In this document: positions 1 to 64,000 of the stretch, piece by piece | How positions within the stretch are numbered: the stretch's first letter is position 1 | Layout of the letters: the number at the start of each line of letters is the position of its first letter | Source of the DNA: a bacterium | Lineage (GTDB): Bacteria; Bacillota_I; Bacilli_A; Izemoplasmatales; UBA1188 | Length of the DNA: 64,000 nucleotides | NCBI GenBank assembly: GCA_017541975.1 | Contig: JAFXYB010000002.1 | Location: 335-64,334, forward strand | Direction of reading: 5' to 3' | Made by a program: the position numbers and the translations under genes | Notes under the pieces: generated by a model | Seen by the model: the letters and a program-made list of their open reading frames with translations, nothing else | Told to the model about the DNA's origin: nothing | Database searches by the model: none

Positions 1-11
1 GACGTTTAGGC

Positions 12-40
12 AAATCCTCCGCTTGAGGATTTTTATTTTT
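12..40 (+). terminator. Terminator-like hairpin just upstream of mgtE
   Basis: AAATCCTC (12-19) pairs with GAGGATTT (25-32), followed by TTATTTTT. It ends a few nt before the AAAGGAGG SD of mgtE. It is either the terminator of an off-window gene or the expression platform of a leader whose sensor lies off-window. Confidence 0.55.
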
Positions 41-58
41 AATAAAGGAGGTACTATC

Positions 59-1453
59 ATGTCAGATTTTAATGATGCAAGAAATGATATTCTTGAATTG
101 ATTCGAAACCAGGAATTATCAAACGAAGAATTAATTCAGGCCTTAAGTCAATACCATGAATCGGATATTGCCGATGTTTTACCACTTTTAAGTGAAGAAG
201 AAAAGAAGATCTTCTTTGAAAAACTATCCAATGAAGAACTTGGTGAACTTTTAACGTATGTTGATTCTCCAGAAGAATATATCGAGGAATTAGAACCATC
301 AAAAGCCGCCGATATCGTCGAAACAATGGACGCCGATGATGCGGTAGACGTTCTAGAAGATGTCGATGAAGATGTTCTTCAAGATATCTTAGAAGAAATG
401 GAAGAGGAACAAAGGGAAGATATCGAACTCATCCACAAATTTGAAGATGATGAAATTGGTTCTAAAATCACCACAAATTACATCACCATTAAGAAAAACT
501 TCTCTATTAAAGAAGCGATGAGAACTCTTGTGAGTGAAGCACCTGAAAACGACAACATCAACAATCTATTTGTTTTAGATGAAGATGGTACTTACTATGG
601 AACCGTCATATTAAAAGACCTCATTATCGCAAGAGAAGGTACCTCGCTTTTGGATATTACTAAGACAAATTACCCAACACTATATGCTCACGATAAAGTA
701 GAAGATGTCATCAATGAAATTAAAGATATTGACCTTGATATCATCCCAGTGCTTGCCGAAAACGATACAATTATGGGCGTTATCACATCACAAGACATCA
801 TCGAAACTGTCGGTGAAGAATTAGCAGAAGACTACGTAAAATTCGCCGCTGTCGATGAAGAAGCCGATGTTGATGACACTCTTCTCCAATCAGTTAAAAG
901 AAGGGTACCATGGCTTGCGATGTTACTCGTACTCGATATTTTAACTTCATCAGTATTATCTGGATTCTCTCATATATTTACTATTGTGCCTGCGCTAGTA
1001 TTATTTCAATCATGGATTCTTGACTCAAGTGGTAATGCTGGAACACAATCTCTAGCCTTAACCATTCGTGCAATCACAAATGATGACCTCACAAGAGAGA
1101 CATTTATGAAGAGAATGGTAAAAGAATTATTAACTGGCCTATTAGATGGCCTCCTAGTCGGAGCTACCGGTTTCTTAATCTCGTTCTTGTTCCTTTTAAT
1201 CACAAAGAATCCTGTAGTAGGTGATACTGTTGAAATTGGAAACCAATTAACTGCAGCTGGAATCGTTGGTATCGCACTACAATGCGCTATTCCAATCACA
1301 TCTCTTGCTGGACTATTTATCCCTATCATCTTTAAAAAGATTCACATTGACCCTGCGGTTGCATCTGGTCCACTCATCACAACACTTTCTGATATGTGTG
1401 GTGTTGCAATCTACTACGCAATGGCGATGATACTATTTAGTGCATTACTATAA
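59..1453 (+). CDS. mgtE: Magnesium transporter MgtE
   Basis: ATG at 59 follows AAAGGAGG. Acidic MgtE N-domain, CBS-like middle region, and a C-terminal TM domain with DSSGNAGTQS and PLITTLSDMCGV motifs typical of MgtE. Confidence 0.9.
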   Translation: MSDFNDARNDILELIRNQELSNEELIQALSQYHESDIADVLPLLSEEEKKIFFEKLSNEELGELLTYVDSPEEYIEELEPSKAADIVETMDADDAVDVLEDVDEDVLQDILEEMEEEQREDIELIHKFEDDEIGSKITTNYITIKKNFSIKEAMRTLVSEAPENDNINNLFVLDEDGTYYGTVILKDLIIAREGTSLLDITKTNYPTLYAHDKVEDVINEIKDIDLDIIPVLAENDTIMGVITSQDIIETVGEELAEDYVKFAAVDEEADVDDTLLQSVKRRVPWLAMLLVLDILTSSVLSGFSHIFTIVPALVLFQSWILDSSGNAGTQSLALTIRAITNDDLTRETFMKRMVKELLTGLLDGLLVGATGFLISFLFLLITKNPVVGDTVEIGNQLTAAGIVGIALQCAIPITSLAGLFIPIIFKKIHIDPAVASGPLITTLSDMCGVAIYYAMAMILFSALL

Positions 1454-1461
1454 GGATTATT

Positions 1462-2286
1462 ATGCTAAGAGGTGATTTACATTTTCATTCTTTTTATTCA
1501 GATGGCGAACTGACACCAAATGAACTAGTGAAAAGATTAAAAGATAAAAATATAGATATCGCTTGCCTGACTGATCATGATACAATACTTGGATCAGAAG
1601 AATTTATTTGGGCATGTGAAAAAGAGGGAATAGTTTCATTCCCTTCTTTAGAGTTATCTACATATAGAAACGATGAACCAATTCACGTTCTTGCCTATTT
1701 TAAATCTTTAGACTCAATTTCCGATGAATTTAAAGAATATTTAAATGAGATGAAAACTAAAAGATATGAAAGAATGAAAAAATTGGTAGATAATGTCAAT
1801 AAAATTTATGATTTAGGCATTGATTTTAAAGACGTAGAAAAACTTCAGCCAAATATGCTTGAACGTCCTCATCTTGCGAAAATAATCAGTCAGAAATACA
1901 ATATTACAAATAAGGAAGTATTTGATAAATATATAGGTAATGACAATGTTGCCTTCATACCATCGACAAAACTAGATACTAAAGAAGGTATTGATATGAT
2001 TCATAAAGCTGGTGGTCTTGCAATTCTTGCCCACCCATATCAATATAAGAAAAACATTCCCCTAGATTTAATGGAACTTGGTTTAGATGGTATCGAAGTA
2101 TATTATTTTCCTGCATCACCTAAAGGTTATAAACTATATAAAAAATACTGCGAAAAACACGATCTCATTATTACTGGTGGCTCTGACTTTCATCGTGAAA
2201 TAGATGAAAAACACGCATACATTGGTTCAGGAGAATACACAAGTCCATTTATTGAGAAGTTTATAGAAAAGGTAAATTCGCTATGA
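1462..2286 (+). CDS. PHP-domain metal-dependent phosphoesterase (TrpH/YciV-like)
   Basis: N-terminal GDLHFHSFYSDG, later LAHPY and GGSDFH histidine motifs of the PHP fold. Ends in TGA inside an ATGA overlap with the next gene. Confidence 0.8.
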   Translation: MLRGDLHFHSFYSDGELTPNELVKRLKDKNIDIACLTDHDTILGSEEFIWACEKEGIVSFPSLELSTYRNDEPIHVLAYFKSLDSISDEFKEYLNEMKTKRYERMKKLVDNVNKIYDLGIDFKDVEKLQPNMLERPHLAKIISQKYNITNKEVFDKYIGNDNVAFIPSTKLDTKEGIDMIHKAGGLAILAHPYQYKKNIPLDLMELGLDGIEVYYFPASPKGYKLYKKYCEKHDLIITGGSDFHREIDEKHAYIGSGEYTSPFIEKFIEKVNSL

Positions 2287-2747
2287 TTAGAAGAGCCGAA
2301 ATTAAAGACCTACCTGAAATTAATCATTTATTAGAAGAAGTATTAAAAGTTCATAATGCGATTAGGCCAGATATCTTTAAAGGTGCTGGTGCTAAATATA
2401 CTAAAGAAGAACTCATAAATCACTTAAAAGATGAAAAGAAACCGATATATGTCTATGTAGAAAATGACAAAGTTATTGGTCATCTCTTTCTTGAAATTAG
2501 AGAATATGAATCAAACGTCATTATTCCATATAAATCTGTGTTCGTTGATGATCTTTGCATTCTAGATACCGAAAGAGGAAAAGGAATCGGAAAGGCCTTA
2601 ATGGAATTTGCATTTGAATATGCAAAATCGATTGGTGCAAAGGATGTTTCATTAAATGTTTGGAATAAAAATGAGGATGCATTAAATTTTTACGAGAAAC
2701 TAGGGATGAATATTCAAAGATTCACATTAGAAAAGTCTGTAAACTAG
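2283..2747 (+). CDS. GNAT family N-acetyltransferase
   Basis: 154 aa. Acetyl-CoA binding motif RGKGIGKALMEFA and the typical C-terminal ALNFYEKLGM. Confidence 0.85.
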   Translation: MIRRAEIKDLPEINHLLEEVLKVHNAIRPDIFKGAGAKYTKEELINHLKDEKKPIYVYVENDKVIGHLFLEIREYESNVIIPYKSVFVDDLCILDTERGKGIGKALMEFAFEYAKSIGAKDVSLNVWNKNEDALNFYEKLGMNIQRFTLEKSVN

Positions 2748-2816
2748 ACTTTTCTTTTTTATAAAATATATTATAATTACTTCCCATAAAATTATTTGAT
2801 ATGATAAAATAAAAAT

Positions 2817-4115
2817 ATGGAAAAAGTAGTAAATGTAATTGGAGCCGGCCTTGCTGGATGTGAGGCTACCTACCAGCTTACAAAAAAAGGTATAAAGGTA
2901 AGGCTCTACGAGATGAAAAGAATCAAAAAAAGTCCAGCCCACAAACTGGATAGTTTTGCTGAACTTGTTTGTTCGAATTCTCTTCGTTCATCAGATATAA
3001 AAAATGCTGTTGGCCTATTAAAAGAAGAACTTCGTATGATGGATTCACTAATTATAAGAGCGGCAGATAGTACTAAGGTAAGTGCGGGCGCATCTCTTTC
3101 CGTAGATAGAACGCTTTTTAGCGAATATATAACTAATGAGATTAAGAATAATCCACTTGTTGAAGTAATTGATGAAGAAATAACAGAGATTCCATCTTCC
3201 CCAACAATCATTGCGACTGGGCCACTCACTTCAGATAAATTATCTACTGCCCTCAAAGAATTTATTGGTAGCGATTATTTATATTTTTATGATGCGATTG
3301 CGCCAGTAGTCACTAAAGAATCAATCGATTTTAATAAGGCATATTATAAATCGAGGTGGGATAAAGGTGAAGCCGATTATATAAATTGTCCTTTTACCAA
3401 AGAAGAATATATCAATTGGTATGACACTCTAATCAAAGAAGAAAGCGTGGAAGCTCACGATTTTGAAATTAAAGTATTTGAGGGATGTATGCCTTTTGAA
3501 GAGATGGCAAAAAGAGGCATTGACACCTTAAGGTTTGGGCCAATGAAGCCAGTTGGCCTATATTATAACGGAATGAAGCCATATGCGGTCGTACAGTTAA
3601 GAGAAGATAATATTTCTAAATCAATGTATAACATTGTTGGCTTTCAAACAAAACTAAAATATGGCAGCCAAGATAAGATTATCAGAATGATTCCTGGCCT
3701 TGAAAACGCAGAAATAGTAAGGCATGGTGAAATGCATAGGAACACATTTATAAATGCACCAAAAGCGATAAATGAGCACTATCAAACAAAAAATAGAGAG
3801 AATCTCTTTATTGCGGGACAATTATCGGGTGTTGAAGGCTATGTAGAATCGACAGCTTCTGGTTTAATTGCGGGAATTAATATGGCAAGATATATAAATA
3901 ATCTACCGCTTTTGTCGTTCCCAAGAACGACAGCGATGGGTTCGCAGGCTTACTACATATCTCATGTGAGTGAAAAAGATTTTCAACCTATGAACACTAA
4001 TTTTGGAATTTTTCCACCACTAGATATTGAAACTAAAAAAGCTGATAGAAAGATGGCATATGTAGATAGGGCTATAAAAGATTTGGAGGAATTTAAGAAT
4101 GAGTCCAAAGAATAA
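2817..4115 (+). CDS. trmFO: Methylenetetrahydrofolate--tRNA-(uracil-5-)-methyltransferase TrmFO
   Basis: N-terminal FAD motif VIGAGLAGCEATYQL, ELVCSNSLRS, FAGQLSGVEGYVESTASG. Length 432 aa and position upstream of xerC as in Bacilli. Confidence 0.92.
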   Translation: MEKVVNVIGAGLAGCEATYQLTKKGIKVRLYEMKRIKKSPAHKLDSFAELVCSNSLRSSDIKNAVGLLKEELRMMDSLIIRAADSTKVSAGASLSVDRTLFSEYITNEIKNNPLVEVIDEEITEIPSSPTIIATGPLTSDKLSTALKEFIGSDYLYFYDAIAPVVTKESIDFNKAYYKSRWDKGEADYINCPFTKEEYINWYDTLIKEESVEAHDFEIKVFEGCMPFEEMAKRGIDTLRFGPMKPVGLYYNGMKPYAVVQLREDNISKSMYNIVGFQTKLKYGSQDKIIRMIPGLENAEIVRHGEMHRNTFINAPKAINEHYQTKNRENLFIAGQLSGVEGYVESTASGLIAGINMARYINNLPLLSFPRTTAMGSQAYYISHVSEKDFQPMNTNFGIFPPLDIETKKADRKMAYVDRAIKDLEEFKNESKE

Positions 4116-5016
4116 AGAATACCTAGATAAGTTTCTTTCTTACCTCAGGAACGAAAGAAGATATTCAGATAATACAGTCATTGCCTATAAAAATGATATA
4201 GAACACTACATAGGATTTCTAGATAAAGAAGATTTTGGTGATTTAGATGAAATCTCTAGTAAAGTCGCAGAATTTTATTTAGGAGAATTAAGAGATGAAT
4301 ATACTCCTAAATCAATTCAAAGAAAAGTCTCTTCACTGAAAACTATGTATAACTATTTCGTAAATCTAAACGAAATGGAATCAAACCCATTTATCTCGGT
4401 CACTCTTCCTAAACTAGAAAAGAGACTTCCAAAGTTCATCTATGAAAATGAAATACAAGATTTCTTTGATTCCATCGATGTGACAACCGAAAGAGGAAAA
4501 AGAGATAAACTAATATTCATGCTTCTATATGGATCGGGCCTACGTGTCAGTGAACTCACAGATTTAAAGCTTAAAGATTTAAATATAGAAGATAGAGTAA
4601 TAAGCGTTCATGGTAAAGGCTCTAAAGATAGACTTGTTCCAATCAATAAAGAAACGCAAAAAGAATTTAAGACATATCTTTCTATCGCAAGACCAGTACT
4701 CCTTTCTAAGAGTGATGATCTAGATAATGATAATGTATTCTTAAATTTTAAGGGGACATCATTAACCCCAAGGGGTGTCAGAGATATTTTAAATAGACTG
4801 ATAAAAGAAACATCATCCACCTTAAGAGTTTCACCACACACCTTTAGACATTCATTCGCAACACACCTATTAAATAACGGAATGGATGTAAGGATGGTTC
4901 AAGAATTATTAGGCCACTCCAATCTTTCAACAACACAAATCTATACCAAGATTTCTAAAGAAAACCTAATGAAAGAATATGAAAAAGCTTTTCCAAAAGG
5001 TGGTAAAAACCAATGA
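4099..5016 (+). CDS. xerC: Tyrosine recombinase XerC/XerD family (CodV-like position)
   Basis: SAM-like N-domain and a catalytic domain with GLRVSEL, HTFRHSFATHLL and LGHSNLSTTQIYT (R-H-R-Y signature). Synteny trmFO-xerC. Confidence 0.85.
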   Translation: MSPKNKEYLDKFLSYLRNERRYSDNTVIAYKNDIEHYIGFLDKEDFGDLDEISSKVAEFYLGELRDEYTPKSIQRKVSSLKTMYNYFVNLNEMESNPFISVTLPKLEKRLPKFIYENEIQDFFDSIDVTTERGKRDKLIFMLLYGSGLRVSELTDLKLKDLNIEDRVISVHGKGSKDRLVPINKETQKEFKTYLSIARPVLLSKSDDLDNDNVFLNFKGTSLTPRGVRDILNRLIKETSSTLRVSPHTFRHSFATHLLNNGMDVRMVQELLGHSNLSTTQIYTKISKENLMKEYEKAFPKGGKNQ

Positions 5017-5486
5017 TTAGAATAATATCTGTAGGTAGAATAAAAGAAAAATACTTGAAAGACGGTATGGATGAATATATAAAAAGACTTTCTAAGTTCA
5101 CAAAACTTGAAATGATTGAATTAAAAGATATCCCAGTTCCCGATAAAGCATCTCTAAGTGAAGAAAATGAAATTAAAAAAGAGGAAGGGAAGGAAATCTT
5201 ATCAAGAATAAAAGATGACTATGTAATTGCCCTAGATCTAAAAGGAGAAATGTTAGATAGCGTATCTTTTAGTAAAAAAATAGAAGAGATAAATACTAGT
5301 GGTAAATCAAAAATAACGTTCGTTATAGGTGGGTCCCTCGGATTATCTAAGGAAGTAATCGATAGATCTAACTATCAATTATCCTTTTCACCTATGACAT
5401 TTCCTCACCAACTATTCAAATTAATTCTCTTAGAACAAATTTACCGTGCATACAAGATTTTAAACAATGAAACATATCATAAATAA
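5013..5486 (+). CDS. rlmH: 23S rRNA (pseudouridine1915-N3)-methyltransferase RlmH
   Basis: 157 aa SPOUT protein with KITFVIGGSLGLS and the MTFPHQL motif. ATGA overlap with xerC. Confidence 0.9.
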   Translation: MIRIISVGRIKEKYLKDGMDEYIKRLSKFTKLEMIELKDIPVPDKASLSEENEIKKEEGKEILSRIKDDYVIALDLKGEMLDSVSFSKKIEEINTSGKSKITFVIGGSLGLSKEVIDRSNYQLSFSPMTFPHQLFKLILLEQIYRAYKILNNETYHK

Positions 5487-5502
5487 TAAAGGAGATAAAT
5501 AT

Positions 5503-5814
5503 ATGGTACAAGAATTACAAAACAGTTTTATGGAAGAAGTTAAAGAAGGAGTTACATTTGTTGACTTCTATGCCAATTGGTGTACACCATGTCGTATGAT
5601 GATGCCAGTTGTCGAAGAATTATCCGAAGAATTTAATGGAAAAGTTAAATTTATTAAAGTTAATACTGATGATAATCAGGATCTTGCGCTTAGCCTCAAT
5701 ATCCAATCAATCCCAAGATTTTATATCTTTAAAGATCAAAGCGCTGTAAAAGTTTTCGTTGGAGCTCAAAAGAAAGAAACATTAGTAAGCGCTCTCGAAG
5801 AATGCCTCAAGTAA
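5503..5814 (+). CDS. trxA: Thioredoxin (WCTPC active site)
   Basis: ATG at 5503 follows AAAGGAGA. FYANWCTPCRMM redox motif, about 103 aa thioredoxin fold. Confidence 0.88.
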   Translation: MVQELQNSFMEEVKEGVTFVDFYANWCTPCRMMMPVVEELSEEFNGKVKFIKVNTDDNQDLALSLNIQSIPRFYIFKDQSAVKVFVGAQKKETLVSALEECLK

Positions 5815-6608
5815 TTGTAATAGGAAATGGGCCAGCCGGAGTTAGCGCATCAATCTATCTTAAAAGAGCAAATATTGATGTTTTAAATATTTCGATGAAT
5901 GGTAGTTCTCTTTTAAAGGCTAAGATAGAAAACTACTATGGATATGTTGATGTAGACGGCAAGAAGCTCTATGAAAATGGAATAAAACAATTAAATGATT
6001 TAGCTGTATCAACCATCAATGGATTTGTGCAAAAAATTGAATATCTTGATAATGGTAAACTTCGTATTTTTGTTTCAGATAAAGAATATGAAACCGACTA
6101 TTTAGTTCTTGCCTTGGGTTCTCCTTTAAAAATTAATTCAAAATATAAGGATTATTTAGGTAGAGGAGTATCAATTTGTGCTCACTGTGATGCACCGCTT
6201 TATAGAGGAAAAGAAATAAATGTCACAGGTAGTGAACCATATTTAAGCGATATGATCAAAGAATTATCTTTATATTCTGACAACATCTGTAGGATAAAAG
6301 AAGATGATATTCAAAGACTAGAAGGCGAATTCAGTCTTGAAAGAATCGTCTACAATGATGGAACAATTAAAAACATTAACAACCTATTTCTCGCTATCCC
6401 AGTTTCAGGAAATAGACTCTACTATGAACTTGGTTTAATGGTTGATGACAACGGTTATATTGATGTAGATGAAAAATATCGTTCAACCATTAAGAATATA
6501 TATGCTGTTGGTGATATGATTAGCGGTATACATCAAATCTCTTCAGCTGTTTATTCAGGAATGATAGCGGCTCTTGATATTGTTAAAGGGGTAAGAAAAA
6601 GTGCGTAG
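5802..6608 (+). CDS. Thioredoxin-reductase-like flavoprotein, short form
   Basis: FAD motif VIGNGPAGVSASIY, redox CAHCD motif, C-terminal YAVGD. Only 268 aa, and the second dinucleotide-binding glycine motif is degenerate (INVTGSEPY). Confidence 0.7.
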   Translation: MPQVIVIGNGPAGVSASIYLKRANIDVLNISMNGSSLLKAKIENYYGYVDVDGKKLYENGIKQLNDLAVSTINGFVQKIEYLDNGKLRIFVSDKEYETDYLVLALGSPLKINSKYKDYLGRGVSICAHCDAPLYRGKEINVTGSEPYLSDMIKELSLYSDNICRIKEDDIQRLEGEFSLERIVYNDGTIKNINNLFLAIPVSGNRLYYELGLMVDDNGYIDVDEKYRSTIKNIYAVGDMISGIHQISSAVYSGMIAALDIVKGVRKSA

Positions 6609-6852
6609 TATCGAAGATGTAAGAAATGATATTTCGGCAATAGATGTAAAAATCAGAGATTTATTTATTGAAAGGCTTAATCTCATTCAAGAAATCAAAG
6701 AAATTAAAATTGCAACTAGTTATCCTTTTGTTGATAGCAGGAGAGAAGAAGAAATGAAAAACACCTATACAAAGGATTTATCATGCTATAAGAGTGAATA
6801 CTTAGAGCTCTTTAATAAAATTCTTGAAATAAGCAAAAAAACATATAAATAA
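6601..6852 (+). CDS. Small AroQ-type chorismate mutase-like protein
   Basis: 83 aa helical protein with a GTG start. IRxxIDxIDxxIxxLfxxR-like N-terminus typical of chorismate mutase type II. Confidence 0.55.
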   Translation: MRSIEDVRNDISAIDVKIRDLFIERLNLIQEIKEIKIATSYPFVDSRREEEMKNTYTKDLSCYKSEYLELFNKILEISKKTYK

Positions 6853-6899
6853 TCATGATATAATGGTTATTGTGAATAACCATATAAACGGAGGTTAAA

Positions 6900-8204
6900 A
6901 TGAAAATACGACGACTACCCGTACTTCATATAGAAGGTTACAAGGAACTCTCTATCAAAACTGCACCAAAAGAGTTTCTTAAACCAGAACACGTCTATAT
7001 TCCAACCTTACTTCCAAGCCCAATGGATGTAAAGAAAGAAGTAGGCGACCATGTTTTATTAGGCGAAGTGATTATGGAATCTAGAGGCAGATTCCCTTAT
7101 CCAGTTTTATCACCAATAAGTGGTACTGTCACTGCGAAAGTAAAGAAATGGTATCCATCAAACAAGATGTCTGATATGCTTGAAATCACCAACGATTTCA
7201 AGGAAGAAACTGTAGACACCTTTAAGAATCTTGATCCAGATAACATGACGAGAGACGAACTCATCGAAGTAATGAGAAAATCTGGTCTAGTTGGTCAAGG
7301 TGGCGCAGGTTTCCCTGCATATGTGAAATATGCCACAAAAGAAAAGGTAGATATGGTAATTATCAACCTTGCAGAATGTGAACCATTTATTACCTGTGAC
7401 TATACATGTGTTCTATATAATGCCCAAACATTTATCTATGGCTTTAGATATCTATTAAAAGCTGCAGATTGTAATCAAGGCATAATCGCAATAAAAGATA
7501 AAGATATAAACACAAAAGTTATAGATTATCTTGAACCACTTCTCGATTCAAATATGAGAATCGAACTATTAAAAGATGTATATCCAGCAGGTTGGGAAAG
7601 ATACACAGTTGAAACAATATCACATAAAACTTATAAAGCACTTCCAATAGAAGCTGGTGTAATTGTTTCAAACGCATCAACTTGTTACTCATTTGCGAGA
7701 ATGTTAAAAGAAGGTGTTCCACCATCGGTTAAGTATCTTACAATCACTGGTGATGCTGTAAATAGTCCAGGTAATGTACTCGCTAAGATAGGTTCACCAA
7801 TCCCAGAAATCCTACCACTATTTGGTGGACTAAAAGAAGGACACAATCCAGAAAACACTCATATAATTGCTGGTGGCCCAATGACTGGTAAATCAATGTT
7901 CTTCCCTGATTTCATCACAACACAAACCTTAGGTGCAGTAATTTTCCTAGAAAATAAGAATAAAGATAAAAAACAACTGGAATGCTTAGGGTGTGGTAGA
8001 TGCGCAGAAAGATGCCCATCATTCCTAACTCCTGTAGAAATAAAGAAAGAATTAGCTGTTGGAAATATTGAGGAGTTAAAGAAACTCAACGTTACAAAAT
8101 GTATTCAATGTGGACTCTGCTCATTTGTTTGCCCATCAAGAATTGATTTAACATATTCTGTAGGGAAAGCAAAAGAAATGGTTCTAAGGCTTGGGAGGAA
8201 GTAG
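6900..8204 (+). CDS. rnfC: Rnf electron transport complex subunit C
   Basis: GQGGAGFPAYVK nucleotide/FMN motif and two 4Fe-4S motifs, CLGCGRCAERCP and CIQCGLCSFVCP. First gene of the rnfCDGEAB order. Confidence 0.92.
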   Translation: MKIRRLPVLHIEGYKELSIKTAPKEFLKPEHVYIPTLLPSPMDVKKEVGDHVLLGEVIMESRGRFPYPVLSPISGTVTAKVKKWYPSNKMSDMLEITNDFKEETVDTFKNLDPDNMTRDELIEVMRKSGLVGQGGAGFPAYVKYATKEKVDMVIINLAECEPFITCDYTCVLYNAQTFIYGFRYLLKAADCNQGIIAIKDKDINTKVIDYLEPLLDSNMRIELLKDVYPAGWERYTVETISHKTYKALPIEAGVIVSNASTCYSFARMLKEGVPPSVKYLTITGDAVNSPGNVLAKIGSPIPEILPLFGGLKEGHNPENTHIIAGGPMTGKSMFFPDFITTQTLGAVIFLENKNKDKKQLECLGCGRCAERCPSFLTPVEIKKELAVGNIEELKKLNVTKCIQCGLCSFVCPSRIDLTYSVGKAKEMVLRLGRK

Positions 8205-8206
8205 TT

Positions 8207-9373
8207 ATGGCAACAAAATATCTAGTAACTAATGCTCCATATCTTAGAAGTTCGGATCATGGCAGATCAACCCATACTGTAATGAGAGATCTACTTATTG
8301 GTCTTTCCCCAGTTATTTTATTCTCTATCTTCAAGAATGTGATAATGGTATTCATAAAAGGTGGTTACACATCAGTTTTACAAGCCATTTATCCTCTTAT
8401 CACACTCATTGTTGGTCCACTTACTTCAGCACTATTAGAAATGCTTTGTCTCTTTATTATGAAGAGAAAAGAAATCTCTAAATTTAGCGATTTATTAGAA
8501 GAAGTTAAAAATGGTTTTGGTTTCTTCCCAGGCTTATTTATTGTATTAATTTCACCTGTATATATCAATATGTGGGTGCTAATAGTATCCGTTGCAGTAG
8601 GTGAAGTTGTCGGCAAGATGCTCTTTGGTGGTTTTGGGCAAAACATCTTTAACCCAGCAATCATAGGAAGAGCATTTATGGCCTTCAGTTTCTCTAATCA
8701 AATTGGTGTATCATGCTTTGACCCAGCATTAAATTCATATCTTAACGCTTATGAAGCAACTGCAGTTGATGCAATTGCTGGTGCTACACCTCTTATTAGA
8801 TATTCTGGATTAACTGATATTAGCTATGTAAATGCAGTTGAACCATTTGGAAATCTTCTTGATTTCTTCCTAGGAACCATTCCAGGTTGTCTTGGAGAAA
8901 CAAGTTTCCTTGCTTGTTTAATTGGCTGCATCTATTTATCTGTTAGAAAGGTAATAGATTACAAAGTCCCATTAATCTATGTATCTACAGTATTCCTTAA
9001 TACATTAATCGCTGGTCTCTTTATGGGACAGGGAATATGGTATCCAGTATTCCAAGTTCTATCAGGCGGTCTCATGTTTGGTGCCGTATATATGGCTACT
9101 GAACCTGTAACCTCTCCTAAGACAAATCTAGGTAGAGCAATGAACGCAATGATGCTTGGTGTATTAACCGTATTATTCAGACTTGTCGGAAACAACCCAG
9201 AAGGTGTTGCAACCGCAATCGTCACAATGAATATCTTCGGTCTATTAATCAATAGATACGTTGTAAGAGTAAGAGTAGATGGTAAATTAGATAAGAATGA
9301 AGTTCCAGGTTTAGTTATATTCCTCGCAATCTTCACACTTATCTTTGTCTACAACATCATTATGATAGTCTAG
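8207..9373 (+). CDS. rnfD: Rnf complex subunit D
   Basis: Polytopic NqrB/RnfD-like membrane protein with the FMN-attachment-like motif DAIAGATPL. Confidence 0.9.
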   Translation: MATKYLVTNAPYLRSSDHGRSTHTVMRDLLIGLSPVILFSIFKNVIMVFIKGGYTSVLQAIYPLITLIVGPLTSALLEMLCLFIMKRKEISKFSDLLEEVKNGFGFFPGLFIVLISPVYINMWVLIVSVAVGEVVGKMLFGGFGQNIFNPAIIGRAFMAFSFSNQIGVSCFDPALNSYLNAYEATAVDAIAGATPLIRYSGLTDISYVNAVEPFGNLLDFFLGTIPGCLGETSFLACLIGCIYLSVRKVIDYKVPLIYVSTVFLNTLIAGLFMGQGIWYPVFQVLSGGLMFGAVYMATEPVTSPKTNLGRAMNAMMLGVLTVLFRLVGNNPEGVATAIVTMNIFGLLINRYVVRVRVDGKLDKNEVPGLVIFLAIFTLIFVYNIIMIV

Positions 9374-9384
9374 GAGGTAAAGAT

Positions 9385-9903
9385 ATGAAGAATAACTTAA
9401 TTACCGGCTTAGTATTATCAGTTTTCGCTCTAATATGTGGACTTATGCTATCGGTTGTAAATATGTTTACTGCACCGATAATAGAAGAGCGCACAGAAGA
9501 AAAAATCAATAATTCAATCATGGAAGTATGTGAAATCTACCGCGAAAACAAAGACACATATACAATTGATAAAGAATCAATTACCCATGATGAGGTAGAC
9601 TCTGTTTATCTAATAAAAAATGAAAATGGAGAAAAGGTTGAGGTTATATATATCATAAGTGCTAAAGGATATGCTTCAACTATTCAAATGATGGTTTCAG
9701 TCACCAAAGATCATAAAATTGAAAAATCAGTTGTAATTTCATCAGCTGAAACTAAAGGAAATATTAAAACTCATGATTTCAATATGGAAGGCAAAGACTC
9801 TCTAGAAGATTTTGATAAACTCGCAGGGTCAACCATTTCATCTAAAGCAGTAAGAAAGTGTTTTTATACGGCTTTAGATCTATCATATGAGGATCTTAAA
9901 TAG
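9385..9903 (+). CDS. rnfG: Rnf complex subunit G (FMN-binding)
   Basis: N-terminal TM anchor and a C-terminal FMN-attachment-like LAGSTISSKAV. Operon position. Confidence 0.85.
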   Translation: MKNNLITGLVLSVFALICGLMLSVVNMFTAPIIEERTEEKINNSIMEVCEIYRENKDTYTIDKESITHDEVDSVYLIKNENGEKVEVIYIISAKGYASTIQMMVSVTKDHKIEKSVVISSAETKGNIKTHDFNMEGKDSLEDFDKLAGSTISSKAVRKCFYTALDLSYEDLK

Positions 9904-9910
9904 GAGGTTA

Positions 9911-10591
9911 ATGATGAATAAGAAAGAAAACTTCCTTAAAGGATTTATCAAAGAAAACCCATTATTTGTACTGCTTCTTGGTACATGTCCTGCCCTTGCA
10001 ATTACTACATCCCTTGAAAATGCTCTTGGAATGGGTGTTGCATTCATATTCGTACTCGTAATGAGTAATACTATTATTTCTCTAATCAATTCATTCAAAA
10101 AACTAAAAGAATTAATTCAACCAGTTAGAATTGCAGTTTATATTGTAATAATCGCAAGCCTTGTAACAATCGTAGAAATGCTTATGCAAGCATATCTTCC
10201 AGATTTATATAATTCACTCGGTGTATTCATATCTTTAATTACCGTTAATTGTATAGTTCTTGGAAGAGCCGAAGCATATGCTTCATCAAATACCGTAGGT
10301 GATTCTGTAATAGATGGTATATCAATGGGCCTTGGTTATACACTTGCCTTAATTATCATATCTATAGTGAGAGAATTACTCGGTAACGGTACAATTACTA
10401 TTTGGGGTGATTTACAGCTCAACCTACAAGGTGTATTCGATTTTCTACATATTACAACCATTTCATTCTTTACATCTAGTGCTGGTGCATTTATGGTTTT
10501 AGGTATCGTCCTTGCGATAATGCAAGCAATAAAAAACGGTAAAGAAGAAAAAGCAAAAGAAGCTGAAAAAGCGAAGAAGGAGGTTAAATAA
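9911..10591 (+). CDS. rnfE: Rnf complex subunit E
   Basis: ATG at 9911 follows AGGAGG. LLGTCPALAITTS motif of the NqrD/RnfE family. Lys/Glu-rich C-terminal tail. Confidence 0.9.
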   Translation: MMNKKENFLKGFIKENPLFVLLLGTCPALAITTSLENALGMGVAFIFVLVMSNTIISLINSFKKLKELIQPVRIAVYIVIIASLVTIVEMLMQAYLPDLYNSLGVFISLITVNCIVLGRAEAYASSNTVGDSVIDGISMGLGYTLALIIISIVRELLGNGTITIWGDLQLNLQGVFDFLHITTISFFTSSAGAFMVLGIVLAIMQAIKNGKEEKAKEAEKAKKEVK

Positions 10592-10593
10592 TT

Positions 10594-11286
10594 ATGTCAT
10601 TTAGTCAAATAATCTTCATCATTTTCTCTTCAATGCTTCTTGAAAACGTTATTCTATCTCAATTCCTTGGAATTTGTTCATTCCTCGGAGTTTCTAAGAG
10701 TAGAAAGAGCGCAGTTGGTATGGGCTTATCAGTTGTTGCAGTAATCGTTATCGCCACAACTGTCACATGGCTAATATATAATTATGTATTAGTATTATTT
10801 GATTTAGTATATCTAAAGACCATTGTGTTTATATTAGTAATCGCATCACTAGTACAAATTATTGAAATAATCATTAAGAAGTTCGTTCCTACCCTCTATA
10901 AATCTCTTGGTATTTATTTACCACTTATTACGACAAACTGTGCCGTTCTTGGCGTTGCCATTAAAGCTGCGCAAAATGGTTTAACATTCTTCCATATGCT
11001 TCTTTATGCACTTGGATCTGGACTTGGTTTCTTATTAATAATGTTTATCTTCAGTTTCTTAAGAGAAGAATTAGATAAGAGAAAAATACCTAAAGCAATG
11101 AGCGGTATTCCAATTGCCCTTGTGGTTGCATCTATTCTCGCGATTATCTTCTCAAGATATGTAGGTATCGTAAAAGAAAGCGATAATAACGAAGAAAAAG
11201 AACTTCCACGCACAACTAATGTAATTATTATGCATAATGCTCCTAGTGAAGACTATTTAAATAATATTATGAGGAGGATGAAATAA
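10594..11286 (+). CDS. rnfA: Rnf complex subunit A (with ~40-aa C-terminal extension)
   Basis: ENVILSQFLGICSFLGVS and PLITTNCAVLGVA motifs of the NqrE/RnfA family. Confidence 0.9.
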   Translation: MSFSQIIFIIFSSMLLENVILSQFLGICSFLGVSKSRKSAVGMGLSVVAVIVIATTVTWLIYNYVLVLFDLVYLKTIVFILVIASLVQIIEIIIKKFVPTLYKSLGIYLPLITTNCAVLGVAIKAAQNGLTFFHMLLYALGSGLGFLLIMFIFSFLREELDKRKIPKAMSGIPIALVVASILAIIFSRYVGIVKESDNNEEKELPRTTNVIIMHNAPSEDYLNNIMRRMK

Positions 11287-11567
11287 TGCCAATTCTAATC
11301 GCAGTATTAGTTATGCTTGTTTTGGGTTTTGTACTAGGGTTTATAATTGCACTAGTATCAACTAAATTCCATGTAGAAGAAGATACAAGACTCACAACTA
11401 TTGCATCTCTCCTTCCTGGTGCTAACTGTGGTGCATGTGGAAATCCTGGTTGCCAAGCCTACGCACAAAAAATCTTTGATAAAGAATCAGATGGTAATGA
11501 TTGCACCGTTATAAAAGGCGAAGCAAAAGAAAAACTACTTGAATATATCAAAGAGAATATAAATTAA
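11286..11567 (+). CDS. rnfB: Rnf complex subunit B, minimal 93-aa form
   Basis: N-terminal TM helix, then LPGANCGACGNPGCQAYA...C, the N-terminal Fe-S domain of RnfB. No ferredoxin-like 4Fe-4S domains follow. Confidence 0.8.
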   Translation: MPILIAVLVMLVLGFVLGFIIALVSTKFHVEEDTRLTTIASLLPGANCGACGNPGCQAYAQKIFDKESDGNDCTVIKGEAKEKLLEYIKENIN

Positions 11568-11602
11568 CTTAAAAGATTTATCTTTTGCCTATTTATTTTT
11601 GT

Positions 11603-11631
11603 TTGACAAAAAAAGATATTTGTCTTACAAT
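11603..11631 (+). promoter_or_regulatory. Sigma-A type promoter for tRNA-Lys
   Basis: TTGACA (11603-11608), 17-nt spacer, TACAAT (11626-11631), about 20 nt before the tRNA 5' end. Confidence 0.7.
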
Positions 11632-11652
11632 AATCTAGACAAAAGATAATAT

Positions 11653-11728
11653 GGACCTTTAGCTCAGTTGGTAGAGCAACTGACTCTTAATCAGTGGGTC
11701 CACGGTTCGAGTCCGTGAAGGTCCACCA
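11653..11728 (+). tRNA. tRNA-Lys (anticodon CUU), CCA encoded
   Basis: 76 nt. Acceptor GGACCTT/AAGGTCC, D-arm AGCTCAGTTGGTAGAGC, anticodon stem ACTGA/TCAGT with loop CTCTTAA (CTT), T-arm CACGG-TTCGAGT-CCGTG, 3' ACCA. Confidence 0.95.
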
Positions 11729-11739
11729 CTTTGTCAATT

Positions 11740-11770
11740 ATCACTAGTCTTATGACTGGTGATTTTTTTA
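11740..11770 (+). terminator. Intrinsic terminator after tRNA-Lys
   Basis: ATCACTAGTC / GACTGGTGAT stem (one G-U pair), TTAT loop, followed by TTTTTTT. Confidence 0.8.
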
Positions 11771-11781
11771 TTTAAATTAAG

Positions 11782-11863
11782 TGCCAAAACGGCATATAAA
11801 CAAAAATCAAGTATGCCAAATTGGCATATTCTTATTGAATTAATGTGCCAATTATGTTATTAT
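11782..11863 (+). promoter_or_regulatory. Promoter with palindromic operators upstream of the HTH-MNT/HepT pair
   Basis: TGCCAAAACGGCA (11782-11794), the perfect palindrome ATGCCAAATTGGCAT (11813-11827), and a half site TGCCAATT (11846-11853) inside the spacer of TTGAAT (11835-11840) - 17 nt - TGtTATTAT (11855-11863). Confidence 0.6.
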
Positions 11864-11881
11864 ATTAGCGGAGATGATATT

Positions 11882-12361
11882 ATGAATATATTAGATATTA
11901 GAAATCAGTACAATTTATCGCAAAAAGAAGCAGCATCAATTATTAATATGCCACTAAGAACATTCATTCGTTATGAAAAAGATAACAGTTATGGCAACGA
12001 AATGAAAAGGCAGTCAATAATTAGAACACTTATTGAAAAAAATGAAATTACTGAAACGAAAGGCCTACTAACTATTGACCAAATTAAAGAATCATTAACG
12101 AAATTATTTGATGAAAAATACAAAGATCAAATTGAATTTTGCTATTTATTTGGAAGTTATGCGAAAGGATACGCTAAAGAATCTAGTGATATTGACTTAT
12201 GCATTGATACTTCATTAACGGGATTAAAATTTACTGGGTTAAGTGAATCAATAAGAGAAGCATTACATAAAAACATTGATTTAATTAGATTCTCAAATTT
12301 AGACAATAATATTGAACTAATTAGCGAAATAATGAAAGATGGTATTAAGATTTATGGATAA
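11882..12361 (+). CDS. HTH (XRE-like) + minimal nucleotidyltransferase (MNT) antitoxin
   Basis: ATG at 11882 follows GGAGA. N-terminal LSQKEAASIINMPLRTFIRYE helix-turn-helix, and nucleotidyltransferase motif FGSYAKGYAKESSDIDLCID. The longer track ORF (11759) overlaps the tRNA terminator. Confidence 0.8.
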   Translation: MNILDIRNQYNLSQKEAASIINMPLRTFIRYEKDNSYGNEMKRQSIIRTLIEKNEITETKGLLTIDQIKESLTKLFDEKYKDQIEFCYLFGSYAKGYAKESSDIDLCIDTSLTGLKFTGLSESIREALHKNIDLIRFSNLDNNIELISEIMKDGIKIYG

Positions 12362-12698
12362 TAACAAGGATGATAAATATTATGCAAAAAAAGCAATTGA
12401 AAATATTGCTGCCATAGAAAAATATATCTCAACCATTAGCTACGATCAATTTGTATTAGACGATGAACTTATAGATGCGGTTATGTTTAGGTTTATTCAA
12501 CTTGTTGAAAATATCAAAAACATATCTACAGAATTCAAAGAACAAAACAACGGCATCCCATGGGGAGACATTATTGGTTTTCGAAATGGTATAGTTCATG
12601 ATTACGGCCATACTGATTATAAAATAGTATATGAAACCGCTGTTAATGATTTAAAAGATTTAAGAATCGCTTTTGAAAATTATTATAATTTATGTTAA
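12339..12698 (+). CDS. HepT-like (DUF86/HEPN) toxin
   Basis: HEPN R-x4-H motif in FRNGIVHDYG. Overlaps the MNT gene. The alternative start ATG at 12354 overlaps the MNT stop. Confidence 0.8.
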   Translation: MVLRFMDNNKDDKYYAKKAIENIAAIEKYISTISYDQFVLDDELIDAVMFRFIQLVENIKNISTEFKEQNNGIPWGDIIGFRNGIVHDYGHTDYKIVYETAVNDLKDLRIAFENYYNLC

Positions 12699-12717
12699 AT
12701 TTATCAAAAAAACTAAT

Positions 12718-12740
12718 GACTTTGAAAATCAAAGTCTTTT
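12718..12740 (+). terminator. Intrinsic terminator after hepT
   Basis: GACTTTGA-aaa-TCAAAGTC followed by TTTT. Confidence 0.7.
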
Positions 12741-12751
12741 AAAATAATATG

Positions 12752-12778
12752 TGCTATAATAGTTAGCAGATGCTAACT
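12752..12778 (+). promoter_or_regulatory. Extended -10 promoter plus 18-bp perfect palindrome (putative metalloregulator operator)
   Basis: TGcTATAAT (12752-12760) is immediately followed by AGTTAGCA-GA-TGCTAACT (12761-12778), upstream of the HMA/ZIP gene pair. Confidence 0.5.
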
Positions 12779-12806
12779 GATGCTAGTGTCTTTCTTGGAG
12801 GTATTT

Positions 12807-13055
12807 ATGTATAAGTATATTCTAAAAGTATATGGAATGAGATGTGGAATGTGCGAAAGTCATATTAATGATGTTATTAGAAGGAATTTTAATGTAAAAA
12901 GAGTAAATTCATCACACATCAAAAATACTACAACTATATTCACAGAAGAAGAGTTATGTGAAGATGCAATTAGAAAAGTTATAGATGCAACCGGATATGA
13001 GTTAACCACAATAGAAAAGGCGGATGCCGTTAAAAAAGGCTTGTTTTGGAGGTAA
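12807..13055 (+). CDS. Heavy-metal-associated (HMA) domain protein
   Basis: ATG at 12807 follows GGAGG. GMRCGMCESH = GMxCxxC metal-binding motif. About 82 aa ferredoxin-like HMA size. Confidence 0.8.
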   Translation: MYKYILKVYGMRCGMCESHINDVIRRNFNVKRVNSSHIKNTTTIFTEEELCEDAIRKVIDATGYELTTIEKADAVKKGLFWR

Positions 13056-13057
13056 GT

Positions 13058-13843
13058 ATGGATAAATTTTACCCACTGATAGGTATATTATTGATTTTCG
13101 TATGTACCACAATAGGTGCCCTATTTGTATTTTTTATTCGTGATAAAAACATCTCTCCAAAATTAAATAAAATATTTATTGGTTTTGCAGCCGGAGTAAT
13201 GCTTTCTGCTTCGTTCTTTTCGCTCATTAAGCCAGCATTAGAATCAAATGTTGCATATATGCCAACTTGGATTATTGTTGCAATATCTATTGTTCTAGGT
13301 TCTTTGTTTTTGTTTGGAATTGATAAAATTGTTCCTCACCTTCATATTCAAGAAAATAAAGAAGAAGGTCTAATTAATAACCATATGTCTAAAACAAGCA
13401 AAATGTTCTTAGCGGTCACAATCCATAATATTCCAGAAGGACTTTCTGTAGGTATCGCTTTTGGTGTTGCACTTTCTATTCCTGATAACCACGCATTATT
13501 ACTAGGTGCATTGCTTCTTGCAATTGGTATAGGTATACAAAACATTCCAGAAGGTGCGGTTGTTTCACTACCTATAAAGGCAGAAACCGGATCTTCATCA
13601 AAAGCCTTTTTATTTGGTATGCTTTCAGGAGTGGTAGAACCAATTGCTGGTGTAATTGGTCTATTACTTGCTCTAAAAATTCAAGGCATAATGCCTTGGG
13701 CACTTGCTTTTGCAGCTGGTTGTATGATTTATGTTGTTGTTGAAGAGATGATTCCAGAAATGAAAGATGATGATCATGATCACTTTGGTGTTTGGTCATT
13801 TATCATTGGATTTGTAGTAATGCTTATTCTAGATTGTCTCTAA
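13058..13843 (+). CDS. ZIP family divalent metal transporter (ZupT/GufA-like)
   Basis: HNIPEGLSVG and QNIPEGAVVS signature helices, 8 predicted TM segments, His/Asp-rich DDDHDH segment. SD GGAGG lies inside the end of the HMA gene. Confidence 0.88.
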   Translation: MDKFYPLIGILLIFVCTTIGALFVFFIRDKNISPKLNKIFIGFAAGVMLSASFFSLIKPALESNVAYMPTWIIVAISIVLGSLFLFGIDKIVPHLHIQENKEEGLINNHMSKTSKMFLAVTIHNIPEGLSVGIAFGVALSIPDNHALLLGALLLAIGIGIQNIPEGAVVSLPIKAETGSSSKAFLFGMLSGVVEPIAGVIGLLLALKIQGIMPWALAFAAGCMIYVVVEEMIPEMKDDDHDHFGVWSFIIGFVVMLILDCL

Positions 13844-13909
13844 AAACATCACAAAAAATACATAAATTAAGAATATGTGTAGTTACACTACACTAAAAAA
13901 AGAAAACAA

Positions 13910-13938
13910 TTGACAAATTTGTTGAATAATGATATATT
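13910..13938 (+). promoter_or_regulatory. Sigma-A type promoter of the riboswitch/giant-protein operon
   Basis: TTGACA (13910-13915), 17-nt spacer containing TG, TATATT (13933-13938). Confidence 0.7.
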
Positions 13939-13964
13939 AACGTGGAAGCGTGAGAATATCATAA

Positions 13965-14045
13965 AATGCTTCATAAGGCAAAACTAGCGTAAGCTAGCGA
14001 CGCAAAGCTATAGGGTCTAATAAAGACAGCCAGTTGCAGTTTATC
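13965..14045 (+). promoter_or_regulatory. Candidate c-di-GMP-I (GEMM-I) riboswitch aptamer
   Basis: AAGGCAAAAC-CTAGC-GTAA-GCTAG-C-GACGCAAAGC-TATAGGGTC...GACAGCCAGTTGC. This matches the GGCAAAC / GNRA-capped helix / GACGCAAAGC signature of class I c-di-GMP aptamers (compare Vc2). Confidence 0.7.
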
Positions 14046-14080
14046 ACTCTTTTGTGATAGAAAAAGGCTGTCTTTTTATT
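14022..14080 (+). terminator. Riboswitch expression-platform terminator
   Basis: AAAGACAGCC (14022-14031) pairs with GGCTGTCTTT (14066-14075). Inner hairpin TATCAC/GTGATA, followed by TTTATTTT. The 5' arm overlaps the aptamer 3' half. Confidence 0.7.
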
Positions 14081-14107
14081 TTGAATCTAAGGAAAGGAGG
14101 AGTAGTT

Positions 14108-15049
14108 ATGAAATTATCTAGAAAAAAACTTATTTCAGCAATAGTAAGTTTATCTTTTGCTAGTCTACTTGCTTTCCTTACAATTTTCTTCTTCACTGAT
14201 TACTCTTTAGGTTGGTATTCAGAAAATAGATATGTACAATCAAGAGGAATTGGTATTACAGTCGAATCACAAAGTGCCGTTACAACTCTCTCATGTTATG
14301 CATTTAGATATGATGGTATGTTTGGGGCTGTTTGTTTAGACGTAAGTAATAACCCAGAAATTGCCATGTCTGAATATGACGTTATCTTCACTGATAAAAA
14401 CGTTAATACACCATTATTCTTTAGAGTTGTTGCACAAGGTATTCCAAACACTGAAGGTGGATATATTAGTGTTACAATTCCATGCACAACACCAAATTAT
14501 TCTCAATCATCAAACACAATAACTGCTGGTGATGGTCTTAATGCACAAGGCGTATTATCAAATGTTATCACATGTAAACTTGGTTGTGGATTAATTGAGA
14601 ATGCTAGAAGGGTTACAGACTCATATTTCCCTGTAGAAACTTCAGAAACTAGAGTGGAAGATAATGTCTCTATATTTACTGGTGTTCGTGATCTTATGAA
14701 ACCAGCTAATGCATCAGCAAACAAAGTTGTATCAGGAAAATACATCAATAATATTCAAAAAGATAATGATGGTAATATCACATCAGCCAGCAAAACAACC
14801 ACAGCCATTACTCTTACTCTAAATTATGAAGACTATGCCGATTATCTATGTGGCGTTGAATTAGATGAAGATGGAATAGTAACCGATTATGATTATGAAG
14901 CAGAAGAAAAAGATTGCTTAGTATTCTACATCGAAATAGATTACGACGACGATCTAGTAAACATGTTTAGATCTCATACAAGCGAAGATACTCTTGCAGA
15001 ATTCAGAAATGATATAGGAACAATATCTATAAAGGAAGTTTGGGGATAG
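14108..15049 (+). CDS. Hypothetical exported/membrane-anchored protein (313 aa), partner of the giant protein
   Basis: ATG at 14108 follows AAAGGAGGAG. N-terminal KK + hydrophobic segment + YSLGWYSE motif. No recognisable catalytic motif. Acidic C-terminus. Confidence 0.75.
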   Translation: MKLSRKKLISAIVSLSFASLLAFLTIFFFTDYSLGWYSENRYVQSRGIGITVESQSAVTTLSCYAFRYDGMFGAVCLDVSNNPEIAMSEYDVIFTDKNVNTPLFFRVVAQGIPNTEGGYISVTIPCTTPNYSQSSNTITAGDGLNAQGVLSNVITCKLGCGLIENARRVTDSYFPVETSETRVEDNVSIFTGVRDLMKPANASANKVVSGKYINNIQKDNDGNITSASKTTTAITLTLNYEDYADYLCGVELDEDGIVTDYDYEAEEKDCLVFYIEIDYDDDLVNMFRSHTSEDTLAEFRNDIGTISIKEVWG

Positions 15050-15051
15050 GA

Positions 15052-18000
15052 ATGAAAAAACTAAGAATTGAAACTTTCAAGTTGTTGCTTGTAATTGCTC
15101 TTATATTTGGGACAATCACCACATCTGTTTATGGTTGGTTCTCTAGTAAAGCAAACACAATCTCAACAAAAGTAACCGGAAGCATCGTGTTTGAATATTT
15201 CCATTGTGGCGACGGATCAGAAGAAAATCCGTTTGTTATAACACGCCCTATTCACTATTATCACATGGTTGAATTCTTCCAAAGGATTACAATTCTAGAT
15301 ATTGGAAATAATGAAAAGGCAAATTTTGGTAAAGACTATCTTTATTTCCAAATTGGATGTCCTCTTGCACAGCTCGGTGACCCAACAAATACAAATGGTC
15401 CTGTAGATGCAAATGACTGGTATGTATTTGATTATTCTAATACTGGTGGTGTAAACGAAAAAACCAACGCTCAGGGCGAAATAGTTGCCCCAGGAACAAA
15501 TGCTCTCGCATCTAAAACGCTCAATATGGCGTATTATTCAGGTGAAAGAGCCCTAATGCCAACAGGTTCATCTGAGGTTCCTTTCTTAGGATCAATCGAT
15601 GGCCATAAGATGACAATAGATAATCTACACATTGTATCTAGTTCAATAGTCAATGTCGTAGATGAACACGGAACAATACATTCAAATGTTCAAAGACATA
15701 CCGCAGATATGGGTGTGTTTGGTTGTGTAGCACAAGGCCTTGATTTAAATGAAGATGGTACAGTTGCGAATGTTGTTGAAAACGACGTAGTTACACTTCG
15801 TGAACAATCTTCAATCAAAAACTTATATATTACCAATGCAACAATAGACTTAGATGGTACTGCAACATCTACAGAAATAGTAGGCGATCTTCCAACTCTT
15901 CCAAATGGAGATCCAACTCACTCTAACGATTACCACCTAGTAAATGAAGATGGTGAAGTAGTAGAAGAAAACGGTACAGAAATTGCCTATGTTGGTTATG
16001 TTGCAGGTCACGTATTCTCAACAGACGATATCACAGACGTGTACGTAAATAATTGTAGAATAGTTGGTGGTACTGCATCCCTTACCGGCTATGGTTATTT
16101 TGGCGTTATCATCGACCCAACTACAGGTGACACGGTATCATCATTAGGTTCAGCAATTGCGAACATCTATACATCTGGTGATGGTAGCGGATTCGGTGGT
16201 AGTATTGGTATGACTGACCTCTTTACTAGAATTGGTAATGTGAGAGATGCATCATCAAACATTAGAAATATTACAGCTGAAACAGTAATTATTGATGAGG
16301 TTGCTGGTACAACAACCAGGATTGCAACTGCATATGCAAACCAAGATGCATATAACCCAAGTCGTTCAAGCAACAACAGTGAGTTTATACAATATCACTA
16401 TAGCCCTGAAAGCGGTCTTTATTATATCTTCTTTAGAGGAACCAACACTCAAGGCTATAACTATTTATGGGGCGAAAATACTCGTCTTCAAACCAAAACA
16501 GTAACCACCATAACATATGAAAAAGATCTAGATACTGGATCTTATAAAATGGTTGATGGTTATATTATTTATGAAGGATCACAAAACTATCTAGGAACAA
16601 GTGCTACAACTACAACTAGTGCAACCCTTGCAGGTGTAAGTCAAGCAAATGCAAGAATATTGTCTTTTGATGATAGTAATCACTTATATTTCATTGCACC
16701 AGTAAATTTCACTCAAAATTATGATTATCCATATAACGATAATGAAAATGGTGCAATCGATACTATTTTCTATCTAAATGCAGCAAATAATTACCTTGGA
16801 GTAACAGCAGCAAATAACGCTTCAACAACCTGGGCATTTGATGAAGATAATAGACTTTATACAACAAATAATCAAACAAGATACTATCTTGACTACAACA
16901 ATGATAATTGGTATCTAACACCAGTTACATCTTTCTCAATCTTTAAGGATGGCGAAGGCAATTATTTAAAAATTACTGGAACATCTCTTGATAATACAAC
17001 AGTAGAAGCTGATGCATCAAAATTAGAACTTTCAAATCCTGAAGCATCAACTACAATTACAACAATAATAAATGGTACAAGATACTACCTTAGAAGTAAT
17101 GCTGGCACACTCGAGTTAAACACAACTGCAAACAATCATCAATGGTCATATGATTCTACCAAAGGTGCATATTATATGACTTATGGGTCAACAAAATACT
17201 ATATCGCATGTGATGATGATGTATGGAAAATGAGACCAGAGGGATATAACTATCTGATATCTGATACTGGTAATTATTTAAATGCAACATCGACAACTGC
17301 ATTTACTAATGTTACCGATTCAACAGCAGCATCTTATTGGAATTTAGATCCTAATGCAGCCACTACAACAATTTCAACTATCATATCCGGTACAGTAACA
17401 TATCTCGGTGTAAATAATGGAAACTTAGTGCTTGGTACTGGATATAACACCTCTTGGACAAAAGAAGGTGATGCTTACTATACAACTATTGATGGAACTA
17501 AGTTCTATTTGGGTTTCGATGGCACATGGAAGATAGATTATTCAGGCTATAAACTTGGTGATGGAAACGGTAATTATATCAATGCATCATCAGCAACTGC
17601 AATTAATAATCAAACAAATGCTTCAAACGCTTCTACATGGTTATATGATCCAGATAGTGCAACTACTACAATTTATACATATGTAAATGGAACAAAGACA
17701 TATCTTGGAATAAATAATGGTGCTCTAGCACTAAATGCAAGTTATAGTACAACATCTTGGACTAAGGACAACGATGGATACTATATCACAAACACAGACG
17801 GCATTAAACAATATATTAGATATAACAATGGTTGGATTGTTCAAATAGATGGATATAAGATTAGTAATGGAGCTACTAACTATTTAACAGCAACAAGTGC
17901 AACTGCAACTGGCAATACAACAGAAGCAAATGCTGCTATATGGGTTCTTGATCCAGACAGTGCAACTACTACAATCTTTACTTATGTAAATGGTACCAAG

Positions 18001-21000
18001 ACATATCTCGGTGTAAATAATGGCGCTCTAGCACTAAATGCAAGCTATAGTTCAGTCGCTTGGACTAAAGAAAGTGCCAATAGTTATTACGTACTTGTAG
18101 CTTCAGAAAAAGCATACATTACATATGATAATGGATGGAAAATAGCATACGAAGGCTATAGAATTAAAAATACTGCCAACAACAACTGGCTAAGTGCATC
18201 AAGCCAAACTGCAATTACAAATCAAACTACTCAAGCAAATGGAAGCATATGGATTTTAGATCCAGACGCAGCCACTACAACAATCGCAACAATCTATAAT
18301 GGCACTAAGACATATCTTGGAGCTAATGGATATGCTCTCGCATTAAACACATCATATTCAGGAACACTTTGGACAAAAGAAGGCAACACCTATTACATTG
18401 AGTCTAATGAAGGTGTAAAACTATACCTAATTTATGATAATGGATGGAAGCTTGGATATGATGGTTATACAATAAAAGATAATAGCGGCAACTATTATCT
18501 ATCCGCTAATGGAACTACAATACAAAACCAAACAACTCAAGCAAATGGCACATCATGGATTATAGATAGAGATGAGAATACAACAAAAATATTCTATATC
18601 TATAACAACTCTACTCCGTATTATCTTGGAATTGATAATAATGAAAACCTTGCAGTTGGAACAGCTTATAGTTCAACAATTTGGACAAAAGACGGAAATA
18701 GTTATTATACAACTTACAATGGTATTAATTACTATTTCACCTATTTAGCTAACGGCTGGAGAGCTCTTCCTAAAGAGTACGTTAGAATTATGATGAATGG
18801 TTATTATATGTATCTTTATAGCGGTACTGCAGTTAGAAATAATGCTAATCCAACAGCCACAGCAGCTAATTTCTATAGAGATTCTCAAAATAGATATTAT
18901 GCTTTCTATAATAACAACAAGACATATATTAGAAACAATAATAATACAGTTCAAGCAAGTACAACTATAGGACAAGCAGCAGAAATTCTAAGAGAAGGGA
19001 ATATACTTTATGTTCAAAGCGGCAATAATAAGCTATATATTAATCAAACTTCAACGTCTACTTATAGTAGTACTGCGTGGAGTTTTTCGGCAGCTAATGT
19101 TGCCCGCTATGCAATAGGAGATGGTTCTGGTCACTATCTAAATGTTACAGGAACTAATGCTAATTCTTATGAAACTGTAAATAATGCTCAAAATGCAACT
19201 CACTTTGTATTCTCAAGTACAACATCGGGTACTATTTCAACTACAGTAGATGGAACAACTTACTATCTCAGAAACAATAATGGTACTTTAGAAGTGAGCA
19301 CAACTAGTACTACATGGGATATTACAACAAATGGTATAAGTAATGATGGATATAATCTAAGATACAATAATGGAAACTGGGAATTAGTAACAGTATATTA
19401 TGTTTTAAGATCTGGTACAAGCTATATGGGATATTCTGGAACCGATGTAACTGTGGTTTCATCAAAGAATGATAGTAATATTCTTTTGTTTAAAAACATT
19501 CCTACTACAACAGGAACCGATTATACTCTTGAAGTTAAAGCTGGTAATAATGAATATAACCTATATTGCCCAAACAACACTAACAATTCCGCTGTTTCTC
19601 TTAGTACGAACGCAAGAAACTGGAGAACAGATGCAAACGGAAGATTGTTTTATAGATATAGCAACACCAGAAGTTACTACTTACGTCTTACAGGTGGGGA
19701 TTGGCAAGTAAACAGAACTCAAGCAAATGGTAGCACAATAACATTCGAACTATATGATGACTCTATTCAAACTAACATAACTAGAACGGAGTTCTTATAC
19801 GGAAACGAAGTAGCAACTGACAACACAAACACTTATGCGCAAACATTTGCAGCTGCTTCAGTTACAAAGAATTTAACACCACAACAATATACAGTTACAA
19901 AGAATTTCAACGCTGCATATATTGACCCATATTTCGCTCTTGCAAATACATCACACGATGCAGCAAGAACAATAACTATCAGTGAGTCTTTGATGGTTTA
20001 TGGTATTACAGATACTGTTCCACTAAACATTAATAGAATCACACAAAGTCAAAAGGCAATCAAGATAGGTGCACAAGAATCCGGCCTTCCAACCGGTTTC
20101 ACCACATATATGCCTATTCGTATAACTGGTAGTGAAGATTCTGATTATGATTCAAATAGTCCTTTCAAAGCATCTTTAAAGAACACAGGATATATTATTG
20201 GCGGTGGTAATTTCTACGTTCAAGGAAACAGTGTTGGTGATATTCGTGTATCTAGATATGCTAAGGACAATATTTCTTCTTATAGAACAACTGATTACAC
20301 CACTCTTTATACTATTGATGGAAATGGCATTAGAAGACTAAATTCAAACGATTTAAATAAATATATGTCATTCAATGATTCACAAGATGCTGATGGAAAC
20401 ACCATTTCTGGTGCGAAGACACAATTTGATGCGATGATTGGATCTTATGCTGATGGTCTTCACTTCATGAACGCCGAGATATCTACTGAGCGTCTTATCA
20501 CCGTTCCTCAAGCAACCATCCTTAATAGAACATATTATAACTACCAGTTCCCTGAAGACTGTATTGACTTTAAAGTATTAAAACGTGGTGCAATTAGTTT
20601 CTTTGCGGGTGAATACTTCACTGGAAATGATGCATTCTTCTCTCTTCATCAAATATTTAGAGATGAAGATCAAAACATCACAGATATAAAAGAGATTCAA
20701 TACGTATATAAAGTAACTGGTGCTACACTAGGAACTGCGGATTATATTTATCTTTATAAAGATGGTCTTTATGGAATAATTAACCAAGAGACAGGTAATT
20801 TTGAAGTCACTAATAAGATTTCTTTAACTCAAGAAAATAGCGCATACTTAAATGCATATTATGAAATTGCATTCAATACCGATTGGATCACAAACCCAAC
20901 AGGTGTTAGTGATTCTAATAAACGTGTTTATTATTTCGAAATTCCATGTAATAAGGGTGAATATGCCCTTGGATCTGTAACAGGAAAAACTGGTGCATAC

Positions 21001-21501
21001 CTTCTTTACCTCGATATCGCCGCAAATGGTGGTGATGAAGTCGCTGCAATCGTAAGTGGTGAAGGTAATGACGTTTCTACAACATTTAAGGTTGACTTTA
21101 GAGCTCCAGGAGAAACATCTAATTTCGCAATCTTACAGTTAGAAGTTAAGTGTCCAACTGAAGAAAATGCATCTTCTAGAGAACTCGACTCAAGACTATT
21201 TAGTGTTAGAGTTGTCTTTGACTCAAGTGAAACGGGAGCAAATAATACGTATCCGAGTGGTATATACAATATATACGTCACAAACAAAGTACCAGATACA
21301 ACGGTAAAGATTAAGGTCTTCTTAGTCGATGATGATAATGATGTATCTACAGCATTCCCATATGCATTTAGAGTGATATACACTAATACAGAATTTGAAA
21401 ATGTAACTATCACAAACATTGCTGATCTCGACTTCTATCAATCAGTTGGTGCATTTGAAATACCATTTGAAGGAGCCGGTGTAGAAGCATCCTACGACTA
21501 A
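15052..21501 (+). CDS. Giant (2149 aa) repeat-containing surface/secreted protein
   Basis: ATG lies 2 nt after the upstream stop. N-terminal KK + hydrophobic segment + VYGWFSS. GDGSEENPFVI and PFLGSIDGHKMTIDNLHI motifs, as at the start of beta-helix/GLUG-type passenger domains. About ten ~101-aa repeats. No C-terminal LPXTG. Confidence 0.85.
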   Translation: MKKLRIETFKLLLVIALIFGTITTSVYGWFSSKANTISTKVTGSIVFEYFHCGDGSEENPFVITRPIHYYHMVEFFQRITILDIGNNEKANFGKDYLYFQIGCPLAQLGDPTNTNGPVDANDWYVFDYSNTGGVNEKTNAQGEIVAPGTNALASKTLNMAYYSGERALMPTGSSEVPFLGSIDGHKMTIDNLHIVSSSIVNVVDEHGTIHSNVQRHTADMGVFGCVAQGLDLNEDGTVANVVENDVVTLREQSSIKNLYITNATIDLDGTATSTEIVGDLPTLPNGDPTHSNDYHLVNEDGEVVEENGTEIAYVGYVAGHVFSTDDITDVYVNNCRIVGGTASLTGYGYFGVIIDPTTGDTVSSLGSAIANIYTSGDGSGFGGSIGMTDLFTRIGNVRDASSNIRNITAETVIIDEVAGTTTRIATAYANQDAYNPSRSSNNSEFIQYHYSPESGLYYIFFRGTNTQGYNYLWGENTRLQTKTVTTITYEKDLDTGSYKMVDGYIIYEGSQNYLGTSATTTTSATLAGVSQANARILSFDDSNHLYFIAPVNFTQNYDYPYNDNENGAIDTIFYLNAANNYLGVTAANNASTTWAFDEDNRLYTTNNQTRYYLDYNNDNWYLTPVTSFSIFKDGEGNYLKITGTSLDNTTVEADASKLELSNPEASTTITTIINGTRYYLRSNAGTLELNTTANNHQWSYDSTKGAYYMTYGSTKYYIACDDDVWKMRPEGYNYLISDTGNYLNATSTTAFTNVTDSTAASYWNLDPNAATTTISTIISGTVTYLGVNNGNLVLGTGYNTSWTKEGDAYYTTIDGTKFYLGFDGTWKIDYSGYKLGDGNGNYINASSATAINNQTNASNASTWLYDPDSATTTIYTYVNGTKTYLGINNGALALNASYSTTSWTKDNDGYYITNTDGIKQYIRYNNGWIVQIDGYKISNGATNYLTATSATATGNTTEANAAIWVLDPDSATTTIFTYVNGTKTYLGVNNGALALNASYSSVAWTKESANSYYVLVASEKAYITYDNGWKIAYEGYRIKNTANNNWLSASSQTAITNQTTQANGSIWILDPDAATTTIATIYNGTKTYLGANGYALALNTSYSGTLWTKEGNTYYIESNEGVKLYLIYDNGWKLGYDGYTIKDNSGNYYLSANGTTIQNQTTQANGTSWIIDRDENTTKIFYIYNNSTPYYLGIDNNENLAVGTAYSSTIWTKDGNSYYTTYNGINYYFTYLANGWRALPKEYVRIMMNGYYMYLYSGTAVRNNANPTATAANFYRDSQNRYYAFYNNNKTYIRNNNNTVQASTTIGQAAEILREGNILYVQSGNNKLYINQTSTSTYSSTAWSFSAANVARYAIGDGSGHYLNVTGTNANSYETVNNAQNATHFVFSSTTSGTISTTVDGTTYYLRNNNGTLEVSTTSTTWDITTNGISNDGYNLRYNNGNWELVTVYYVLRSGTSYMGYSGTDVTVVSSKNDSNILLFKNIPTTTGTDYTLEVKAGNNEYNLYCPNNTNNSAVSLSTNARNWRTDANGRLFYRYSNTRSYYLRLTGGDWQVNRTQANGSTITFELYDDSIQTNITRTEFLYGNEVATDNTNTYAQTFAAASVTKNLTPQQYTVTKNFNAAYIDPYFALANTSHDAARTITISESLMVYGITDTVPLNINRITQSQKAIKIGAQESGLPTGFTTYMPIRITGSEDSDYDSNSPFKASLKNTGYIIGGGNFYVQGNSVGDIRVSRYAKDNISSYRTTDYTTLYTIDGNGIRRLNSNDLNKYMSFNDSQDADGNTISGAKTQFDAMIGSYADGLHFMNAEISTERLITVPQATILNRTYYNYQFPEDCIDFKVLKRGAISFFAGEYFTGNDAFFSLHQIFRDEDQNITDIKEIQYVYKVTGATLGTADYIYLYKDGLYGIINQETGNFEVTNKISLTQENSAYLNAYYEIAFNTDWITNPTGVSDSNKRVYYFEIPCNKGEYALGSVTGKTGAYLLYLDIAANGGDEVAAIVSGEGNDVSTTFKVDFRAPGETSNFAILQLEVKCPTEENASSRELDSRLFSVRVVFDSSETGANNTYPSGIYNIYVTNKVPDTTVKIKVFLVDDDNDVSTAFPYAFRVIYTNTEFENVTITNIADLDFYQSVGAFEIPFEGAGVEASYD
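16543..19719 (+). repeat. Tandem in-frame ~303-nt (~101-aa) repeat array inside the giant gene
   Basis: Unit starts at 17242, 17545, 17851, 18154 and 18463 (periods 303-309 nt). An exact 20-mer GCTCTAGCACTAAATGCAAG occurs at 17722 and 18025. More diverged units flank on both sides. Confidence 0.85.
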
Positions 21502-21511
21502 TAAAATACTT

Positions 21512-21544
21512 AAAAGCGCTTTCTTTTGAAGGCGCTTTTCTTTA
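21512..21544 (+). terminator. Intrinsic terminator after the giant gene
   Basis: AAAAGCGC / GCGCTTTT stem with a 12-nt loop, followed by a T-rich run. Confidence 0.6.
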
Positions 21545-21576
21545 TAATATAGGTGTAAATATAAGGTGGTTAAAAT

Positions 21577-22221
21577 ATGGATTACATATATAATAAGAAA
21601 AAGAAAGACACAATGGAAGAAAAATGTTTTACTGGTGAGATCTATGATTGCAATGATAAGGATCTCATGTTTTATCAAGAAGAATGTAAATTATTAATAG
21701 ATGAATATAATAAAACTCTTCCTGGCGAATTAAAGAAAAGAAGCGAGTTATTAAAGAAGATATTTCCTGATATTGGAGAGAATTGTTATATAGAACCACC
21801 ACTAAGAAGTAATTTTGGTGGTAAACACACCCATCTTGGAAACAATATATATTCTAACTTCAATTTAACACTAGTTGATGATGGAGATATATTTATCGGA
21901 GATCATACGATGATTGCGCCAAATGTAACAATCTGTACAGCAGCTCATCCAATATATCCATTCTTAAGAGAAAAAGGACTCCAATATAATAAACCAGTCA
22001 AAATAGGTAAATGTGTATGGCTTGGTGCTGGAGTAATCATTCTTCCTGGTGTTACTATTGGAGATAATTCTGTCATTGGTGCTGGAAGTGTAGTCACAAA
22101 AGATATACCGAGTGATTCAGTTGCCTATGGTAATCCTGCGAGAGTCGCAAGAAGAATAAACGATAGAGATAAAGAATACTTTTATAAGAATGAAAAAATA
22201 GATTGGTCAAAGATTCAATAA
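21577..22221 (+). CDS. maa: Maltose/galactoside O-acetyltransferase (hexapeptide family)
   Basis: SD AAGGTGG before ATG 21577. GEIYD N-terminal Mac motif and hexapeptide repeats GDNSVIGAGSVVTKDIPSDSVAYGNPARV. Confidence 0.85.
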   Translation: MDYIYNKKKKDTMEEKCFTGEIYDCNDKDLMFYQEECKLLIDEYNKTLPGELKKRSELLKKIFPDIGENCYIEPPLRSNFGGKHTHLGNNIYSNFNLTLVDDGDIFIGDHTMIAPNVTICTAAHPIYPFLREKGLQYNKPVKIGKCVWLGAGVIILPGVTIGDNSVIGAGSVVTKDIPSDSVAYGNPARVARRINDRDKEYFYKNEKIDWSKIQ

Positions 22222-22406
22222 ATTTTCATTTTTTGACACAATTTTTTTCATTTTTAAAAATCTAATTATTATAAATAATAATTACATAAAAAAATATTTT
22301 ATGAAAACGTGTTCATTAAATAAACTCTTTTCAATATGATATAATATTTACAAGTAAATTGAGAGTATTATAATTTACTTAAGTTTAGAGAAGGAGAGAG
22401 ATAGCG

Positions 22407-22532
22407 ATGAGTTTAATGAATGATTGCTTAAACATATCTAGCACATTTACTATTAATATCTTTATCGGTATTGAAACAGCATCAGTGTCTCTTAGTTTCT
22501 CAACTTTCTATTCTAATTTTTCTAATTTTTAA
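22407..22532 (+). CDS. Possible 41-codon leader sORF (MSLMNDCLNISSTFTINIFIGIETASVSLSFSTFYSNFSNF)
   Basis: Strong SD GAAGGAGAGAG lies 5 nt before the ATG. It sits between a TGaTATAAT promoter (22337-22345) and a terminator in the permease leader. No homology can be judged. Confidence 0.25.
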   Translation: MSLMNDCLNISSTFTINIFIGIETASVSLSFSTFYSNFSNF

Positions 22533-22560
22533 CATCAAGCAAAGGCTTGGTGTTTTTTTT
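22533..22560 (+). terminator. Leader (attenuator-like) terminator upstream of the permease gene
   Basis: CATCAAGC / GCTTGGTG stem (one G-U pair), AAAG loop, then TTTTTTTT. 54 nt before ATG 22615. Confidence 0.7.
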
Positions 22561-22614
22561 GAAAAATTAACCAATAACTTAATAAAAAAATAAATATAAA
22601 AAAGGAGAGTAAAA

Positions 22615-24033
22615 ATGGAATTATTTTACAAAGTAGAAGACAAACCAGAGTTTTCTAAGTTAATCGTCTTAGCATTACAACAACTTCTCGCAATCATGGC
22701 TGCAACAATTGCTGTACCAGCAATCATCGGTCATGGTATGAGCCCTTCTGCAGCATTATTCGGTGCTGGCGTAGGTACACTCGTTTATTTATTATTCACA
22801 AAATTTAAAAGCCCTGTATTCTTAGGATCATCATTCGCATTCTTAGGTTCAATGTCTGCAGCATTCGCAGGCGCTGCAACTATCGGTTTAACAGAAAATG
22901 TTGGATTCATCGGACTCGTTCTTGGTGCTATCCTTGCAGGTTTAGTATATGTAGTATTAGCATTAATCGTTAAATCAGTTGGTACTAACTGGATTTCTAA
23001 ATTGATGCCTGCAGTAGTAATCGGTCCTACAGTTGCAATCATCGGATTAAGCTTAGCTGGAAACGCTGTTGGCGATCTTGGAAGTGGAAGTTTTGAAACA
23101 ACTAACTTCTATGTTGCACTCGTTTGCGGTCTTGTAACATTATTCGTAACTATCATCTGTTCAGTATTTGGTAAGAAGATGTTCAAGATGATTCCATTCG
23201 TAATTGGTATTCTTGCTGGATATGCACTCGCATCTATCTTCACAGTAATTGGTGTTGCTGCTGGTGTTGATGCATTAAAAGTAATTGATTTCTCAGGATT
23301 TACAACTCTTGGAACAGTTGAAGCTTGGGTTCCTAACTTCACATTCATTAAAGCTATTAAAGGATTTGGTGAATTAAATGGAGCTGGTGATTTCTTCACT
23401 GTGCTTGGCCAAGCTGCAGTTGCATATATCCCTGTTGCATTTGTAGTATTTGCTGAACATATCGCAGATCATAAGAACTTATCTACAATCATTGAAAAAG
23501 ATTTATTAGAAGACCCAGGTCTAGATAATACATTACTTGGTGATGGTGTTGGTTCAATGGCTGGCGCATTCTTTGGTGGATGTCCTAACACTACATATGG
23601 TGAATCAATCGGTTGTGTTGCAATCTCAGGAAATGCTTCGGTAGTTACAATCCTCACAACTTCAATCATGGCTATTGTAGTATCATTCATTGGTCCATTC
23701 TCAATCTTCCTCGCAACTATCCCAGCATGTGTAATGGGTGGCGTATGTATCGCTCTTTATGGTTTCATTGCTGTATCAGGCTTAAAGATGTTACAAGGTG
23801 TTGATCTTGGTGACAATAAAAACTTATTCGTTGTATCAGTTATCTTAATCGCTGGTGTTGGTGGACTTGCACTCAATATCGCTGGTGTTGTTACAATCAC
23901 TGAAGTAGCTTGTGCATTAATCCTTGGTATCTTAGTTAACACAGTTGTTAGACTTAAAAAAGATGATGCTTCAAATGAAACAACTCCTGAAACAGTAACT
24001 GAAACTAGTGACGAAGAAACTGAAGAAGAATAA
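22615..24033 (+). CDS. NCS2 family nucleobase (uracil/xanthine) permease
   Basis: 472 aa polytopic protein. The N-terminus (KPEFSKLIVLALQQLLAIMAATIAVPAIIG) and the FAEHIADH region are typical of UraA/PyrP-type permeases. Acidic C-terminal tail. Confidence 0.85.
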   Translation: MELFYKVEDKPEFSKLIVLALQQLLAIMAATIAVPAIIGHGMSPSAALFGAGVGTLVYLLFTKFKSPVFLGSSFAFLGSMSAAFAGAATIGLTENVGFIGLVLGAILAGLVYVVLALIVKSVGTNWISKLMPAVVIGPTVAIIGLSLAGNAVGDLGSGSFETTNFYVALVCGLVTLFVTIICSVFGKKMFKMIPFVIGILAGYALASIFTVIGVAAGVDALKVIDFSGFTTLGTVEAWVPNFTFIKAIKGFGELNGAGDFFTVLGQAAVAYIPVAFVVFAEHIADHKNLSTIIEKDLLEDPGLDNTLLGDGVGSMAGAFFGGCPNTTYGESIGCVAISGNASVVTILTTSIMAIVVSFIGPFSIFLATIPACVMGGVCIALYGFIAVSGLKMLQGVDLGDNKNLFVVSVILIAGVGGLALNIAGVVTITEVACALILGILVNTVVRLKKDDASNETTPETVTETSDEETEEE

Positions 24034-24053
24034 TTATCTTTCATAAAATAGAA

Positions 24054-24081
24054 AAAGAAATCGATTTTCGATTTCTTTTTT
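24054..24081 (+). terminator. Intrinsic terminator after permease
   Basis: AAAGAAATCG / CGATTTCTTT 10-bp stem followed by a T run. Confidence 0.8.
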
Positions 24082-24123
24082 CATATATAATGGTATAATT
24101 ATATCTAAATTAAGGAGTAGCCT

Positions 24124-24570
24124 ATGAAAGATCTAATAATTGAATTTAAAAATGAAGATGATATACCTACTCTTGTGAAGCTATCAAAAACTTTTGAAGA
24201 AGAAAACATCTGCAATGGTATAGTTGCGGATGATTATGATTATTTTAAGAAGGTTGATGTTGCGGTCGCAAGATTAAAAGGCGAAATAATCGGCTATATT
24301 CATGGAAGATTTGAATATAAGACAGAAAACAATAGACTCTTTTATGTTGGACAAAAGACCTACTATATTGAAGAGATGTACGTTAAAAAAGAATATAGAT
24401 CAATGGGCGTTGGTAAGGAATTGTTTAAATTCATTGAAGAATATGCCAAAATGAAAAGCGCTGAATATATCGAGGTTACTGCTGTATCAAAAGATTTTAG
24501 AAGACTACTAGATTTCTATGAAGAAGTAGGAATGGTATATTGGTATTCAGAAATGAATAAAAAATTATAA
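24124..24570 (+). CDS. GNAT family N-acetyltransferase
   Basis: 148 aa. YRSMGVGKELFKFIEEYA acetyl-CoA motif. Confidence 0.8.
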   Translation: MKDLIIEFKNEDDIPTLVKLSKTFEEENICNGIVADDYDYFKKVDVAVARLKGEIIGYIHGRFEYKTENNRLFYVGQKTYYIEEMYVKKEYRSMGVGKELFKFIEEYAKMKSAEYIEVTAVSKDFRRLLDFYEEVGMVYWYSEMNKKL

Positions 24571-24587
24571 TATGAAGAGAAAATAAT

Positions 24588-25970
24588 ATGAATGCAGAAA
24601 AGATTAATCTTAAATCCTATGTCAGTAGTTTAATAGTTTTATTCTTACTTATGGTGTTAACCTACGTTTTAACATTCATAATTCCAAGTGGAGAATATCC
24701 AAGAATTATCAATGAAGCAGGAAACGAAGTAATAGATATTTCTAGCGAGTTTTCTTTTGTGGATGGAAACATCCCTTTTTGGAAATGGTTATTATCTCCT
24801 TTTTTAGTATTAACTGTAAGTGGTAGTTTTACTATTATTGCGGTAATTATACTATTGATTGTCATTGCTGGAATATTCAGCCCCTTAAATGAATCAAATG
24901 TAATTAGATATTTAATTGAGAAGATTGCCTATAAATATGGGAATAAAAAATATAAATTAATCGTTGTATTAACACTTGTATTTATGCTTCAAGGTTCCCT
25001 AATTGGTTCATATGAAGAAGTTGTGCCTCTTGTACCAATAATTGTAGCTTTATCATTAATGATTGGTTTTGATGTGCTTCTTGGTATCGGGATGAGTCTT
25101 GTCGCAACTGGTTGTGGCTTTGCAGTCGGTATCACAAATCCATTCACAATTGGTGTTGCGCAAGAACTGGCAGGCCTTCCAATGTTTTCTGGGTCATGGT
25201 TTAGAATATTAAGTTTCATTTTAGTATATGCATTATTATTGTTATTTTTAATCACATATGCAAAAAAGATAGAGAAAAAAGATACTATGGCTAACTTTAC
25301 ATTTGAAAAAAATGAAAAGTTAGACAAAGCATCTAATGCGTTTGTGATTATTCTTGGTGTTGGTGTTTTGATTGTACTTTCATCAGCATTTATTAAATTC
25401 TTACAAGACTACACAATGATCATTGTAATGCTTATGTTTTTAATCGCTGGAATTGTATCTTCAATTCTTTCTGGTATATCTTTTAAAGACTTCATGAAGT
25501 CTGCGGGAAGAGGAATAGTAGGAATTATTCCTGCCGTAATTTTAATTCTTATGGCAAGTTCAATTAAATATACTCTCACAGAAGCGAAAGTGCTTGATAC
25601 TATCATGTATTATTCATCAAATATCGCAAAAGAGATCCCAAGGTTCACAGTAATTCTATTTATCTATTTGATTGCCTTAGTATTAGAATTTTTCATCGCA
25701 TCTGGTTCTGCGAAAGCATTTTTATTAATACCACTCATTGTTCCAATTGCCTCTATCTTTAATATTTCACCTCAGTTATGTATAGTGGCATATGCCTTTG
25801 GGGATGGATTCTCTAATATTTTCTATCCAACTAATCCAGTTTTACTAATAACACTAGGATTAAATGAGGTTAAGTATTCAGATTATATTAAGAGATTTGT
25901 CTTATTCGCAGTTGTAAACCTCATCTTGACTTCAGCCTTACTGATATTTGGATTACTAATTGGTTATTAA
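24588..25970 (+). CDS. YfcC / C4-dicarboxylate-anaerobic-carrier-like membrane transporter
   Basis: 460 aa with more than 10 TM segments. The N-terminal pattern (LLMVLTYVLTFIIPSGEY) and overall architecture resemble the YfcC/DcuC-like family. Confidence 0.6.
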   Translation: MNAEKINLKSYVSSLIVLFLLMVLTYVLTFIIPSGEYPRIINEAGNEVIDISSEFSFVDGNIPFWKWLLSPFLVLTVSGSFTIIAVIILLIVIAGIFSPLNESNVIRYLIEKIAYKYGNKKYKLIVVLTLVFMLQGSLIGSYEEVVPLVPIIVALSLMIGFDVLLGIGMSLVATGCGFAVGITNPFTIGVAQELAGLPMFSGSWFRILSFILVYALLLLFLITYAKKIEKKDTMANFTFEKNEKLDKASNAFVIILGVGVLIVLSSAFIKFLQDYTMIIVMLMFLIAGIVSSILSGISFKDFMKSAGRGIVGIIPAVILILMASSIKYTLTEAKVLDTIMYYSSNIAKEIPRFTVILFIYLIALVLEFFIASGSAKAFLLIPLIVPIASIFNISPQLCIVAYAFGDGFSNIFYPTNPVLLITLGLNEVKYSDYIKRFVLFAVVNLILTSALLIFGLLIGY

Positions 25971-25982
25971 TATAGAATATAT

Positions 25983-26008
25983 AAAGCGTATGTCAAATAC
26001 GCTTTTTT
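25983..26008 (+). terminator. Intrinsic terminator
   Basis: AAAGCGTA / TACGCTTT stem followed by TTTTT. Confidence 0.75.
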
Positions 26009-26059
26009 ATTTGAAAAAGACTTGTTTTAAGCGTATAATTATAATCAAGGAACAGATAT

Positions 26060-26914
26060 ATGATATACGTGTTTGGTGGAGTTAACATTGATCTTCTAGT
26101 CAAAATAAATGGAAACGCAAGAATGCATGAATCTAATCCCTCTAAAATAACATTTAAAGATGGAGGAGTTGGTAGGAATGTTGCGAGAGCTATAGGTAAT
26201 TTTAAGCCCTGTGAGCTTGTTTCTGCATTCCCTAATCATCTATATCAAAACATCATCAAAGATTTAAATTCAAACAATGTATCGACTAAATACTCAAAAA
26301 TAATGTCATCAGGTAAAAGTTCAATGTATATCGACGTTGTTGATGACAATGGAGTTGTGATTGGCGCAAGCGATATGAAGGCGATTGAAGAGATTAGCCC
26401 AAAAGATGTTTCTCTTCCTGTCTCTCTAACAAATGGTTCAGATATAATCATCGTAGACACAAATCTTTCATATGATACAGTAGAATATATCGTTAAAGAA
26501 TCTAAAGGTTATAAGATACTAGATGCGGTTTCATCTAAAAAGTTAGAAAAAGTTTTAGACCTTGTTCCACTATTCGATTTAGTAAAGGTAAATAAGTTTG
26601 AATATGAATTTATCAAAGATAATCCTTCTAAAAAGGTTCTATTAACTACTGGTGATGGGATAAAGGTAACTCAAGAAGGAAAAGAAGTATTATCTTTCAC
26701 ACACAAAACATTAAAACCAGTAAACCCTAATGGTTGTGGCGATACACTGCTTGGAACATATGTTGCAAATCTTGATAAAGGAGATATTGAAGCATTTAAA
26801 ATTGCAATAATTGCCAGTGCGGCATCGAGCCAAATAGATGATGCAACCCCAACCCTTGAAGAAATAAATAAAATAAATGAAAGTGAGCTTGAAATAGTAT
26901 GGAAAGAATTGTAG
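26060..26914 (+). CDS. PfkB-family carbohydrate/nucleoside kinase
   Basis: GGVGRNVA N-terminal motif and the C-terminal NPNGCGDTLLG (PfkB signature 2-like). Confidence 0.75.
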   Translation: MIYVFGGVNIDLLVKINGNARMHESNPSKITFKDGGVGRNVARAIGNFKPCELVSAFPNHLYQNIIKDLNSNNVSTKYSKIMSSGKSSMYIDVVDDNGVVIGASDMKAIEEISPKDVSLPVSLTNGSDIIIVDTNLSYDTVEYIVKESKGYKILDAVSSKKLEKVLDLVPLFDLVKVNKFEYEFIKDNPSKKVLLTTGDGIKVTQEGKEVLSFTHKTLKPVNPNGCGDTLLGTYVANLDKGDIEAFKIAIIASAASSQIDDATPTLEEINKINESELEIVWKEL

Positions 26915-27690
26915 ATTCACACGCTCACTTAAATGAAGAAAGATTCTTAGGTCATACTAAAGAAATCTTAGATAGAGCCAAGGAATTTGGAGTAGAAAAG
27001 GTACTCATACCTTCATGGGATATTGAATCATCAAAAAAAGCGATTGAGATTGCAGAAAAATTTGATAATGTTTATGCAGCAGTATCTATTCATGCACAAG
27101 ATGTAGGACCATTTGTATTAGAAGATCTTGATACAATCAAAAGCCTTGCAAAATCAAGTAGCAAGGTCATCGCAATTGGAGAGACAGGTCTTGATTACCA
27201 CTATGGAAAGGAAGATGCCTTAAAACAAAAAGAATTCTTCATAGCTCAACTTGATATCGCAAGAGAATTAAATCTCCCAGTTATTATTCATCTAAGAGAT
27301 GCAGCTGGAGATTATTTAGATTTAATAAAAGAATATACTGCATCAAGAAACATCAAAACTATAAGGGGTGTAATGCATTCTTATTCAGATAGCCCAGAGA
27401 CTATGAAAGCATTATTAAAATATGGTTTCTATATATCTTTCTCTGGCCCTGTAACTTTTAAAAACGCAAGAATACAAAAAGAATGTGCTCTAAATTGCCC
27501 ATTAGATAGAATCTTGGTAGAGACAGATTCACCATATCTATCCCCAGAACCATTTAGAGGGACAACCAATGAGCCTAAGAACACATATTATACGTTAAAA
27601 TATATTGCAGAGTTAAGAAACATTGATGTTTTTGAACTTGCAAAAATAACCACAAATAATTTTAAAAAATTATTTAACTTGGAGGATTAA
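26899..27690 (+). CDS. tatD: TatD family metal-dependent DNase/hydrolase
   Basis: DSHAHL, GETGLDYHY, VMHSYSD, ETDSPYL motifs. Confidence 0.9.
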   Translation: MERIVDSHAHLNEERFLGHTKEILDRAKEFGVEKVLIPSWDIESSKKAIEIAEKFDNVYAAVSIHAQDVGPFVLEDLDTIKSLAKSSSKVIAIGETGLDYHYGKEDALKQKEFFIAQLDIARELNLPVIIHLRDAAGDYLDLIKEYTASRNIKTIRGVMHSYSDSPETMKALLKYGFYISFSGPVTFKNARIQKECALNCPLDRILVETDSPYLSPEPFRGTTNEPKNTYYTLKYIAELRNIDVFELAKITTNNFKKLFNLED

Positions 27691-27692
27691 TT

Positions 27693-28790
27693 ATGAGTTT
27701 AAAAGTTGGAATCGTAGGTTTACCAAATGTCGGTAAAACAACATTATATAACGCAATGACTGGCCTTGATATGCCTGTATCAAACTTCCCATTTACTACC
27801 ATTGAACCAACAGTTGGTGCTGTATCAGTACCAGATGAAAGATTAGATAAGCTTGTTAAGATGTATAACCCTAAAAAGGTAGTTCCTGCATCAATGGAAT
27901 TTGTAGATATTCCAGGACTTGGTGCCGGTGCATCTAAAGGCGAAGGCCTAGGCAATGGTTTTTTAGTTGCAGTAAGAGAATCTGATGCTTTAGTACACGT
28001 TGTTAGATGTTTTAAAGATGAAGAAGTTCCACTTGATGGCCCACTAGACCCTCTTAAAGATATAGATTCACTCAATCTTGAGTTAATCTTTTCTGATATA
28101 GATATGATTGAAAAAAGAATAGATAAGATTCAAAAGAAAGCTCAAATGAAGGTTGATAAAGAATCAGTAATTGAATATGAACTATTAACTAAATGTCACG
28201 ATTTTTTAGTTGATATGAAACCACTTAGAGACTTAGGATTATCTAAAGATGAAATTAAAATGTTAAGTTCATATGCATTTCTAACACTAAAACCAGTTCT
28301 TTACGTTTTAAATATTGATGAATCAGAAATTGGCAAAGAAGATAGCGATGTGGTTAAGAAAATTAAAGAAAAAGCTAAAGAAGAAGGCGCTTTAGCAATT
28401 TCTATTTCATGTAAGATTGAATATGAAATTTCAAGACTAGAAGATGAAGATAAAGAAATGTTTTTAGAAGAACTTGGTCTTGAAAAACCAGGATTAAATG
28501 CTGTAGTAAAAGCAGCATATGATTTATTAGGTCTTTATACAATGTTTACTTGTGGTGATAAAGATTGCCATGCATGGACATTTAAAAAAGGTATGAAGGC
28601 ACCTCAAGCAGCTGGTTGCATCCATACAGACTTTGAAAAAGGCTTTATTAAAGCTGAAATAGTTAGCTATGAAGATTTAATCAACGCTGGTAGTGAAAAA
28701 GCAGCCAAAGAACAAAACAAATTTAGACTTGAAGGAAAGGAATATCTTGTGAACGATGGTGATGTAGTTCACTTCCGTTTCAATTTATAA
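27693..28790 (+). CDS. ychF: Ribosome-binding ATPase YchF (Ola1)
   Basis: GIVGLPNVGKTTLYNAMT P-loop, TGS-like C-terminus, and the DGDVVHFRFN end typical of YchF. Confidence 0.93.
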   Translation: MSLKVGIVGLPNVGKTTLYNAMTGLDMPVSNFPFTTIEPTVGAVSVPDERLDKLVKMYNPKKVVPASMEFVDIPGLGAGASKGEGLGNGFLVAVRESDALVHVVRCFKDEEVPLDGPLDPLKDIDSLNLELIFSDIDMIEKRIDKIQKKAQMKVDKESVIEYELLTKCHDFLVDMKPLRDLGLSKDEIKMLSSYAFLTLKPVLYVLNIDESEIGKEDSDVVKKIKEKAKEEGALAISISCKIEYEISRLEDEDKEMFLEELGLEKPGLNAVVKAAYDLLGLYTMFTCGDKDCHAWTFKKGMKAPQAAGCIHTDFEKGFIKAEIVSYEDLINAGSEKAAKEQNKFRLEGKEYLVNDGDVVHFRFNL

Positions 28791-28794
28791 GAAT

Positions 28795-29253
28795 ATGTTT
28801 GATAAAACCATTAATCAATTAATTGAAAAGAACATATCAATATCGTTTGCTGAATCATGCACCGGTGGTGCTTTAGCATCCACACTTACTAAAGTACCTG
28901 GAGTCTCTAAAATATTTAAAGGTAGTTTTGTTACCTACAGCATAGAATACAAAGAAAAACTCTTAGGTGTTTCAAGTGAAACTATAGAAAAATACGGTGT
29001 AGTTTCATATGAGGTTGCAGAAGAAATGGCTAGATGCCTTAAAAATATAACTTCAGCTGATATTTCTATCTCAGTAACTGGAAATGCTGGCCCTACAAGT
29101 GGAGATGAAACAAAACCACTAGGTAAAGTATTTGTAGGTTTCTATATCTTTAACTCTTTAACCGTTAGTGAACTTGATTTAAAAGGAACAAGAGAAGAAA
29201 TAATTAGTGAAGTTGTAAATTATGTATTTACAATGATTTCAAAAATCGAATAA
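28795..29253 (+). CDS. pncC: CinA C-terminal domain protein (nicotinamide-nucleotide amidohydrolase PncC-like)
   Basis: FAESCTGGALAS and ISVTGNAGP motifs. 152 aa stand-alone domain. Confidence 0.85.
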   Translation: MFDKTINQLIEKNISISFAESCTGGALASTLTKVPGVSKIFKGSFVTYSIEYKEKLLGVSSETIEKYGVVSYEVAEEMARCLKNITSADISISVTGNAGPTSGDETKPLGKVFVGFYIFNSLTVSELDLKGTREEIISEVVNYVFTMISKIE

Positions 29254-29285
29254 TTTCAATATAAAATATTCACAAAAATTATTTG

Positions 29286-29314
29286 TAGACATTACATATC
29301 TTGTATGATATAAT
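29286..29314 (+). promoter_or_regulatory. Promoter of rpsF-ssb-rpsR
   Basis: TAGACA (29286-29291), 17 nt, TGaTATAAT (29306-29314). Leaves a ~70-nt leader. Confidence 0.6.
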
Positions 29315-29391
29315 GAATAACGCTTTAAGTTAAAACTTAAAAAGCCTTGCTGCTCTAAAGGCAGCCGAATAGACCATAAGGAGGAAAGAAA

Positions 29392-29688
29392 ATGCAAAAA
29401 TACGACGCAATGTACATTATTCGTCCTAACGTTGAAGAAGAAGCTAGAAAGAACCTCATCGCTGAAATCACTAAGGTTTTCACTGATCGTAACGCTGCTT
29501 CTGTTCAAGTTAAGGAATGGGGATCACGTAAACTTGCTTACGAAATCGAAGATTTCAAAGAAGGTTACTATGTAGACATGGAAGTTGAATTAGAAGACGT
29601 ATCAGCTCTTGCTGAATACGACCGTGTATGTAACATCAAAGAATCAATTCTTCGTCACATCGTAGTAAAATTACCAAGCACTAAATAG
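29392..29688 (+). CDS. rpsF: 30S ribosomal protein S6
   Basis: [13 protein letters not shown]...[10 protein letters not shown] signature. rpsF-ssb-rpsR synteny. Confidence 0.95.
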
Positions 29689-29702
29689 GAGGCAAAATAA
29701 TT

Positions 29703-30131
29703 ATGTTAAACCGTGTTGTTTTAGTCGGCAGATTAACAAAAGACCCAGAAATCCGCTACACTCAATCAAACACTCCTATCGCATCATTCACAATTGCTGT
29801 AAACAGACAATTTTCAAATTCAGCAACTGGCGAAAGAGATACAGACTTTATTCCTGTAGTTGTTTGGAGAAAACAAGCTGAAAACGTAAAGAACTTCGTT
29901 CATAAAGGTTCTTTAGTAGCTGTTGATGGAAGAATTCAAACAAGAAATTACGATGACCAAAATGGTGTTAGAAAGTATGTAACTGAAGTAGTTGCTGACA
30001 ATGTATCATTCCTAGAACCAAAAGGATCTCAAGATGATCAAGGTACTATGGAAGCTCAACCAAGTCAAGAAACTGAAGAAGATGACAAATATTCAAATGT
30101 TGTTTTCTCAAACAATGACTTACCATTCTAG
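29703..30131 (+). CDS. ssb: Single-stranded DNA-binding protein
   Basis: [18 protein letters not shown]-fold start and an acidic tail ending DLPF. Confidence 0.95.
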
Positions 30132-30148
30132 AAAAGGAGAATAATAAA

Positions 30149-30406
30149 ATGGCTGAAAACGCAAAACCAGCTGCAGCTAAACCTGCATTCGTTAAGAAAA
30201 GACATAGAAAAACTTGTTATTTCACTGATAACAAGATCGATTATATCGATTTTAGAGACGTAGAAATGTTAAAGAGATTCATCTCTGATAGAGGCAAAAT
30301 TTTACCAAGAAGAGTAACTGGTACTAAATCTTACTATCAAAAACATTTAGCTCTTGCTATTAAGAGAGCACGTCATATGGCTTTACTTCCATTTGTTGAA
30401 GAATAA
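30149..30406 (+). CDS. rpsR: 30S ribosomal protein S18
   Basis: [27 protein letters not shown]...ARHMALLPF. Confidence 0.95.
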
Positions 30407-30419
30407 AAGCTACTTGTGT

Positions 30420-30529
30420 GATCATACAACTTCAATTTACCCGAAGTGTACAAAAACTATGATCGCAATACACACAAATAAATAACAAAAACAGAAATAA
30501 GACTCTGCATACAAGCAGAGCCTTTTTTT
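30420..30529 (+). repeat. Partial copy of the repeated intergenic module (Y part), including the rpsR terminator
   Basis: ATCATACAACTTC...TTTACCCGAAGTGTACAAAAA...AAGACTCTGCATACAAGCAGAGCC+T7. Parallels ATCATCACAACTTG...TTTACCAGAAAGATACAAAAT...AAGACTCTTCA in copy A and AAGACTCTGCAATTTGCAGAGT in copy B. Confidence 0.6.
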
Positions 30530-30530
30530 G

Positions 30531-30879
30531 CGCTTTAAGGCCTTGCGCTGAACTATTTATTGCTATTTATAGCAATGTCGGGCGTGGGGCATAGGCTTTA
30601 ATGGGCGTTGGGCAGAGCTTTGCTTTGCTTATAGGCGAGGCTAAATGGGGCTAGGCTGGGCGCGCTTTGCATGATCAAGATTATTGTATCTTTCAGGGAA
30701 AAGGTGGTTGTATCATCACAACTTGTTTAATCACAGCTTGAGTTTACCAGAAAGATACAAAATGTCTTTCCTGGCAGCTATGCTTAAATACTAATAACAA
30801 GTAAATAAAAGAAATAAAGACTCTTCAAGTTATGAAATGTACCCCAAATCCTGAATAACCAGGAGGAGGGGTATTTTTT
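30531..30879 (+). repeat. GC-rich intergenic element, copy A (candidate structured ncRNA or MITE-like repeat)
   Basis: Starts right after the rpsR terminator. Palindrome ATTGCTAT-TT-ATAGCAAT (30559-30576), a G-rich core at 30580-30670, a 23-nt exact match to copy B (30666-30688), a GTATCTTTC...GAAAGATAC hairpin, and its own terminator TACCCC..GGGGTA+T6 (30840-30879). Confidence 0.7.
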
Positions 30880-30944
30880 ATTACTTTTTGTTATTATTAT
30901 TTAATTGATGTAATATAATAATAAGTGATAGGAGGTGTTTTAAT

Positions 30945-31259
30945 ATGGGAAAAGAATTTAGAGAAAAATTAGAAAAAGTATTTGATGTTTTAGGCGAAAT
31001 TATCGCTTTTGTAGCTGCAGTAGTATGGGCATTAGTTATTATTAATCAAACTTGGTCATTCTTACCTGATATTGTTGTTTCAATCTTCAATATTGCAAAA
31101 GCTTGGTTATTATTAGTACTTGTTGGTGTAGTAGGTCTTGAAGCAACCATTAAGAGAAACTTCTTTATTCGTTTATTATTCTACATAATATTAGCTGTAC
31201 TAGTAATATTCCATTGTTTCCCTGCAACATACGAATACCTAATCGGTTTAGCAGGATAA
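30945..31259 (+). CDS. Small hypothetical membrane protein (104 aa, about 3 TM)
   Basis: SD TAGGAGGTG before the ATG. Three hydrophobic segments. No recognisable family. Confidence 0.65.
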   Translation: MGKEFREKLEKVFDVLGEIIAFVAAVVWALVIINQTWSFLPDIVVSIFNIAKAWLLLVLVGVVGLEATIKRNFFIRLLFYIILAVLVIFHCFPATYEYLIGLAG

Positions 31260-31279
31260 AAGCTAAAGCATATTATTAA

Positions 31280-31308
31280 GGTTCTGCAAGAAATGCAGGG
31301 CCTTTTTT
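31280..31308 (+). terminator. Intrinsic terminator after the small membrane protein gene
   Basis: GGTTCTGCA / TGCAGGGCC stem followed by TTTTTT. Confidence 0.75.
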
Positions 31309-31510
31309 CGTTTTAAGGCTACAGGCATGTATATTACTACTTATAGCAATGCTGGGCGTGTGGCATGTGCTTGGGCTGGTGGCGCTGGCAATATATGGCA
31401 AGGTGTAAAGCTTTTGCATGATCAAGATTATTGTACATTTGAGGTAAAATGTGTTTGTATTATCACAATAAAACATGCAAGAAAGACTCTGCAATTTGCA
31501 GAGTTTTTCT
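31309..31510 (+). repeat. GC-rich intergenic element, copy B
   Basis: Shares TTTAAGGC, TTATAGCAATG, GGGCGTG.GGCAT and the exact 23-mer TTTGCATGATCAAGATTATTGTA (31413-31435) with copy A. Ends in terminator ACTCTGC/GCAGAGT+T5 (31486-31510). Confidence 0.7.
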
Positions 31511-31535
31511 TTTGGTTTGTTATATAACGCAAATA

Positions 31536-31576
31536 TGTACAATTGTACTTGTTTATGTACATAAATAGTGTATAAT
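31536..31576 (+). promoter_or_regulatory. yefM-yoeB operator/promoter with TGTACA-core palindromes
   Basis: GTACAATTGTAC (31537-31548) and TTTATGTACATAAA (31552-31565) lie directly upstream of TATAAT (31571-31576). TGTACA cores are the known YefM-YoeB operator hexamer in E. coli. Confidence 0.65.
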
Positions 31577-31595
31577 ATAAGTGGGAGGAGAATTT

Positions 31596-31847
31596 ATGAC
31601 AGTTACTAATATTTCTGTTTTGAGAAGCAATCTATTTAGTTCTATTGATAATGTAATTGAGTACAACGATTCTATTACTGTTAGCACAAAAAAAGGAAAT
31701 GCGATTATTATTTCCGAAGATGAATACAACGCCATGTTAGAAACCATTTATTTAATTTCTCAGAAAGGTCTAGTTGAAAAGATTAAAGAAGGCGAAGAAG
31801 AAGATATTTCTATGATGCCAACTTATAATCCTAACGAAGAGTGGTAA
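31596..31847 (+). CDS. yefM: YefM/Phd family antitoxin
   Basis: ATG follows GGGAGGAG. ITVSTKKGNAIIISEDEYNAMLETIYL is the typical Phd/YefM core. Gene ends 2 nt before the toxin ATG. Confidence 0.88.
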   Translation: MTVTNISVLRSNLFSSIDNVIEYNDSITVSTKKGNAIIISEDEYNAMLETIYLISQKGLVEKIKEGEEEDISMMPTYNPNEEW

Positions 31848-31849
31848 TT

Positions 31850-32095
31850 ATGTGGATTATTAAATTCACTAAAAATGCAGAAAAAGATAAAAAGTTAATT
31901 AAAAGCACTGGATTAGAAGAAAAAGTAAAGAAACTATTAAATCTTATCGCTAAAAGTCCCTTTCAAAACCCGCCAAGTTATGAAAAGCTTGTTGGTGATT
32001 TACAAGGCTATTATTCTAGAAGAATTAATCTACAACATAGGCTTGTATACAAGGTTTATGAAGACATTAAAACGGTTGTTATTCATTCGATGTGA
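31850..32095 (+). CDS. yoeB: YoeB/Txe family toxin, truncated by TGA before the catalytic C-terminal His-Tyr
   Basis: YYSRRINLQHRLVYKV core of YoeB. The ORF stops at TGA 32093-32095 after ..VVIHSM. The same frame continues SHYEDN-TAA (to 32116), which restores the family C-terminal HY. Confidence 0.8.
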   Translation: MWIIKFTKNAEKDKKLIKSTGLEEKVKKLLNLIAKSPFQNPPSYEKLVGDLQGYYSRRINLQHRLVYKVYEDIKTVVIHSM

Positions 32096-32179
32096 TCACA
32101 CTATGAAGATAATTAAATATAATAAATTATAATGAATCTATTGAAACCGAAACAATAGATATTTAATAGGACAAAAAGT

Positions 32180-32677
32180 ATGAACAACTTCAAGATTATT
32201 AAATATAATGAACAATATTTTAATCAAACAGCTGAATTACTATCACTATTTCGTGATCAATTAAGAAAATTTAAAGATATTGATAGTAAACCAGACCTAG
32301 CATCAGCCAAAAGAGAATTGGATAGTTTCTCAAAGGATGAAAATTATCCAATCTATTTATGTTTAGAAAATGACGTCGTTATTGGATATATGATTTTAAA
32401 AATAGATGGCGTTATCTGGGTAGAGCAAATCTATGTTAAAGAATCACATAGAAGAAGGGGCGTGGCATCTCTTTTATACCAAGAAGCTGAAAGAAGATCC
32501 AATGAAATAGGTGAAGATACACTTTATAACTGTGTTCATCCAAACAACGAAGGCATCATAAGTTTTTTAAAATCTAGAGGTTATAATGTTTTAAATCTCA
32601 TTGAAATAAGAAAACCATATAAAGATGAGAAATCTAAAACAGTTATAAAGGTTGGAAACAATGATTTTGATTATTAA
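32180..32677 (+). CDS. GNAT family N-acetyltransferase
   Basis: HRRRGVASLLYQEAERR acetyl-CoA motif. 165 aa. Confidence 0.8.
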   Translation: MNNFKIIKYNEQYFNQTAELLSLFRDQLRKFKDIDSKPDLASAKRELDSFSKDENYPIYLCLENDVVIGYMILKIDGVIWVEQIYVKESHRRRGVASLLYQEAERRSNEIGEDTLYNCVHPNNEGIISFLKSRGYNVLNLIEIRKPYKDEKSKTVIKVGNNDFDY

Positions 32678-32682
32678 TAGTA

Positions 32683-32710
32683 AAAACAATCCGAGGAATC
32701 GGATTGTTTT
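32683..32710. terminator. Bidirectional terminator between convergent genes
   Basis: AAAACAATCCG / CGGATTGTTTT 11-bp stem flanked by A/T runs on both sides. Confidence 0.8.
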
Positions 32711-32727
32711 ATTATAAATCTACTTAA

Positions 32728-33735
32728 TTATTCAAAATTATAACGATAAATTCTTTCAGCTAGTTTAGGACTACAAAAATCAACAATAACCCAGCCGTTT
32801 AATTTCATATTTGAATCTAATAATTTCTTATTTAATGCGTTTGCATATTTATATGGATGTCCATATGTAATACTTCCATTTGTAGATAAGAAGCTCACCT
32901 TAACGTAATTATTTCCTTCAGGCATATAGTTAATAGAATTAACAAATGCGTCCCATTTTTCTTCGCTATTGTATTTATAACGATCTTGAACATATAGTGC
33001 GAAGTCTGGATTATAATTGTTTGATTCAATATGTTTGTTTAAATCATCGGTATTTTTTTGATCGTTCCAATCAAACATAATGCCAGGATTCTCAAGTTCG
33101 GCTTTATTAGAATATCTTCTAAGAAGTAGCATTTTTCCACGTAGTTCACCAACTTTAGGTAGTTTATCTGTCAGTAACCAGTATTTTTCATTTGTTTTGA
33201 TAAGATTATCTAATAATATTTGTAGTTTAGCAACATCGGTTTTACTGTTTTCAGATTTAACTGTGAATACAATACATTCAGTTGGGTTTTCATCTAAAAA
33301 CTCATAACAGTCCTTTAGAATTTTATCTAAATACAATAAACTTGATAGAGGGAAATTGTGCACTCTACAATGACACCAACCATGCATAAGCATAATTTGG
33401 TCATCTTCAGTTAAATCTAATCTAATGTCTAGATACCTAAACCCAGAATTGAGTTGTTCTTTCACACTTAATGATTGGCATTTAGTAAAATATGATAAAT
33501 CACTTTTTATTGCTGCAGTATCATGAGAACCAGGTAAAACAACTTCACTAATTAACGTTTCGTCATTCAAATCCTTCATCCAGTTGTTTGTTCCTTCAAC
33601 TTTCCCTCTTGGGCCATACTCAAAAAGAGGGAAAATATACATTAATGAAATAAACACAACAATAACGAGTAGTACTAGACTGCATAAAGCTGTTAATATC
33701 ACCTTGAGAGGTGAAACTCTTTTCTTTGTGCTCAT
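32728..33735 (-). CDS. Membrane-anchored PI-PLC X-domain (PLC-like phosphodiesterase) protein
   Basis: N-terminal TM anchor. VLPGSHDT and YLDIRL...MLMHG motifs correspond to the catalytic His regions of bacterial PI-PLC. Confidence 0.75.
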   Translation of the reverse strand: MSTKKRVSPLKVILTALCSLVLLVIVVFISLMYIFPLFEYGPRGKVEGTNNWMKDLNDETLISEVVLPGSHDTAAIKSDLSYFTKCQSLSVKEQLNSGFRYLDIRLDLTEDDQIMLMHGWCHCRVHNFPLSSLLYLDKILKDCYEFLDENPTECIVFTVKSENSKTDVAKLQILLDNLIKTNEKYWLLTDKLPKVGELRGKMLLLRRYSNKAELENPGIMFDWNDQKNTDDLNKHIESNNYNPDFALYVQDRYKYNSEEKWDAFVNSINYMPEGNNYVKVSFLSTNGSITYGHPYKYANALNKKLLDSNMKLNGWVIVDFCSPKLAERIYRYNFE

Positions 33736-33829
33736 ATAAATCTCCGTTTCTAATTTATTATAATAAATTTTGGCAGTAATTGTAAATGAAATAAATTTAT
33801 TTTGTTATAATATTATTTGGGAAATTACT

Positions 33830-34798
33830 ATGGCAGAGAATAGAATCATTAACACGGAAAGATTAATATTAAGGCCATTTAAAGAATCTGATTATAATGA
33901 TTTATTTGAATTCTTATCACAACTTAAAGATGATGAATTTGAAGGTTATCCGGGTATTACCTATGAAAATGGCAAAAAACATTTGGATGAACGTGTTGGT
34001 TCAGACAACTTTTTTGCAATTGAATTAAAAGATAGCGGCAAAGTAATTGGAAATATATTCTTCGGAAAAAGAGAATATAGCACTAGAGAAGTAGGTTATA
34101 TAGTAAATGAAGGCTATCAAAGAAAAGGATATGCTTATGAAGCTTTAACTGCTGTAATTAATTATGCATTTGAAAATGGTGTTCATCGTGTTATTGCAAG
34201 GTGTAATTCAAGAAACAACGCTTCTTGGATGCTGCTCGAAAAAGCAGGTTTAAAAAGAGAAGCACACCTAAAGGAAACCCACTTTACTAGACTAGATGAT
34301 AACAATAGTCCAATCTGGCAAGATACTTACATTTATACATTGATTAACGATTCTAATATGAAATCACCATCAAAAATCCTATTTTATGGGCATGAAAATT
34401 CTATATTCAAAGATTCGCATGGACTAACACCAATAGATTATTACAATTTATTAAGTGATATTTGGTGTGAATATACATGTGCTCCAAGAATGAGGAATAG
34501 ATGGAATAAGAGTAATAAAACTGTAGGGCAGTGTTCAATTACAGCGTTTTTAATGCAGGATTTATTTGGCGGAGATGTCTATGGAATAGATATTGGTGGC
34601 GGTAATTATCATTGTTTCAATGTTGTAGATGGTATTAAATTTGATCTAACAAGTGAACAATTTGAAAAACAACTTGATTATGATAATGTAGTTATTCAAG
34701 ATAGAAATATTCATTTTAAAAGAATAGAAAAGAAGGAAAGATATGAATATCTAAAAGAAAGACTTCTAAGTAGAATTGCTAACCTAAATAATGATTAG
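33830..34798 (+). CDS. GNAT (RimJ/RimL-like) N-acetyltransferase fused to a YunG-like C-terminal domain
   Basis: TERLILRPF...QRKGYAYEAL GNAT half. The C-terminal half, with CAPRMRNRWNKSNKTVGQCSITAFLMQDLFGG, resembles YunG family proteins. Confidence 0.7.
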   Translation: MAENRIINTERLILRPFKESDYNDLFEFLSQLKDDEFEGYPGITYENGKKHLDERVGSDNFFAIELKDSGKVIGNIFFGKREYSTREVGYIVNEGYQRKGYAYEALTAVINYAFENGVHRVIARCNSRNNASWMLLEKAGLKREAHLKETHFTRLDDNNSPIWQDTYIYTLINDSNMKSPSKILFYGHENSIFKDSHGLTPIDYYNLLSDIWCEYTCAPRMRNRWNKSNKTVGQCSITAFLMQDLFGGDVYGIDIGGGNYHCFNVVDGIKFDLTSEQFEKQLDYDNVVIQDRNIHFKRIEKKERYEYLKERLLSRIANLNND

Positions 34799-34811
34799 TG
34801 AGGAATTATTA

Positions 34812-35684
34812 ATGAGCAGTGTAATAGAATTAAAACATTTGAAAAAGTATTATGGTGAATCAAGAGGAATAGAAGATGTTTCTCTAAGTATTGAAGAAGG
34901 AACTATCTATGGTTTTATTGGCCCAAATGGTGCAGGAAAATCCACAACCATTCGTACAATGATGGGTCTAATCAATAAAACTGATGGAGAAATCTTTCTA
35001 TTTGGAAAACCATTTGATAAAGATGATTTAGAGATTAAAGAGAAAACAGGATATCTACCTAGTGAAGTAAACCTTTATGCTGATCTAACAATTAAAGAAA
35101 TTTTTGATTATCATGAAGAATTCTACAAAAAAGATTTAAAGCCAAGAAGAAATGAGCTTGTTCAGTTATTAAAAATAGATGAATCAAAAAAGATTAATGA
35201 TTTATCTCTTGGCAATCTTAAAAAGGTTGGAATTGTCCTTGCATTAATGCATAGTCCAAAACTATTAATCTTAGATGAACCAACATCTGGGTTGGATCCG
35301 ATAATGCAAATCACTCTCCATGATATTCTTTTAAAAGAAAAACAAAAAGGCACAACTATCCTATATTCTTCACACATCCTAAATGAAATATCAAATCTAT
35401 GTGATATTGTTGGATTTATAAAAGACGGACAGATGATAAAGGAAGATACGATGGATAACATTAAGAAGAATTACTTCACGTATTTAAAAATATCATCAAA
35501 AGATATTGAAAAGATTAAAGAAGAACTCGGTTTAAAAGTTATTAAAGAAGATGATAATACTACAACATTTATAAACAACCTAGATCCAAACACAGTAATC
35601 AATAAACTTGCAAAATACAATATTGATAATTTATTGATCGAAGAAGTTTCTTTAGAAGACTTGTTCATCAATTATTATATGTAG
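34812..35684 (+). CDS. ABC transporter ATP-binding protein (ABC-2 type)
   Basis: Walker A GPNGAGKST, signature LSLGNLKKV, Walker B LLILDEPTSGLD. Confidence 0.9.
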   Translation: MSSVIELKHLKKYYGESRGIEDVSLSIEEGTIYGFIGPNGAGKSTTIRTMMGLINKTDGEIFLFGKPFDKDDLEIKEKTGYLPSEVNLYADLTIKEIFDYHEEFYKKDLKPRRNELVQLLKIDESKKINDLSLGNLKKVGIVLALMHSPKLLILDEPTSGLDPIMQITLHDILLKEKQKGTTILYSSHILNEISNLCDIVGFIKDGQMIKEDTMDNIKKNYFTYLKISSKDIEKIKEELGLKVIKEDDNTTTFINNLDPNTVINKLAKYNIDNLLIEEVSLEDLFINYYM

Positions 35685-35692
35685 GTGATTTT

Positions 35693-36484
35693 ATGATTAA
35701 AAAAGAATTAAAATCAAACATAAAAAGCTTTATTATCTGTTTAGTGTTGCTTATTTCAGTGTTCTTGCTTGTATATTTAATCTATCCTTTTGTCATAACT
35801 GATGAAAATATGGCTACAATGAATGAACTTTTACAAGCTTTTCCTGAGGAAGTATTAAAAGCATTCAACATGGACCTTGCATCTATAGATACTGCATATG
35901 GGTGGCTTAAATCTGAAGGATTTATGTTTGTGCTCCTTGGCATTGGTATTTTTTCATCTATTTTAGGAATAAACATTGTCTTCAAAGAAGAACAAGATAA
36001 AACAATTGAATATCTTGCATCCCTTCCAATAAAGAGATCAAAGATAATGACAAAGAAAATATTTGTTTCAGTTTTTTATATAATATCTTTAATATGGATA
36101 TTTACACTCTTTAATTTTATTGCATTACTAATAAGCTGTGAATTTAATCAAAAAGAATTTTTCCTCTTAAGTTTAAGTCCACTCCTTATAGGACTTCCAT
36201 TCTTCTTTTTTAATCTTTTTATTTCAACACTAGTTAAAAGAGATAAAAAGGTTTTAGGTTTAAGTCTTGGTCTAGTATTTATTTTCTATATCGTTAGTAT
36301 GTTATCAGAAATATCAGATAAAGTAGAATTCCTCAAATACTTTAGTTTGTATACACTCGCTGACACAAGAAACATAATTGCTAATTGTGAAATAAATATA
36401 TGGTGCATATTAATAAGCATTATATCAAGCGTTATATTTGCTTCACTTTCCTATATCTTCTATAATAAAAAAGAATTGTTATAG
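35693..36484 (+). CDS. ABC-2 type transporter permease
   Basis: 263 aa with 6 TM segments. Directly follows the ATPase. Confidence 0.75.
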   Translation: MIKKELKSNIKSFIICLVLLISVFLLVYLIYPFVITDENMATMNELLQAFPEEVLKAFNMDLASIDTAYGWLKSEGFMFVLLGIGIFSSILGINIVFKEEQDKTIEYLASLPIKRSKIMTKKIFVSVFYIISLIWIFTLFNFIALLISCEFNQKEFFLLSLSPLLIGLPFFFFNLFISTLVKRDKKVLGLSLGLVFIFYIVSMLSEISDKVEFLKYFSLYTLADTRNIIANCEINIWCILISIISSVIFASLSYIFYNKKELL

Positions 36485-36502
36485 TAATATGATTATCGTC
36501 AG

Positions 36503-36527
36503 AAAAGAGTCCTTAAGACTCTTTTTT
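36503..36527 (+). terminator. Intrinsic terminator
   Basis: AAAAGAGTC / GACTCTTTT stem followed by TT. Confidence 0.75.
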
Positions 36528-36572
36528 GTGCTATAATACATACGTAAAAACATTGTATAGGAGAAAACATTT

Positions 36573-38285
36573 ATGAAAAATTTGGTATTTAAAATAATCA
36601 AAATTGTCGGTACAATATTTGCGTTTTTTAATGCTTTAATGTTTTATGCGATGAGACCATGTTGGAGTGGTATCAGTAGCGTAATAGGGTATAAAGGTGG
36701 AGATAATGTCATTCTATATTATCTACCAGTAATTATTTGTGTACTTTTGTTTGTGATATTACTATCCGATTTAATCTTAAAGAAGCTTTTTGATAAGAAC
36801 TGGTTATATATTGTATTCCTCACTATTTCTATAGCGTTCTTCGTTGTTGTGCTTGTAATAATCAAGATGGGTGCAATCGATTATATGCGTTTTGTATGGC
36901 CTAAATTCTTTGTATCACTCGTTTATCTTGCGGTTATCCTATTCTTATATTATCTATTATTCATTTATCCAAAAACACCACTCATTGAGAATAAAATATT
37001 TAAATATGGAATTATAAGTTTGGGTAGCCTTCTCGTAGTGTTAGTGTTATTAAACTTCTCAGTAAATAGAATCACATATCAACCAGTAGTATATGCAGTA
37101 GAAGATAATTATCAAATTGTATATGCTACAAACTCAGAAGCTACTGCTTGGGTTGAAATAGGTGGAGAGAATTATTACGATACATATAATGGTAGTTCAA
37201 AGAAGTTTACCAAGATTCATAAAATCGAAGTTCCTATGAACGTTCTTGATACAAACAAGAAATATACTGTACATACTCAAAGATCAATCTATTGTGGCCC
37301 ATTTGGTGGATTTATGGGACATGATATCAGTAAAACCATTAATTTCAAACCAGTTGATACAACTGATGGTCTACAATATTTAGCATTTAGCGATGTTCAT
37401 ATGAATGATTGGCAAACCGCAAAGACTGCAAGTTATATTGAAAATTATGACTTCTTAGTACTTGCCGGTGATATTATTTCTGATGTTGAGACATTTGATG
37501 ATGCGTGTTTCTTTGGCAAGGTTGCTTATGATGTGTCTAAAGGCGAAATTCCAGTTGTATATGCAAGAGGAAACCACGATGTAAAAGGAAGATATGCAGA
37601 AGAACTCCATAAATTCGTTGGTGCTAAGGGAGAAAGTTTCTACTATAATTTCTATTTTGATAAGGTTTATGGTCTTGTATTAGACATTGGTGAAGACCAC
37701 GATGATGATTGGTGGGAGTATTATGAAACATCTCATTATGATGATTATCGTGAGAAACAAATTCAATTTTTAGAGGATGAAATAGCTAAGGGGCATTTCA
37801 ATGATTTTGAATATCATCTAGCCGTTTGTCATATTCCGCCAGTATTCGTTAATAATAGAAAGAATCACGAATACGTTAAAGCTGAATTCACAAGATTATT
37901 AAATCAAATGGATATCGATATGTTCCTCTGTGGGCATCAACACGATATCATGATCTTTGAACCAGGGTTAATTGAACCAAATACAAAATTAACATACAAT
38001 TCAAATTATAAAGATGGAACATATAAAGGATATCTTACAGATTTCAATTTCCCATGCTTTATGATTAGCAAACCAGGATTCACATTCAGTGATGATGTTG
38101 AACTCCATGCGGCAAAGAGTCAAATTGGTCTATATATTGATGTTGATTTAGTAAACAAAAAAGAAATATGTGCATATATGAATAGTAGAGGTGAAAAGGT
38201 CGAAGTAATGAATATGTTCTACGAAAAGACATATGGAACAGAAATAATAATTGACCTCGATACCAAAGTATTCACATCTAGATAA
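36573..38285 (+). CDS. Membrane-anchored metallophosphoesterase
   Basis: About 5 N-terminal TM helices, then calcineurin-like motifs FSDVH, AGDI, GNHD and GHQHD. Confidence 0.8.
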   Translation: MKNLVFKIIKIVGTIFAFFNALMFYAMRPCWSGISSVIGYKGGDNVILYYLPVIICVLLFVILLSDLILKKLFDKNWLYIVFLTISIAFFVVVLVIIKMGAIDYMRFVWPKFFVSLVYLAVILFLYYLLFIYPKTPLIENKIFKYGIISLGSLLVVLVLLNFSVNRITYQPVVYAVEDNYQIVYATNSEATAWVEIGGENYYDTYNGSSKKFTKIHKIEVPMNVLDTNKKYTVHTQRSIYCGPFGGFMGHDISKTINFKPVDTTDGLQYLAFSDVHMNDWQTAKTASYIENYDFLVLAGDIISDVETFDDACFFGKVAYDVSKGEIPVVYARGNHDVKGRYAEELHKFVGAKGESFYYNFYFDKVYGLVLDIGEDHDDDWWEYYETSHYDDYREKQIQFLEDEIAKGHFNDFEYHLAVCHIPPVFVNNRKNHEYVKAEFTRLLNQMDIDMFLCGHQHDIMIFEPGLIEPNTKLTYNSNYKDGTYKGYLTDFNFPCFMISKPGFTFSDDVELHAAKSQIGLYIDVDLVNKKEICAYMNSRGEKVEVMNMFYEKTYGTEIIIDLDTKVFTSR

Positions 38286-38336
38286 CAATATTTGTTATCT
38301 TTATGCTAAAATATCTAGAGATAAAGGAGATTTAAA

Positions 38337-40238
38337 ATGGAAAAAATAAGGATTCAAGATGATTTGTATAATTATGTAAATCAAGAATGGGAAGCACAAG
38401 CAGTTATCCCAAGCGATAGACCAAGGACAGGTGCTTTTGATGAACTCGCAATCGAAGTAGAGAAGCTACTCATTGATGATCTAAATGATATGGTTAAAAA
38501 TGGCACATATCCTAACGATTATTTAAAATACGCATGTTTACTCTATTCTAAGGTTAAAGATGTTAAGAAGAGAAATAGAGATGGTATTAAACCACTTCTT
38601 AAAACTCTTCAAAGAATTGAAAAATTAAATACAGTAAATGATTTAAATAAAAAGTTAAAAGATTTTGTAGAAGATTTTCTACCTCTACCATTTGTATTTA
38701 CCATTGATGTTGATATGAAGAATGCAGAAAACCATGCTGTATTTGTTCAAGGACCTAGTGTAATTCTTCCAGACGTAACATTCTATAAAGAAGGAATGGA
38801 AGAAAGAAAGAATATGTTTTTAGGTCTTTGGTCTAAGATGGTAAAAGAATTATTATCATTCACAGACCTTTCAGAAGAAGATCAAGATAAATACATTAAA
38901 GATGCTCTTGCATTTGATGAATTAATTGCTAAATACGTTAAGAGCAATGAGGAATGGAGTGAGTATGCTAAGATGTATAATCCATATAAAGCATCTAAAG
39001 TTGCATCACTTGTAAAACCTCTTAAATTTAAGAAATTACTATCAAACTTATATGGCGAAGCTGCTCCTTCAGTAGTAATAGTTGCAGAACCAAGATATTT
39101 CGCAAGTTTCAAAGAAGTATTCAATGAAGAAACCTTTATTCTCTATAAACATTGGGCATACATTCAAATATTAATTAAATCAAGTAGCCTTTTAAGCGAA
39201 GAATTAAGAAATATTGCTGGTTCATATCAAAGGGCAATTTCTGGCATTAAAGAAATGTCAACTCCAGAAAAATTTGCATATAAACTCGTTTCAATGGAAT
39301 ATTCTGAACCAGTAGGTCTATATTATGGTGAAAAGTATTTCGGTGAAGAAGCTAAAAAAGATATAGTTGAAATGGTTATGGAAATCATCGAAGCTTATAA
39401 AGAAAGGGTTAAAACTAGCGATATTTTAGCTGAAGAGACCAAAGAAAAAGCAATCCTAAAACTCTCAACACTCAAGGTTAAGATGGGCTATCCTGATAAG
39501 GTTGAGACAATCTACGATAAACTCGTATTTGAAGAAAAAGATTCACTATTAAAAGTTGTTTCATCTCTACATAAGATTAGAAGATTAGAAGAACTCTCTA
39601 GACTTACAAAAGAAGTAGATAGATCAAGGTGGCATATGCCAGGCAATATGGTAAATGCCTGCTACGACCCATTCTCAAATGATATTACATTCCCAGCTGC
39701 AATCCTTCAACCTCCATTCTATTCAATCAAACAATCAAGAAGTGAGAATTTAGGAGGCATTGGTGCTGTAATTGGTCATGAAATCTCTCATGCATTCGAC
39801 AACAATGGTGCTCTCTTTGATGAAAAAGGCAATCTAAGTAACTGGTGGACAAAAGAAGATTTCAAGAAATTCAATGCTAAAACAAAAGCAATGGTTAAAC
39901 AATTTGATGGAATAGAACTTCCTTGGGGAATAGTTAATGGTAAATTCATCGTCAGTGAAAACATCGCAGATAATGGTGGTGTTGCTGTAACACTCCACGT
40001 AATGGCTAAAACAAAAGATGCAAACTACGAAGAGTACTTCATGAATTGGGGAAGAGTTTGGAGACTCAAATCAAGCGAAGAATTCAAGAAACTATTACTC
40101 GCCATGGATGTTCATGGACCTGCAATCCTCCGTGCTAATATGCCACCAAAGAACTTTGATGAATGGTATAATACATTCAACGTTAAAAAGTCAGATAAAA
40201 TGTATATAGCACCAAATAAACGTGTAGTTGTTTGGTAA
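38337..40238 (+). CDS. pepO: M13 family neutral endopeptidase (PepO-like)
   Basis: Zincin HEISHAFD, ENIADNGG, and a C-terminal VW end. 633 aa, no signal peptide, as in PepO. Confidence 0.9.
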   Translation: MEKIRIQDDLYNYVNQEWEAQAVIPSDRPRTGAFDELAIEVEKLLIDDLNDMVKNGTYPNDYLKYACLLYSKVKDVKKRNRDGIKPLLKTLQRIEKLNTVNDLNKKLKDFVEDFLPLPFVFTIDVDMKNAENHAVFVQGPSVILPDVTFYKEGMEERKNMFLGLWSKMVKELLSFTDLSEEDQDKYIKDALAFDELIAKYVKSNEEWSEYAKMYNPYKASKVASLVKPLKFKKLLSNLYGEAAPSVVIVAEPRYFASFKEVFNEETFILYKHWAYIQILIKSSSLLSEELRNIAGSYQRAISGIKEMSTPEKFAYKLVSMEYSEPVGLYYGEKYFGEEAKKDIVEMVMEIIEAYKERVKTSDILAEETKEKAILKLSTLKVKMGYPDKVETIYDKLVFEEKDSLLKVVSSLHKIRRLEELSRLTKEVDRSRWHMPGNMVNACYDPFSNDITFPAAILQPPFYSIKQSRSENLGGIGAVIGHEISHAFDNNGALFDEKGNLSNWWTKEDFKKFNAKTKAMVKQFDGIELPWGIVNGKFIVSENIADNGGVAVTLHVMAKTKDANYEEYFMNWGRVWRLKSSEEFKKLLLAMDVHGPAILRANMPPKNFDEWYNTFNVKKSDKMYIAPNKRVVVW

Positions 40239-40244
40239 TTAAAG

Positions 40245-40673
40245 ATGATTACAAACATTCTTGCGATGGATCTTGGTAGAACATCTCTTGGACTTGCAAT
40301 ATCTCGTTCAGGGATTCTAGTATCAGCCCTTCCAAATCTTCATTTTAAAAGGGATGACTATGATGATGCTATCAAAAAGCTCTTAGAAGCAATAAAGTTT
40401 GAAAAAATTGAGCACATAGTGATTGGCCTTCCGCTCTATCCAAGTGGCGATAGATGCGAAATGACACCAATTGTTGAAAAGTTCAAAGAAAAAATCACTC
40501 CTTTTTTTGAAAATATCGACATAGTATTTCAAGACGAAAGAGATTCAACACTTGAAGCAAGTGAGATCCTTCATGAAAACAATAAGAGTTCTAAAAAACA
40601 GAAAAATATTATTGATTCTCATGCAGCACTTGTTATTCTTGAAAGATATTTAAAAAAGATTGGACAACTTTAA
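40245..40673 (+). CDS. ruvX: Holliday junction resolvase-like / pre-16S rRNA nuclease RuvX (YqgF)
   Basis: ILAMDLGRTSLGLAIS N-terminus, DERDSTLEA, and SHAALVILERYL. Confidence 0.88.
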   Translation: MITNILAMDLGRTSLGLAISRSGILVSALPNLHFKRDDYDDAIKKLLEAIKFEKIEHIVIGLPLYPSGDRCEMTPIVEKFKEKITPFFENIDIVFQDERDSTLEASEILHENNKSSKKQKNIIDSHAALVILERYLKKIGQL

Positions 40674-40679
40674 AACAAT

Positions 40680-40700
40680 AAAGACCTTTGGGTCTTTTTT
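40680..40700 (+). terminator. Intrinsic terminator after ruvX
   Basis: AAGACC-tttg-GGTCTT followed by TTTT. Confidence 0.7.
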
Positions 40701-40771
40701 GTTTGTATTATTGCCCTGTAAATGTTATAATATAGACAATAAGTGTTTATATAACGCCCTATAAGTTCGAT

Positions 40772-40800
40772 AAAACAATCCAATAAAGGATTGTTTTTTT
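40772..40800 (+). terminator. Terminator-like hairpin inside the gdpP leader
   Basis: AAAACAATCC / GGATTGTTTT 10-bp stem followed by TTT. Located between the TGtTATAAT promoter (40723-40731) and ATG 40847. Confidence 0.55.
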
Positions 40801-40846
40801 ATTCATTATATATTATTATATATATGATGCACAAAGGAGGTAAGTT

Positions 40847-43300
40847 ATGAGAAAACGTACAATAGTTGCGATAATTATCTTAACCCTTTTATTGCTAGGA
40901 TATATCGGAGTTTATTTTTTCTTACTCGATGATAGTATGAGACAAAATATTCTCTATTCAGTCCCAATTCTAGTATTAGTTATTCCAATCATGTTTATGC
41001 TTGGAGGCTTAATCGTTGCTAGAACAAGACTAAATGAGAATATTAAACTTCAAAGAGCTCTTGAGGTAGAAAAAGAAATTTCAGATTCTCTTGCAAAAAA
41101 CAATGAAGTAGTTTCAAAGAGATTACCAGTAGGTTTTATTGTTTATGACGATTCAAAAAACATCACATATGCAAATGAATGCGCTAAAATAATTTTCCAA
41201 ACTGATCTTTTAGGTAAAAATATAACTTATTTATCAAAAGAACTCAATTCAGCTATTTCTGATGAAAAAGGTGAAATTGAACTTACTATTTATGAAAGGA
41301 TTTATAAAACCACAATCGCTCTTGAGATGAGATCTGTATATCTATTTGATATTACAGAAGAAAAATTTGCTAAAGAAAACTATGATATCTCAAGACCATC
41401 TATGGTAATTATCTCATTAGATAATGTCGATGAAACAATGAGTGGTCTTGACCTTAAGGTTAAGACAGACTTACTTGGTAAGTATTATGTAGCGATTGAA
41501 AAATGGAGAGATAGATTTGGTCTTTATGTTCTTTCAGATTCTTCTAATAAACAAGTATTCGTTGTTAAAAAGAATGACCTTGAAGAAATAATCAAAGATG
41601 ATTTCTCAATTTTAAGAGATATCGAACAAGTATCTAAACAAGAAGGTGTTGATATTTCATTATCAATCGGTATTGGTACAGGTTCTGAGGATTATAAAGC
41701 TTTAGGTTTCTATGCTGAAAAAGCCCTTGAATATGTATACAGCCGTGGTGGTAACCAAGCAGTTATCTATAATGGCGAAACAAAAGTTGCTTATGGTGCT
41801 AAAACAGCATCTCAAGAAAGAGTATCAAAGATCTCAACAAGAATCTTTGCCAACAAGCTTATGGCTGTCATTAAAGATTCATCATCAATCGTTATCCTAC
41901 CACATGATAATACAGATGCCGATGCTCTAGGTTCTGCAATGGGTTTATGTGAGCTTTGTGAAAAGATTGGCACTCCAGCTAAAGTATTAATTAATCCACA
42001 AAGTATAGACTCAACAGTTAAAAAAATAATTAACGTATCAACTACAGAATACATTAAATTCCGTCAGGATATTATCACTGAAGCTGAACTTGAAGATTTC
42101 TTCAAAGGTAAAAAGATGTTGATAGTTGTCGACCACAACCAAATGAAACATTCTCCAAGTAAAGAAGTATACAAGAGAGCCGATAGAATCTATCTAATCG
42201 ACCACCATAGACTTTCTGAAAGTATAGATTTCAGTCCAATTGACCCATTCCTAGATCCAAGTGCTTCTAGTGCGGTTGAACTTGTCACTGAAATTGCTGA
42301 ATTATTACCACTTCAAATAGACTTCTCAAGTTTCGTTGCGACAGTAATGCTTGTCGGAATGATGATTGATACAAATGGATTTGCATTGCACGTTACAGAT
42401 AGAACCTTCCAAGCAGCAAGTGTTCTAATGCACAATAATGCCGATTCATTTAAAGCAAAGATGTATTTAAGAGAAGACATCAACGAACAAAAAGAAAGAA
42501 TGAAACTCTTACAGAACGTTGAAATCGTTTATGATAAGGTTGCCATCGTCGTTGATACATCAGATCAAAAGACATCAAGAGAAAACCTTGCAAAGAATGC
42601 AGAAGCTCTTCTAAACGTCGATAATATCGTCGCATCATTTGCAATTGGTAAACTCGATACTAACGTTACTGGTATAAGTGGTAGAAGTGATGGCTCATTC
42701 AATATCCATACAGAAATGGAAAAATTTGGTGGTGGTGGTCACTTCAATATGGGTGCTGCCCAAGTTCAAAATAAGACAGTTGACTTAGTTCACCAAGAAC
42801 TATTAATGAACCTTGATAAGACAATAAAAGGAGATACAACAATTATGAGAGTTATCCTAATCGAAGATGTAAAGAACCAAGGTAAGAAAGGCGACATCAT
42901 TAAATGCACCCCAGGTTATGCTAACTATCTCTTAACTAAGAGACTTGCAATCGAAGCTAACTCTTCTAATATGGCAGTATTAGACGAAGAAAAAGCTGCT
43001 GTTGAAAAACAACAAAAAGAAGAATTAGATGTTGCAAGAAAACTTAAAGAAATCGTTGACCAAACAATCGTTATCATCCCAGTTAAAACTAGCGATAATG
43101 GAAGACTTTTCGGTTCAGTTACTACTAAGCAAATTGCTGAAGAACTCCAAAAACAACATGATATAACAATTGACAAGAGAAGAATATCTCTTCCAGATGA
43201 AAAGATAGATTCTCTTGGCACATACACATGTGTCGTTAAACTTCATAAAGAAGTTGTCGCTGAATTAACTATTGATGTAAAAGAAGAAAGAGAGGTTTAA
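40847..43300 (+). CDS. gdpP: c-di-AMP phosphodiesterase GdpP whose ORF continues in frame into rplI (817-aa fused ORF)
   Basis: 2 N-terminal TM helices, a PAS-like and degenerate GGDEF region, DHH motifs (LPHDNTDADALGS, IDHHR), and DHHA1 GGGH. No stop codon before the L9 coding sequence. Confidence 0.85.
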   Translation: MRKRTIVAIIILTLLLLGYIGVYFFLLDDSMRQNILYSVPILVLVIPIMFMLGGLIVARTRLNENIKLQRALEVEKEISDSLAKNNEVVSKRLPVGFIVYDDSKNITYANECAKIIFQTDLLGKNITYLSKELNSAISDEKGEIELTIYERIYKTTIALEMRSVYLFDITEEKFAKENYDISRPSMVIISLDNVDETMSGLDLKVKTDLLGKYYVAIEKWRDRFGLYVLSDSSNKQVFVVKKNDLEEIIKDDFSILRDIEQVSKQEGVDISLSIGIGTGSEDYKALGFYAEKALEYVYSRGGNQAVIYNGETKVAYGAKTASQERVSKISTRIFANKLMAVIKDSSSIVILPHDNTDADALGSAMGLCELCEKIGTPAKVLINPQSIDSTVKKIINVSTTEYIKFRQDIITEAELEDFFKGKKMLIVVDHNQMKHSPSKEVYKRADRIYLIDHHRLSESIDFSPIDPFLDPSASSAVELVTEIAELLPLQIDFSSFVATVMLVGMMIDTNGFALHVTDRTFQAASVLMHNNADSFKAKMYLREDINEQKERMKLLQNVEIVYDKVAIVVDTSDQKTSRENLAKNAEALLNVDNIVASFAIGKLDTNVTGISGRSDGSFNIHTEMEKFGGGGHFNMGAAQVQNKTVDLVHQELLMNLDKTIKGDTTIMRVILIEDVKNQGKKGDIIKCTPGYANYLLTKRLAIEANSSNMAVLDEEKAAVEKQQKEELDVARKLKEIVDQTIVIIPVKTSDNGRLFGSVTTKQIAEELQKQHDITIDKRRISLPDEKIDSLGTYTCVVKLHKEVVAELTIDVKEEREV
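42845..43300 (+). CDS. rplI: 50S ribosomal protein L9 (internal start in the gdpP frame)
   Basis: MRVILIEDVKNQGKKGDIIKCTPGYANYL is a canonical L9 N-terminus. AAAGGAGA (42827-42834) lies upstream of ATG 42845. 151 aa. Confidence 0.85.
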   Translation: MRVILIEDVKNQGKKGDIIKCTPGYANYLLTKRLAIEANSSNMAVLDEEKAAVEKQQKEELDVARKLKEIVDQTIVIIPVKTSDNGRLFGSVTTKQIAEELQKQHDITIDKRRISLPDEKIDSLGTYTCVVKLHKEVVAELTIDVKEEREV

Positions 43301-43303
43301 CAT

Positions 43304-44638
43304 ATGCCTGATCAAAAAGTTTTAGCTAATCGTGATGCTGAACAATCTATTTTAGGTTCAGTGTTTTACGATGAATCCACTATAAGATTATTGTTTGATA
43401 AACTAAAACCTGCAGATTTTTATTATCTTCGCCATCAAACAATTTATGCTACTATGCTTGATCTTTTTAGAAGAAACATTCCAATTGATACTACTACAGT
43501 AATTTCAAGCCTTGAAGATAATGGAAAGCTCAATGAATGTGGTGGTGCTGAATATGTATTCGGACTTATGGATGCCGTTCCATCAGTTTCTAACATTGAG
43601 ACATACATCAACATCGTTAAAGATAAATCTGTGCAAAGAAATGTTGCACAACTTTGTAATGATATCTTAAAAGAATTAAATAATGATATTCCAGACAGTA
43701 AGCTCTTCTTAGATGATGTAGAAAAGAGAGTATTTGAAGCTACACGTGAAAGATCTGTCAGCGAATTCGTAGAAATCGCAGATTTATTAAATGAAGTAAC
43801 ACAAAAGATTCAAATAAACGCTCAAAGAGAAGGCGAAGTAATCGGTTTTGATACTGGATACAAAGAATTAAATAAACTCACTCTCGGTTTCCAAGGTTCA
43901 CAGTTGATAATACTTGCTGCTCGTCCATCTATGGGTAAAACAGCACTAGGTTTAAATCTTGCATGTAACATTGCATCACTTAAATCTAGACCATATGTTG
44001 CATTCTTCTCGTTAGAAATGGGTTTAGATCAATTAGCCTTACGTCTTATTTCTCAAAAGAGTAATATCAATCAAAATGAACTCAAGACAGGTAAGTTTAA
44101 AGACCCAACTGCTTGGAATAGAATCAACTACGCTATATCAGAACTTCAAAACTATCATCTAATGTTTGATGATACAGGCACATCTTCAGTTCAAGATTTA
44201 AGAAGTTTATGTCGTAAGAAAAAGAGTGAAGGCAAACTTGATTTCATCGTAATCGACTACCTTCAACTTTTAAAATCATCATCTCATTATGAAAGCCGTG
44301 TTCAAGAAGTATCAGAGATTTCAAGAACACTTAAACAAATCGCAAAAGAGTTAGACGTTCCTGTGCTAGCTTTATCACAATTATCACGTCAAGTCGATGC
44401 TAGACCTGACAAACACCCAGTTATGTCAGACCTTCGTGAATCTGGCTCAATCGAACAAGATGCCGATATCGTAATGTTTATTTATCGTGATGAATATTAT
44501 AAGAAAGATCAATCAGAAAAACCAAATATTGCCGATATCGAAGTCGCAAAGAACCGTAGTGGTATGATTGGCAGATTAGAGCTTATATTTAAAGCGGAAT
44601 GTACTAACTTCATCGATATGGAACAGAGAGGAAATTAA
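43304..44638 (+). CDS. dnaB: Replicative DNA helicase DnaB (DnaC of Bacilli)
   Basis: AEQSILGS N-terminus, Walker A ARPSMGKTA, and VIDYLQL. gdpP-rplI-dnaB synteny. Confidence 0.95.
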   Translation: MPDQKVLANRDAEQSILGSVFYDESTIRLLFDKLKPADFYYLRHQTIYATMLDLFRRNIPIDTTTVISSLEDNGKLNECGGAEYVFGLMDAVPSVSNIETYINIVKDKSVQRNVAQLCNDILKELNNDIPDSKLFLDDVEKRVFEATRERSVSEFVEIADLLNEVTQKIQINAQREGEVIGFDTGYKELNKLTLGFQGSQLIILAARPSMGKTALGLNLACNIASLKSRPYVAFFSLEMGLDQLALRLISQKSNINQNELKTGKFKDPTAWNRINYAISELQNYHLMFDDTGTSSVQDLRSLCRKKKSEGKLDFIVIDYLQLLKSSSHYESRVQEVSEISRTLKQIAKELDVPVLALSQLSRQVDARPDKHPVMSDLRESGSIEQDADIVMFIYRDEYYKKDQSEKPNIADIEVAKNRSGMIGRLELIFKAECTNFIDMEQRGN

Positions 44639-44643
44639 TTTTT

Positions 44644-45717
44644 ATGTTAATCACATCGCGTTTGGATCAAATAGAAAAAAGAGCGGCTTCTATTCAAGAA
44701 GAATTATTGAAGCCAGAACTCCAACAAAATATCAAAAAGATGACAGAATTATCAAAAGAATTATCTTCTTATGATAAAGTCCTCACAGCTTATAATGAAT
44801 ATAAAAAGCTCGTATCATCTCTTGATGAACTTAAAGCAATGTCAACTGATCCTGATCCAGAAATAAGCGAAATTGCCACAATGGAGCTTGAAACAAGTAA
44901 GACAAGAATCGAAGAACTTGAAAAACAGATTCAAATCTTACTTATTCCAAAAGATCCTAATGATGAAAAGAACGTTATTATGCAAATAAGAGGTGCTGCT
45001 GGTGGAGATGAAGCCAACATATTTGCTGGCGATCTTTTCCGCATGTATTCTAAATACTGTGAAGCCCATAACTTCAAAATTCAAGTCACAAACGCAGATA
45101 TTTGTGAAGCTGGAGGCTTCTCACAAATAGAGGTTATCATCGTAGGTAATGGTGCTTATTCTAAGCTCAAATATGAATCTGGCGTTCATAGAGTTCAACG
45201 TATCCCTGTGACAGAAACATCTGGTAGAATTCACACATCAACCGCAACAGTATTAGTTATTCCTGAAGCCGAAGATGTAGATTTTGAACTCAACATGGAA
45301 GAAATAAGAGTAGATATCTTTCATTCATCAGGTGCAGGAGGCCAAGGTGTTAACACAACATCAAGTGCTATTCGTGTAACCCACCTTCCAACTGGCACTA
45401 TTGTCACATGCCAAAATGAACGTAGCCAACATGAAAATAAAGCACAAGCCTTAAAGGTCTTAAAATCAAGACTTTACGATAAAATGATGCGCGAAAAAGA
45501 AGAAAAAGAAGGCGCAGAAAGATTATCAAAAATCGGTACTGGTGATCGTAGCGAAAAGATTAGAACTTATAACTATCCACAAAATCGTATCACAGATCAT
45601 AGAATCAACTTCACTATCCAACAACTAGATAGAGTTATGGAAGGAAAGCTTGATCCTATTATCGACGCTCTTGAAGAAGAAGAAATCATCAGTAAACTCG
45701 AAAAGAAAGAAGAATAG
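44644..45717 (+). CDS. prfA: Peptide chain release factor 1
   Basis: GGQ motif in SSGAGGQGVNTT and the RF1-type tripeptide region PVTETSGRIHTS (PxT). Confidence 0.95.
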   Translation: MLITSRLDQIEKRAASIQEELLKPELQQNIKKMTELSKELSSYDKVLTAYNEYKKLVSSLDELKAMSTDPDPEISEIATMELETSKTRIEELEKQIQILLIPKDPNDEKNVIMQIRGAAGGDEANIFAGDLFRMYSKYCEAHNFKIQVTNADICEAGGFSQIEVIIVGNGAYSKLKYESGVHRVQRIPVTETSGRIHTSTATVLVIPEAEDVDFELNMEEIRVDIFHSSGAGGQGVNTTSSAIRVTHLPTGTIVTCQNERSQHENKAQALKVLKSRLYDKMMREKEEKEGAERLSKIGTGDRSEKIRTYNYPQNRITDHRINFTIQQLDRVMEGKLDPIIDALEEEEIISKLEKKEE

Positions 45718-45718
45718 A

Positions 45719-46567
45719 ATGACTTATAAAGAGTTATTAAAAGTTGGAGAAAGAAAAGCTCAAAAATATAAAGTGGAGAAGAGTGCTGTAAAAAGCCTTC
45801 TCCTTTTTGCATCAAACAAAGAACCATCTAAACTATATTTAGAACTAGATGATGAATGTCCTATAGATGTTGAATCTAAATTTCTAGAACTTTTAGATGA
45901 ATATACAGTAAAAGGAAGACCTGTTCAATACATTCTTGGATTCGCTTATTTTTATGGTTATAAAATCCTCGTGAATGAAGGCACATTAATCCCAAGATGG
46001 GAAACAGAAGAACTTACTAATAATATACTTATATATTATGATAGAATGTTCAAAGGACAAAAAGTAAAAGTCTTAGATCTTGGAACTGGTTCTGGAGCCA
46101 TCGCAATCGCCCTTAAAAAGGAAGAACCAAACATGATTGTATCTGCATCAGATATCTCAGCCGATGCGATAGATGAAGCAAAAAGAAGTGCTAAGTTAAA
46201 TGATGCCGAAATCGATTTTAGAATTGGTTCTTGGTTCGAACCATTTAGTGAAGATGAAAAGTTTGATATTATCGTATCTAATCCCCCATATCTGACCACA
46301 AAAGAATATGTTGAAGATGTCGTAAAAAACAATGAACCAGATGTAGCTCTCTATGGTGGCGATGATGGACTAAAGTTCTATCGAGTTATTTTAGAGAATG
46401 CTCAAAAGTATGTTAATAAAGAAAAATTCATCATCGGGTTTGAACACGGATACGATAAAAAAGATGAGCTAAACCTCATAATAAAATCACATTTCAAAGA
46501 TGTAAAAATTATCAATTTAAAAGACTCAATGGAACGTGATAGAATGACCATTATTATTAAAGAATAA
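45719..46567 (+). CDS. prmC: Release factor glutamine methyltransferase PrmC
   Basis: ATG lies 1 nt after the prfA stop. SAM motif VLDLGTGSGAIAI and catalytic NPPY. Confidence 0.9.
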   Translation: MTYKELLKVGERKAQKYKVEKSAVKSLLLFASNKEPSKLYLELDDECPIDVESKFLELLDEYTVKGRPVQYILGFAYFYGYKILVNEGTLIPRWETEELTNNILIYYDRMFKGQKVKVLDLGTGSGAIAIALKKEEPNMIVSASDISADAIDEAKRSAKLNDAEIDFRIGSWFEPFSEDEKFDIIVSNPPYLTTKEYVEDVVKNNEPDVALYGGDDGLKFYRVILENAQKYVNKEKFIIGFEHGYDKKDELNLIIKSHFKDVKIINLKDSMERDRMTIIIKE

Positions 46568-46651
46568 TGGTCAATTTTTTTTCAAAAATTTTTAGTTGAC
46601 TAGAGCCTATTTCGTGTGTTTATAATTATCAATAGTTAAAGGAGGCCACGC

Positions 46652-48634
46652 ATGAATTTAGTAATTGTTGAGTCGCCAGGAAAAACTAAAACTATCGAAA
46701 ATTTTCTTGGGGAAGATTATAAAGTTGTTGCATCAAAAGGCCATATAAGAGATATTAAAAACACTGGGATAGATAATCTTGGATTAGATTTTAATAATAA
46801 CTATAAACCTGTATACGCGATTATTCCTCATCAAGAAAGTACAGTAAGAATGTTAAACAAAGAAGTTGAAAAAGCTTCAAACATCTTTCTCGCAACTGAC
46901 CCTGATAGAGAAGGAGAAGCTATTAGCTGGCATTTAAATGAGGTATTAAACTTCGGTGGTAAAACAGTTAAAAGAATTGAATTTAACGAAATTACCAAAG
47001 ATGCAGTACAAGAAGCAATAAAAAATCCGCGTGATATCGACACAAATATCTTCGCTAGTCAAGAGACAAGGAAGATAATGGATAGAATTATCGGTTTTAA
47101 ATTATCATCTCTACTCAAAAAGGCTATTGGTTCATCAAAAGAAACAATAAGTGCAGGTAGGGTACAAAGCGTTGCCCTCAAGATGATAATAAACAGAGAA
47201 GAAGAAATAAATAGTTTTAATAAAGAAACATATTATGAAATCGAAGCGCAGTTTAGACATTTCAAAGCTAAACTAGTTGATTCAAACAACCCAAAGAAAA
47301 CACTCCAGTTTACAGAACTTGGTAAAGCTGAATCTATCTTAGCCGATTTAGATGAAAACTATATTGTAAAAGAAATCATCTACGGCACAAGAAAAGAAAC
47401 AGCACCAGCTCCATTTACAACATCAACCCTCCTTCAATCAGCATTAAATAAGTATTCTATGTCTTCATCAAGAACACTTAAAATCGCTCAAGAATTATAC
47501 GAAGGTGTTGAAATAAATGGAAGACATGTAGCACTTATCACCTATATGCGAAGCGATTCCACTAGATTAAGTGACCAATTCATGGGTTCTCTTGTCAATC
47601 ATTTAAAGAGAAAATATGGTGAAGATTCAATCGGCTACGCTCATAAAGCTAATAATAATAAGTCAGCTCAAGATGCGCATGAAGCAATTCGTCCTGTATC
47701 ACTCAAAAACACCTTAGAAATGGTAGAACCATACCTTTCTAAGGAACAATTCAAAATCTATAAACTTATATATACTCAGACTGAAGCATCAATGATGAAA
47801 GATGCTATCTATGAAACAAAGACTGCACTTTTTTCAAATAATGGTCATATATTCTCTGTGACATTTGAAAGACCAGAATTACCTGGATTCAAACTCGCAA
47901 AAGACGGGGTCGCAGAACCTAAGTATTACTTTAATCATCTAGAAGGCGATGTAATGAAGCCAACTAAAGAAGCCTATTACTTAGAAAAAACTACAGAAGG
48001 ACCAAAACGCTTTACTGAGGCCACTCTTATTAAAGAGATGGAATCATCAGGAATCGGTAGACCATCTACCTATGCAACCACAATTAATACTCTTAAAATG
48101 AGAAAATATGTGGAAATCGAAAAGAAACAAGTTGTACCTACTAAACTCGGTACAATGGCATCTAAATTCTTAGATGAACGTTTCAGTGATATCATCAACA
48201 TCAACTACACAGCATCAATGGAAAAAGAACTCGATGAAATTGCCGTCGGTTCCCTAAAAGAAGAAAACGTTGTAGATGATTTCTATAAAACATTCAAAAA
48301 GAATTTTGAAGTTGCAGATAAACCTCCATTTGCCATCTATACAGGTGAAATATGTCCTAAATGTGGTTCAAAAATGAGCTTCAGAAGCAATAGTTATGGT
48401 GTGTTTGAAGCTTGTTCAAATTATCCAACTTGTAAATACATAAAGAAACAAGAAGTTGAACAAGAAACCGATACTGAAACCGAATTATTAGAATGTCCAG
48501 AATGCCATACAGGTCACCTTGTAGTTAAAGAGGCAAGAGTTGGTAAAAAACGTGGAAACAAGTTCTACGGATGTTCTAATTATCCAACTTGTAAATTCAC
48601 AATAGATTTAAAAGACTATGTGAGAAAGAAATAA
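46652..48634 (+). CDS. topA: DNA topoisomerase I
   Basis: TOPRIM start LVIVESPGKTKTI, DPDREGEAI, the active-site region ITYMRSDS, and C-terminal CPKCG / CPECH zinc ribbons. Confidence 0.95.
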   Translation: MNLVIVESPGKTKTIENFLGEDYKVVASKGHIRDIKNTGIDNLGLDFNNNYKPVYAIIPHQESTVRMLNKEVEKASNIFLATDPDREGEAISWHLNEVLNFGGKTVKRIEFNEITKDAVQEAIKNPRDIDTNIFASQETRKIMDRIIGFKLSSLLKKAIGSSKETISAGRVQSVALKMIINREEEINSFNKETYYEIEAQFRHFKAKLVDSNNPKKTLQFTELGKAESILADLDENYIVKEIIYGTRKETAPAPFTTSTLLQSALNKYSMSSSRTLKIAQELYEGVEINGRHVALITYMRSDSTRLSDQFMGSLVNHLKRKYGEDSIGYAHKANNNKSAQDAHEAIRPVSLKNTLEMVEPYLSKEQFKIYKLIYTQTEASMMKDAIYETKTALFSNNGHIFSVTFERPELPGFKLAKDGVAEPKYYFNHLEGDVMKPTKEAYYLEKTTEGPKRFTEATLIKEMESSGIGRPSTYATTINTLKMRKYVEIEKKQVVPTKLGTMASKFLDERFSDIININYTASMEKELDEIAVGSLKEENVVDDFYKTFKKNFEVADKPPFAIYTGEICPKCGSKMSFRSNSYGVFEACSNYPTCKYIKKQEVEQETDTETELLECPECHTGHLVVKEARVGKKRGNKFYGCSNYPTCKFTIDLKDYVRKK

Positions 48635-48644
48635 CCAATATTAT

Positions 48645-48718
48645 ATCTCCAAAACAAAAGCTTAATCAAGAGATGCAAAATCTTTATGGTTCTGTAGTTT
48701 TGTCTTGGAGATTTTTTT
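48645..48718 (+). terminator. Long hairpin terminator after topA
   Basis: ATCTCCAAAACAAAA (48645-48659) pairs with TTTTGTCTTGGAGAT (48698-48712) with one mismatch, followed by TTTTTT. Confidence 0.65.
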
Positions 48719-48834
48719 ACGAGTGATAAATTATGATATGACATTTTCAAGACATAGACGAATTATTGAAATAAAGAAGTATATATAGTATAATGTTATC
48801 AATAATAATACATTGCAAATGGAGGGCTAAAACG

Positions 48835-50478
48835 ATGCCAAATAATTCTTTTTCTGATTATGTAGATATTCCTATTGGCAATAATTGTATTTTTGCCTTG
48901 CTTAATAGATGCAATAGCACATCAATATCGTTAGATTTGATGCCTATAGGCGTCGGTTTGAACTATATAAATCAATATTATTACGTTGATTTAGGATGTG
49001 CAATTAACCTAAGTACAGCCCTCGCATCGTATAATATTCCAAGATCATCCATAAAGACAATAAGCTTTTATTTTAAAGGAACAAATAATGTAGGAGATTT
49101 AGAATCGATTGGTTGGAACGATGAGGACGATTCTTTACCAGCAACTTACTTAGGTGATTTTGACTATAATATACCAATTGATTCATCCTTTTTTAATCCC
49201 ACTACTGGTTTATATATCTTCAAAATAAGGGCAGCATCTACAAATATTTATACAACCTTAGATTTGATGAGTTCTTATATAAGAGTTGAATATTTATTAT
49301 TAGACGATATCTACATATATTCTGCTCCTAATACAACAAGATATTTAAATGATAGTGAGTTAAACTTAGATGGTTTAGTTTTGATGGCTCGTTTTTTAGA
49401 CGAAACAGAGAGGCAAATATATGATTTTAGTTCAAATCCAAATAGTGATGAAAAATTAAATCCTGATATAACACAAATTACATTTACATATAAAGTTCGC
49501 AACACTACAAAAACAGCAGTTCAAAATATAGTAGTCGAACAATGGAAAAGAGAGTGTATAGATATATCATATGATAATAATACATTACAAAAAGCAGATA
49601 TTTATATCCCAAAGCAAGTTAATCCGAACGACACATTTCCTGTATTGCTAACAATACATGGGGGAGGTTTTTATTCAGGTCAAAAAGAAGATTTTAATTA
49701 CATTAGAAAAACGATTGTTTCGCAAGGGCTCATTCATGTCAATATGAATTATAGATTGATGCCAGATCCTCACGCTCAATCATATGTTCTAGATGCATCA
49801 AACGCAAATTATTTAAATATGTTAGAGGATATTCGATTATTAATATTGCATTTATATAACAACTCTAATAGATATAATATTGATGTTTCTAAAATCGCTT
49901 TAATGGGATATAGTGCTGGTGGAAACTTAGCATTTAATTACACATTAAGATCTCTATTAAATTCCGGAAACGATAAAATAACGAGTTCGATTCCAGTTGA
50001 ATTAATAATAACAGAAGGTGCTCCATTTTATGAAGAGCTAAGTCTTAGTAATGATGGTTTAACATTTGATAATGGCAGTTATATTCAAGAATCATCAGCT
50101 CAAAATGGTATAAAAGCGGAAATGGAAGCTTTGATTCATTGGGGACTAAGTTCGTATTTCGATATATCAAAAATTAAACCTTTGACTTTTTTAACAATAG
50201 GTCAAACTCTCCCATTAAATCTATTCGTGCAAGGAATTGGATATAAACCTAATGGCGATTATTCAAATGGAAATGAAAAAACAGGAGATACATTAGTTAG
50301 CAATGAAGGAATATTATTAATGAGCAATAATGCAGCATATAATGTTAATCCAAATTATTTATTTCTTAATTGCAAGCACGATGAATATCAGTTATTTTTT
50401 GAATCAAATTATGTGAATTATAAAACAACACTCATTTCTTTATTAAACACTTTTAAGACTCCAAACGGAGGAAATTAA
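48835..50478 (+). CDS. Alpha/beta-hydrolase (family IV esterase/lipase-like) with ~270-aa N-terminal extension
   Basis: ATG follows GGAGGG. HGGGFYSG oxyanion motif and GYSAGGNLA nucleophile elbow. The N-terminal part contains an Ig-like segment (NTTRYLNDSELNLDGLVLMARF). No signal peptide. Confidence 0.75.
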   Translation: MPNNSFSDYVDIPIGNNCIFALLNRCNSTSISLDLMPIGVGLNYINQYYYVDLGCAINLSTALASYNIPRSSIKTISFYFKGTNNVGDLESIGWNDEDDSLPATYLGDFDYNIPIDSSFFNPTTGLYIFKIRAASTNIYTTLDLMSSYIRVEYLLLDDIYIYSAPNTTRYLNDSELNLDGLVLMARFLDETERQIYDFSSNPNSDEKLNPDITQITFTYKVRNTTKTAVQNIVVEQWKRECIDISYDNNTLQKADIYIPKQVNPNDTFPVLLTIHGGGFYSGQKEDFNYIRKTIVSQGLIHVNMNYRLMPDPHAQSYVLDASNANYLNMLEDIRLLILHLYNNSNRYNIDVSKIALMGYSAGGNLAFNYTLRSLLNSGNDKITSSIPVELIITEGAPFYEELSLSNDGLTFDNGSYIQESSAQNGIKAEMEALIHWGLSSYFDISKIKPLTFLTIGQTLPLNLFVQGIGYKPNGDYSNGNEKTGDTLVSNEGILLMSNNAAYNVNPNYLFLNCKHDEYQLFFESNYVNYKTTLISLLNTFKTPNGGN

Positions 50479-50479
50479 A

Positions 50480-52960
50480 ATGAAAAGAAGATTAGTTTCA
50501 TTATTAATTATTATTTTGTTTCTTTCTGCTTGTAGGGAAAATACAACTACACAAGAACCATTTTCAACAACAACTGAAGAAATTACTACAACACAGGAGA
50601 ATATAACAACCGCACAAGAAGAGATAACTACTACAACTCAAGAGAATATAACCACAGAACATATCCATAGTTACACTACTGATTGGATAGTAGTAGAACC
50701 TACTGATATAGCTAACGGGTATAGATATAAAAAATGCAATGGATGTGATCGTATTTACATTGATCCAGATTATGTACTAGATTCATTATCATATATTGAT
50801 GGTCTTGTATTTGAACTATCTGAAGATGAAACATATTATATAGTTTCAGGAAAAAAAGATTATAACTATGATACTGTGGTTATCCCAGCATTTTATAATA
50901 ATAAACCGGTAAAAGAGATAAAGGACTATGGTTTTGCTTATAACACAAATGTTGCTTCAGTGTACATTTCCCGTGGTATTACATCAATAAAATATAACGC
51001 CTTCTTAAAATGCAGTTGTTTAGCATCTATTGTTATTCCAAGTTCAATAGATATAATTAGTAATAATGTATTTGAAAAATGCTCATCTCTAGTTTTTAAT
51101 GAATATGATAATGGGTATTATTTGGGTAATGAAGCAAACAATTATTTGATATTTGTTGAAGCAAAATCAAATGACATCTCATCAATCGAAATAAATAACG
51201 ATTGTAAGATTATATTGGCAAGTGCTTTTGAAGAATGCCAAAATTTAGCTTCAATTGGAATATCGAATAACATAAAATCAATTGGGTATAATGCTTTTAG
51301 AAATTGTTCATCACTTGAGTCGTTTACGATTCCTCAAAGTATAAAAACAATAGAAAATAAACTTTTTTATAATTGTTCTTCGCTTAAAACGATTGTAATC
51401 CCTGAAGGAGTTGTTTCTATAAGCGAAGGAGCTTTTTATGGGTGTTCATCTCTTGAAAGTCTTTTTATTCCAAAAGATATATCGAGCATCTCACATAGTT
51501 CATTTTATAAATGTTGTGCATTAAATAGTATAATTGTGGACGATTCAAACAAGTGTTATAATTCTAATAACGATTGTAATTGTTTAATTGAAACAAAAAC
51601 CAAAACAATAATAATTGGAACGAATAATTCAATTATTAATAGTGATATAGAAATAATTAATGACTATGCATTTTATAATTGTTCATTATTAAATAATATA
51701 ATATTGCCGAAAACATTAATGTCTATAGGTGAATATGCATTCTCTAATTGTTCATCAATTGAAGAAATTATATTTCCAGATTCATTAACAACAATAAAAG
51801 ATAATGCTTTTTCCGATTGTACATCATTAAGTTTTGTAAAAATGCCAAAAAATATAGACACTTTTGGTTGTTGGATTTTTTATAATTGTCCTCTCTTAAA
51901 AACCTCTGGTCCTAATAATGGCAATTATGATGTTGAATTTTCTTGGGATGAAACAATACCACATAATGCCTTTTATGGTTGCTGTTCACTTAAATCAATT
52001 ACTATTCCTGAAACTATCAAAGCAATTAAATCTTATGCATTTTGCGGATGCTGGAATCTTGATTCTATAATAATTCCAAAAAACGTTGAAGAAATAGAAA
52101 ATTCTATTTTTGCTGATTGCTATAGATTGTATGAAGTATACAATTTGAGTTCTGTATCACTCGATAACGCATTTAAGGACTTTTATGTTGACCACAAAAA
52201 TGTGAATGATGTAATTATTCATAAATCAATGGAAGAAGAAACAGTAATAAAGAATGTAGATGACTTTCTTTTTTACAAAAAAGACAATGCTTACTATTTA
52301 TTTGATTATATAGGAAATATAAAAAGCATCAGTCTACCATCAAAAGTAGAAGAAACATCGTATTACTTGACGCCATTCTGTTTTGCATATAACACAACAA
52401 TAGAAACGGTTGTATTTTCCGAATCAATTGTGTCTATAAGCGATTATGCATTTAATGGTTGCAAAAGTATCAAATCAATATCATTGCCAAGTTCATTAAA
52501 TAAAATCGGTTATCGTTCTTTTTGTTCTTGTTTATCATTAACATCGATAAATATACCTAGTAGCGTTACTTCAATAGAAAGAGGCGCTTTTATGGGTTGT
52601 GAATCTTTGGAATCAATAGAACTCCCAAATGGTTTAATTAAAATAAATGATGATCTTTTTAGCTCATGTAAATCATTGAAACAGATTATTATACCTAATT
52701 CTGTATTATCTATTGAAAGTCATTCATTTTTACATTGTTATGAACTAGAAACAATCACAATCCCTAAAAGTGTAAAAAATATTGGTGGAGGCGCTTTTGA
52801 ATATTGCAATTCTCTCAAGAATATAATATACACCGGAACAATGGATGAATGGAATTCGATTTCTATAGAGCTTTCAATGGATTATGTTTTGTGGAAAGAA
52901 TACGATTCATTTCCAAAGTGTACAATACATTGTGTCGATGGGGATATCGAACGAAATTGA
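50480..52960 (+). CDS. BspA-type leucine-rich-repeat surface lipoprotein
   Basis: Lipobox LFLSAC, a Thr-rich ITTTQENITT linker, then about 20 Cys-containing LRRs of the pattern AFxxCxSLxSIxIPxSVxxI. Confidence 0.85.
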   Translation: MKRRLVSLLIIILFLSACRENTTTQEPFSTTTEEITTTQENITTAQEEITTTTQENITTEHIHSYTTDWIVVEPTDIANGYRYKKCNGCDRIYIDPDYVLDSLSYIDGLVFELSEDETYYIVSGKKDYNYDTVVIPAFYNNKPVKEIKDYGFAYNTNVASVYISRGITSIKYNAFLKCSCLASIVIPSSIDIISNNVFEKCSSLVFNEYDNGYYLGNEANNYLIFVEAKSNDISSIEINNDCKIILASAFEECQNLASIGISNNIKSIGYNAFRNCSSLESFTIPQSIKTIENKLFYNCSSLKTIVIPEGVVSISEGAFYGCSSLESLFIPKDISSISHSSFYKCCALNSIIVDDSNKCYNSNNDCNCLIETKTKTIIIGTNNSIINSDIEIINDYAFYNCSLLNNIILPKTLMSIGEYAFSNCSSIEEIIFPDSLTTIKDNAFSDCTSLSFVKMPKNIDTFGCWIFYNCPLLKTSGPNNGNYDVEFSWDETIPHNAFYGCCSLKSITIPETIKAIKSYAFCGCWNLDSIIIPKNVEEIENSIFADCYRLYEVYNLSSVSLDNAFKDFYVDHKNVNDVIIHKSMEEETVIKNVDDFLFYKKDNAYYLFDYIGNIKSISLPSKVEETSYYLTPFCFAYNTTIETVVFSESIVSISDYAFNGCKSIKSISLPSSLNKIGYRSFCSCLSLTSINIPSSVTSIERGAFMGCESLESIELPNGLIKINDDLFSSCKSLKQIIIPNSVLSIESHSFLHCYELETITIPKSVKNIGGGAFEYCNSLKNIIYTGTMDEWNSISIELSMDYVLWKEYDSFPKCTIHCVDGDIERN

Positions 52961-52985
52961 AATTATCAAGAACTATAAAAAACAA

Positions 52986-53016
52986 TAAGAAAGCGCAACT
53001 CGCTTTCTTATTTTTT
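52986..53016 (+). terminator. Intrinsic terminator
   Basis: TAAGAAAGCG / CGCTTTCTTA stem followed by TTTTTT. Confidence 0.85.
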
Positions 53017-53058
53017 GAATCATTATGTTATAATGATACGTAGGACAAAGGTGGACTT

Positions 53059-54042
53059 ATGGGATTCTTTAAAAATTTATTCAAATCAAGAGAAGAAAAA
53101 CAAAAAGCCAAAAAGATGGAATTAGGATTAAAAAAGACAAAATCCTATTCTTTTTCTAATCTTAAAACTCTCCTAGAATCTAAAAAGAAAGTTGATGATG
53201 CTTTTTTAAATGAACTTGAAGAAGTATTAATTCTTTCTGATATGGGTATGGATTTCACAAACGCTTATATGGAAGCCCTAAGAAAAGATATCAAGAAACA
53301 TCGTATTACAAGTGTAGACGAACTCAAAGGTATCCTTTTCGATAACTTCTATAATATGTATAAAGGAAGAGAAAACCAATCATTAAATATCGCAAAAAGT
53401 GGACCTACAGTATATCTATTCATGGGTGTAAATGGTAGTGGTAAAACCACATCCATCGCAAAACTTGCCTATAGGCTTAAGAATGAAGGCAAAAAAGTTC
53501 TATTAGCTGCCGGTGATACATTTAGAGCTGCCGCTAGAGAACAACTCGAAACTTGGGGTGAAAGATTAAATATCCCAGTTGTTTCAAAACCTGATGGATC
53601 AGATCCTACAAGTGTAATATTTGATGCGATGAAGAAAGCGAAAGCTGAAAACTATGATTATCTTCTCTGTGATACTGCCGGAAGACTTCAAACTAAAGTT
53701 AATCTAATGAAAGAATTAGAAAAGATCTATAGAGTTATCGGAAGAGAGATAAGCGATGCTCCACACGAAGCATTCCTTGTTATCGACGCAACCACAGGAC
53801 AAAACGGTTTAAATCAAGCGAAAGTGTTCAATGAAGTCGCAAAAGTTTCAGGCGTTATACTCACAAAACTTGATGGCTCATCAAAAGGTGGTGTAGTTTT
53901 ATCTATAAGTAATACCCTTGGTATTCCAGTTAAGATGTATGGATTTGGTGAGAAAGCTGAAGATTTTGATAACTTCGATATCGACTCATATCTATATTCA
54001 ATATTCAATGGCGTCTTATTTGAAGAGAGTGAAACAGAATAA
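53059..54042 (+). CDS. ftsY: Signal recognition particle receptor FtsY
   Basis: GVNGSGKTTSIAKLA, DTAGRL and TKLDGSSKGG GTPase motifs. Confidence 0.95.
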   Translation: MGFFKNLFKSREEKQKAKKMELGLKKTKSYSFSNLKTLLESKKKVDDAFLNELEEVLILSDMGMDFTNAYMEALRKDIKKHRITSVDELKGILFDNFYNMYKGRENQSLNIAKSGPTVYLFMGVNGSGKTTSIAKLAYRLKNEGKKVLLAAGDTFRAAAREQLETWGERLNIPVVSKPDGSDPTSVIFDAMKKAKAENYDYLLCDTAGRLQTKVNLMKELEKIYRVIGREISDAPHEAFLVIDATTGQNGLNQAKVFNEVAKVSGVILTKLDGSSKGGVVLSISNTLGIPVKMYGFGEKAEDFDNFDIDSYLYSIFNGVLFEESETE

Positions 54043-54359
54043 TGGAAACAATCGATAAAATCATTAGAATCAACGCCTTATATGATAAATATAGAGAACT
54101 CTTAACCGATAAACAAAAAGAGTATTTTGAAGCGTTCTATTTTGAAAATATGTCACTTCATGAAATTGCTGAAAATTATAATGTAAGTAGAAACGCTGTT
54201 TATTCTCAATTAAATCTAACAGTAGATACATTAGAAAAATATGAAGCAAAACTTCATCTCAAAGAAAAAGATGAAAAACTATCAAATCTCTTTGATAAAC
54301 TAAAAGAATTAAACCTTAAGGAAGTAGATGATATCCTTAAGACTTATGAGGAGGAATAA
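54042..54359 (+). CDS. ylxM: YlxM (UPF0122) putative DNA-binding protein
   Basis: LTDKQKEYFEAFYFENMSLHEIAENYNVSRNAV sigma-70 region-4-like HTH. Conserved position between ftsY and ffh. Confidence 0.88.
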   Translation: METIDKIIRINALYDKYRELLTDKQKEYFEAFYFENMSLHEIAENYNVSRNAVYSQLNLTVDTLEKYEAKLHLKEKDEKLSNLFDKLKELNLKEVDDILKTYEEE

Positions 54360-54362
54360 CTT

Positions 54363-55757
54363 ATGGCATTTGAAAATCTTACAAGTAGACTTAATATGGC
54401 ATTAAGAAGATTTGTGCATAAGGATTACTTAAACGAAAAAGATATCGATGAAATGATGAAAGAGATTCGTCTTTCATTACTTGAAGCCGATGTAAATATC
54501 CAAGTTGTTAATAGTTTTGTCAATGACTGCAAACAAATCGCCCTTGGCGAAAAGATCATGAAAGGTTTAAACCCAGGTCAACAAGTAGTTAAAGTCGTTT
54601 CAGATGAATTAACTAAGTTCATGGGCTCTGAACAATCTGAGCTTATCCTAAAGGATAGAGGCGTAAGCGTCATCATGATGATTGGTTTACAGGGTGCTGG
54701 TAAGACAACTCACGCTGGTAAACTTGCAAAATACATCAAAAAAACCTACAACAAGAAAGTCCTATTAGTTGCCGCAGATATCTATAGACCTGCCGCTATC
54801 GATCAACTTCATACTGTTGCTGATAGTGTAGATACTGACTTCTTTGAAATGGGTAAAACAAACCCTGTCACAATTGCTAAAGAAGCACTAAAGAAAGCTA
54901 AAAAAGAAGAATATGATGTTGTAATCATCGATACAGCTGGTAGACTAGAGATAGATGTACCACTAATTCAAGAATTAAAAGATATAAAGAAGGAAACTGA
55001 TCCATCTGAAATCTTATTAACTGTTGACTCAATGATGGGCCAAGAAGCTGCAAATGTTGCTGGAACCTTCAATAAAGAAGTTGGCATCACAGGTGTTGTA
55101 CTCACAAAACTTGATGGTGATCAAAGAGGTGGTGCAGCCCTATCAGTTAAGAAAGTAACTGGTGTACCAATCAAATTTAGTGGTGTTGGTGAAAAGATGG
55201 ACGACCTTGAAGTCTTCTATCCAGATAGAATGGCATCAAGAATTCTCGGTATGGGTGATGTATTAACCCTTATCGAAAAGGCTGAAGATGCAATTTCAGA
55301 AGAAGATTCTCAAAAGCTCATGGAAAAGATGATGAATGGTACCTATAACTATAATGACCTTCTAAAACAAATGAAGATGATTCATAGAATGGGTAAATTC
55401 AGTGGTCTATTAAAGCTTATTCCTGGTATGTCTAATATCCAACAATTAAGAGATATCGATGATAATCAATTTGATTTCATTCAAGTTATCATCAATTCAA
55501 TGACAAAAGAAGAAAGAAGAGACCCATCACTCATCGCTATGAGCTCTTCAAGAAAAAGAAGAATCGCAGCTGGTTCTGGTAGAAGCCTCACAGAAGTAAA
55601 TAAACTTGAACAAATGCTTGAAAAACAAAAGAAGACATTCAAAATGTTATCAAATATGGACGAATCTAAACTCCAACAAATGGGTGAAAGATTTCAAAAC
55701 GGAGAAATAAGAGGATTCGATCCAAATTACGAGTCTCACGGCAAAGGAAGAAGATAA
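54363..55757 (+). CDS. ffh: Signal recognition particle protein Ffh
   Basis: GLQGAGKTT, DTAGRL, TKLDGDQRGGAALS, and a Met-rich M domain. Confidence 0.95.
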   Translation: MAFENLTSRLNMALRRFVHKDYLNEKDIDEMMKEIRLSLLEADVNIQVVNSFVNDCKQIALGEKIMKGLNPGQQVVKVVSDELTKFMGSEQSELILKDRGVSVIMMIGLQGAGKTTHAGKLAKYIKKTYNKKVLLVAADIYRPAAIDQLHTVADSVDTDFFEMGKTNPVTIAKEALKKAKKEEYDVVIIDTAGRLEIDVPLIQELKDIKKETDPSEILLTVDSMMGQEAANVAGTFNKEVGITGVVLTKLDGDQRGGAALSVKKVTGVPIKFSGVGEKMDDLEVFYPDRMASRILGMGDVLTLIEKAEDAISEEDSQKLMEKMMNGTYNYNDLLKQMKMIHRMGKFSGLLKLIPGMSNIQQLRDIDDNQFDFIQVIINSMTKEERRDPSLIAMSSSRKRRIAAGSGRSLTEVNKLEQMLEKQKKTFKMLSNMDESKLQQMGERFQNGEIRGFDPNYESHGKGRR

Positions 55758-55762
55758 TAAAA

Positions 55763-56470
55763 ATGGTTGGAATTATCAATAAAGAGGGATATTTATCATT
55801 CCTAAGAAAGGTGCTTGAATATTTTGATGCAGATATAGATAATACAGAAGTTATTAAAAATGACTTCCTTTTGTACATTGATAATGATATTGAAAAATTC
55901 AATGTTTTTAAGGAAAAACTACCAATAATCAAATCATCACTATCTCAGGATTTAGATTTCTTTATGATCTCTGACCCAGCTATTGATAGCCGTGAAGAAG
56001 TAGTTTTCTCATACCCAGGATTCAAGGCAATCACATATTATCGTATCGCCCACGAACTTAGAAATCTTGGTTTCAATTTAGTATCAAGAATAATCACTGA
56101 AGAAGCTCATTCTTTAACAGGAATAGATATCCATCCAGGCGCAACGATTAGTTCTCCATTCTTCATTGACCATGGCACAGGTATCGTAATTGGTGAGACA
56201 TCAGTAATCGATTCACATGTAAAACTATATCAAGGTGTAACTCTTGGTGCCTTATCACTTCAAAACTGTGAAACAGTAAAAGGAGTAAAAAGACATCCAT
56301 CAATTGGTAAAAACGTTACCATCTATTCATGCGCCACTATCCTTGGCGATGTAAAAATAGGCGATAATTCAATAATTGGAGCTAACGTTTTCATCACAGA
56401 TGATATTCCAAACGATGTTAAAGTTACAATAAGAAAACCAGACCTCGTTATCAAGGGAAAAAGAAATTAA
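55763..56470 (+). CDS. cysE: Serine O-acetyltransferase
   Basis: YRIAHEL, TGIDIHPGATISSPFFIDHGTGIVIGETSVI, and hexapeptide repeats. Confidence 0.85.
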   Translation: MVGIINKEGYLSFLRKVLEYFDADIDNTEVIKNDFLLYIDNDIEKFNVFKEKLPIIKSSLSQDLDFFMISDPAIDSREEVVFSYPGFKAITYYRIAHELRNLGFNLVSRIITEEAHSLTGIDIHPGATISSPFFIDHGTGIVIGETSVIDSHVKLYQGVTLGALSLQNCETVKGVKRHPSIGKNVTIYSCATILGDVKIGDNSIIGANVFITDDIPNDVKVTIRKPDLVIKGKRN

Positions 56471-56502
56471 ATCCATATTAAATATATATAATAATGAAAA
56501 AG

Positions 56503-56527
56503 AAAGACTGATTTCAGTCTTTTTTTG
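56503..56527 (+). terminator. Intrinsic terminator
   Basis: AAAGACTG / CAGTCTTT stem followed by TTTTT. Confidence 0.8.
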
Positions 56528-56584
56528 CTATTATTTGAAACATGTGATAAAATATCTATTACTACAAAGTGGGAGGTATTCATA

Positions 56585-57520
56585 ATGAATATTGAATTAT
56601 TTAAAAACTATACAGATAGAATAATAAAGAATTGCAGTAAGATTATTCTCGGCAAAGAAGAAGTAATCAGGCAAGTTATTGTCACTTTTTTAAGCGGAGG
56701 GCATGTACTACTTGAAGATTTACCAGGCACAGGAAAAACAATGTTACTCAGAGCTTTTTCTAAATCGATTGGTGGTGATTTCAAAAGAATCCAGTTTACA
56801 CCAGATTTACTACCATCAGATTTAACTGGCATAAATTTCTATAATCAAAAAGAAGGTACTTTTGAATTTAAGAAAGGTCCATTATTTTCAAGCATCATTT
56901 TAGCTGATGAAATTAACCGTGCAACTCCAAGAACACAATCTGCACTTCTTGAGGCAATGGAAGAAAGACAAATCACAGTAGATGGTAATACATATCCAAT
57001 GAATGTTCCATTTATGGTTATGGCAACTGAAAACCCAGTTGAATCATATGGTACATTCCCACTCCCAGAAGCACAAATCGACCGTTTCTTTATGAGACTT
57101 TCAATGGGCTATATGGAAAGAAGCCAAGAATTAGAAGTTATGGCTAGACCTAGCACCCTCGCTCTTCTTGATGATCTTGAAAAAGTTGTAACACAAGAAG
57201 AAACTGATGAACTCCAAAAAGAATTCTCAAAAGTAAAAGTTTCAGATGATGTTTCAAACTACATCCTAAACATTGTAGACTTTACACGTCAAGATGAACA
57301 CTTGCTTGCGGGTGTTTCAACACGTGGTGCCATTGCTCTATATAAGGCTGCACAAATCACAGCCGCAATGGATGGAAGAGACTACGTAATTCCTGAAGAC
57401 GTTAAAAAGGAAGCTATTTCAATTCTTTCACATAGAATTGTTTCAGGTTCTGGTAATCATATAGAAGCTGAAAAATATATAGAAAACGTATTAAAAGATG
57501 TTGAGGTTCCACTAGAATAA
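56585..57520 (+). CDS. MoxR-like AAA+ ATPase
   Basis: ATG at 56585. Walker A LPGTGKT, Walker B ILADEINR, and the typical MoxR length of about 311 aa. Confidence 0.9.
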   Translation: MNIELFKNYTDRIIKNCSKIILGKEEVIRQVIVTFLSGGHVLLEDLPGTGKTMLLRAFSKSIGGDFKRIQFTPDLLPSDLTGINFYNQKEGTFEFKKGPLFSSIILADEINRATPRTQSALLEAMEERQITVDGNTYPMNVPFMVMATENPVESYGTFPLPEAQIDRFFMRLSMGYMERSQELEVMARPSTLALLDDLEKVVTQEETDELQKEFSKVKVSDDVSNYILNIVDFTRQDEHLLAGVSTRGAIALYKAAQITAAMDGRDYVIPEDVKKEAISILSHRIVSGSGNHIEAEKYIENVLKDVEVPLE

Positions 57521-57523
57521 CAT

Positions 57524-58609
57524 ATGATTTGGGTGTTTATTGTTTGCCTAGCTCTTTTTGTGTTTTTTATGCAAAGAAAACTTGCAGTAAACGCTTTAAA
57601 ACATCTACATTATGATTATTCGCTCGATAAACAGTTAGTAGAACCAAATGAAAAAATCATTTTATCATCTTCAGTCAAAAACACATCCAATATGCCAATT
57701 ATGTATGTTGGAATGAGTGAATTCCTCTCCAAAGATTTAAATGTTCATGAAGATGAAAAATGGATGATTAAGCATTTTAGATCAGGATTATTCGAACAAA
57801 ACACTTCATATAAGATGTTTTTAGAGCCTCATACCAAATACAAAACAAGATTACATTTCTCAATTCCAAAAAGAGGAATGTATAAACTTGGTAAGTATTA
57901 CATTGAGACAGGAGATTTCCTAGGCTTTAAGAGTCAAATTAAGACCGCTAATCTCGATAGGACAGTTGTAGTTATGCCAAAAAGGTATACGTCGCCTATC
58001 TTTTTAAAGACGCTTGGTGGTTTTATTGGCGATATCTCTGTCAGAAGATTTATTTTAGAAGATCCTGTCCTCACTATTGGTTTTAGAGACTATACTGGTA
58101 GAGAACCACTCAAAAACATCTCTTGGACACAAACATCAAGAATGAATAAAGTTGTTGTAAAAGAATTTGATTATACTGTTGAATCAAACGTTTCAGTAAT
58201 ACTCAACATGGATTCAGAGGATAAAGATTCTTTAGAAGTGGCTCTTCAAATGTTAAGAACTGTTTGTGAAGAGCTTGAAAATATGCATATGCCATATGAA
58301 TTCTATACAAATGGTGATGTAGTAGGACCACTTACAAAATTATCATTCTTATCTGAAGGTCTTGGTTCACAACATTTAAACCTAATCCTCTATGGTCTCG
58401 GTAGATCAAATTTATTCTCAGAGATATCTTTCTCTGAATTAGTAAATAAGATTATTGCTAAACATGAGCCTAATAAGAGTTATATCGTCGTCACTCCAAA
58501 AATGAATGCCGATGGAATGAATGCTTTAAAGAAACTCAGAGATTTCTCTTATTATGAATCATGTGTTGTCTATGCAGATAGTAATATTGATATAGGAGGT
58601 AAAAAGTAA
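57524..58609 (+). CDS. DUF58 domain protein (MoxR partner)
   Basis: N-terminal TM helix. GDFLGF...FRDYTGREPLKNISW resembles the DUF58 (G..R.Y..GD....I.W) core. Follows moxR. Confidence 0.8.
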   Translation: MIWVFIVCLALFVFFMQRKLAVNALKHLHYDYSLDKQLVEPNEKIILSSSVKNTSNMPIMYVGMSEFLSKDLNVHEDEKWMIKHFRSGLFEQNTSYKMFLEPHTKYKTRLHFSIPKRGMYKLGKYYIETGDFLGFKSQIKTANLDRTVVVMPKRYTSPIFLKTLGGFIGDISVRRFILEDPVLTIGFRDYTGREPLKNISWTQTSRMNKVVVKEFDYTVESNVSVILNMDSEDKDSLEVALQMLRTVCEELENMHMPYEFYTNGDVVGPLTKLSFLSEGLGSQHLNLILYGLGRSNLFSEISFSELVNKIIAKHEPNKSYIVVTPKMNADGMNALKKLRDFSYYESCVVYADSNIDIGGKK

Positions 58610-59832
58610 TGAGCCTACTAATCGCTTTGAAATTTGTATGCTTCTATGCATTCTATTTTTCAGTTTTAAGTGTGTTTGATCTTTGGATGAACTCTTATCT
58701 TCTATTTTTAGCAGTGTTACTTTTAAGTGGTGTGTCATTATCTCTATCGCATAAATTCAGAGATAAAATAGGCATCAGAATTATAACATCACTAATACCA
58801 ATAATTGCTCTTTTACTCTGCCAAAAACCACTAGATTACCTGGTCGTTGGTATTCCAGTACTCGCGACAGTGCTACTTGGAATATTCAAAAGAGCTAATT
58901 TAGATTATTGGAATTACACAAGCACATTCAAAATCGTTTGCGCCATATTCTTCGTGTTTGTACTATTAGCATTTTTAACAAACCTCAATTACTACAACGT
59001 AATGTTCTATGGAATAATAGCCCTCATCATTGGTGTATTCGTTTCAAGAGAACTAAGACTTGGTGCACACACTACCACAAAGGAGAAATTATATAACATC
59101 GCCTTTGTCGCAACCGTACCAATAATACTAGCTATTTTGTTCTTAGTAATATTTAGACCTAATGTTTCGTTTGGCAAAGTATTTGAATACATACTAGTAC
59201 CATTTGCCTCAATTTTCTATTTATTCATTAAATTATTCTCACTAATTAGTAACCTCGTAGTTCAAAAAGAACCAGAACCAACTCAGGAAATAGAAAATGT
59301 AATTCATGGTTACGAAGAAGAATTTATCGATTATGATGATAAGCCATCTAAAGATAATCCTATCGTTAGAACTAATTACGATTATATCTTTATTATTGCG
59401 ACAATCATTATTGCTGTAATTGTAATTACTATCATTGTCATCAGAATAATTAAGGCAATGAAGAAAGATTCAACATATAAGACGGAATTCCAAACCATCG
59501 ATAGTGAATCAATCTTTGTTGAATCAGAGAAAACAGATAGAAGAAGCAACGGATATAAGATTAGAAAGATTTATTTAAAATATCTTTCATTAATTGAAAC
59601 CTATGGTATCTTTAGAAAGAAGTACAACACTTCTTTGGATATCTTAGAAAAAGCAAGCGAAGTTATCACATCAGAAAAACAAGAAGAGTTAAGACAGCTT
59701 TATATTAAGGCTAGGTATAGTGATGAAAACAGCATCACTGATGAAGATGTTGATTACGCAAAAGAGCTCTTTAAATCAATTAAAGAAGCCAGAAAACAAC
59801 AATTAAAAGAAGAAAAGTTAAAGCAGGCATAA
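58609..59832 (+). CDS. Polytopic membrane protein with DUF4129-like C-terminal domain
   Basis: About 7 TM segments and a C-terminal helical domain ending in the ...LYIKARYS motif typical of DUF4129. Third gene of the MoxR triad. Confidence 0.65.
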   Translation: MSLLIALKFVCFYAFYFSVLSVFDLWMNSYLLFLAVLLLSGVSLSLSHKFRDKIGIRIITSLIPIIALLLCQKPLDYLVVGIPVLATVLLGIFKRANLDYWNYTSTFKIVCAIFFVFVLLAFLTNLNYYNVMFYGIIALIIGVFVSRELRLGAHTTTKEKLYNIAFVATVPIILAILFLVIFRPNVSFGKVFEYILVPFASIFYLFIKLFSLISNLVVQKEPEPTQEIENVIHGYEEEFIDYDDKPSKDNPIVRTNYDYIFIIATIIIAVIVITIIVIRIIKAMKKDSTYKTEFQTIDSESIFVESEKTDRRSNGYKIRKIYLKYLSLIETYGIFRKKYNTSLDILEKASEVITSEKQEELRQLYIKARYSDENSITDEDVDYAKELFKSIKEARKQQLKEEKLKQA

Positions 59833-59850
59833 TTATGTCTGCTTTATTTT
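59820..59850 (+). terminator. Intrinsic terminator overlapping the stop codon
   Basis: AAAGCAGGCAT / ATGTCTGCTTT stem (one G-U pair) followed by ATTTT. Confidence 0.7.
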
Positions 59851-59919
59851 CTATAAATAATGTTATATAATGATTTTATAGGGGAAAACTTTTAAACAAA
59901 TCTATAAGAGAGGTAACGT

Positions 59920-62259
59920 ATGAAAAAATTATCTTTTAATGATGGTTGGAGATTTAAAGTTATTGGCAGTGATGTTGAACCAAGAAATATATCTATACCA
60001 CATGATGCAATGCTTGAAGAAGAAAGAAAAGAAGGAAACCCTTGTGGCACTAACTGTGCATGGTTTAGTGGAAACGACTATGAATACACTAAAGAGTTCG
60101 AAGAAATCAAAGGTAAAGCAGTAGTATTAGAATTCGAAGGTGTTTATCATAACGCAAAAGTTTATTTAAACGATGAACTCATAAAAGAAAGACCATATGG
60201 ATATACTAACTTCTATGTTGATATCACCGATAAACAAAGAAAGAATAATATATTAAAGGTTGTAGCTGAAAATAAGGATCAACCAAACTCAAGGTGGTAT
60301 AGTGGTGCTGGTATCTATAGACCAGTAAATCTTTATATTTCAGAAAAAACAAAATATATTGAAATATATGGCGTTTTAGTTAAACCAACATCATTGAATT
60401 CTGCACACGCTGAAGTAAAGACTAGTGAAGCAGGATTAGTTAACATCCAGGTTTTAGACCCATCTAATAAGGTTGTTTTTGAAAAGGAATTTAATTCTAA
60501 AGGTTCTCTTGAATTTGATTTTAATGTAAAAGGCGCTCTTCCTTGGAACATAGATACTCCTAATCTCTATACACTTAAGGCAGTATTTGGTGATGATGAA
60601 GTGACTGAAAGATTTGGCTTTAGAACTATCACATGCAACTCTAAAGATGGTTTTAAAATCAATGGTGAAAGAGTTATCCTAAGAGGATGTTGTATCCATT
60701 CAGATAATGGTATTTTAGGTGCGAGATCATATTATGATGCCGAACTTAGAAAGGTTAAAAAGCTAAAAGAAGCTGGATATAATGCAATTAGATGTGCTCA
60801 CAATCCTTGTGCTAAATCATTCCTAGATGCCTGTGATGAAGTTGGTATGTTTGTGATGGATGAATACGTAGATATGTGGTATGTACATAAAACTATGTAT
60901 GATTATGCATCTTTTGTACAAGATTGGTACAACGAAGATTTAAAAGATATGTGTATGAAGGATTATAATCATCCATCAGTCATCCTATATTCATTAGGTA
61001 ACGAAGTAGGTGAAAGTTCTGAAGAAAAAGGTATCAACCTTTTCAAAGATATGAAACAAGTACTAAATGACCTTGATGGATCTCGTCCAGTTACCGCTGG
61101 TATAAACATCATGTTCAATATGATGTATTCGCTTGGTTTTGGCATCTATTCAGAAGAAAAAGCAAAGAAGAATCAAGCACAAAAAGTTGGAAGTGAATTC
61201 TTCAATGATATCGCAGGATTAGTTGGCAACCATACAATGAAAATTGGGGCCACAATGCACAGATGTGACGTTAAAACAAGAGAAATATTTGCAGCATCCG
61301 ATGTTGCAGGATACAACTATGGCATATTAAGAACTAAAAAAGATTTAAAGCATTATCCAGATAGACTCATTATGGGATCTGAAACATTCTGTGAAGACGC
61401 CTATAAGTTCTATGAAATGACTAAGGAAAATGAAAGATTCATTGGTGATTTCGTATGGGCAGGTATTGACTACCTTGGAGAAGTTGGTATTGGTTCTTGG
61501 GAATATAAAGAATATGCCCCCGACTTTAGACATGGAAATGGCTGGATTAGTGCTGGTTCTGGTAGACTTGATTTAATTGGAAACGAACTTGGCGAAGCAT
61601 TATACACCAAAGTAGCATTTGAACTAACTGATAAACCACAAATCGCTATCGTACCAGTATCACATACAAATGAAAAGCATTCTCCATCAGCTTGGAAGAT
61701 GTCGAATGCAATACCATCTTGGTCATGGGATGACCTTGATGGCGCCCCAGCTAAAGTAGAAGTATATTCAAGATCTAAATACGTTAAATTAGTTCTAAAT
61801 GGTAAAAACATTGCAACTAAGAAAACCAAAAACGCTATTGCAAGATTTAAAATCAAATATGAAAAAGGCACATTACTCGCAATCGGTTTAAATGATCAAA
61901 AAAGAGAGGTATCAAGAAATCAAATTGTATCAGCTTCACTTGAAACTAAATTATCATTAATAAAAGAAAGTAATACTGTAAAAGTAGATGGACTTCAATT
62001 TATTAGAATAGAATACACTGATAACAATGGTGTATTTAAACCACTCGCAAGAGGAAGAGTTAATCTAAAAGTTGAAGGTGCCGAACTTCTTGCCCTTGGT
62101 CATGCATGTCCATTTAATAGTGATGGTTATCTAAATGATTATACAGATACCTATTATGGTAGAGCACTTGCGGTAATAAGATGTACTAAACCAGGAGAAG
62201 TAATAGTTAGTGCATCCTCACCTTATGGTGATGATGAGGTAAAATTTATAGTTGAATAA
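59920..62259 (+). CDS. Glycoside hydrolase family 2 (beta-galactosidase/beta-glucuronidase-like)
   Basis: FNDGWRF start, NAIRCAHNP, catalytic-region SLGNEVGES. 779 aa, no signal peptide. Confidence 0.88.
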   Translation: MKKLSFNDGWRFKVIGSDVEPRNISIPHDAMLEEERKEGNPCGTNCAWFSGNDYEYTKEFEEIKGKAVVLEFEGVYHNAKVYLNDELIKERPYGYTNFYVDITDKQRKNNILKVVAENKDQPNSRWYSGAGIYRPVNLYISEKTKYIEIYGVLVKPTSLNSAHAEVKTSEAGLVNIQVLDPSNKVVFEKEFNSKGSLEFDFNVKGALPWNIDTPNLYTLKAVFGDDEVTERFGFRTITCNSKDGFKINGERVILRGCCIHSDNGILGARSYYDAELRKVKKLKEAGYNAIRCAHNPCAKSFLDACDEVGMFVMDEYVDMWYVHKTMYDYASFVQDWYNEDLKDMCMKDYNHPSVILYSLGNEVGESSEEKGINLFKDMKQVLNDLDGSRPVTAGINIMFNMMYSLGFGIYSEEKAKKNQAQKVGSEFFNDIAGLVGNHTMKIGATMHRCDVKTREIFAASDVAGYNYGILRTKKDLKHYPDRLIMGSETFCEDAYKFYEMTKENERFIGDFVWAGIDYLGEVGIGSWEYKEYAPDFRHGNGWISAGSGRLDLIGNELGEALYTKVAFELTDKPQIAIVPVSHTNEKHSPSAWKMSNAIPSWSWDDLDGAPAKVEVYSRSKYVKLVLNGKNIATKKTKNAIARFKIKYEKGTLLAIGLNDQKREVSRNQIVSASLETKLSLIKESNTVKVDGLQFIRIEYTDNNGVFKPLARGRVNLKVEGAELLALGHACPFNSDGYLNDYTDTYYGRALAVIRCTKPGEVIVSASSPYGDDEVKFIVE

Positions 62260-62263
62260 ATAA

Positions 62264-62296
62264 AAAATCATAGGCGTATACCTATGATTTTTTTAT
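62264..62296 (+). terminator. Intrinsic terminator
   Basis: AAAATCATAGG / CCTATGATTTT stem followed by a T run. Confidence 0.85.
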
Positions 62297-62395
62297 AATT
62301 TCATACTCTCTTAACTATAGATATAAAAAATGATAATTATTTATGTGCAAAAATAAATGAGTGATATAATTACATAGAAAAATAGGAGGAGCAGT

Positions 62396-63277
62396 ATGAC
62401 TGAAGGAAAAAGCAAAAAGATAAAAGGACTCTTAATATTTCTATTAACCTATATATTTGCCTTTGGTGTAGGACTATTATCATATATTATCCTATCTAAG
62501 TTTGAATTAGATATTCTTTTAACTTTGTTTTTGGCAGATGTAATTGCGACTATCTTTGTTTATATCGTTGGATTATTTTTAAATACTGCATCTATGTATG
62601 ATCCATATTGGAGTGTACAAACAGCATTTATATACATTCCTCTTATGATTAAATATCAAGCATACAATATTGGTACATTTATTTATCTTGCGGCAATACT
62701 CTTCTGGTCTATTAGATTAACAATCAATTTTATTAAAGGCTTTGATGATATATCATATATCGACTGGCGATATAAGATGCTTAAGGAAAAGACCGGTTCA
62801 CTATATCAAATTGTGAACTTAACTGGTATTCACCTATTTCCTACAGTAATTGTCTTTCTGGCATCTATTCCCGCATATCTTTATATTATCAATGGTTTTG
62901 AATTTGAACCATTAAACTTGATTGGTATTGCGGTTATGGTTTTCGCAACACTAATAGAACTTATATCAGATAATGATATGAGAAGATTTAAAGCTGTTAG
63001 AACTTCTAACAAAGAAATTATTAATATTGGTCTTTGGAAACATTCAAGACATCCAAATTATTTTGGTGAAATATTATTCTGGTATGGAGTAGCCTTTGTA
63101 TTAATATTTAGTAATCTAAGTTTTTGGTACACAATTATAGGTGCATTCTTAAATACATTACTATTTATCTTTATATCGGTACCAATGGAAGAAAACCATT
63201 TAAAAGAATATAAAGATGATTTTGATGAATACAAGAAGAAGAATGTATTCTTACCAATAAATATTTTCAATAAATAA
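62396..63277 (+). CDS. DUF1295 / steroid 5-alpha-reductase-like membrane protein
   Basis: LWKHSRHPNYFGEILFWYG motif and 7-8 TM segments. Confidence 0.8.
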   Translation: MTEGKSKKIKGLLIFLLTYIFAFGVGLLSYIILSKFELDILLTLFLADVIATIFVYIVGLFLNTASMYDPYWSVQTAFIYIPLMIKYQAYNIGTFIYLAAILFWSIRLTINFIKGFDDISYIDWRYKMLKEKTGSLYQIVNLTGIHLFPTVIVFLASIPAYLYIINGFEFEPLNLIGIAVMVFATLIELISDNDMRRFKAVRTSNKEIINIGLWKHSRHPNYFGEILFWYGVAFVLIFSNLSFWYTIIGAFLNTLLFIFISVPMEENHLKEYKDDFDEYKKKNVFLPINIFNK

Positions 63278-63280
63278 TAT

Positions 63281-63310
63281 AAATGGTGTAGCATCATCGC
63301 TACACCATTT
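63281..63310. terminator. Bidirectional terminator between convergent genes
   Basis: AAATGGTGTAGC / GCTACACCATTT 12-bp stem. Confidence 0.85.
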
Positions 63311-63314
63311 AATT

Positions 63315-63563
63315 TTATTCATTTTTCAATACTTCATACATAGAAGAAGATTCGCTTTTAGAAACATATTCATTTACTGATAGAACTCTAACCTCTAATG
63401 TCTTTGATGCGTATTTGATGGCGATAATATCGCCTTCTTTTACGTTTGTAGATGGTTTGGCATCTTTAGAATTTACAGTGATTCTATCTTTATCGATAGT
63501 TTCTTTAGCGACTGTCCTTCTTTTTATAATATGAGAAACTTTTAAATATTTATCAAGTCTCAT
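63315..63563 (-). CDS. S4-domain RNA-binding protein (YabO/Hsp15-like)
   Basis: MRLDKYLKVSHIIKRRTVAKE S4 motif. 82 aa. Confidence 0.85.
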   Translation of the reverse strand: MRLDKYLKVSHIIKRRTVAKETIDKDRITVNSKDAKPSTNVKEGDIIAIKYASKTLEVRVLSVNEYVSKSESSSMYEVLKNE

Positions 63564-63565
63564 AA

Positions 63566-64000
63566 TTATTCTGTTTTAGGTTCTTCTTGAGCAGATTCAG
63601 TACCAAGAGATTTTAATGAATTAGAATCTTCATCAGCTCTCTTTAGTGCACCAGTCTTGAAGATTTCATCGATATCAGCTTTAAGTAAAGTCTCAACCTT
63701 CATTAAATAATGGGCGATAGCTTTTAGCTTATCCATATTTTCAGTTAAGATCTTTGCAGCATTTGTATGACATTCATCGATGATTTCTCTTATAGCTTCA
63801 TCGATTTCATGAGCAACTGTATCTGAGAAGTTCTTATTTGATGAATAATCTCTTCCGAGGAAGACATATCCAGAGTTTTGTTCATAGGTGATTGGGCCGA
63901 GTTTACTCATACCATATTCGGTAACCATGGCTCTTGCGATAGCGGTTGCGTTAACCATATCGTTAGAAGCACCAGTAGTAACTTCACCGAATATTAATTC
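63566..64000 (-). CDS. ftsH: ATP-dependent zinc metalloprotease FtsH, C-terminal part (5' end off-window)
   Basis: AIARAMVTEYGMS...GPITY...FLGRD...SDTVAHEIDEAIREII matches the M41 peptidase C-terminal domain. The frame stays open to the window edge. Confidence 0.9.
   Translation of the reverse strand, partial: ELIFGEVTTGASNDMVNATAIARAMVTEYGMSKLGPITYEQNSGYVFLGRDYSSNKNFSDTVAHEIDEAIREIIDECHTNAAKILTENMDKLKAIAHYLMKVETLLKADIDEIFKTGALKRADEDSNSLKSLGTESAQEEPKTE

Follow-up and report, generated by a model that had tools for sequence, protein, structure and literature searches.

Does the two-gene operon at positions 14108-21501 of the window (the whole 64,000-nucleotide stretch of DNA analysed here, from an uncultured rumen bacterium) answer to a second messenger, and if so, does that messenger turn it on or off? 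The interval 13910-14107 comprises the operon's promoter and 5' leader, and we find that the leader is very probably a canonical class I c-di-GMP riboswitch, which would act as a transcriptional ON switch for the 14108-21501 operon. The unit has clear boundaries, with a near-consensus promoter on its 5' side and an operon terminator that follows directly after the giant gene. Its parts, together with the gene that precedes it, are as follows.

Ends at 13843: upstream neighbour zupT, lying before the promoter at 13910
13910-13938, + strand: sigma-A type promoter, with -35 element TTGACA (13910-13915), 17-nt spacer and extended -10 element TGaTATATT (13930-13938)
13945-13972, + strand: 5'-terminal hairpin GAAGCGU/AUGCUUC of 7 bp, taken from the MFE fold and abutting the aptamer
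13967-14041, + strand: c-di-GMP-I (GEMM-I) aptamer, Rfam RF01051
14022-14082, + strand: intrinsic terminator (expression platform), with a 10-bp basal stem (14022-14031/14066-14075) and a U-run (14073-14082)
14090-14110, + strand: RBS AGGAAAGGAGGAG (14090-14102, a strong Shine-Dalgarno sequence) and the ATG of the first gene (14108)
14108-15049, + strand: gene 1, 313 aa, family unassigned
15052-21501, + strand: gene 2, 2149 aa, family unassigned, its ATG two nt past the gene 1 stop
21512-21548, + strand: operon terminator, a 12-bp stem (hairpin 21512-21539) and then a T-rich tail

The gene that follows the operon encodes a maltose/galactoside-type acetyltransferase.

Promoter and 5' end of the transcript

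The promoter elements that the original prediction had claimed at 13910-13938 are indeed found there. They match 11 of 12 consensus positions and carry the additional TG, and in a consensus scan of 13500-14500 this was the top-ranked site. Promoter-like hexamers occupy the equivalent position in the leaders of several relatives (L001, L004, L008, L010b and L013). Transcription is predicted to start near 13945, at the foot of the 5' hairpin. A hairpin stands at the same place in the L013 leader (GAAGAU../..AUCUUC) and a palindrome in those of L002 and L015; the hairpin at 13945-13972 is possibly a stem-loop that stabilises the mRNA.

A class I c-di-GMP aptamer in the leader

We scanned the whole 64-kb window against all 4227 families of Rfam 15 at their gathering thresholds, and obtained two matches, one to a tRNA (11653-11725) and one to c-di-GMP-I. 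The tRNA is identified by ARAGORN as tRNA-Lys(CTT). The match to RF01051, at 13967-14041 on the + strand, scored 60.6 bits against a gathering score of 35 (E = 2.2e-9) and spans model positions 1-87 of 87, and RF01051 is the best-scoring model within its clan for this aptamer, so that the GEMM-I class proposed for the leader was borne out by the covariance model. A chance match was ruled out by the E-value together with the conservation and covariation across leaders described below. The RNA is a new member of a riboswitch class that is already well known, its expression platform too is of a familiar type, and a standard annotation pipeline would pick it up.

The sequence blocks from which the aptamer had been recognised, namely AAGGCAAAAC (13975-13984), CUAGC-GUAA-GCUAG and GACGCAAAGC, all lie where they had been placed. 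We transferred the numbering of Vc2, the class I aptamer of Vibrio cholerae, through the Rfam alignment, taking pairings from PMC11705072 and the roles of G20 and C92 from PMC5888326. This gives the following features.

13977, + strand: G, equivalent to Vc2 G20 (Rfam alignment)
13978-13979 and 14002-14003, + strand: equivalents of Vc2 G21-C22 and G45-C46 (pairs G21-C46 and C22-G45)
13984-13997, + strand: P1b hairpin CUAGC/GCUAG with GNRA tetraloop GUAA at 13989-13992 (Rfam alignment)
13999-14008, + strand: conserved junction GACGCAAAGC, near-invariant in the 18-leader alignment
14004, + strand: A, equivalent to Vc2 A47 (Rfam alignment)
14006-14035, + strand: P2 hairpin AGCU/AGUU, GG/CC, GUC/GAC, with a 7-nt loop UAAUAAA (Rfam alignment)
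14007 and 14034, + strand: G-U wobble equivalent to Vc2 G50-U89 (Rfam alignment)
14037, + strand: C, equivalent to Vc2 C92 (Rfam alignment), conserved in 17 of 18 leaders

In Vc2, G20 pairs with one guanine of the ligand and C92 is the Watson-Crick partner of the second (PMC5888326). The equivalents of the Vc2 ligand contacts G20, A47 and C92 are all present (G13977, A14004 and C14037), and the pairing of G13978-C13979 with G14002-C14003 is invariant in all 18 leaders.

The aptamer is compact. The blocks and the class of the original description stand, with a small correction at P2, which ends in the 7-nt loop UAAUAAA, since the distal P2 stem is missing (13 model positions are replaced by 1). 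The site of the tetraloop receptor is therefore occupied by a 7-nt A/U loop, while the P1b loop that would dock there is a GNRA tetraloop in all 18 leaders, a comparison made on sequence only; with the receptor-bearing distal P2 reduced in this way, affinity could be lower, or docking different. The closing helix P1a is also marginal. In duplex folding the best pairing of the 5' and 3' flanks reached -0.1 kcal/mol, no better than shuffles, and a clear P1a is seen in only 2 of 18 leaders, being weak or absent in most relatives. In Vc2, P1a forms on ligand binding. The curated Rfam consensus for RF01051 excludes P1a, and because the curated model is without that helix, its weakness here lowers confidence in tight binding but not in membership of the family. 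The leaders may represent a compact GEMM-I subtype that lacks P1a and has a hairpin loop where the receptor would be, and in which some members have A at position 20; these A20 members might sense cGAMP outside Deltaproteobacteria.

Conservation across homologous leaders

Among the species-representative genomes that were scanned, nine loci encode a homologue of the 313-aa protein, eight of them in rumen MAGs. The labels they carry are Firmicutes, Bacilli, Erysipelotrichaceae and Bacillales, plus one Subdoligranulum sp. genome. Directly 5' of the homologue, all nine loci have a match to the c-di-GMP-I clan, with scores of 56.7-74.7 bits; for the L004 aptamer the best score is that of the c-di-GMP-I-GGC variant, RF03167. 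The same upstream aptamer was found on contigs reached through four further homologues, and at one locus (L010), where the pair of small and giant genes is tandemly duplicated, each copy is preceded by an aptamer of its own. Through the giant protein we also reached three distant operons. Two of these, which are of Clostridia type and share about 30% identity, start with a c-di-GMP-I aptamer (L019, 272-347; L020, 1215-1290), and the third (L021) has none within the 3 kb examined.

For the alignment we used 18 distinct aptamers from leaders in rumen and gut Firmicutes MAGs, and counted pairs on the Rfam structure. Conservation of the GGCAAA and GACGCAAAGC blocks among homologous leaders was one of the points on which, by its own terms, the original prediction could have failed; both blocks are kept in all 18, and the stems carry compensatory changes. 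Across the 18 leaders, 97.1% of cells hold standard pairs, and compensatory changes occur at 7 of 17 pairs, comprising all six of P1b and one in P2. P2 itself is paired in 100% of cells, its middle GUC/GAC pair having changed from UA to AU in L019a and L020a. The covariation score was 0.396, compared with 0.144 +/- 0.018 for shuffles, none of 500 of which reached 0.396. When, as a control, the pairing partners were slid by 1-3 columns, pairing was seen in 15-37% of cells.

Overlap of the aptamer with an intrinsic terminator

At the 3' side of the aptamer, AAAGACAGCC (14022-14031) can pair over its full length with GGCTGTCTTT (14066-14075), which is followed by TTTTTATTTT ending at 14082. An inner hairpin of 8 bp (14040-14061) lies within the terminator, and an internal loop separates it from the basal stem. 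The arms and the U-run of the predicted terminator are thus as described, but the U-run ends 25 nt before the ATG and not 27 nt. We also considered whether the hairpin could be the terminator of zupT, and ruled this out, since the zupT gene stops at 13843, the two are separated by the promoter at 13910, and the hairpin is about 180 nt past the zupT stop.

The terminator is formed in the MFE fold of 13945-14085 (-40.5 kcal/mol, z = -3.3 relative to shuffles), which also holds the P1b hairpin and the 5' hairpin at 13945-13972. For the interval 13967-14082, the terminator fold has an energy of -35.2 kcal/mol, compared with -22.4 kcal/mol when the aptamer pairs are enforced, in which case the terminator cannot form. 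The 5' arm of the terminator is the 3' strand of aptamer P2. The two folds had been proposed to be mutually exclusive, and this is supported both by the shared P2 strand and by the recurrence of the overlap, a terminator overlapping the 3' strand of the aptamer being present in 17 of 18 leaders. It recurs in two registers. In one, the 5' arm is AAGACAGCC (the window, L002, L003, L004, L010b, L013, L015 and L020b); in the other it is (G)CCAGUUGC plus the 3' tail, including the C92 position (L001, L005-L008, L018, L019a, L019b and L020a). An overlap that is found in two registers argues for selection on the competition between aptamer and terminator itself. The only leader without a terminator is that of L017, where the start codon lies 15 nt after the aptamer.

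Proposed switching mechanism and its alternatives

In the mechanism that we propose, transcription would begin near 13945, and the polymerase would have finished the aptamer (13967-14041) about 25 nt ahead of the terminator's 3' arm (14066-14075). Binding of c-di-GMP, through contacts at G13977, A14004 and C14037, would hold the 3' strand of P2 (14025-14035) in the aptamer. This would leave GGCUGUCUUU without a partner, so that no terminator would form and the polymerase would continue into the 313-aa and 2149-aa genes. With no ligand, the thermodynamically favoured stem (14022-14031/14066-14075) would form together with the U-run, and transcription would stop near 14080. Since there is no intermediate anti-terminator element, and since the 5' arm is the P2 3' strand, a stabilised aptamer should only be able to block termination, which is the logic of an ON switch. 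The leader has the identity and the conservation of a class I aptamer, a physical overlap of that aptamer with a terminator, a clear ranking of fold energies and a conserved linkage to the operon; ligand binding, together with the direction and size of the regulation in vivo, we infer, and it is the conserved overlap that argues for a read-through ON switch like Bc2 of Bacillus thuringiensis.

Direction cannot be assumed from class alone, because in Clostridioides difficile each of the seven class I riboswitches that function is an OFF switch (PMC6366702). Those of V. cholerae do not work via termination (PMC6366702), and the L017 leader, with no terminator and a nearby start codon, would suit control of translation. 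A genuine aptamer whose ligand favours termination, or hides the RBS, is nevertheless highly improbable in the leader studied here. Its sole strong helix with a U-run draws its 5' arm from the 3' strand of the aptamer itself, leaving no third element through which the response could be inverted, and this two-element wiring is common to 17 of 18 leaders; the RBS at 14090-14102, moreover, is placed downstream of the terminator and has no evident complement in the leader. The weak P1a and the missing distal P2 raise a different concern, namely that the riboswitch is a decayed relic whose terminator merely attenuates the operon constitutively. Non-functional predicted c-di-GMP riboswitches do exist, making up 5 of 16 in C. 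difficile (PMC6366702), and we found no c-di-GMP enzymes in the 64-kb window: its six-frame translations contain no GGDEF, EAL, HD-GYP or PilZ motif, Pfam scans covering most of its ORFs of 120 aa or more gave no c-di-GMP cyclase or phosphodiesterase, and the only cyclic-dinucleotide enzyme found in it is GdpP, a c-di-AMP phosphodiesterase. Decay is unlikely, however, given that the binding core is near-invariant and the stems show compensatory changes even though the proteins have diverged to 28-35% identity, that each copy of the tandemly duplicated operon has kept its own aptamer, and that the overlap with the terminator is maintained in two registers. In L020, furthermore, a second aptamer precedes a gene for an EAL phosphodiesterase that adjoins the operon.

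The remaining alternative concerns the ligand, which might be another cyclic dinucleotide such as 3',3'-cGAMP, as it is for GEMM-Ib. An A at position 20 defines the cGAMP-binding or bispecific GEMM-Ib RNAs (PMC6140456), and it is present at the G20 position in the leaders of four relatives (L007, L008, L009 and L018), to which may be added the preference of L004 for the c-di-GMP-I-GGC variant model. The aptamer of the window has G13977 at position 20, where GEMM-Ib has A, and C14037 at position 92; as aligned, this is the c-di-GMP-specific combination, and RF01051 tops the clan models. Wild-type Vc2, which has G20, binds cGAMP at ~10 uM compared with picomolar c-di-GMP (PMC6140456). We thus give a ligand other than c-di-GMP only a very slim chance for this leader.

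The proteins of the operon

The 313-aa protein has 23 relatives in a collection of 5.8 billion proteins, all of them unnamed or "hypothetical" and from metagenome assemblies; an identical copy is NCBI IKQ02_00210. At the N-terminus of both products of the operon, a long hydrophobic helix precedes a motif in which one Trp is invariant. In the small protein this motif is SLGWYSEN (G-W-Y-S), with W36 invariant in 23 sequences, and in the giant protein it is VYGWFSSKAN (G-W-F-S), with W29 invariant in 45 sequences. A related motif, [A/G/S]-W-[F/L/I], heads 6 of 7 other proteins read from related operons. The giant protein contains about 9 tandem repeats of ~100 aa (residues ~570-1600), and its N-terminal and C-terminal regions, of ~450 aa each, are conserved.

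Searches of Pfam and NCBIfam with whole proteins and N-termini (and, in Pfam, with three segments of the giant protein) gave no match to either protein even at E <= 10. Precomputed Pfam domains are absent from all 44 homologues of the giant protein, and a phmmer search with the giant protein gave no match among PDB sequences. AlphaFold2 models of the 313-aa protein (pLDDT 77, pTM 0.74) and of the N-terminal 483 aa of the giant protein (pLDDT 77.5) are both mainly beta. With Foldseek, neither model had a match in the PDB at E <= 0.001: for the 313-aa model there were only non-significant matches to beta-sandwich adhesins and CBM-like folds (TM ~0.15-0.2), and for the giant N-terminal model weak beta-helix-like matches, e.g. 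polygalacturonase (E ~1).

A distant relative offers a hint as to how such proteins might be handled. The order of elements in the L020 operon is aptamer, SipW-type signal peptidase I, small protein, giant protein, second aptamer and EAL-domain gene. The peptidase, encoded by the first gene, matches TIGR02228 at 65.3 bits against a cutoff of 51.85, and the small protein belongs to the 313-aa family (hmmsearch 1.7e-16). The presence of a SipW-type peptidase in this operon suggests that the proteins are exported and processed by a dedicated peptidase, as TasA and BsaA are. In the 64-kb window itself we found no signal-peptidase motif or sipW. A TasA/SipW-type signal peptide, which we had considered as a lead, was rejected, as no NCBIfam model matched either N-terminus at E <= 10.

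From their size, their repeats, their export-like signals and the c-di-GMP control, it is plausible that the products are adhesin or biofilm/matrix proteins, and we infer that they are extracellular proteins of matrix or adhesion made in the high-c-di-GMP (sessile) state. A bolder reading, which we consider less likely than not, is that they constitute a new module, c-di-GMP-induced, composed of a small beta-rich and a giant repeat protein, found widely among Bacilli and Clostridia of the rumen and gut, and with no detectable kinship to the known adhesin, pilus and matrix families. The proteins of such a module may carry a signal made up of a helix and [A/G]-W-[F/Y/L], undergo SipW-type processing and assemble into an extracellular fibre or adhesin.

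The value of the riboswitch in this setting is that of a functional label, which links a family of giant proteins (1.2-2.4 thousand residues) and their small partners to c-di-GMP signalling. Given this linkage, the proteins are probably tied to an attached or biofilm lifestyle. The hosts are uncultured Firmicutes of the rumen and gut, for which surface attachment to plant fibre is of importance. As the linkage is kept across at least 18 leaders and survives duplication of the operon, it also provides an experimental handle, in that the proteins could be induced by raising c-di-GMP.

Comparison with known systems

For the genes alone, the closest likeness we noted is to tapA-sipW-tasA of Bacillus subtilis and sipW-bsaA of Clostridium perfringens (PMC7395162), the products having in common a hydrophobic segment at the N-terminus and an aromatic motif after it. 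The likeness does not extend to sequence or fold similarity, to a recognisable TasA/camelysin domain, to a match with a signal-peptide model or to a sipW gene in the window, and neither of the two known operons is reported to be under riboswitch control; in the relative L020, however, a SipW-type peptidase does lead the riboswitch operon.

The aptamer core resembles that of Vc2 (3IRW, 3MXH; PMC11705072) in G20, the pairs G21-C46 and C22-G45, A47, the G50-U89 wobble, C92 and the GNRA loop on P1b. Unlike the window aptamer, whose P1a is marginal and whose P2 closes with a 7-nt A/U loop, Vc2 has a P1a of 4-6 bp and a long P2 in which the tetraloop receptor lies (A33-A62 stacking), and it is not terminator-based (PMC6366702). 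With Cd1 (flgB) and the other class I riboswitches of C. difficile (PMC6366702, PMC9262584), the leader shares the Rfam family, a Firmicute host and control by transcription termination. Those riboswitches are OFF switches, in which ligand favours termination, whereas the wiring in the window is that of an ON switch; the adhesin and pilus genes of C. difficile are turned on by class II aptamers, not class I (PMC6366702, PMC9262584).

In its wiring the leader matches Bc2 of B. thuringiensis BMB171, a class I terminator-based ON switch upstream of cap, the gene for a collagen adhesion protein (PMC4933901; PMC6366702). Termination assays and mutants showed that c-di-GMP promotes read-through of this adhesin gene (PMC4933901). 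In both, compared via the literature and not by alignment, the class I aptamer belongs to the 5' UTR of a Firmicute gene, an intrinsic terminator comes right before the ORF, and a large protein is encoded downstream, which for cap is an exported surface protein and here is presumed to be one. The leader differs from Bc2 in that its genes have no collagen-binding, sortase or other recognisable domain, and in that its aptamer has a truncated P2 and no evident P1a, its regulation being predicted from sequence. As a textbook GEMM-I wired like Bc2, the RNA adds nothing new to riboswitch biology; its modest interest lies in a strict association with uncharacterised giant and small exported proteins and in the compactness of the aptamer subtype, of which some relatives have A20 variants.

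Aptamer variants at the ligand-contact position

Four leaders of related operons carry A rather than G at the position equivalent to G20 of the Vibrio cholerae class I aptamer Vc2 (AAAAGCAAAAC). A G20-to-A substitution renders GEMM-I RNAs cGAMP-binding or bispecific (PMC6140456). The four leaders come from Erysipelotrichaceae/Bacilli-type rumen metagenome-assembled genomes, not from Geobacter, and lie on the following contigs:

L007, 2882-2956: A20-type leader
L008, 1977-2051: A20-type leader
L009, 2307-2381: A20-type leader
L018, 1881-1955: A20-type leader

A further leader, in a Subdoligranulum sp. genome (L004, 392-486), was matched best by the c-di-GMP-I-GGC model (RF03167) in preference to the c-di-GMP-I model (RF01051), with an RF03167 score of 59.6 bits against a gathering score of 59. 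This GGC-variant leader still precedes a 313-aa-protein homologue and retains the overlapping terminator.

Structure of the aptamer and leader

At the end of hairpin P2 (window 14017-14027), where Vc2 has a tetraloop-receptor helix, the window aptamer and its relatives have only a short A/U-rich loop, which is 7 nt long in the window and in L001, L007-L009, L013 and L018. The loop of the partner hairpin P1b is nevertheless GNRA in 18/18 leaders, and the short A/U loop of P2 may serve as a minimal tetraloop receptor. The predicted transcript begins with a 7-bp hairpin (window 13945-13972), the 3' arm of which covers nucleotides of the would-be 5' strand of P1a, the closing helix in Vc2. Hairpins of differing sequence occupy the same place in L013, L002 and L015.

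Genomic neighbourhood

Upstream of the riboswitch operon, the window carries genes of an Rnf-type complex (6900-11567; RnfC-like, RnfD/E-family and FMN-binding), followed by a tRNA gene. L015 likewise has Rnf-Nqr and FeS genes and then a tRNA upstream of its riboswitch operon, and the operon of L002 is preceded by two tRNAs. Between the window's tRNA and its metal-transport genes, an MNT-like nucleotidyltransferase and a HepT-like RNase (11759-12698) look like a toxin-antitoxin system; an overlapping pair encoding 88 and 84 aa (31581-32095) also looks like a candidate system of this type.

gdpP and rplI are usually neighbouring, separate genes. At window 40847-43300, a single uninterrupted ORF of 817 aa contains the two together: residues about 86-647 are a GdpP-type c-di-AMP phosphodiesterase, with PAS, degenerate GGDEF, DHH and DHHA1 domains, and residues 667-812 are a complete ribosomal protein L9. 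The remaining window features are:

11653-11728: tRNA-Lys(CTT), after the Rnf-type genes
50480-52960: BspA-type leucine-rich-repeat protein, 826 aa
56525-59832: MoxR-type AAA ATPase, then 361-aa and 407-aa proteins, neither with a Pfam match at E <= 1e-6

Operons on related contigs

On L010 (2200-17435 and 17537-19354), the gene pair for the small and giant proteins (homologues of the window's 313-aa and 2149-aa products) is tandemly duplicated, and both copies carry a separate riboswitch, at 2200-2278 and at 9861-9939. Directly 3' of the second giant gene, a group II intron and its reverse transcriptase are inserted upstream of acetyltransferase and nucleobase permease genes, the same genes that lie downstream of the window operon.

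On L020 (1215-10932), in the operon of a distant relative, a c-di-GMP-I aptamer is followed by a SipW-type signal peptidase I, the small protein and the giant protein, after which come a second c-di-GMP-I aptamer (8128-8205) upstream of an EAL-domain gene and two further small proteins, one of them with an A-W-F N-terminal motif.

Follow-up and report, generated by a model that had tools for sequence, protein, structure and literature searches.

The question raised by this locus was what two adjacent genes that belong to no known family and share an unusual N-terminal motif might do, and when they would be expressed. In the window, by which we mean the whole 64-kb stretch of DNA that was analyzed, the initial annotation had described them as a two-gene module; the module proved to be real and paired, but the c-di-GMP-I riboswitch in front of it had been overlooked, and this riboswitch is the strongest functional clue to the gene pair. 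The best explanation for the features listed below is a self-contained bicistronic operon made up of a promoter, the c-di-GMP-I riboswitch, gene 1, gene 2, and a terminator.

13910..13938, + strand: sigma-70-type promoter (TTGACA, 17 nt, TG-extended TATATT)
13967..14041, + strand: c-di-GMP-I riboswitch aptamer (RF01051), covariance-model match
14025..14082, + strand: expression platform with intrinsic terminator (stem 14025-14072, then U-run)
14093..14102, + strand: gene 1 ribosome-binding site (AAAGGAGGAG), read from the sequence
14108..15049, + strand: gene 1 (fam1), 313 aa, ATG 14108 to TAG 15047-15049
15052..21501, + strand: gene 2 (fam2), 2149-aa giant protein, ATG 15052, stop 21499-21501
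15052..16581, + strand: gene 2 conserved N-terminal region, aa 1 to ~510, including YFHCGDGSEENPFVITRPIHYYHMVEFFQR (BLASTP, alignment A3)
16762..19713, + strand: gene 2 variable middle, ~10 tandem ~97-aa repeats, aa 571-1554 (iterated self-HMM, alignment A4)
20095..21483, + strand: gene 2 conserved C-terminal region, aa 1682-2144 (BLASTP to the short forms of L007, L005, L004, and L018)
21512..21539, + strand: operon terminator (12-bp stem, 5 G-C pairs, then T-rich tail)

The open reading frame coordinates and translations agreed with those annotated initially. Only 2 nt (GA) separate the two genes, and given this gap, translation of gene 2 is probably coupled to that of gene 1. Each gene 1 homolog examined directly preceded a gene 2 homolog, with a gap of -4 to +36 nt in all modules except one; the two genes are thus an obligate, tightly coupled pair. 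The exhaustive HMM search returned 361 clusters for fam1 (family alignments A1, A2, and A5), and 44 plus 103 homolog clusters were found for fam2; overall, public data contained ~360 fam1 and at least 150 fam2 clusters, mainly from rumen and gut MAGs. A metagenome scan with alignment A2 gave 7 short loci only. A c-di-GMP-I aptamer headed 21 of the 23 nonredundant related modules, across protein identities ranging from ~99% down to ~25%. No conserved third gene was found 3' of the pair in the Bacilli-type loci. In some genomes (L001 and L018) the module was tandemly duplicated, and a group II intron adjoined one copy.

The leader of the operon contained, in order, a promoter, an aptamer, a terminator, and a ribosome-binding site, i.e., a 5' leader with a competing expression platform. 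The promoter was the top promoter-like site within positions 12500-23000 (11/12 matches plus the TG extension) and lay 29 nt from the aptamer. The aptamer was full length (RF01051 model positions 1-87), scored 60.6 bits (gathering score, 35; E = 2e-9), and was aligned to the RF01051 consensus structure; inspection located both ligand-pocket segments, GGCAAA and ACGCAAAGC. The aptamers of related modules scored 41-75 bits with the same model, and the GGC-variant model RF03167 gave 52.6 bits on the short leader stretch, below its cutoff of 59. The final 17 nt of the aptamer formed the 5' arm of the terminator hairpin (dG = -18.2 kcal/mol), which was followed by TTTTTATTTT; folded at minimum free energy, the complete leader contained the terminator but not aptamer helix P2. 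This overlap of aptamer and terminator recurred in 24 of 25 related leaders, despite differing 3' arm sequences. The ribosome-binding site stood 6 nt ahead of the gene 1 ATG, and the operon terminator began 10 nt past the gene 2 stop.

Because the 5' arm of the terminator is drawn from the 3' half of the aptamer, we infer from the leader fold that the element acts as a c-di-GMP ON switch. Unless ligand is bound, the aptamer's 3' half would pair downstream, the intrinsic terminator would form, and transcription would halt ahead of gene 1; with c-di-GMP bound, the aptamer would retain this strand, no terminator would form, and both genes would be transcribed. In Clostridia-type relatives, genes encoding EAL or GGDEF-EAL proteins were found within the clusters at five loci (L007, L017, L019, L021, and L029), with the same riboswitch type at four of the five (the upstream leader of L019 was cut off, and no aptamer was detected at L021). 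Their presence in the same clusters speaks for c-di-GMP as the ligand and is suggestive of feedback.

That the two proteins belong to no known family, as annotated initially, was borne out for Pfam, NCBIfam, PHROGs, and PDB sequences. Scans of Pfam, NCBIfam, and PHROGs with both proteins and with gene 2 in three segments (E<=10) gave no match, nor did PDB sequence searches with single sequences and with profiles A3, A4, A5, and A6; Foldseek, which compared the two AF2 models with the PDB and the gene 2 short-form model with BFVD, found nothing below E = 9e-4, and all TM values were <0.35. When 76 diverse members of fam1 were scanned against Pfam, the matches were single and sporadic only. Both superfamilies are without annotation, Pfam model, or structural relative.

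The gene 1 protein consists of an N-terminal signal or anchor (aa 1-35), an invariant W36, and a beta-rich ectodomain. Its AF2 model (pLDDT 79.7, pTM 0.76) showed a helix at 4-37, running on through W36, and a beta-rich domain, with pLDDT < 50 at 32-46; the most conserved block of the family, M87-R106, was a low-confidence loop. A TasA-like fold was not found by Foldseek against the PDB (best E, 0.03; TM < 0.25), and TasA was not among the top 50 neighbors.

The giant gene 2 protein likewise begins with a signal or anchor (aa 1-28), followed by W29. BLASTP alignments with short-form homologs covered aa 1-394, 1-405, and 1-656, and alignment A3 contained the invariant N-domain residues H49, H66, H69, E72, R76, R192, D196, H240, H244, H257, and D302, nearly all of which could be read in the window protein; the invariant His, Asp, and Arg residues could belong to a metal-binding or catalytic site. 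Six of the ~97-aa repeats were strong (aa 635-1238, nt 16954-18765; E values of 1e-36 to 1e-44), the flanking copies were degenerate, and BLASTP showed the repeat region to be missing from ~870-aa short forms. A ricin-type beta-trefoil identity for these repeats, suggested only by their threefold Y-L...W pattern, found no backing in Pfam or the PDB and was rejected. The C-terminal part of a short form, as modeled by AF2, was made up of beta-sandwich domains, and the Foldseek neighbors, all weak, were CBM/discoidin-type jelly rolls (E >= 1e-3, TM < 0.35). Taken together, the AF2 models of gene 1 (pLDDT 80) and of the gene 2 short form (pLDDT 84) showed beta-rich ectodomains after one N-terminal helix, with ~20 low-confidence or disordered residues after the Trp in both (pLDDT < 50 at 23-46 in the short form).

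The N-termini and the GDGSEENPFVI and PFLGSIDGHKMTIDNLHI motifs of the initial annotation were found exactly as quoted. Its likening of these motifs to the start of GLUG/beta-helix passenger domains was not supported: aa 1-620 gave no match in Pfam, GLUG (PF07581) included, at E<=10, and Foldseek found no beta-helix neighbor in the PDB for the short-form model. The absence of a C-terminal LPXTG was confirmed, the protein terminating in ...FEGAGVEASYD, and the C terminus (...FEIPFEGAGVEASYD) does not fit a sortase anchor (LPXTG, hydrophobic segment, and basic tail). A lipobox (L-x-x-C) was absent as well; neither protein has a Cys in its first 50 residues, the first occurring at aa 63 of the gene 1 protein and at aa 52 of the giant protein.

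Both N-termini carry a basic stretch, ~21 uncharged residues, and then [ST]-Φ-[AG]-W-[FYL]; the uncharged stretch ahead of the Trp had a median of 21 residues in fam1 and in fam2. The core proposed initially, Y-x(0,2)-G-W-[FY]-S-[ES], was real as a motif, but the family consensus was broader: [ST](-3)-Φ(-2)-[AG](-1)-W-[FYL]-[SA]. It was kept in 154 of 159 gene 1 and 145 of 146 gene 2 superfamily members, and no other open reading frame of >=100 aa in the window carried such a motif. Whole-profile comparison of fam1 with fam2 by hhalign did not detect the N-terminal similarity and returned just a spurious 18-column match; a W-anchored column test was therefore used. With positions -1 to +1 excluded, the fam1-fam2 score exceeded all 5000 column permutations (z = 3.8), and judged from these alignments, the shared motif is not due to chance. 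Profile similarity beyond the W alone was not significant (z = 1.4). Small residues at positions -3 (S/T/A/V) and -1 (A/G) were conserved across >270 sequences and would fit a type I signal-peptidase cleavage site.

Both proteins had been proposed initially to be substrates of a dedicated SipW-like signal peptidase. This proposal gained ground in relatives but not in the window. SipW/archaeal-type signal peptidase genes were found inside the clusters of five of seven Clostridia-type relatives, together with further small “AWF” proteins (fam0). Eight complete SipW-type open reading frames (L019, L021, L029, and L031) scored 60-90 bits on TIGR02228 (cutoff, 51.85), and a ninth, in L007, was cut by the contig end (E = 2.5e-13). 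The L029 operon had the order riboswitch-sipW-gene1-gene2, and in L019 one riboswitch controlled sipW alone; literature searches found no earlier description that connects c-di-GMP riboswitches with SipW or TasA. By contrast, the SipW-cognate signal model TIGR04088 (cutoff, 19 bits), on which TasA as a positive control scored 38-51 bits, gave no match at E<=10 to either N-terminus or to those of relatives. Inspection by eye, tblastn, and an HMM of the eight cluster-encoded paralogs found no SipW-type gene in the window, and the 10 kb around each Bacilli-type module held none either; in this organism, therefore, the signal may be processed by a general signal peptidase or not at all.

Most likely, the module is a previously undescribed exported pair that is switched on as rumen and gut Firmicutes settle and attach. 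In its specific form, which we hold to be moderately probable, this reading is of a c-di-GMP-induced, Sec-exported surface module composed of an attachment or matrix factor and its obligate partner. Both products would be exported via Sec by the shared signal (basic n-region, ~21 uncharged residues, and a junction between [ST]-Φ-[AG] and W-F), which would most likely be cut, or at least recognized, by a SipW/archaeal-type signal peptidase. The giant protein, with its conserved N-domain, lineage-variable ~97-aa repeat stalk, and C-terminal beta-sandwiches, would sit at the cell surface and serve in attachment or in the biofilm matrix, and its obligate extracellular partner, the 313-aa protein, would act as an anchor, assembly factor, or co-subunit. 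A variable repeat stalk, as in surface adhesins, is consistent with an adhesin role, although a pure adhesin reading leaves the invariant His/Asp/Arg of the fam2 N-domain unexplained.

Those residues also speak for a secreted enzyme, in which the N-domain of the giant protein, rich in invariant His, Asp, Glu, and Arg, would be metal dependent, with matrix or plant glycan as the extracellular polymer that it acts on; substrate binding would fall to the repeats and C-terminal beta-sandwiches, and gene 1 would encode an accessory factor. The weak fold neighbors, which are carbohydrate-binding modules and accessory domains of glycoside hydrolases, and the rumen and gut habitat point the same way, but with no enzyme-family match in Pfam, NCBIfam, PDB sequences, or folds, we consider an enzyme quite unlikely. 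In another reading, the N-termini of the two proteins might be uncleaved, permanent single-pass anchors with the conserved Trp at the outer membrane interface, in which case the helices and juxtamembrane motif would join the two proteins in a membrane-tethered heteromer, with the C-terminal domains of the giant distal and no dedicated peptidase in this lineage. A median of 21 uncharged residues is the length of a membrane span, the AF2 helix continues through W36, and SipW genes are missing from the window and from the surroundings of all Bacilli-type modules; furthermore, the N-terminus is the sole visible anchor of the giant protein, in which neither an LPXTG nor a lipobox nor a recognized cell-wall-binding domain was found. 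A plain anchor, however, needs no small residues at -3 and -1, SipW-type peptidases are coencoded and coregulated in Clostridial clusters, and TasA-type signals also have long h-regions, similar in length to the uncharged stretch of fam1 and fam2. Permanent anchoring is a possible, though less favored, outcome.

If cleavage does occur, the new N-terminus (W-F-S-x-N...G-Φ-x-Φ) might act as a donor strand, as in TasA/BsaA, so that gene 1 would polymerize or form a base to which the giant, as terminal adhesin, would be attached by its own N-terminal strand; this sharpens the idea, put forward in the initial annotation, of a fiber or anchor subunit with a giant adhesin. The ~20 low-confidence residues after the Trp are what would be expected of an extension that folds only in a neighboring subunit, the start of this segment is common to both proteins, the conserved M87-R106 loop looks as if it were ordered upon assembly, and the fam0 “AWF” proteins and SipW of Clostridial clusters recall sipW-bsaA-bsaB-bsaC (PMC11580942). 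Such a fiber is nonetheless unlikely, since Foldseek found no TasA, pilin, or other fiber-subunit fold in gene 1, the fam1-fam2 similarity after the Trp was not significant, and the window has a single small subunit gene. A mobile, phage-derived, or toxin module, e.g., a tail-fiber-like protein or a polymorphic toxin with its partner, was suggested by the tandem duplication, the neighboring group II intron, and the giant, repeat-rich protein; this origin is hardly credible and was rejected, given that there was no PHROGs match or significant BFVD fold match, that the GC content of the module (33.5-35%) matches that of the host (32.3%), that the gene 2 C terminus is conserved rather than polymorphic, and that the flanking genes in the window are housekeeping or transport genes, with a right flank syntenic with L001.

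The c-di-GMP-induced surface module remains our preferred reading. A bolder and somewhat unlikely extension is that the pair is the minimal form of an unrecognized secretion-and-assembly system of anaerobic Firmicutes that builds a giant-capped surface fiber. Its full Clostridial form would be a c-di-GMP riboswitch regulon comprising up to three dedicated SipW-type peptidases, “AWF-signal” families with new folds (fam0, fam1, and giant fam2), a McrB-like AAA+ protein, and feedback phosphodiesterases, and the processed subunits would be joined by N-terminal strand donation or covalent linkage. If this is true, a third type would join the SipW-dependent extracellular fibers, with a fold unrelated to TasA or BsaA. 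Apart from this extension, the findings widen the SipW-type idea of a special signal plus a private peptidase past TasA-like proteins. Since c-di-GMP riboswitches are among the few direct readouts of bacterial behavior on turning sessile, their presence at 21 of 23 modules marks two unannotated superfamilies as part of the sessile program, and the ligand, the switch, the two exported proteins, and, in relatives, the dedicated signal peptidase offer a testable handle on attachment and matrix building in uncultured fiber-associated Firmicutes.

In gram-negative two-partner secretion (e.g., FhaC/FhaB), the gene for a giant, repeat-rich exoprotein is closely linked to a small one, and the small gene and giant repeat-rich partner seen here resemble that system in layout only: these Firmicutes have no outer membrane, no POTRA/Omp85 or TPS domain was found, and for the small protein AF2 predicts one helix followed by a beta-sandwich-like ectodomain instead of a barrel. 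Riboswitch-controlled surface proteins are closer. In Bacillus thuringiensis, the c-di-GMP-I switch of Bc2/cap turns on an adhesin (PMC4933901), and adhesins and pili of Clostridioides difficile are induced via c-di-GMP riboswitches (PMC11477304). Bc2/cap (class I, ON) and the C. difficile systems CD2831, CD3246, and type IV pili (class II, ON) likewise have a 5'-leader aptamer, a terminator-based ON platform, and a large surface protein made at high c-di-GMP. Their products, however, are LPXTG/sortase-anchored collagen-binding or thioester proteins, or pilins, all of known families, whereas the window proteins belong to uncharacterized families, appear to be N-terminally anchored or processed, and are always paired.

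Matrix proteins that depend on SipW have been described for sipW-bsaABC (PMC7395162, PMC11580942). The tapA-sipW-tasA operon of Bacillus subtilis and sipW-bsaA-bsaB-bsaC of Clostridium perfringens likewise encode multiple exported proteins with a signal ending in T/S-aromatic-A, followed after the cut by x-F-S/N; they include the peptidase gene, as do Clostridial relatives of the window module (e.g., sipW-fam1-fam2 of L029), and they combine small subunits with a larger accessory protein in the service of sessile life (PMC7395162; PMC11580942). However, fam1 and fam2 showed no sequence, HMM, or fold similarity to TasA, BsaA, or camelysin (Peptidase_M73) in Pfam, NCBIfam, PDB sequence, and Foldseek searches, and TIGR04088, TIGR04089, and TIGR04090 were all unmatched; Trp is invariant at their +1 position, and they lack the Asp of F-[ST]-D. 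Moreover, the large partner here has 870-2400 aa, the peptidase gene is unlinked in the window lineage, and a c-di-GMP riboswitch takes the regulatory place of SinR or BsaRS. By analogy, then, the best reading of the gene pair is a surface module akin in logic to sipW-tasA/bsaA.

A full-length c-di-GMP-I riboswitch aptamer, which the initial annotation had missed, was found with Rfam in front of gene 1, with a score of 60.6 bits (gathering score, 35). The open reading frames and their translations matched the earlier description of the two genes, which are separated by two bases, and contained the N-terminal sequences and internal motifs quoted for them. The features of the operon are the following:

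13910-13938, promoter-like site, the best of the region, TTGACA-17-TG-TATATT, with the aptamer 29 nt downstream
13967-14041, coding strand, c-di-GMP-I aptamer
14025-14072, hairpin directly 3' of the aptamer, -18.2 kcal/mol, followed by TTTTTATTTT, the RBS, and gene 1
14108 (ATG) to 15047-15049 (TAG), gene 1, 313 aa
15052 (ATG) to 21501, gene 2, 2149 aa
21512-21539, strong operon terminator after gene 2

The first 17 nt of the hairpin are also the final 17 nt of the aptamer, which hold the 3' strands of both P2 and P1. In the minimum-free-energy fold of the complete leader, the terminator forms and P2 does not, so that aptamer and terminator exclude each other. The window aptamer is a genuine member of the c-di-GMP-I class, with a terminator that competes with it. 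A mutually exclusive arrangement of aptamer and terminator is known from pbuE and other ON switches. The window leader has this same layout, which it also shares with Bc2, the c-di-GMP-I ON switch of the adhesin Cap in B. thuringiensis (PMC4933901), and on these computational grounds, which apply to both the ligand and the ON logic, c-di-GMP is predicted to induce the operon. The variant model c-di-GMP-I-GGC (RF03167) was the best-scoring model for some aptamers, with sites at window 13968-14042 and at positions 392-486, 2281-2373, and 2172-2246 of the related loci L007, L024, and L026, respectively; the window copy scored 52.6 bits on it, under the model cutoff of 59.

Among 23 modules of fam1 and fam2 (the families of gene 1 and gene 2), 21 carried an aptamer of the c-di-GMP-I class at the operon head. 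This count takes redundant contigs once and covers every related locus that could be retrieved, with protein identities to gene 1 from ~99% down to ~25%. The modules lacking a head aptamer were those of L021, in which the pair is placed after sipW and a GGDEF-EAL gene, and L031. Of 25 leaders, 24 had a hairpin with a U-run whose 5' arm took up at least 12 nt of the conserved 3' segment of the aptamer (AGCCAGUUGC), with 3' arms that varied in sequence. The aptamer-terminator design itself is conserved, beyond mere sequence.

Two loci, L001 and L018, contained tandem duplications of the module, each copy having its own aptamer. In L001 (2200-19354; yak-rumen MAG, GCA_017960565.1), the duplicated modules, complete with riboswitch, are followed by a group II intron with its reverse transcriptase, and synteny with the window is seen in the right flank (acetyltransferase, uracil permease). 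In L018 (9069-17402), the fam1 proteins of the two riboswitch-fam1-fam2 modules are 92% identical over the first 49 aa and diverge completely after that, which suggests recombination at the predicted signal-peptide boundary; 5 kb beyond these modules there is a third c-di-GMP-I aptamer (22266-22340).

Wherever the contig continued in the related loci, fam2 lay directly 3' of fam1, and the two form an obligate gene pair; no conserved third gene was found next to it in the Bacilli-type loci. In the window, the flanking genes are unrelated to the pair: a HepT/MntA toxin-antitoxin pair, a small metal-binding protein, and a ZIP transporter upstream, and a hexapeptide acetyltransferase and uracil permease downstream. 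The GC contents of gene 1 and gene 2 (33.5% and 35.2%) are near that of the rest of the window (32.3%). The upstream section at 11653-12698 holds a tRNA-Lys(CTT) and then the MntA/HepT pair, which is of type VII and whose antitoxin has an additional MqsA-like zinc-ribbon/HTH N terminus. Further along the window, in a single 817-aa open reading frame just upstream of dnaB (40847-43300, plus strand), a GdpP-type c-di-AMP phosphodiesterase with its full set of domains (PAS_GdpP, GGDEF_GdpP, DHH, and DHHA1) is joined in frame to the N and C domains of ribosomal protein L9 (aa 667-812); this is either a genuine gdpP-rplI fusion or the result of a stop codon lost in the MAG. The segment 48793-52960 encodes an esterase (BD-FAE/carboxylesterase) and, after it, a lipoprotein of 826 aa. 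The latter has Thr-rich linkers, six BspA-type leucine-rich repeats, and no riboswitch and is a candidate for a further surface adhesin of this genome.

The earlier view that neither protein belongs to a known family was borne out. Whole proteins, gene 2 segments at E<=10, and family profiles gave no match in Pfam, NCBIfam, PHROGs, or PDB sequences, and no recurrent Pfam domain was found among 76 diverse fam1 members. In the AlphaFold2 model of gene 1 (21 sequences; pLDDT 79.7, pTM 0.76), aa 4-37 form a single N-terminal helix and aa 32-46 a disordered linker, with a beta-rich domain besides. The top Foldseek match of the model in the PDB had E = 0.03 and TM < 0.25. Because gene 2 is too long for modeling, its 875-aa short-form homologue P0068 was modeled instead (55 sequences; pLDDT 83.5); it holds the regions conserved with gene 2, namely, ~400-650 aa at the N terminus and ~450 aa at the C terminus. 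The model had no significant match in PDB or BFVD, its only, faint neighbors being the jelly rolls of CBM51, CBM35, and discoidin type. The central part of gene 2 (aa 571-1554) comprises ~10 tandem repeats of ~97 aa, 6 of them strong; since short forms lack this region, it appears to be a lineage-variable stalk. These are new protein families, and their folds are probably new as well.

A word-indexed search returned 23 fam1 clusters, and an exhaustive profile search (E<=1e-3, clusters at 50% identity) returned 361, nearly all of 250-300 aa; fam2 relatives comprised 44 giant and more than 100 short forms. The source genomes were rumen and gut MAGs labeled Firmicutes, Bacilli, Erysipelotrichaceae, Clostridiales/Clostridia, and Subdoligranulum. 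The most conserved fam1 block, MSEYDxIFTDKNVNTPLFFR (window 14366-14425; gene 1 aa 87-106), maps to a loop that the AlphaFold2 model predicts with low confidence (pLDDT < 50 at aa 89-100). Isopeptide-type chemistry, as in BsaA, at the invariant fam1 residues K157, N98, N100, D91, and D171 may be possible and is pure speculation. The N-terminal domain of fam2 is His-rich and may be catalytic.

The N-terminal motif that the initial annotation saw in both proteins proved real. The pattern [AGSCT]-W-[FYLIMVW] occurred in the first 80 residues of 154 of 159 fam1 and 145 of 146 fam2 proteins, preceded by a median of 21 uncharged residues, and the consensus of both families anchored on the Trp was [ST](-3)-Φ(-2)-[AG](-1)-W-[FL]-[SA]. 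With positions -1 to +1 excluded, the column-by-column profile score between the families exceeded all 5000 permutations (z = 3.8); the score for the part after the Trp alone did not beat them (z = 1.4). Gene 1 and gene 2 were the only carriers among the open reading frames of at least 100 aa in the window. Type I signal peptidase requires small residues at -3 and -1, and this conserved motif is a predicted export motif with signal-peptidase-like -3/-1 residues. It parallels, position by position, the TasA-type signal, T-[FWY]-A|[AY]-F-[ST]-D. The signal may be cut in this organism, and the flexible segment behind the Trp may act as a donor strand like those of TasA and BsaA.

The proposal that the pair is processed by a dedicated SipW-like peptidase stood in part. 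A SipW-type gene lay within 10 kb in 5 of 7 Clostridia-type loci, as in the following clusters (rsw, c-di-GMP-I riboswitch; fam0, further small "AWF" proteins):

L029, operon with the pair: rsw-sipW(248 aa)-fam1-fam2
L029, then: rsw-EAL-TM protein-fam0("SYAWFSMN", 311 aa)-sipW(324)-McrB-like AAA+(543)-charged 654-aa protein-sipW(210)-GGDEF/EAL
L031: fam1-fam2-sipW(257)-sipW(307)-...-sipW(226)-GGDEF/EAL
L019: EAL-TM protein-fam0; rsw-fam0-fam0-fam1-fam2(2393 aa)-LGT-like; separate rsw before sipW(325)
L021: sipW(209)-GGDEF/EAL-fam1-fam2
L007 (Subdoligranulum sp.): rsw-fam1-fam2; then rsw-EAL-TM protein-fam0, sipW cut by contig end

The eight complete SipW-type peptidases scored 60-90 bits on TIGR02228 (archaeal/SipW-type signal peptidase I; cutoff 51.85) and 52-98 bits on the SipW model NF046067, and they retain the S-M-x-P and (N)THR[IV] motifs; the partial L007 protein matched an HMM of these eight with E = 2.5e-13. 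SipW-type peptidases and c-di-GMP phosphodiesterases are co-encoded and co-regulated with the pair in relatives. On the other side, no SipW-type gene was found within 10 kb in any Bacilli-type locus, or in the 64-kb window with the cluster-SipW HMM. The pair also had no match at E<=10 to TIGR04088, the SipW-cognate signal model, in a search in which the TasA control scored 38-51 bits, and it falls outside that signal class as currently modeled.

A second conserved operon adjoins the pair in Clostridia-type genomes (L007 5244-8361, L017 442-3147, L019 1-2164, and L029 8830-12906), with a c-di-GMP-I riboswitch at its head in the loci whose contig includes the upstream leader (L007, L017, and L029). 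It encodes, in order, an EAL phosphodiesterase, a conserved 235-284-aa membrane protein, and a 283-372-aa "T-Y-A-W-F-S-M-N" protein (fam0), followed in L007 and L029 by SipW; c-di-GMP induction of the EAL enzyme would be negative feedback. L029 (11932-17273) and L031 (6459-12339) carry up to three SipW-type paralogues per cluster, two with long charged C-terminal tails. They are accompanied by an AAA+ protein resembling McrB (543/517 aa) and a charged protein resembling TolA (654/489 aa), and the GGDEF-EAL gene lies downstream of the whole set. In L019, from one Clostridiales MAG, a short Lgt-like gene (13214-13876; prolipoprotein diacylglyceryl transferase family, PF01790, 47 bits) lies directly 3' of the giant gene; the cluster proteins have no lipobox.

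From the riboswitch, the obligate pairing, the export motif, and the SipW-type peptidases and phosphodiesterases of relatives, we infer that the pair is a c-di-GMP-induced, Sec-exported surface module. The variable repeat stalk and predicted distal beta-sandwich domains of the giant protein would fit an adhesin or matrix factor, a role in adhesion being suggested by context, and the invariable coupling of the 313-aa protein would fit an anchor, assembly factor, or co-subunit. Cells with high c-di-GMP generally attach and produce matrix. In C. difficile, c-di-GMP riboswitches induce adhesins and pili (PMC11477304), and in B. subtilis and C. perfringens the matrix proteins have SipW as their private peptidase (PMC7395162, PMC11580942).

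The proteins were tested for membership in known groups and did not belong to the TasA/camelysin/BsaA proteins or to the GLUG/beta-helix passengers that the initial annotation had suggested from the N-terminal motifs of gene 2. As stated there, gene 2 has no C-terminal LPXTG and no lipobox, which sets the pair apart from LPXTG proteins and lipoproteins. A literature search found no description tying c-di-GMP riboswitches to SipW-type systems or to fam1/fam2 proteins. The module pairs a class-I ON riboswitch with a predicted surface adhesin, as Bc2/cap does, and it resembles tapA-sipW-tasA and sipW-bsaABC in their matrix logic of a special signal plus a private peptidase. By analogy, it would work like two known things combined, a Bc2/cap-type switch and a SipW-type matrix system.

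Follow-up and report, generated by a model that had tools for sequence, protein, structure and literature searches.

A yefM-yoeB operon of a rumen bacterium with a toxin probably disarmed at Trp82, a codon lost many times in parallel

The yoeB toxin gene described here carries a TGA stop in place of its Trp82 codon, and very probably it encodes a genuine, truncated and catalytically dead toxin, kept beside an intact antitoxin gene and an intact putative operator, in an instance of a disarmament that has recurred in parallel among related bacteria. The gene lies in a window of 64,000 nucleotides (assembly GCA_017541975.1, contig JAFXYB010000002.1) from an uncultured rumen bacterium, represented by a metagenome-assembled genome (MAG) of 1.18 Mb in 29 contigs that is 82.5% complete. 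The host genome is small (about 1.2–1.4 Mb), has a G+C content of 33% and uses TGA as its rarest stop. The proposed course of events is short: a single G>A transition turned the Trp82 TGG of yoeB into a TGA stop; with TGA read as a stop, the main product is a YoeB of 81 residues; YoeB(1–81), left without the general acid His84 and without Tyr85, would be disarmed. The N-terminal groove is untouched by this change, so that a YefM:YoeB(1–81) repressor complex would probably still form and antitoxin would still be supplied.

Operon architecture: By descent, the locus is a type II toxin-antitoxin operon on the chromosome, a yefM-yoeB pair that belongs to the Sa2 type of S. aureus (Table 1). Upstream of the antitoxin gene, the palindromes TGTACA (31536–31541), TGTACT (31544–31549) and TGTACA (31556–31561) have GTAC cores that start at 31537, 31545 and 31557, the last two spaced by 12 bp, and a TATAAT element (31571–31576) adjoins them. 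A block of this region, CAATTGTACTTG.TTA.GTACATA...TGTATAAT, is kept in L003, L004, L005 and L008; the putative operator/promoter at 31536–31576 escaped a consensus promoter scan. The antitoxin matches PF02604 over model positions 1–71 of 74 (E 3.3e-8), has an identical length across all related loci, and its gene differs from that of L003, a locus of the same species, by a single synonymous base. Spacing within the operon is tight, with the antitoxin TAA at 31845–31847 and the toxin ATG at 31850 in the same orientation. The toxin frame reads ...GTT GTT ATT CAT TCG ATG TGA TCA CAC TAT GAA GAT AAT TAA, with the TAA at 32114–32116; the sequence thus confirms the original prediction that the frame stops at TGA 32093–32095 and continues in phase to a TAA ending at 32116. 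Translated with TGA as Trp, the toxin frame gives ...VVIHSMWSHYEDN before the final stop.

Table 1. Features of the yefM-yoeB locus in the window, and alleles that carry a stop at the Trp codon
Feature	Position	Strand	Basis or carriers
Promoter/operator region	31536..31576	+	GTAC-core palindromes and TATAAT, read from sequence; operator role inferred from E. coli and S. aureus YefM-YoeB operators
yefM-type antitoxin, 83 aa, intact	31596..31847	+	Pfam PhdYeFM_antitox PF02604
Truncated yoeB ORF, 81 aa + TGA	31850..32095	+	TIGR02116, Pfam YoeB_toxin and PDB 7v5y matches
Premature TGA, from TGG (Trp82)	32093..32095	+	TGG in L003, L004, L005, L008
Orphaned in-frame tail S-H-Y-E-D-N-stop	32096..32116	+	Same as intact allele; encodes catalytic His84-Tyr85
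TGA alleles			Window, P0260 (7 contigs), L060, L068
TAG alleles			P0257 (13 contigs, >=8 samples), P0263, P0215 (12 contigs), P0163, P0194, L110, L111

Toxin product: Profile searches recognize the toxin in both its truncated and its read-through form. Against TIGR02116 (Txe/YoeB), the 81-residue form scores 78.7 bits and the read-through form 88.1 bits, with a cut-off of 51.8; against PF06769 (YoeB_toxin), the scores are 44.3 bits (81 residues, E 1.9e-11) versus 45.8 bits, with a cut-off of 27. The two forms differ in how much of each model they reach. The match of the 81-residue form covers positions 1–74 of 80 in TIGR02116 and ends at position 73 of 80 in PF06769, whereas the read-through form extends to 80/80 in both, and the C-terminal residues that the original prediction expected to be missing are indeed those that the shorter product lacks. 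Retained in the 81-residue product are E45, R57/R58 and R64, together with the N-terminal region for antitoxin binding; W82-S-H-Y-E-D-N is absent. The catalytic set is therefore incomplete in the table-11 product, as H84 and Y85 are encoded only 3' of the TGA. Judged by its sequence, the gene is a member of Txe/YoeB by descent whose predicted product falls short of the catalytic residues that the family calls for.

The consequences of the missing end can be read against the structures available for this family. As modelled by AF2 (mean pLDDT 75.5, pTM 0.62), the read-through form has strands at residues 3–6, 54–58, 63–70 and 75–84 and helices at residues 8–20 and 23–35, an order of elements compatible with the RelE/YoeB microbial-RNase fold of two N-terminal helices and an antiparallel sheet. 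In the 81-residue form, the final strand (75–84 in this model) loses its last three residues. In E. coli YoeB, Glu46 acts as general base and His83 as general acid, with Arg65 and Tyr84 as stabilisers of the transition state; on the ribosome, the C-terminal tail moves over onto the mRNA, and the Y84A change abolishes activity (PMC3814384). The E. coli residues Glu46, Arg65, His83 and Tyr84 correspond to E45, R64, H84 and Y85 of the window toxin. Because His84-Tyr85 is lost, the toxin would be disarmed, by analogy with E. coli YoeB: YoeB(1–81) should be unable to cleave ribosome-bound mRNA, and a loss of toxicity is expected to follow. This agrees with the first of the two explanations originally offered, a nonsense-inactivated toxin next to an intact antitoxin and operator, since the derived TGG>TGA change removes the His-Tyr pair required in E. 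coli (PMC3814384). Antitoxin binding is predicted to fare differently. In Sa2YoeB, the residues in contact with the antitoxin are Val6–Ser11, Leu16, Ile19 and Phe28–Lys36 (PMC8717551), and all positions matching these contacts are present in the 81-residue product, which can presumably still bind YefM.

Comparison with known systems: The closest solved relative is the Sa2YoeB-Sa2YefM complex of S. aureus (PDB 7v5y, 7v5z, 7v6w; E 7.9e-12, residues 3–86 aligned). Sa2YoeB shares with the window toxin the C-terminal S-x-W-S-H-Y and a Phd/YefM antitoxin encoded upstream, and Sa2YefM binds to an N-terminal groove of Sa2YoeB (PMC8717551). Unlike the window product, which stops at the residue aligned with Trp84 and before His-Tyr, Sa2YoeB is full length, with 88 residues. 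E. coli YefM-YoeB (PDB 2a6q; ribosome complex 4v8x) resembles the window locus in its TIGR02116/PF06769 membership, operon order and GTAC-core palindromes, but its toxin is intact, has an Arg two residues before the His (…CRYHY) and is of low identity to the window toxin (E 2.2e-6). Axe-Txe of Enterococcus faecium falls within the same Txe/YoeB equivalog family, and its toxin also ends in …H-Y; unlike the window module, it is plasmid-borne and its toxin is untruncated. Txe has Lys or Asp before the His-Tyr (…AKDHY). The original prediction had placed the TGA at a position normally held by Lys or Arg, which is right for E. coli YoeB and Txe but wrong for the window toxin's own subfamily, where Trp (TGG) occupies the site. 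A precedent for decay of this kind is the chromosomal ccdO157 module of E. coli, for which PMC7167474, citing Mine et al. 2009, describes an accumulation of toxin-inactivating mutations in natural isolates, nonsense mutations included, with the antitoxin retained; its decay is discussed there in terms of lost addiction or of a role in anti-addiction. Unlike YoeB, its toxin comes from another family, being the gyrase poison CcdB. To our knowledge, there is no report for ccdO157 of one codon hit repeatedly by both stop-creating transitions. Our literature search, within the literature that it covered, found no report of a truncated YoeB or of a repeatedly hit single codon.

Origin of the stop: Comparison with homologues indicates which state of codon 82 is ancestral. 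In the alignment with Sa2YoeB (7v5y), ...ILSAWSHYD stands opposite ...VIHSM[TGA]SHYE of the window. All of the nearest 20 homologues (83–98% identity) have W82 within the motif HSMWSHY, and W82 was found in 128 of 130 close homologues. The nearest allele, that of L003 from the same species, shows 5 differences in ~640 nt across the operon and reads ATG TGG TCA; the same column is TGG in the other three loci listed in Table 1, which settles in favour of a sense codon the comparison of related alleles that had been proposed. With TGG in the nearest allele and a Trp that is invariant in the subfamily, the TGA is a derived single G>A transition. A further allele of this gene comes from another MAG, GCA_016648615.1 (protein P0005), whose gene order is as in the window (cinA-rpsF-ssb-rpsR-104aa-yefM-yoeB-GNAT-PI-PLC...) and whose toxin is full length with H84R, at the catalytic His, and Y44C. 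What looks like a single species would thus hold intact (L003), nonsense (window) and catalytic missense (GCA_016648615.1) alleles.

Recurrence: A scan with one genome per species yielded 80 related loci, most of them in MAGs from rumen and gut that carry the label Bacilli or Erysipelotrichaceae. Two of these, L060 and L068, fall in a sister clade whose toxins are ~60% identical to that of the window and have ATG TGA at the same Trp codon; after the stop, their frame continues x-H-Y-D-K-V-K. At the protein level, 11 of the best 120 cluster representatives of the window clade (~9%) end in ...HSM and one more stops at the Tyr, while of the 119 close cluster representatives in the sister clade, 34 (~29%) end in ...VRM, two stop one codon later and one at the Tyr. 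These counts are of representatives at 90% identity, not of independent events or cells, and they are blind to early truncations, as the length and score filters hide products well below ~75 residues. The first two truncated relatives found had TGA; the next seven lineages had TAG in six cases and TGA in one. The tail beyond the stop is intact in every truncated allele examined, the truncated loci occupy different genomic contexts, and the antitoxin is intact wherever upstream DNA exists. With the Trp codon masked, 37 distinct yefM-yoeB sequences (532 columns) gave a maximum-likelihood tree that requires nine or more changes between Trp and stop, all on terminal branches, and that places several stop alleles beside TGG sisters at 97–100% support (window/L013 with L003, L137 with L022, and L098 with L059). 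On this tree, the same Trp codon has been turned into TGA or TAG at least nine independent times in related bacteria. A pattern scan of metagenomes added 20 loci only, several of which were chance matches outside YoeB genes. It had been held that the reading of the stop as a lesion would suffer if functional family members naturally ended at this position. The outcome is mixed: many alleles do end here, but as derived nonsense alleles with the His-Tyr codons still downstream.

Several accounts deny that the stop is real, or that it terminates translation. That it is an artefact, either a sequencing or assembly error or a mixed-population consensus in the MAG, is very improbable. The fragmented and incomplete source genome would allow for such an error, but the exact 81-residue protein occurs on 7 contigs of different lengths in a public collection (contigs that may share samples), the ENA contig L013, from another assembly with a different break point, shares 3295 nt with the window at 100% identity, the TGA among them, the window toxin carries a private A20T change besides the TGA, and analogous stops occur in many other samples. 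The 7 contigs and the identity of L013 make a one-off assembly error unlikely. A sense-codon TGA, read as Trp (Mycoplasma code 4) or as selenocysteine, would suit a small genome of low G+C content from a member of the Bacilli with TGA as its rarest stop, but it is hardly credible: TGA is a stop codon in this host, which uses the standard code. The prfB gene for RF2 is intact in the window genome (479 bits versus a cut-off of 370). Genome-wide, TGA ends 80 of 834 non-overlapping ORFs of at least 150 residues under table 11, which together cover 88% of the genome, and the window contains an ORF of 2153 residues free of TGA. Within the window, our recount over the 62 ORFs that reach 60 residues finds TGA at the end of 4, the toxin among them, in keeping with the earlier figure of about 4 of ~66 genes. 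The genomes of L060 and L068 also have an intact RF2, and the genes flanking these loci are open under table 11. The tRNA-Trp of six congeners has the anticodon CCA, not UCA; neither a tRNA-Sec nor a suppressor tRNA was found in the window genome assembly, and homologues have Trp rather than Cys or selenocysteine at the site. Genetic codes 4 and 25 and selenocysteine were rejected on RF2, the TGA-free giant ORFs, the genuine TGA ends, the tRNA-Trp(CCA) and the absent tRNA-Sec. There is more to be said for a leaky stop that serves as a dosage device, giving mostly inert YoeB(1–81) and a small useful dose of active toxin through tRNA-Trp(CCA), though on balance we consider it improbable. A single base separates TGA from TGG, and what near-cognate decoding of UGA inserts is Trp, the exact wild-type residue. 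Background read-through of UGA by the endogenous tRNA-Trp is visible in E. coli, and an unpaired 27:43 position in tRNA-Trp is linked to higher UGA read-through (PMC13092985). A change of this type, an A27.C43 mismatch that leaves a 4-bp anticodon stem, is present in the tRNA-Trp(CCA) of three of six congeners (L141, L142 and L144 (1498–1572, minus strand)), the pair being G.U in L139, L140 and L143, and the intact His-Tyr tail of every truncated allele also speaks for leakage. Against this, about half of the truncated alleles of independent origin have TAG, a codon not open to such reading by tRNA-Trp; RF2 is present, and the +4 position is a T, TGA-T being the commonest context at genuine TGA gene ends here (38 of 80 ORF ends). 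The window genome's own tRNA-Trp is missing from its assembly, and the syntenic place on C26 is without a tRNA. Same-frame ORF pairs split by TGA show no excess genome-wide (7 of 99), a poor test as adjacent genes dominate it. All stop alleles lie at tree tips, so that conservation of the tail needs no selection; as a sign of translation it was set aside, since a tail of 21 nt in alleles at the tips has no power. The undecayed tail fits young alleles, and continued translation would fit as well. Given the TAG alleles and the ordinary TGA-T context, UGA-specific read-through is unsupported, and the small active dose that had been proposed as the second explanation finds no backing in these alleles, in RF2, in the context of the stop or in the search for a suppressor tRNA. 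Selection for UGA in particular was dropped after the expectation of an all-TGA series failed in the later lineages (TAG six times versus TGA once). Programmed read-through or UGA recoding was likewise rejected, as most alleles have TGG and the rest TGA or TAG, no suppressor tRNA or tRNA-Sec was found, and RF2 is present. Basal near-cognate leakage at UGA may nonetheless restore the wild-type residue.

If the stop is real and is obeyed, it could be a product of mutation or of selection. Neutral decay at a mutational hot spot, in which the truncated genes are young pseudogenes heading for deletion and the toxin body is not under selection, is the stronger of the evolutionary alternatives, yet still unlikely. 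The Trp codon offers two G>A routes to a stop in AT-biased genomes, and TGA and TAG are about equally frequent, as two equivalent G>A transitions predict. The placement of all events on tips and the documented nonsense decay of chromosomal toxin-antitoxin modules (PMC7167474) are in line with such decay, as is L110 (3230–3500), where a TAG at the Trp codon is combined with decay further upstream. The distribution of lesions is harder to reconcile with it. Of the 51 one-step nonsense paths in the intact allele of the same species, W82 holds 2, an expected share of 4% at equal rates and of 16% with transitions weighted eight-fold, although equivalent transitions to a stop are available at W2 and at three CAA Gln codons. 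The concentration on the Trp codon rests mainly on a small position-unbiased set, the 80 species-level loci, in which four loci are disrupted: two have a stop at the Trp codon, and the others are L092 and L032. In L092 (3200–3240), unrelated sequence replaces the tail exactly from M81, at the Met-Trp junction; L032 (3001–3075; 91% identical) has an early frameshift and stops near the N-terminus. The nonsense events of this set and the window number three, all at the Trp codon, and no stops at W2 or at the CAA codons were found in the 80 loci. Missense changes cluster on the catalytic His and Tyr (Y85C in 11 cases, H84R in 5 and Y85N in the window clade; H>Y in 5 cases and Y>H in the sister clade) and arise through other types of mutation, A>G and C>T. 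Truncated alleles are also widespread over samples, P0257 on 13 contigs and P0215 on 12. Taken at face value, this pattern points to selection for, or strong tolerance of, catalytic loss with the protein body preserved; a local mutational hot spot at ATG-TGG-TCA may be the cause instead, and the data fit either. A stop selected as a 'safety catch' goes further and is correspondingly less probable, a rather doubtful proposition at present. Here, YoeB(1–81) would be kept to stabilise YefM and to co-repress, and the module would be re-armable, with a polymorphism of armed and disarmed alleles in rumen populations. If this were so, the module would act as an antitoxin reservoir or as an anti-addiction device against incoming elements that bear YoeB, and it could be re-armed by a one-step reversion to TGG, from TGA or TAG, or, in TGA alleles, by rare decoding by tRNA-Trp.

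The preferred reading, that of a dead toxin with a live antitoxin as one of many parallel cases, gives the locus a different weight alone and in company. Taken alone, the window shows ordinary toxin-antitoxin decay, with a toxin killed by a nonsense mutation and a surviving antitoxin. The many-fold parallel disarmament at one site across rumen Bacilli is the new part, and it is modestly interesting. Within one YoeB subfamily, between about a tenth and a third of the alleles found in nature would be disarmed, overwhelmingly by changes in the final few codons (Trp>stop, His>Arg/Tyr and Tyr>Cys) and in the microbiomes of many animals. Such a natural mutational scan would mark the C-terminal W-S-H-Y tail as the dispensable part, and it suggests that the remaining toxin body is worth keeping. 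These observations bear on the debate over the role of toxin-antitoxin modules in chromosomes, which may be selfish, regulatory or protective. They also expose a pitfall of annotation, in that products may be labelled as toxins despite ending before the catalytic His-Tyr. NCBI calls P0169 and P0238, truncated proteins of 83 and 77 residues, 'Txe/YoeB family addiction module toxin' and does not flag them as pseudogenes.

Genomic setting: The relatives used for comparison are other rumen Bacilli MAGs, outside the genus of the window. In a search of the same genus, the yoeB toxin was absent from all eight other species, and its absence from these congeners suggests that yefM-yoeB arrived horizontally. 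The part of the window at 30407–33735, downstream of rpsF-ssb-rpsR, is a variable islet that holds a 104-residue membrane protein, yefM-yoeB, a GNAT gene and a PI-PLC-like gene on the minus strand. In the relatives L004–L009 and L126–L138, yefM-yoeB also follows rpsR, accompanied instead by HipA, Fic, NUDIX/HTH, DNA-alkylation-repair or nucleotidyltransferase genes. In L094 (1068–1452), of the P0215 lineage, the truncated yefM-yoeB is directly followed by a second pair, a RelB/DinJ-type antitoxin and a YafQ-type toxin, an example of how toxin-antitoxin modules cluster in these small genomes.
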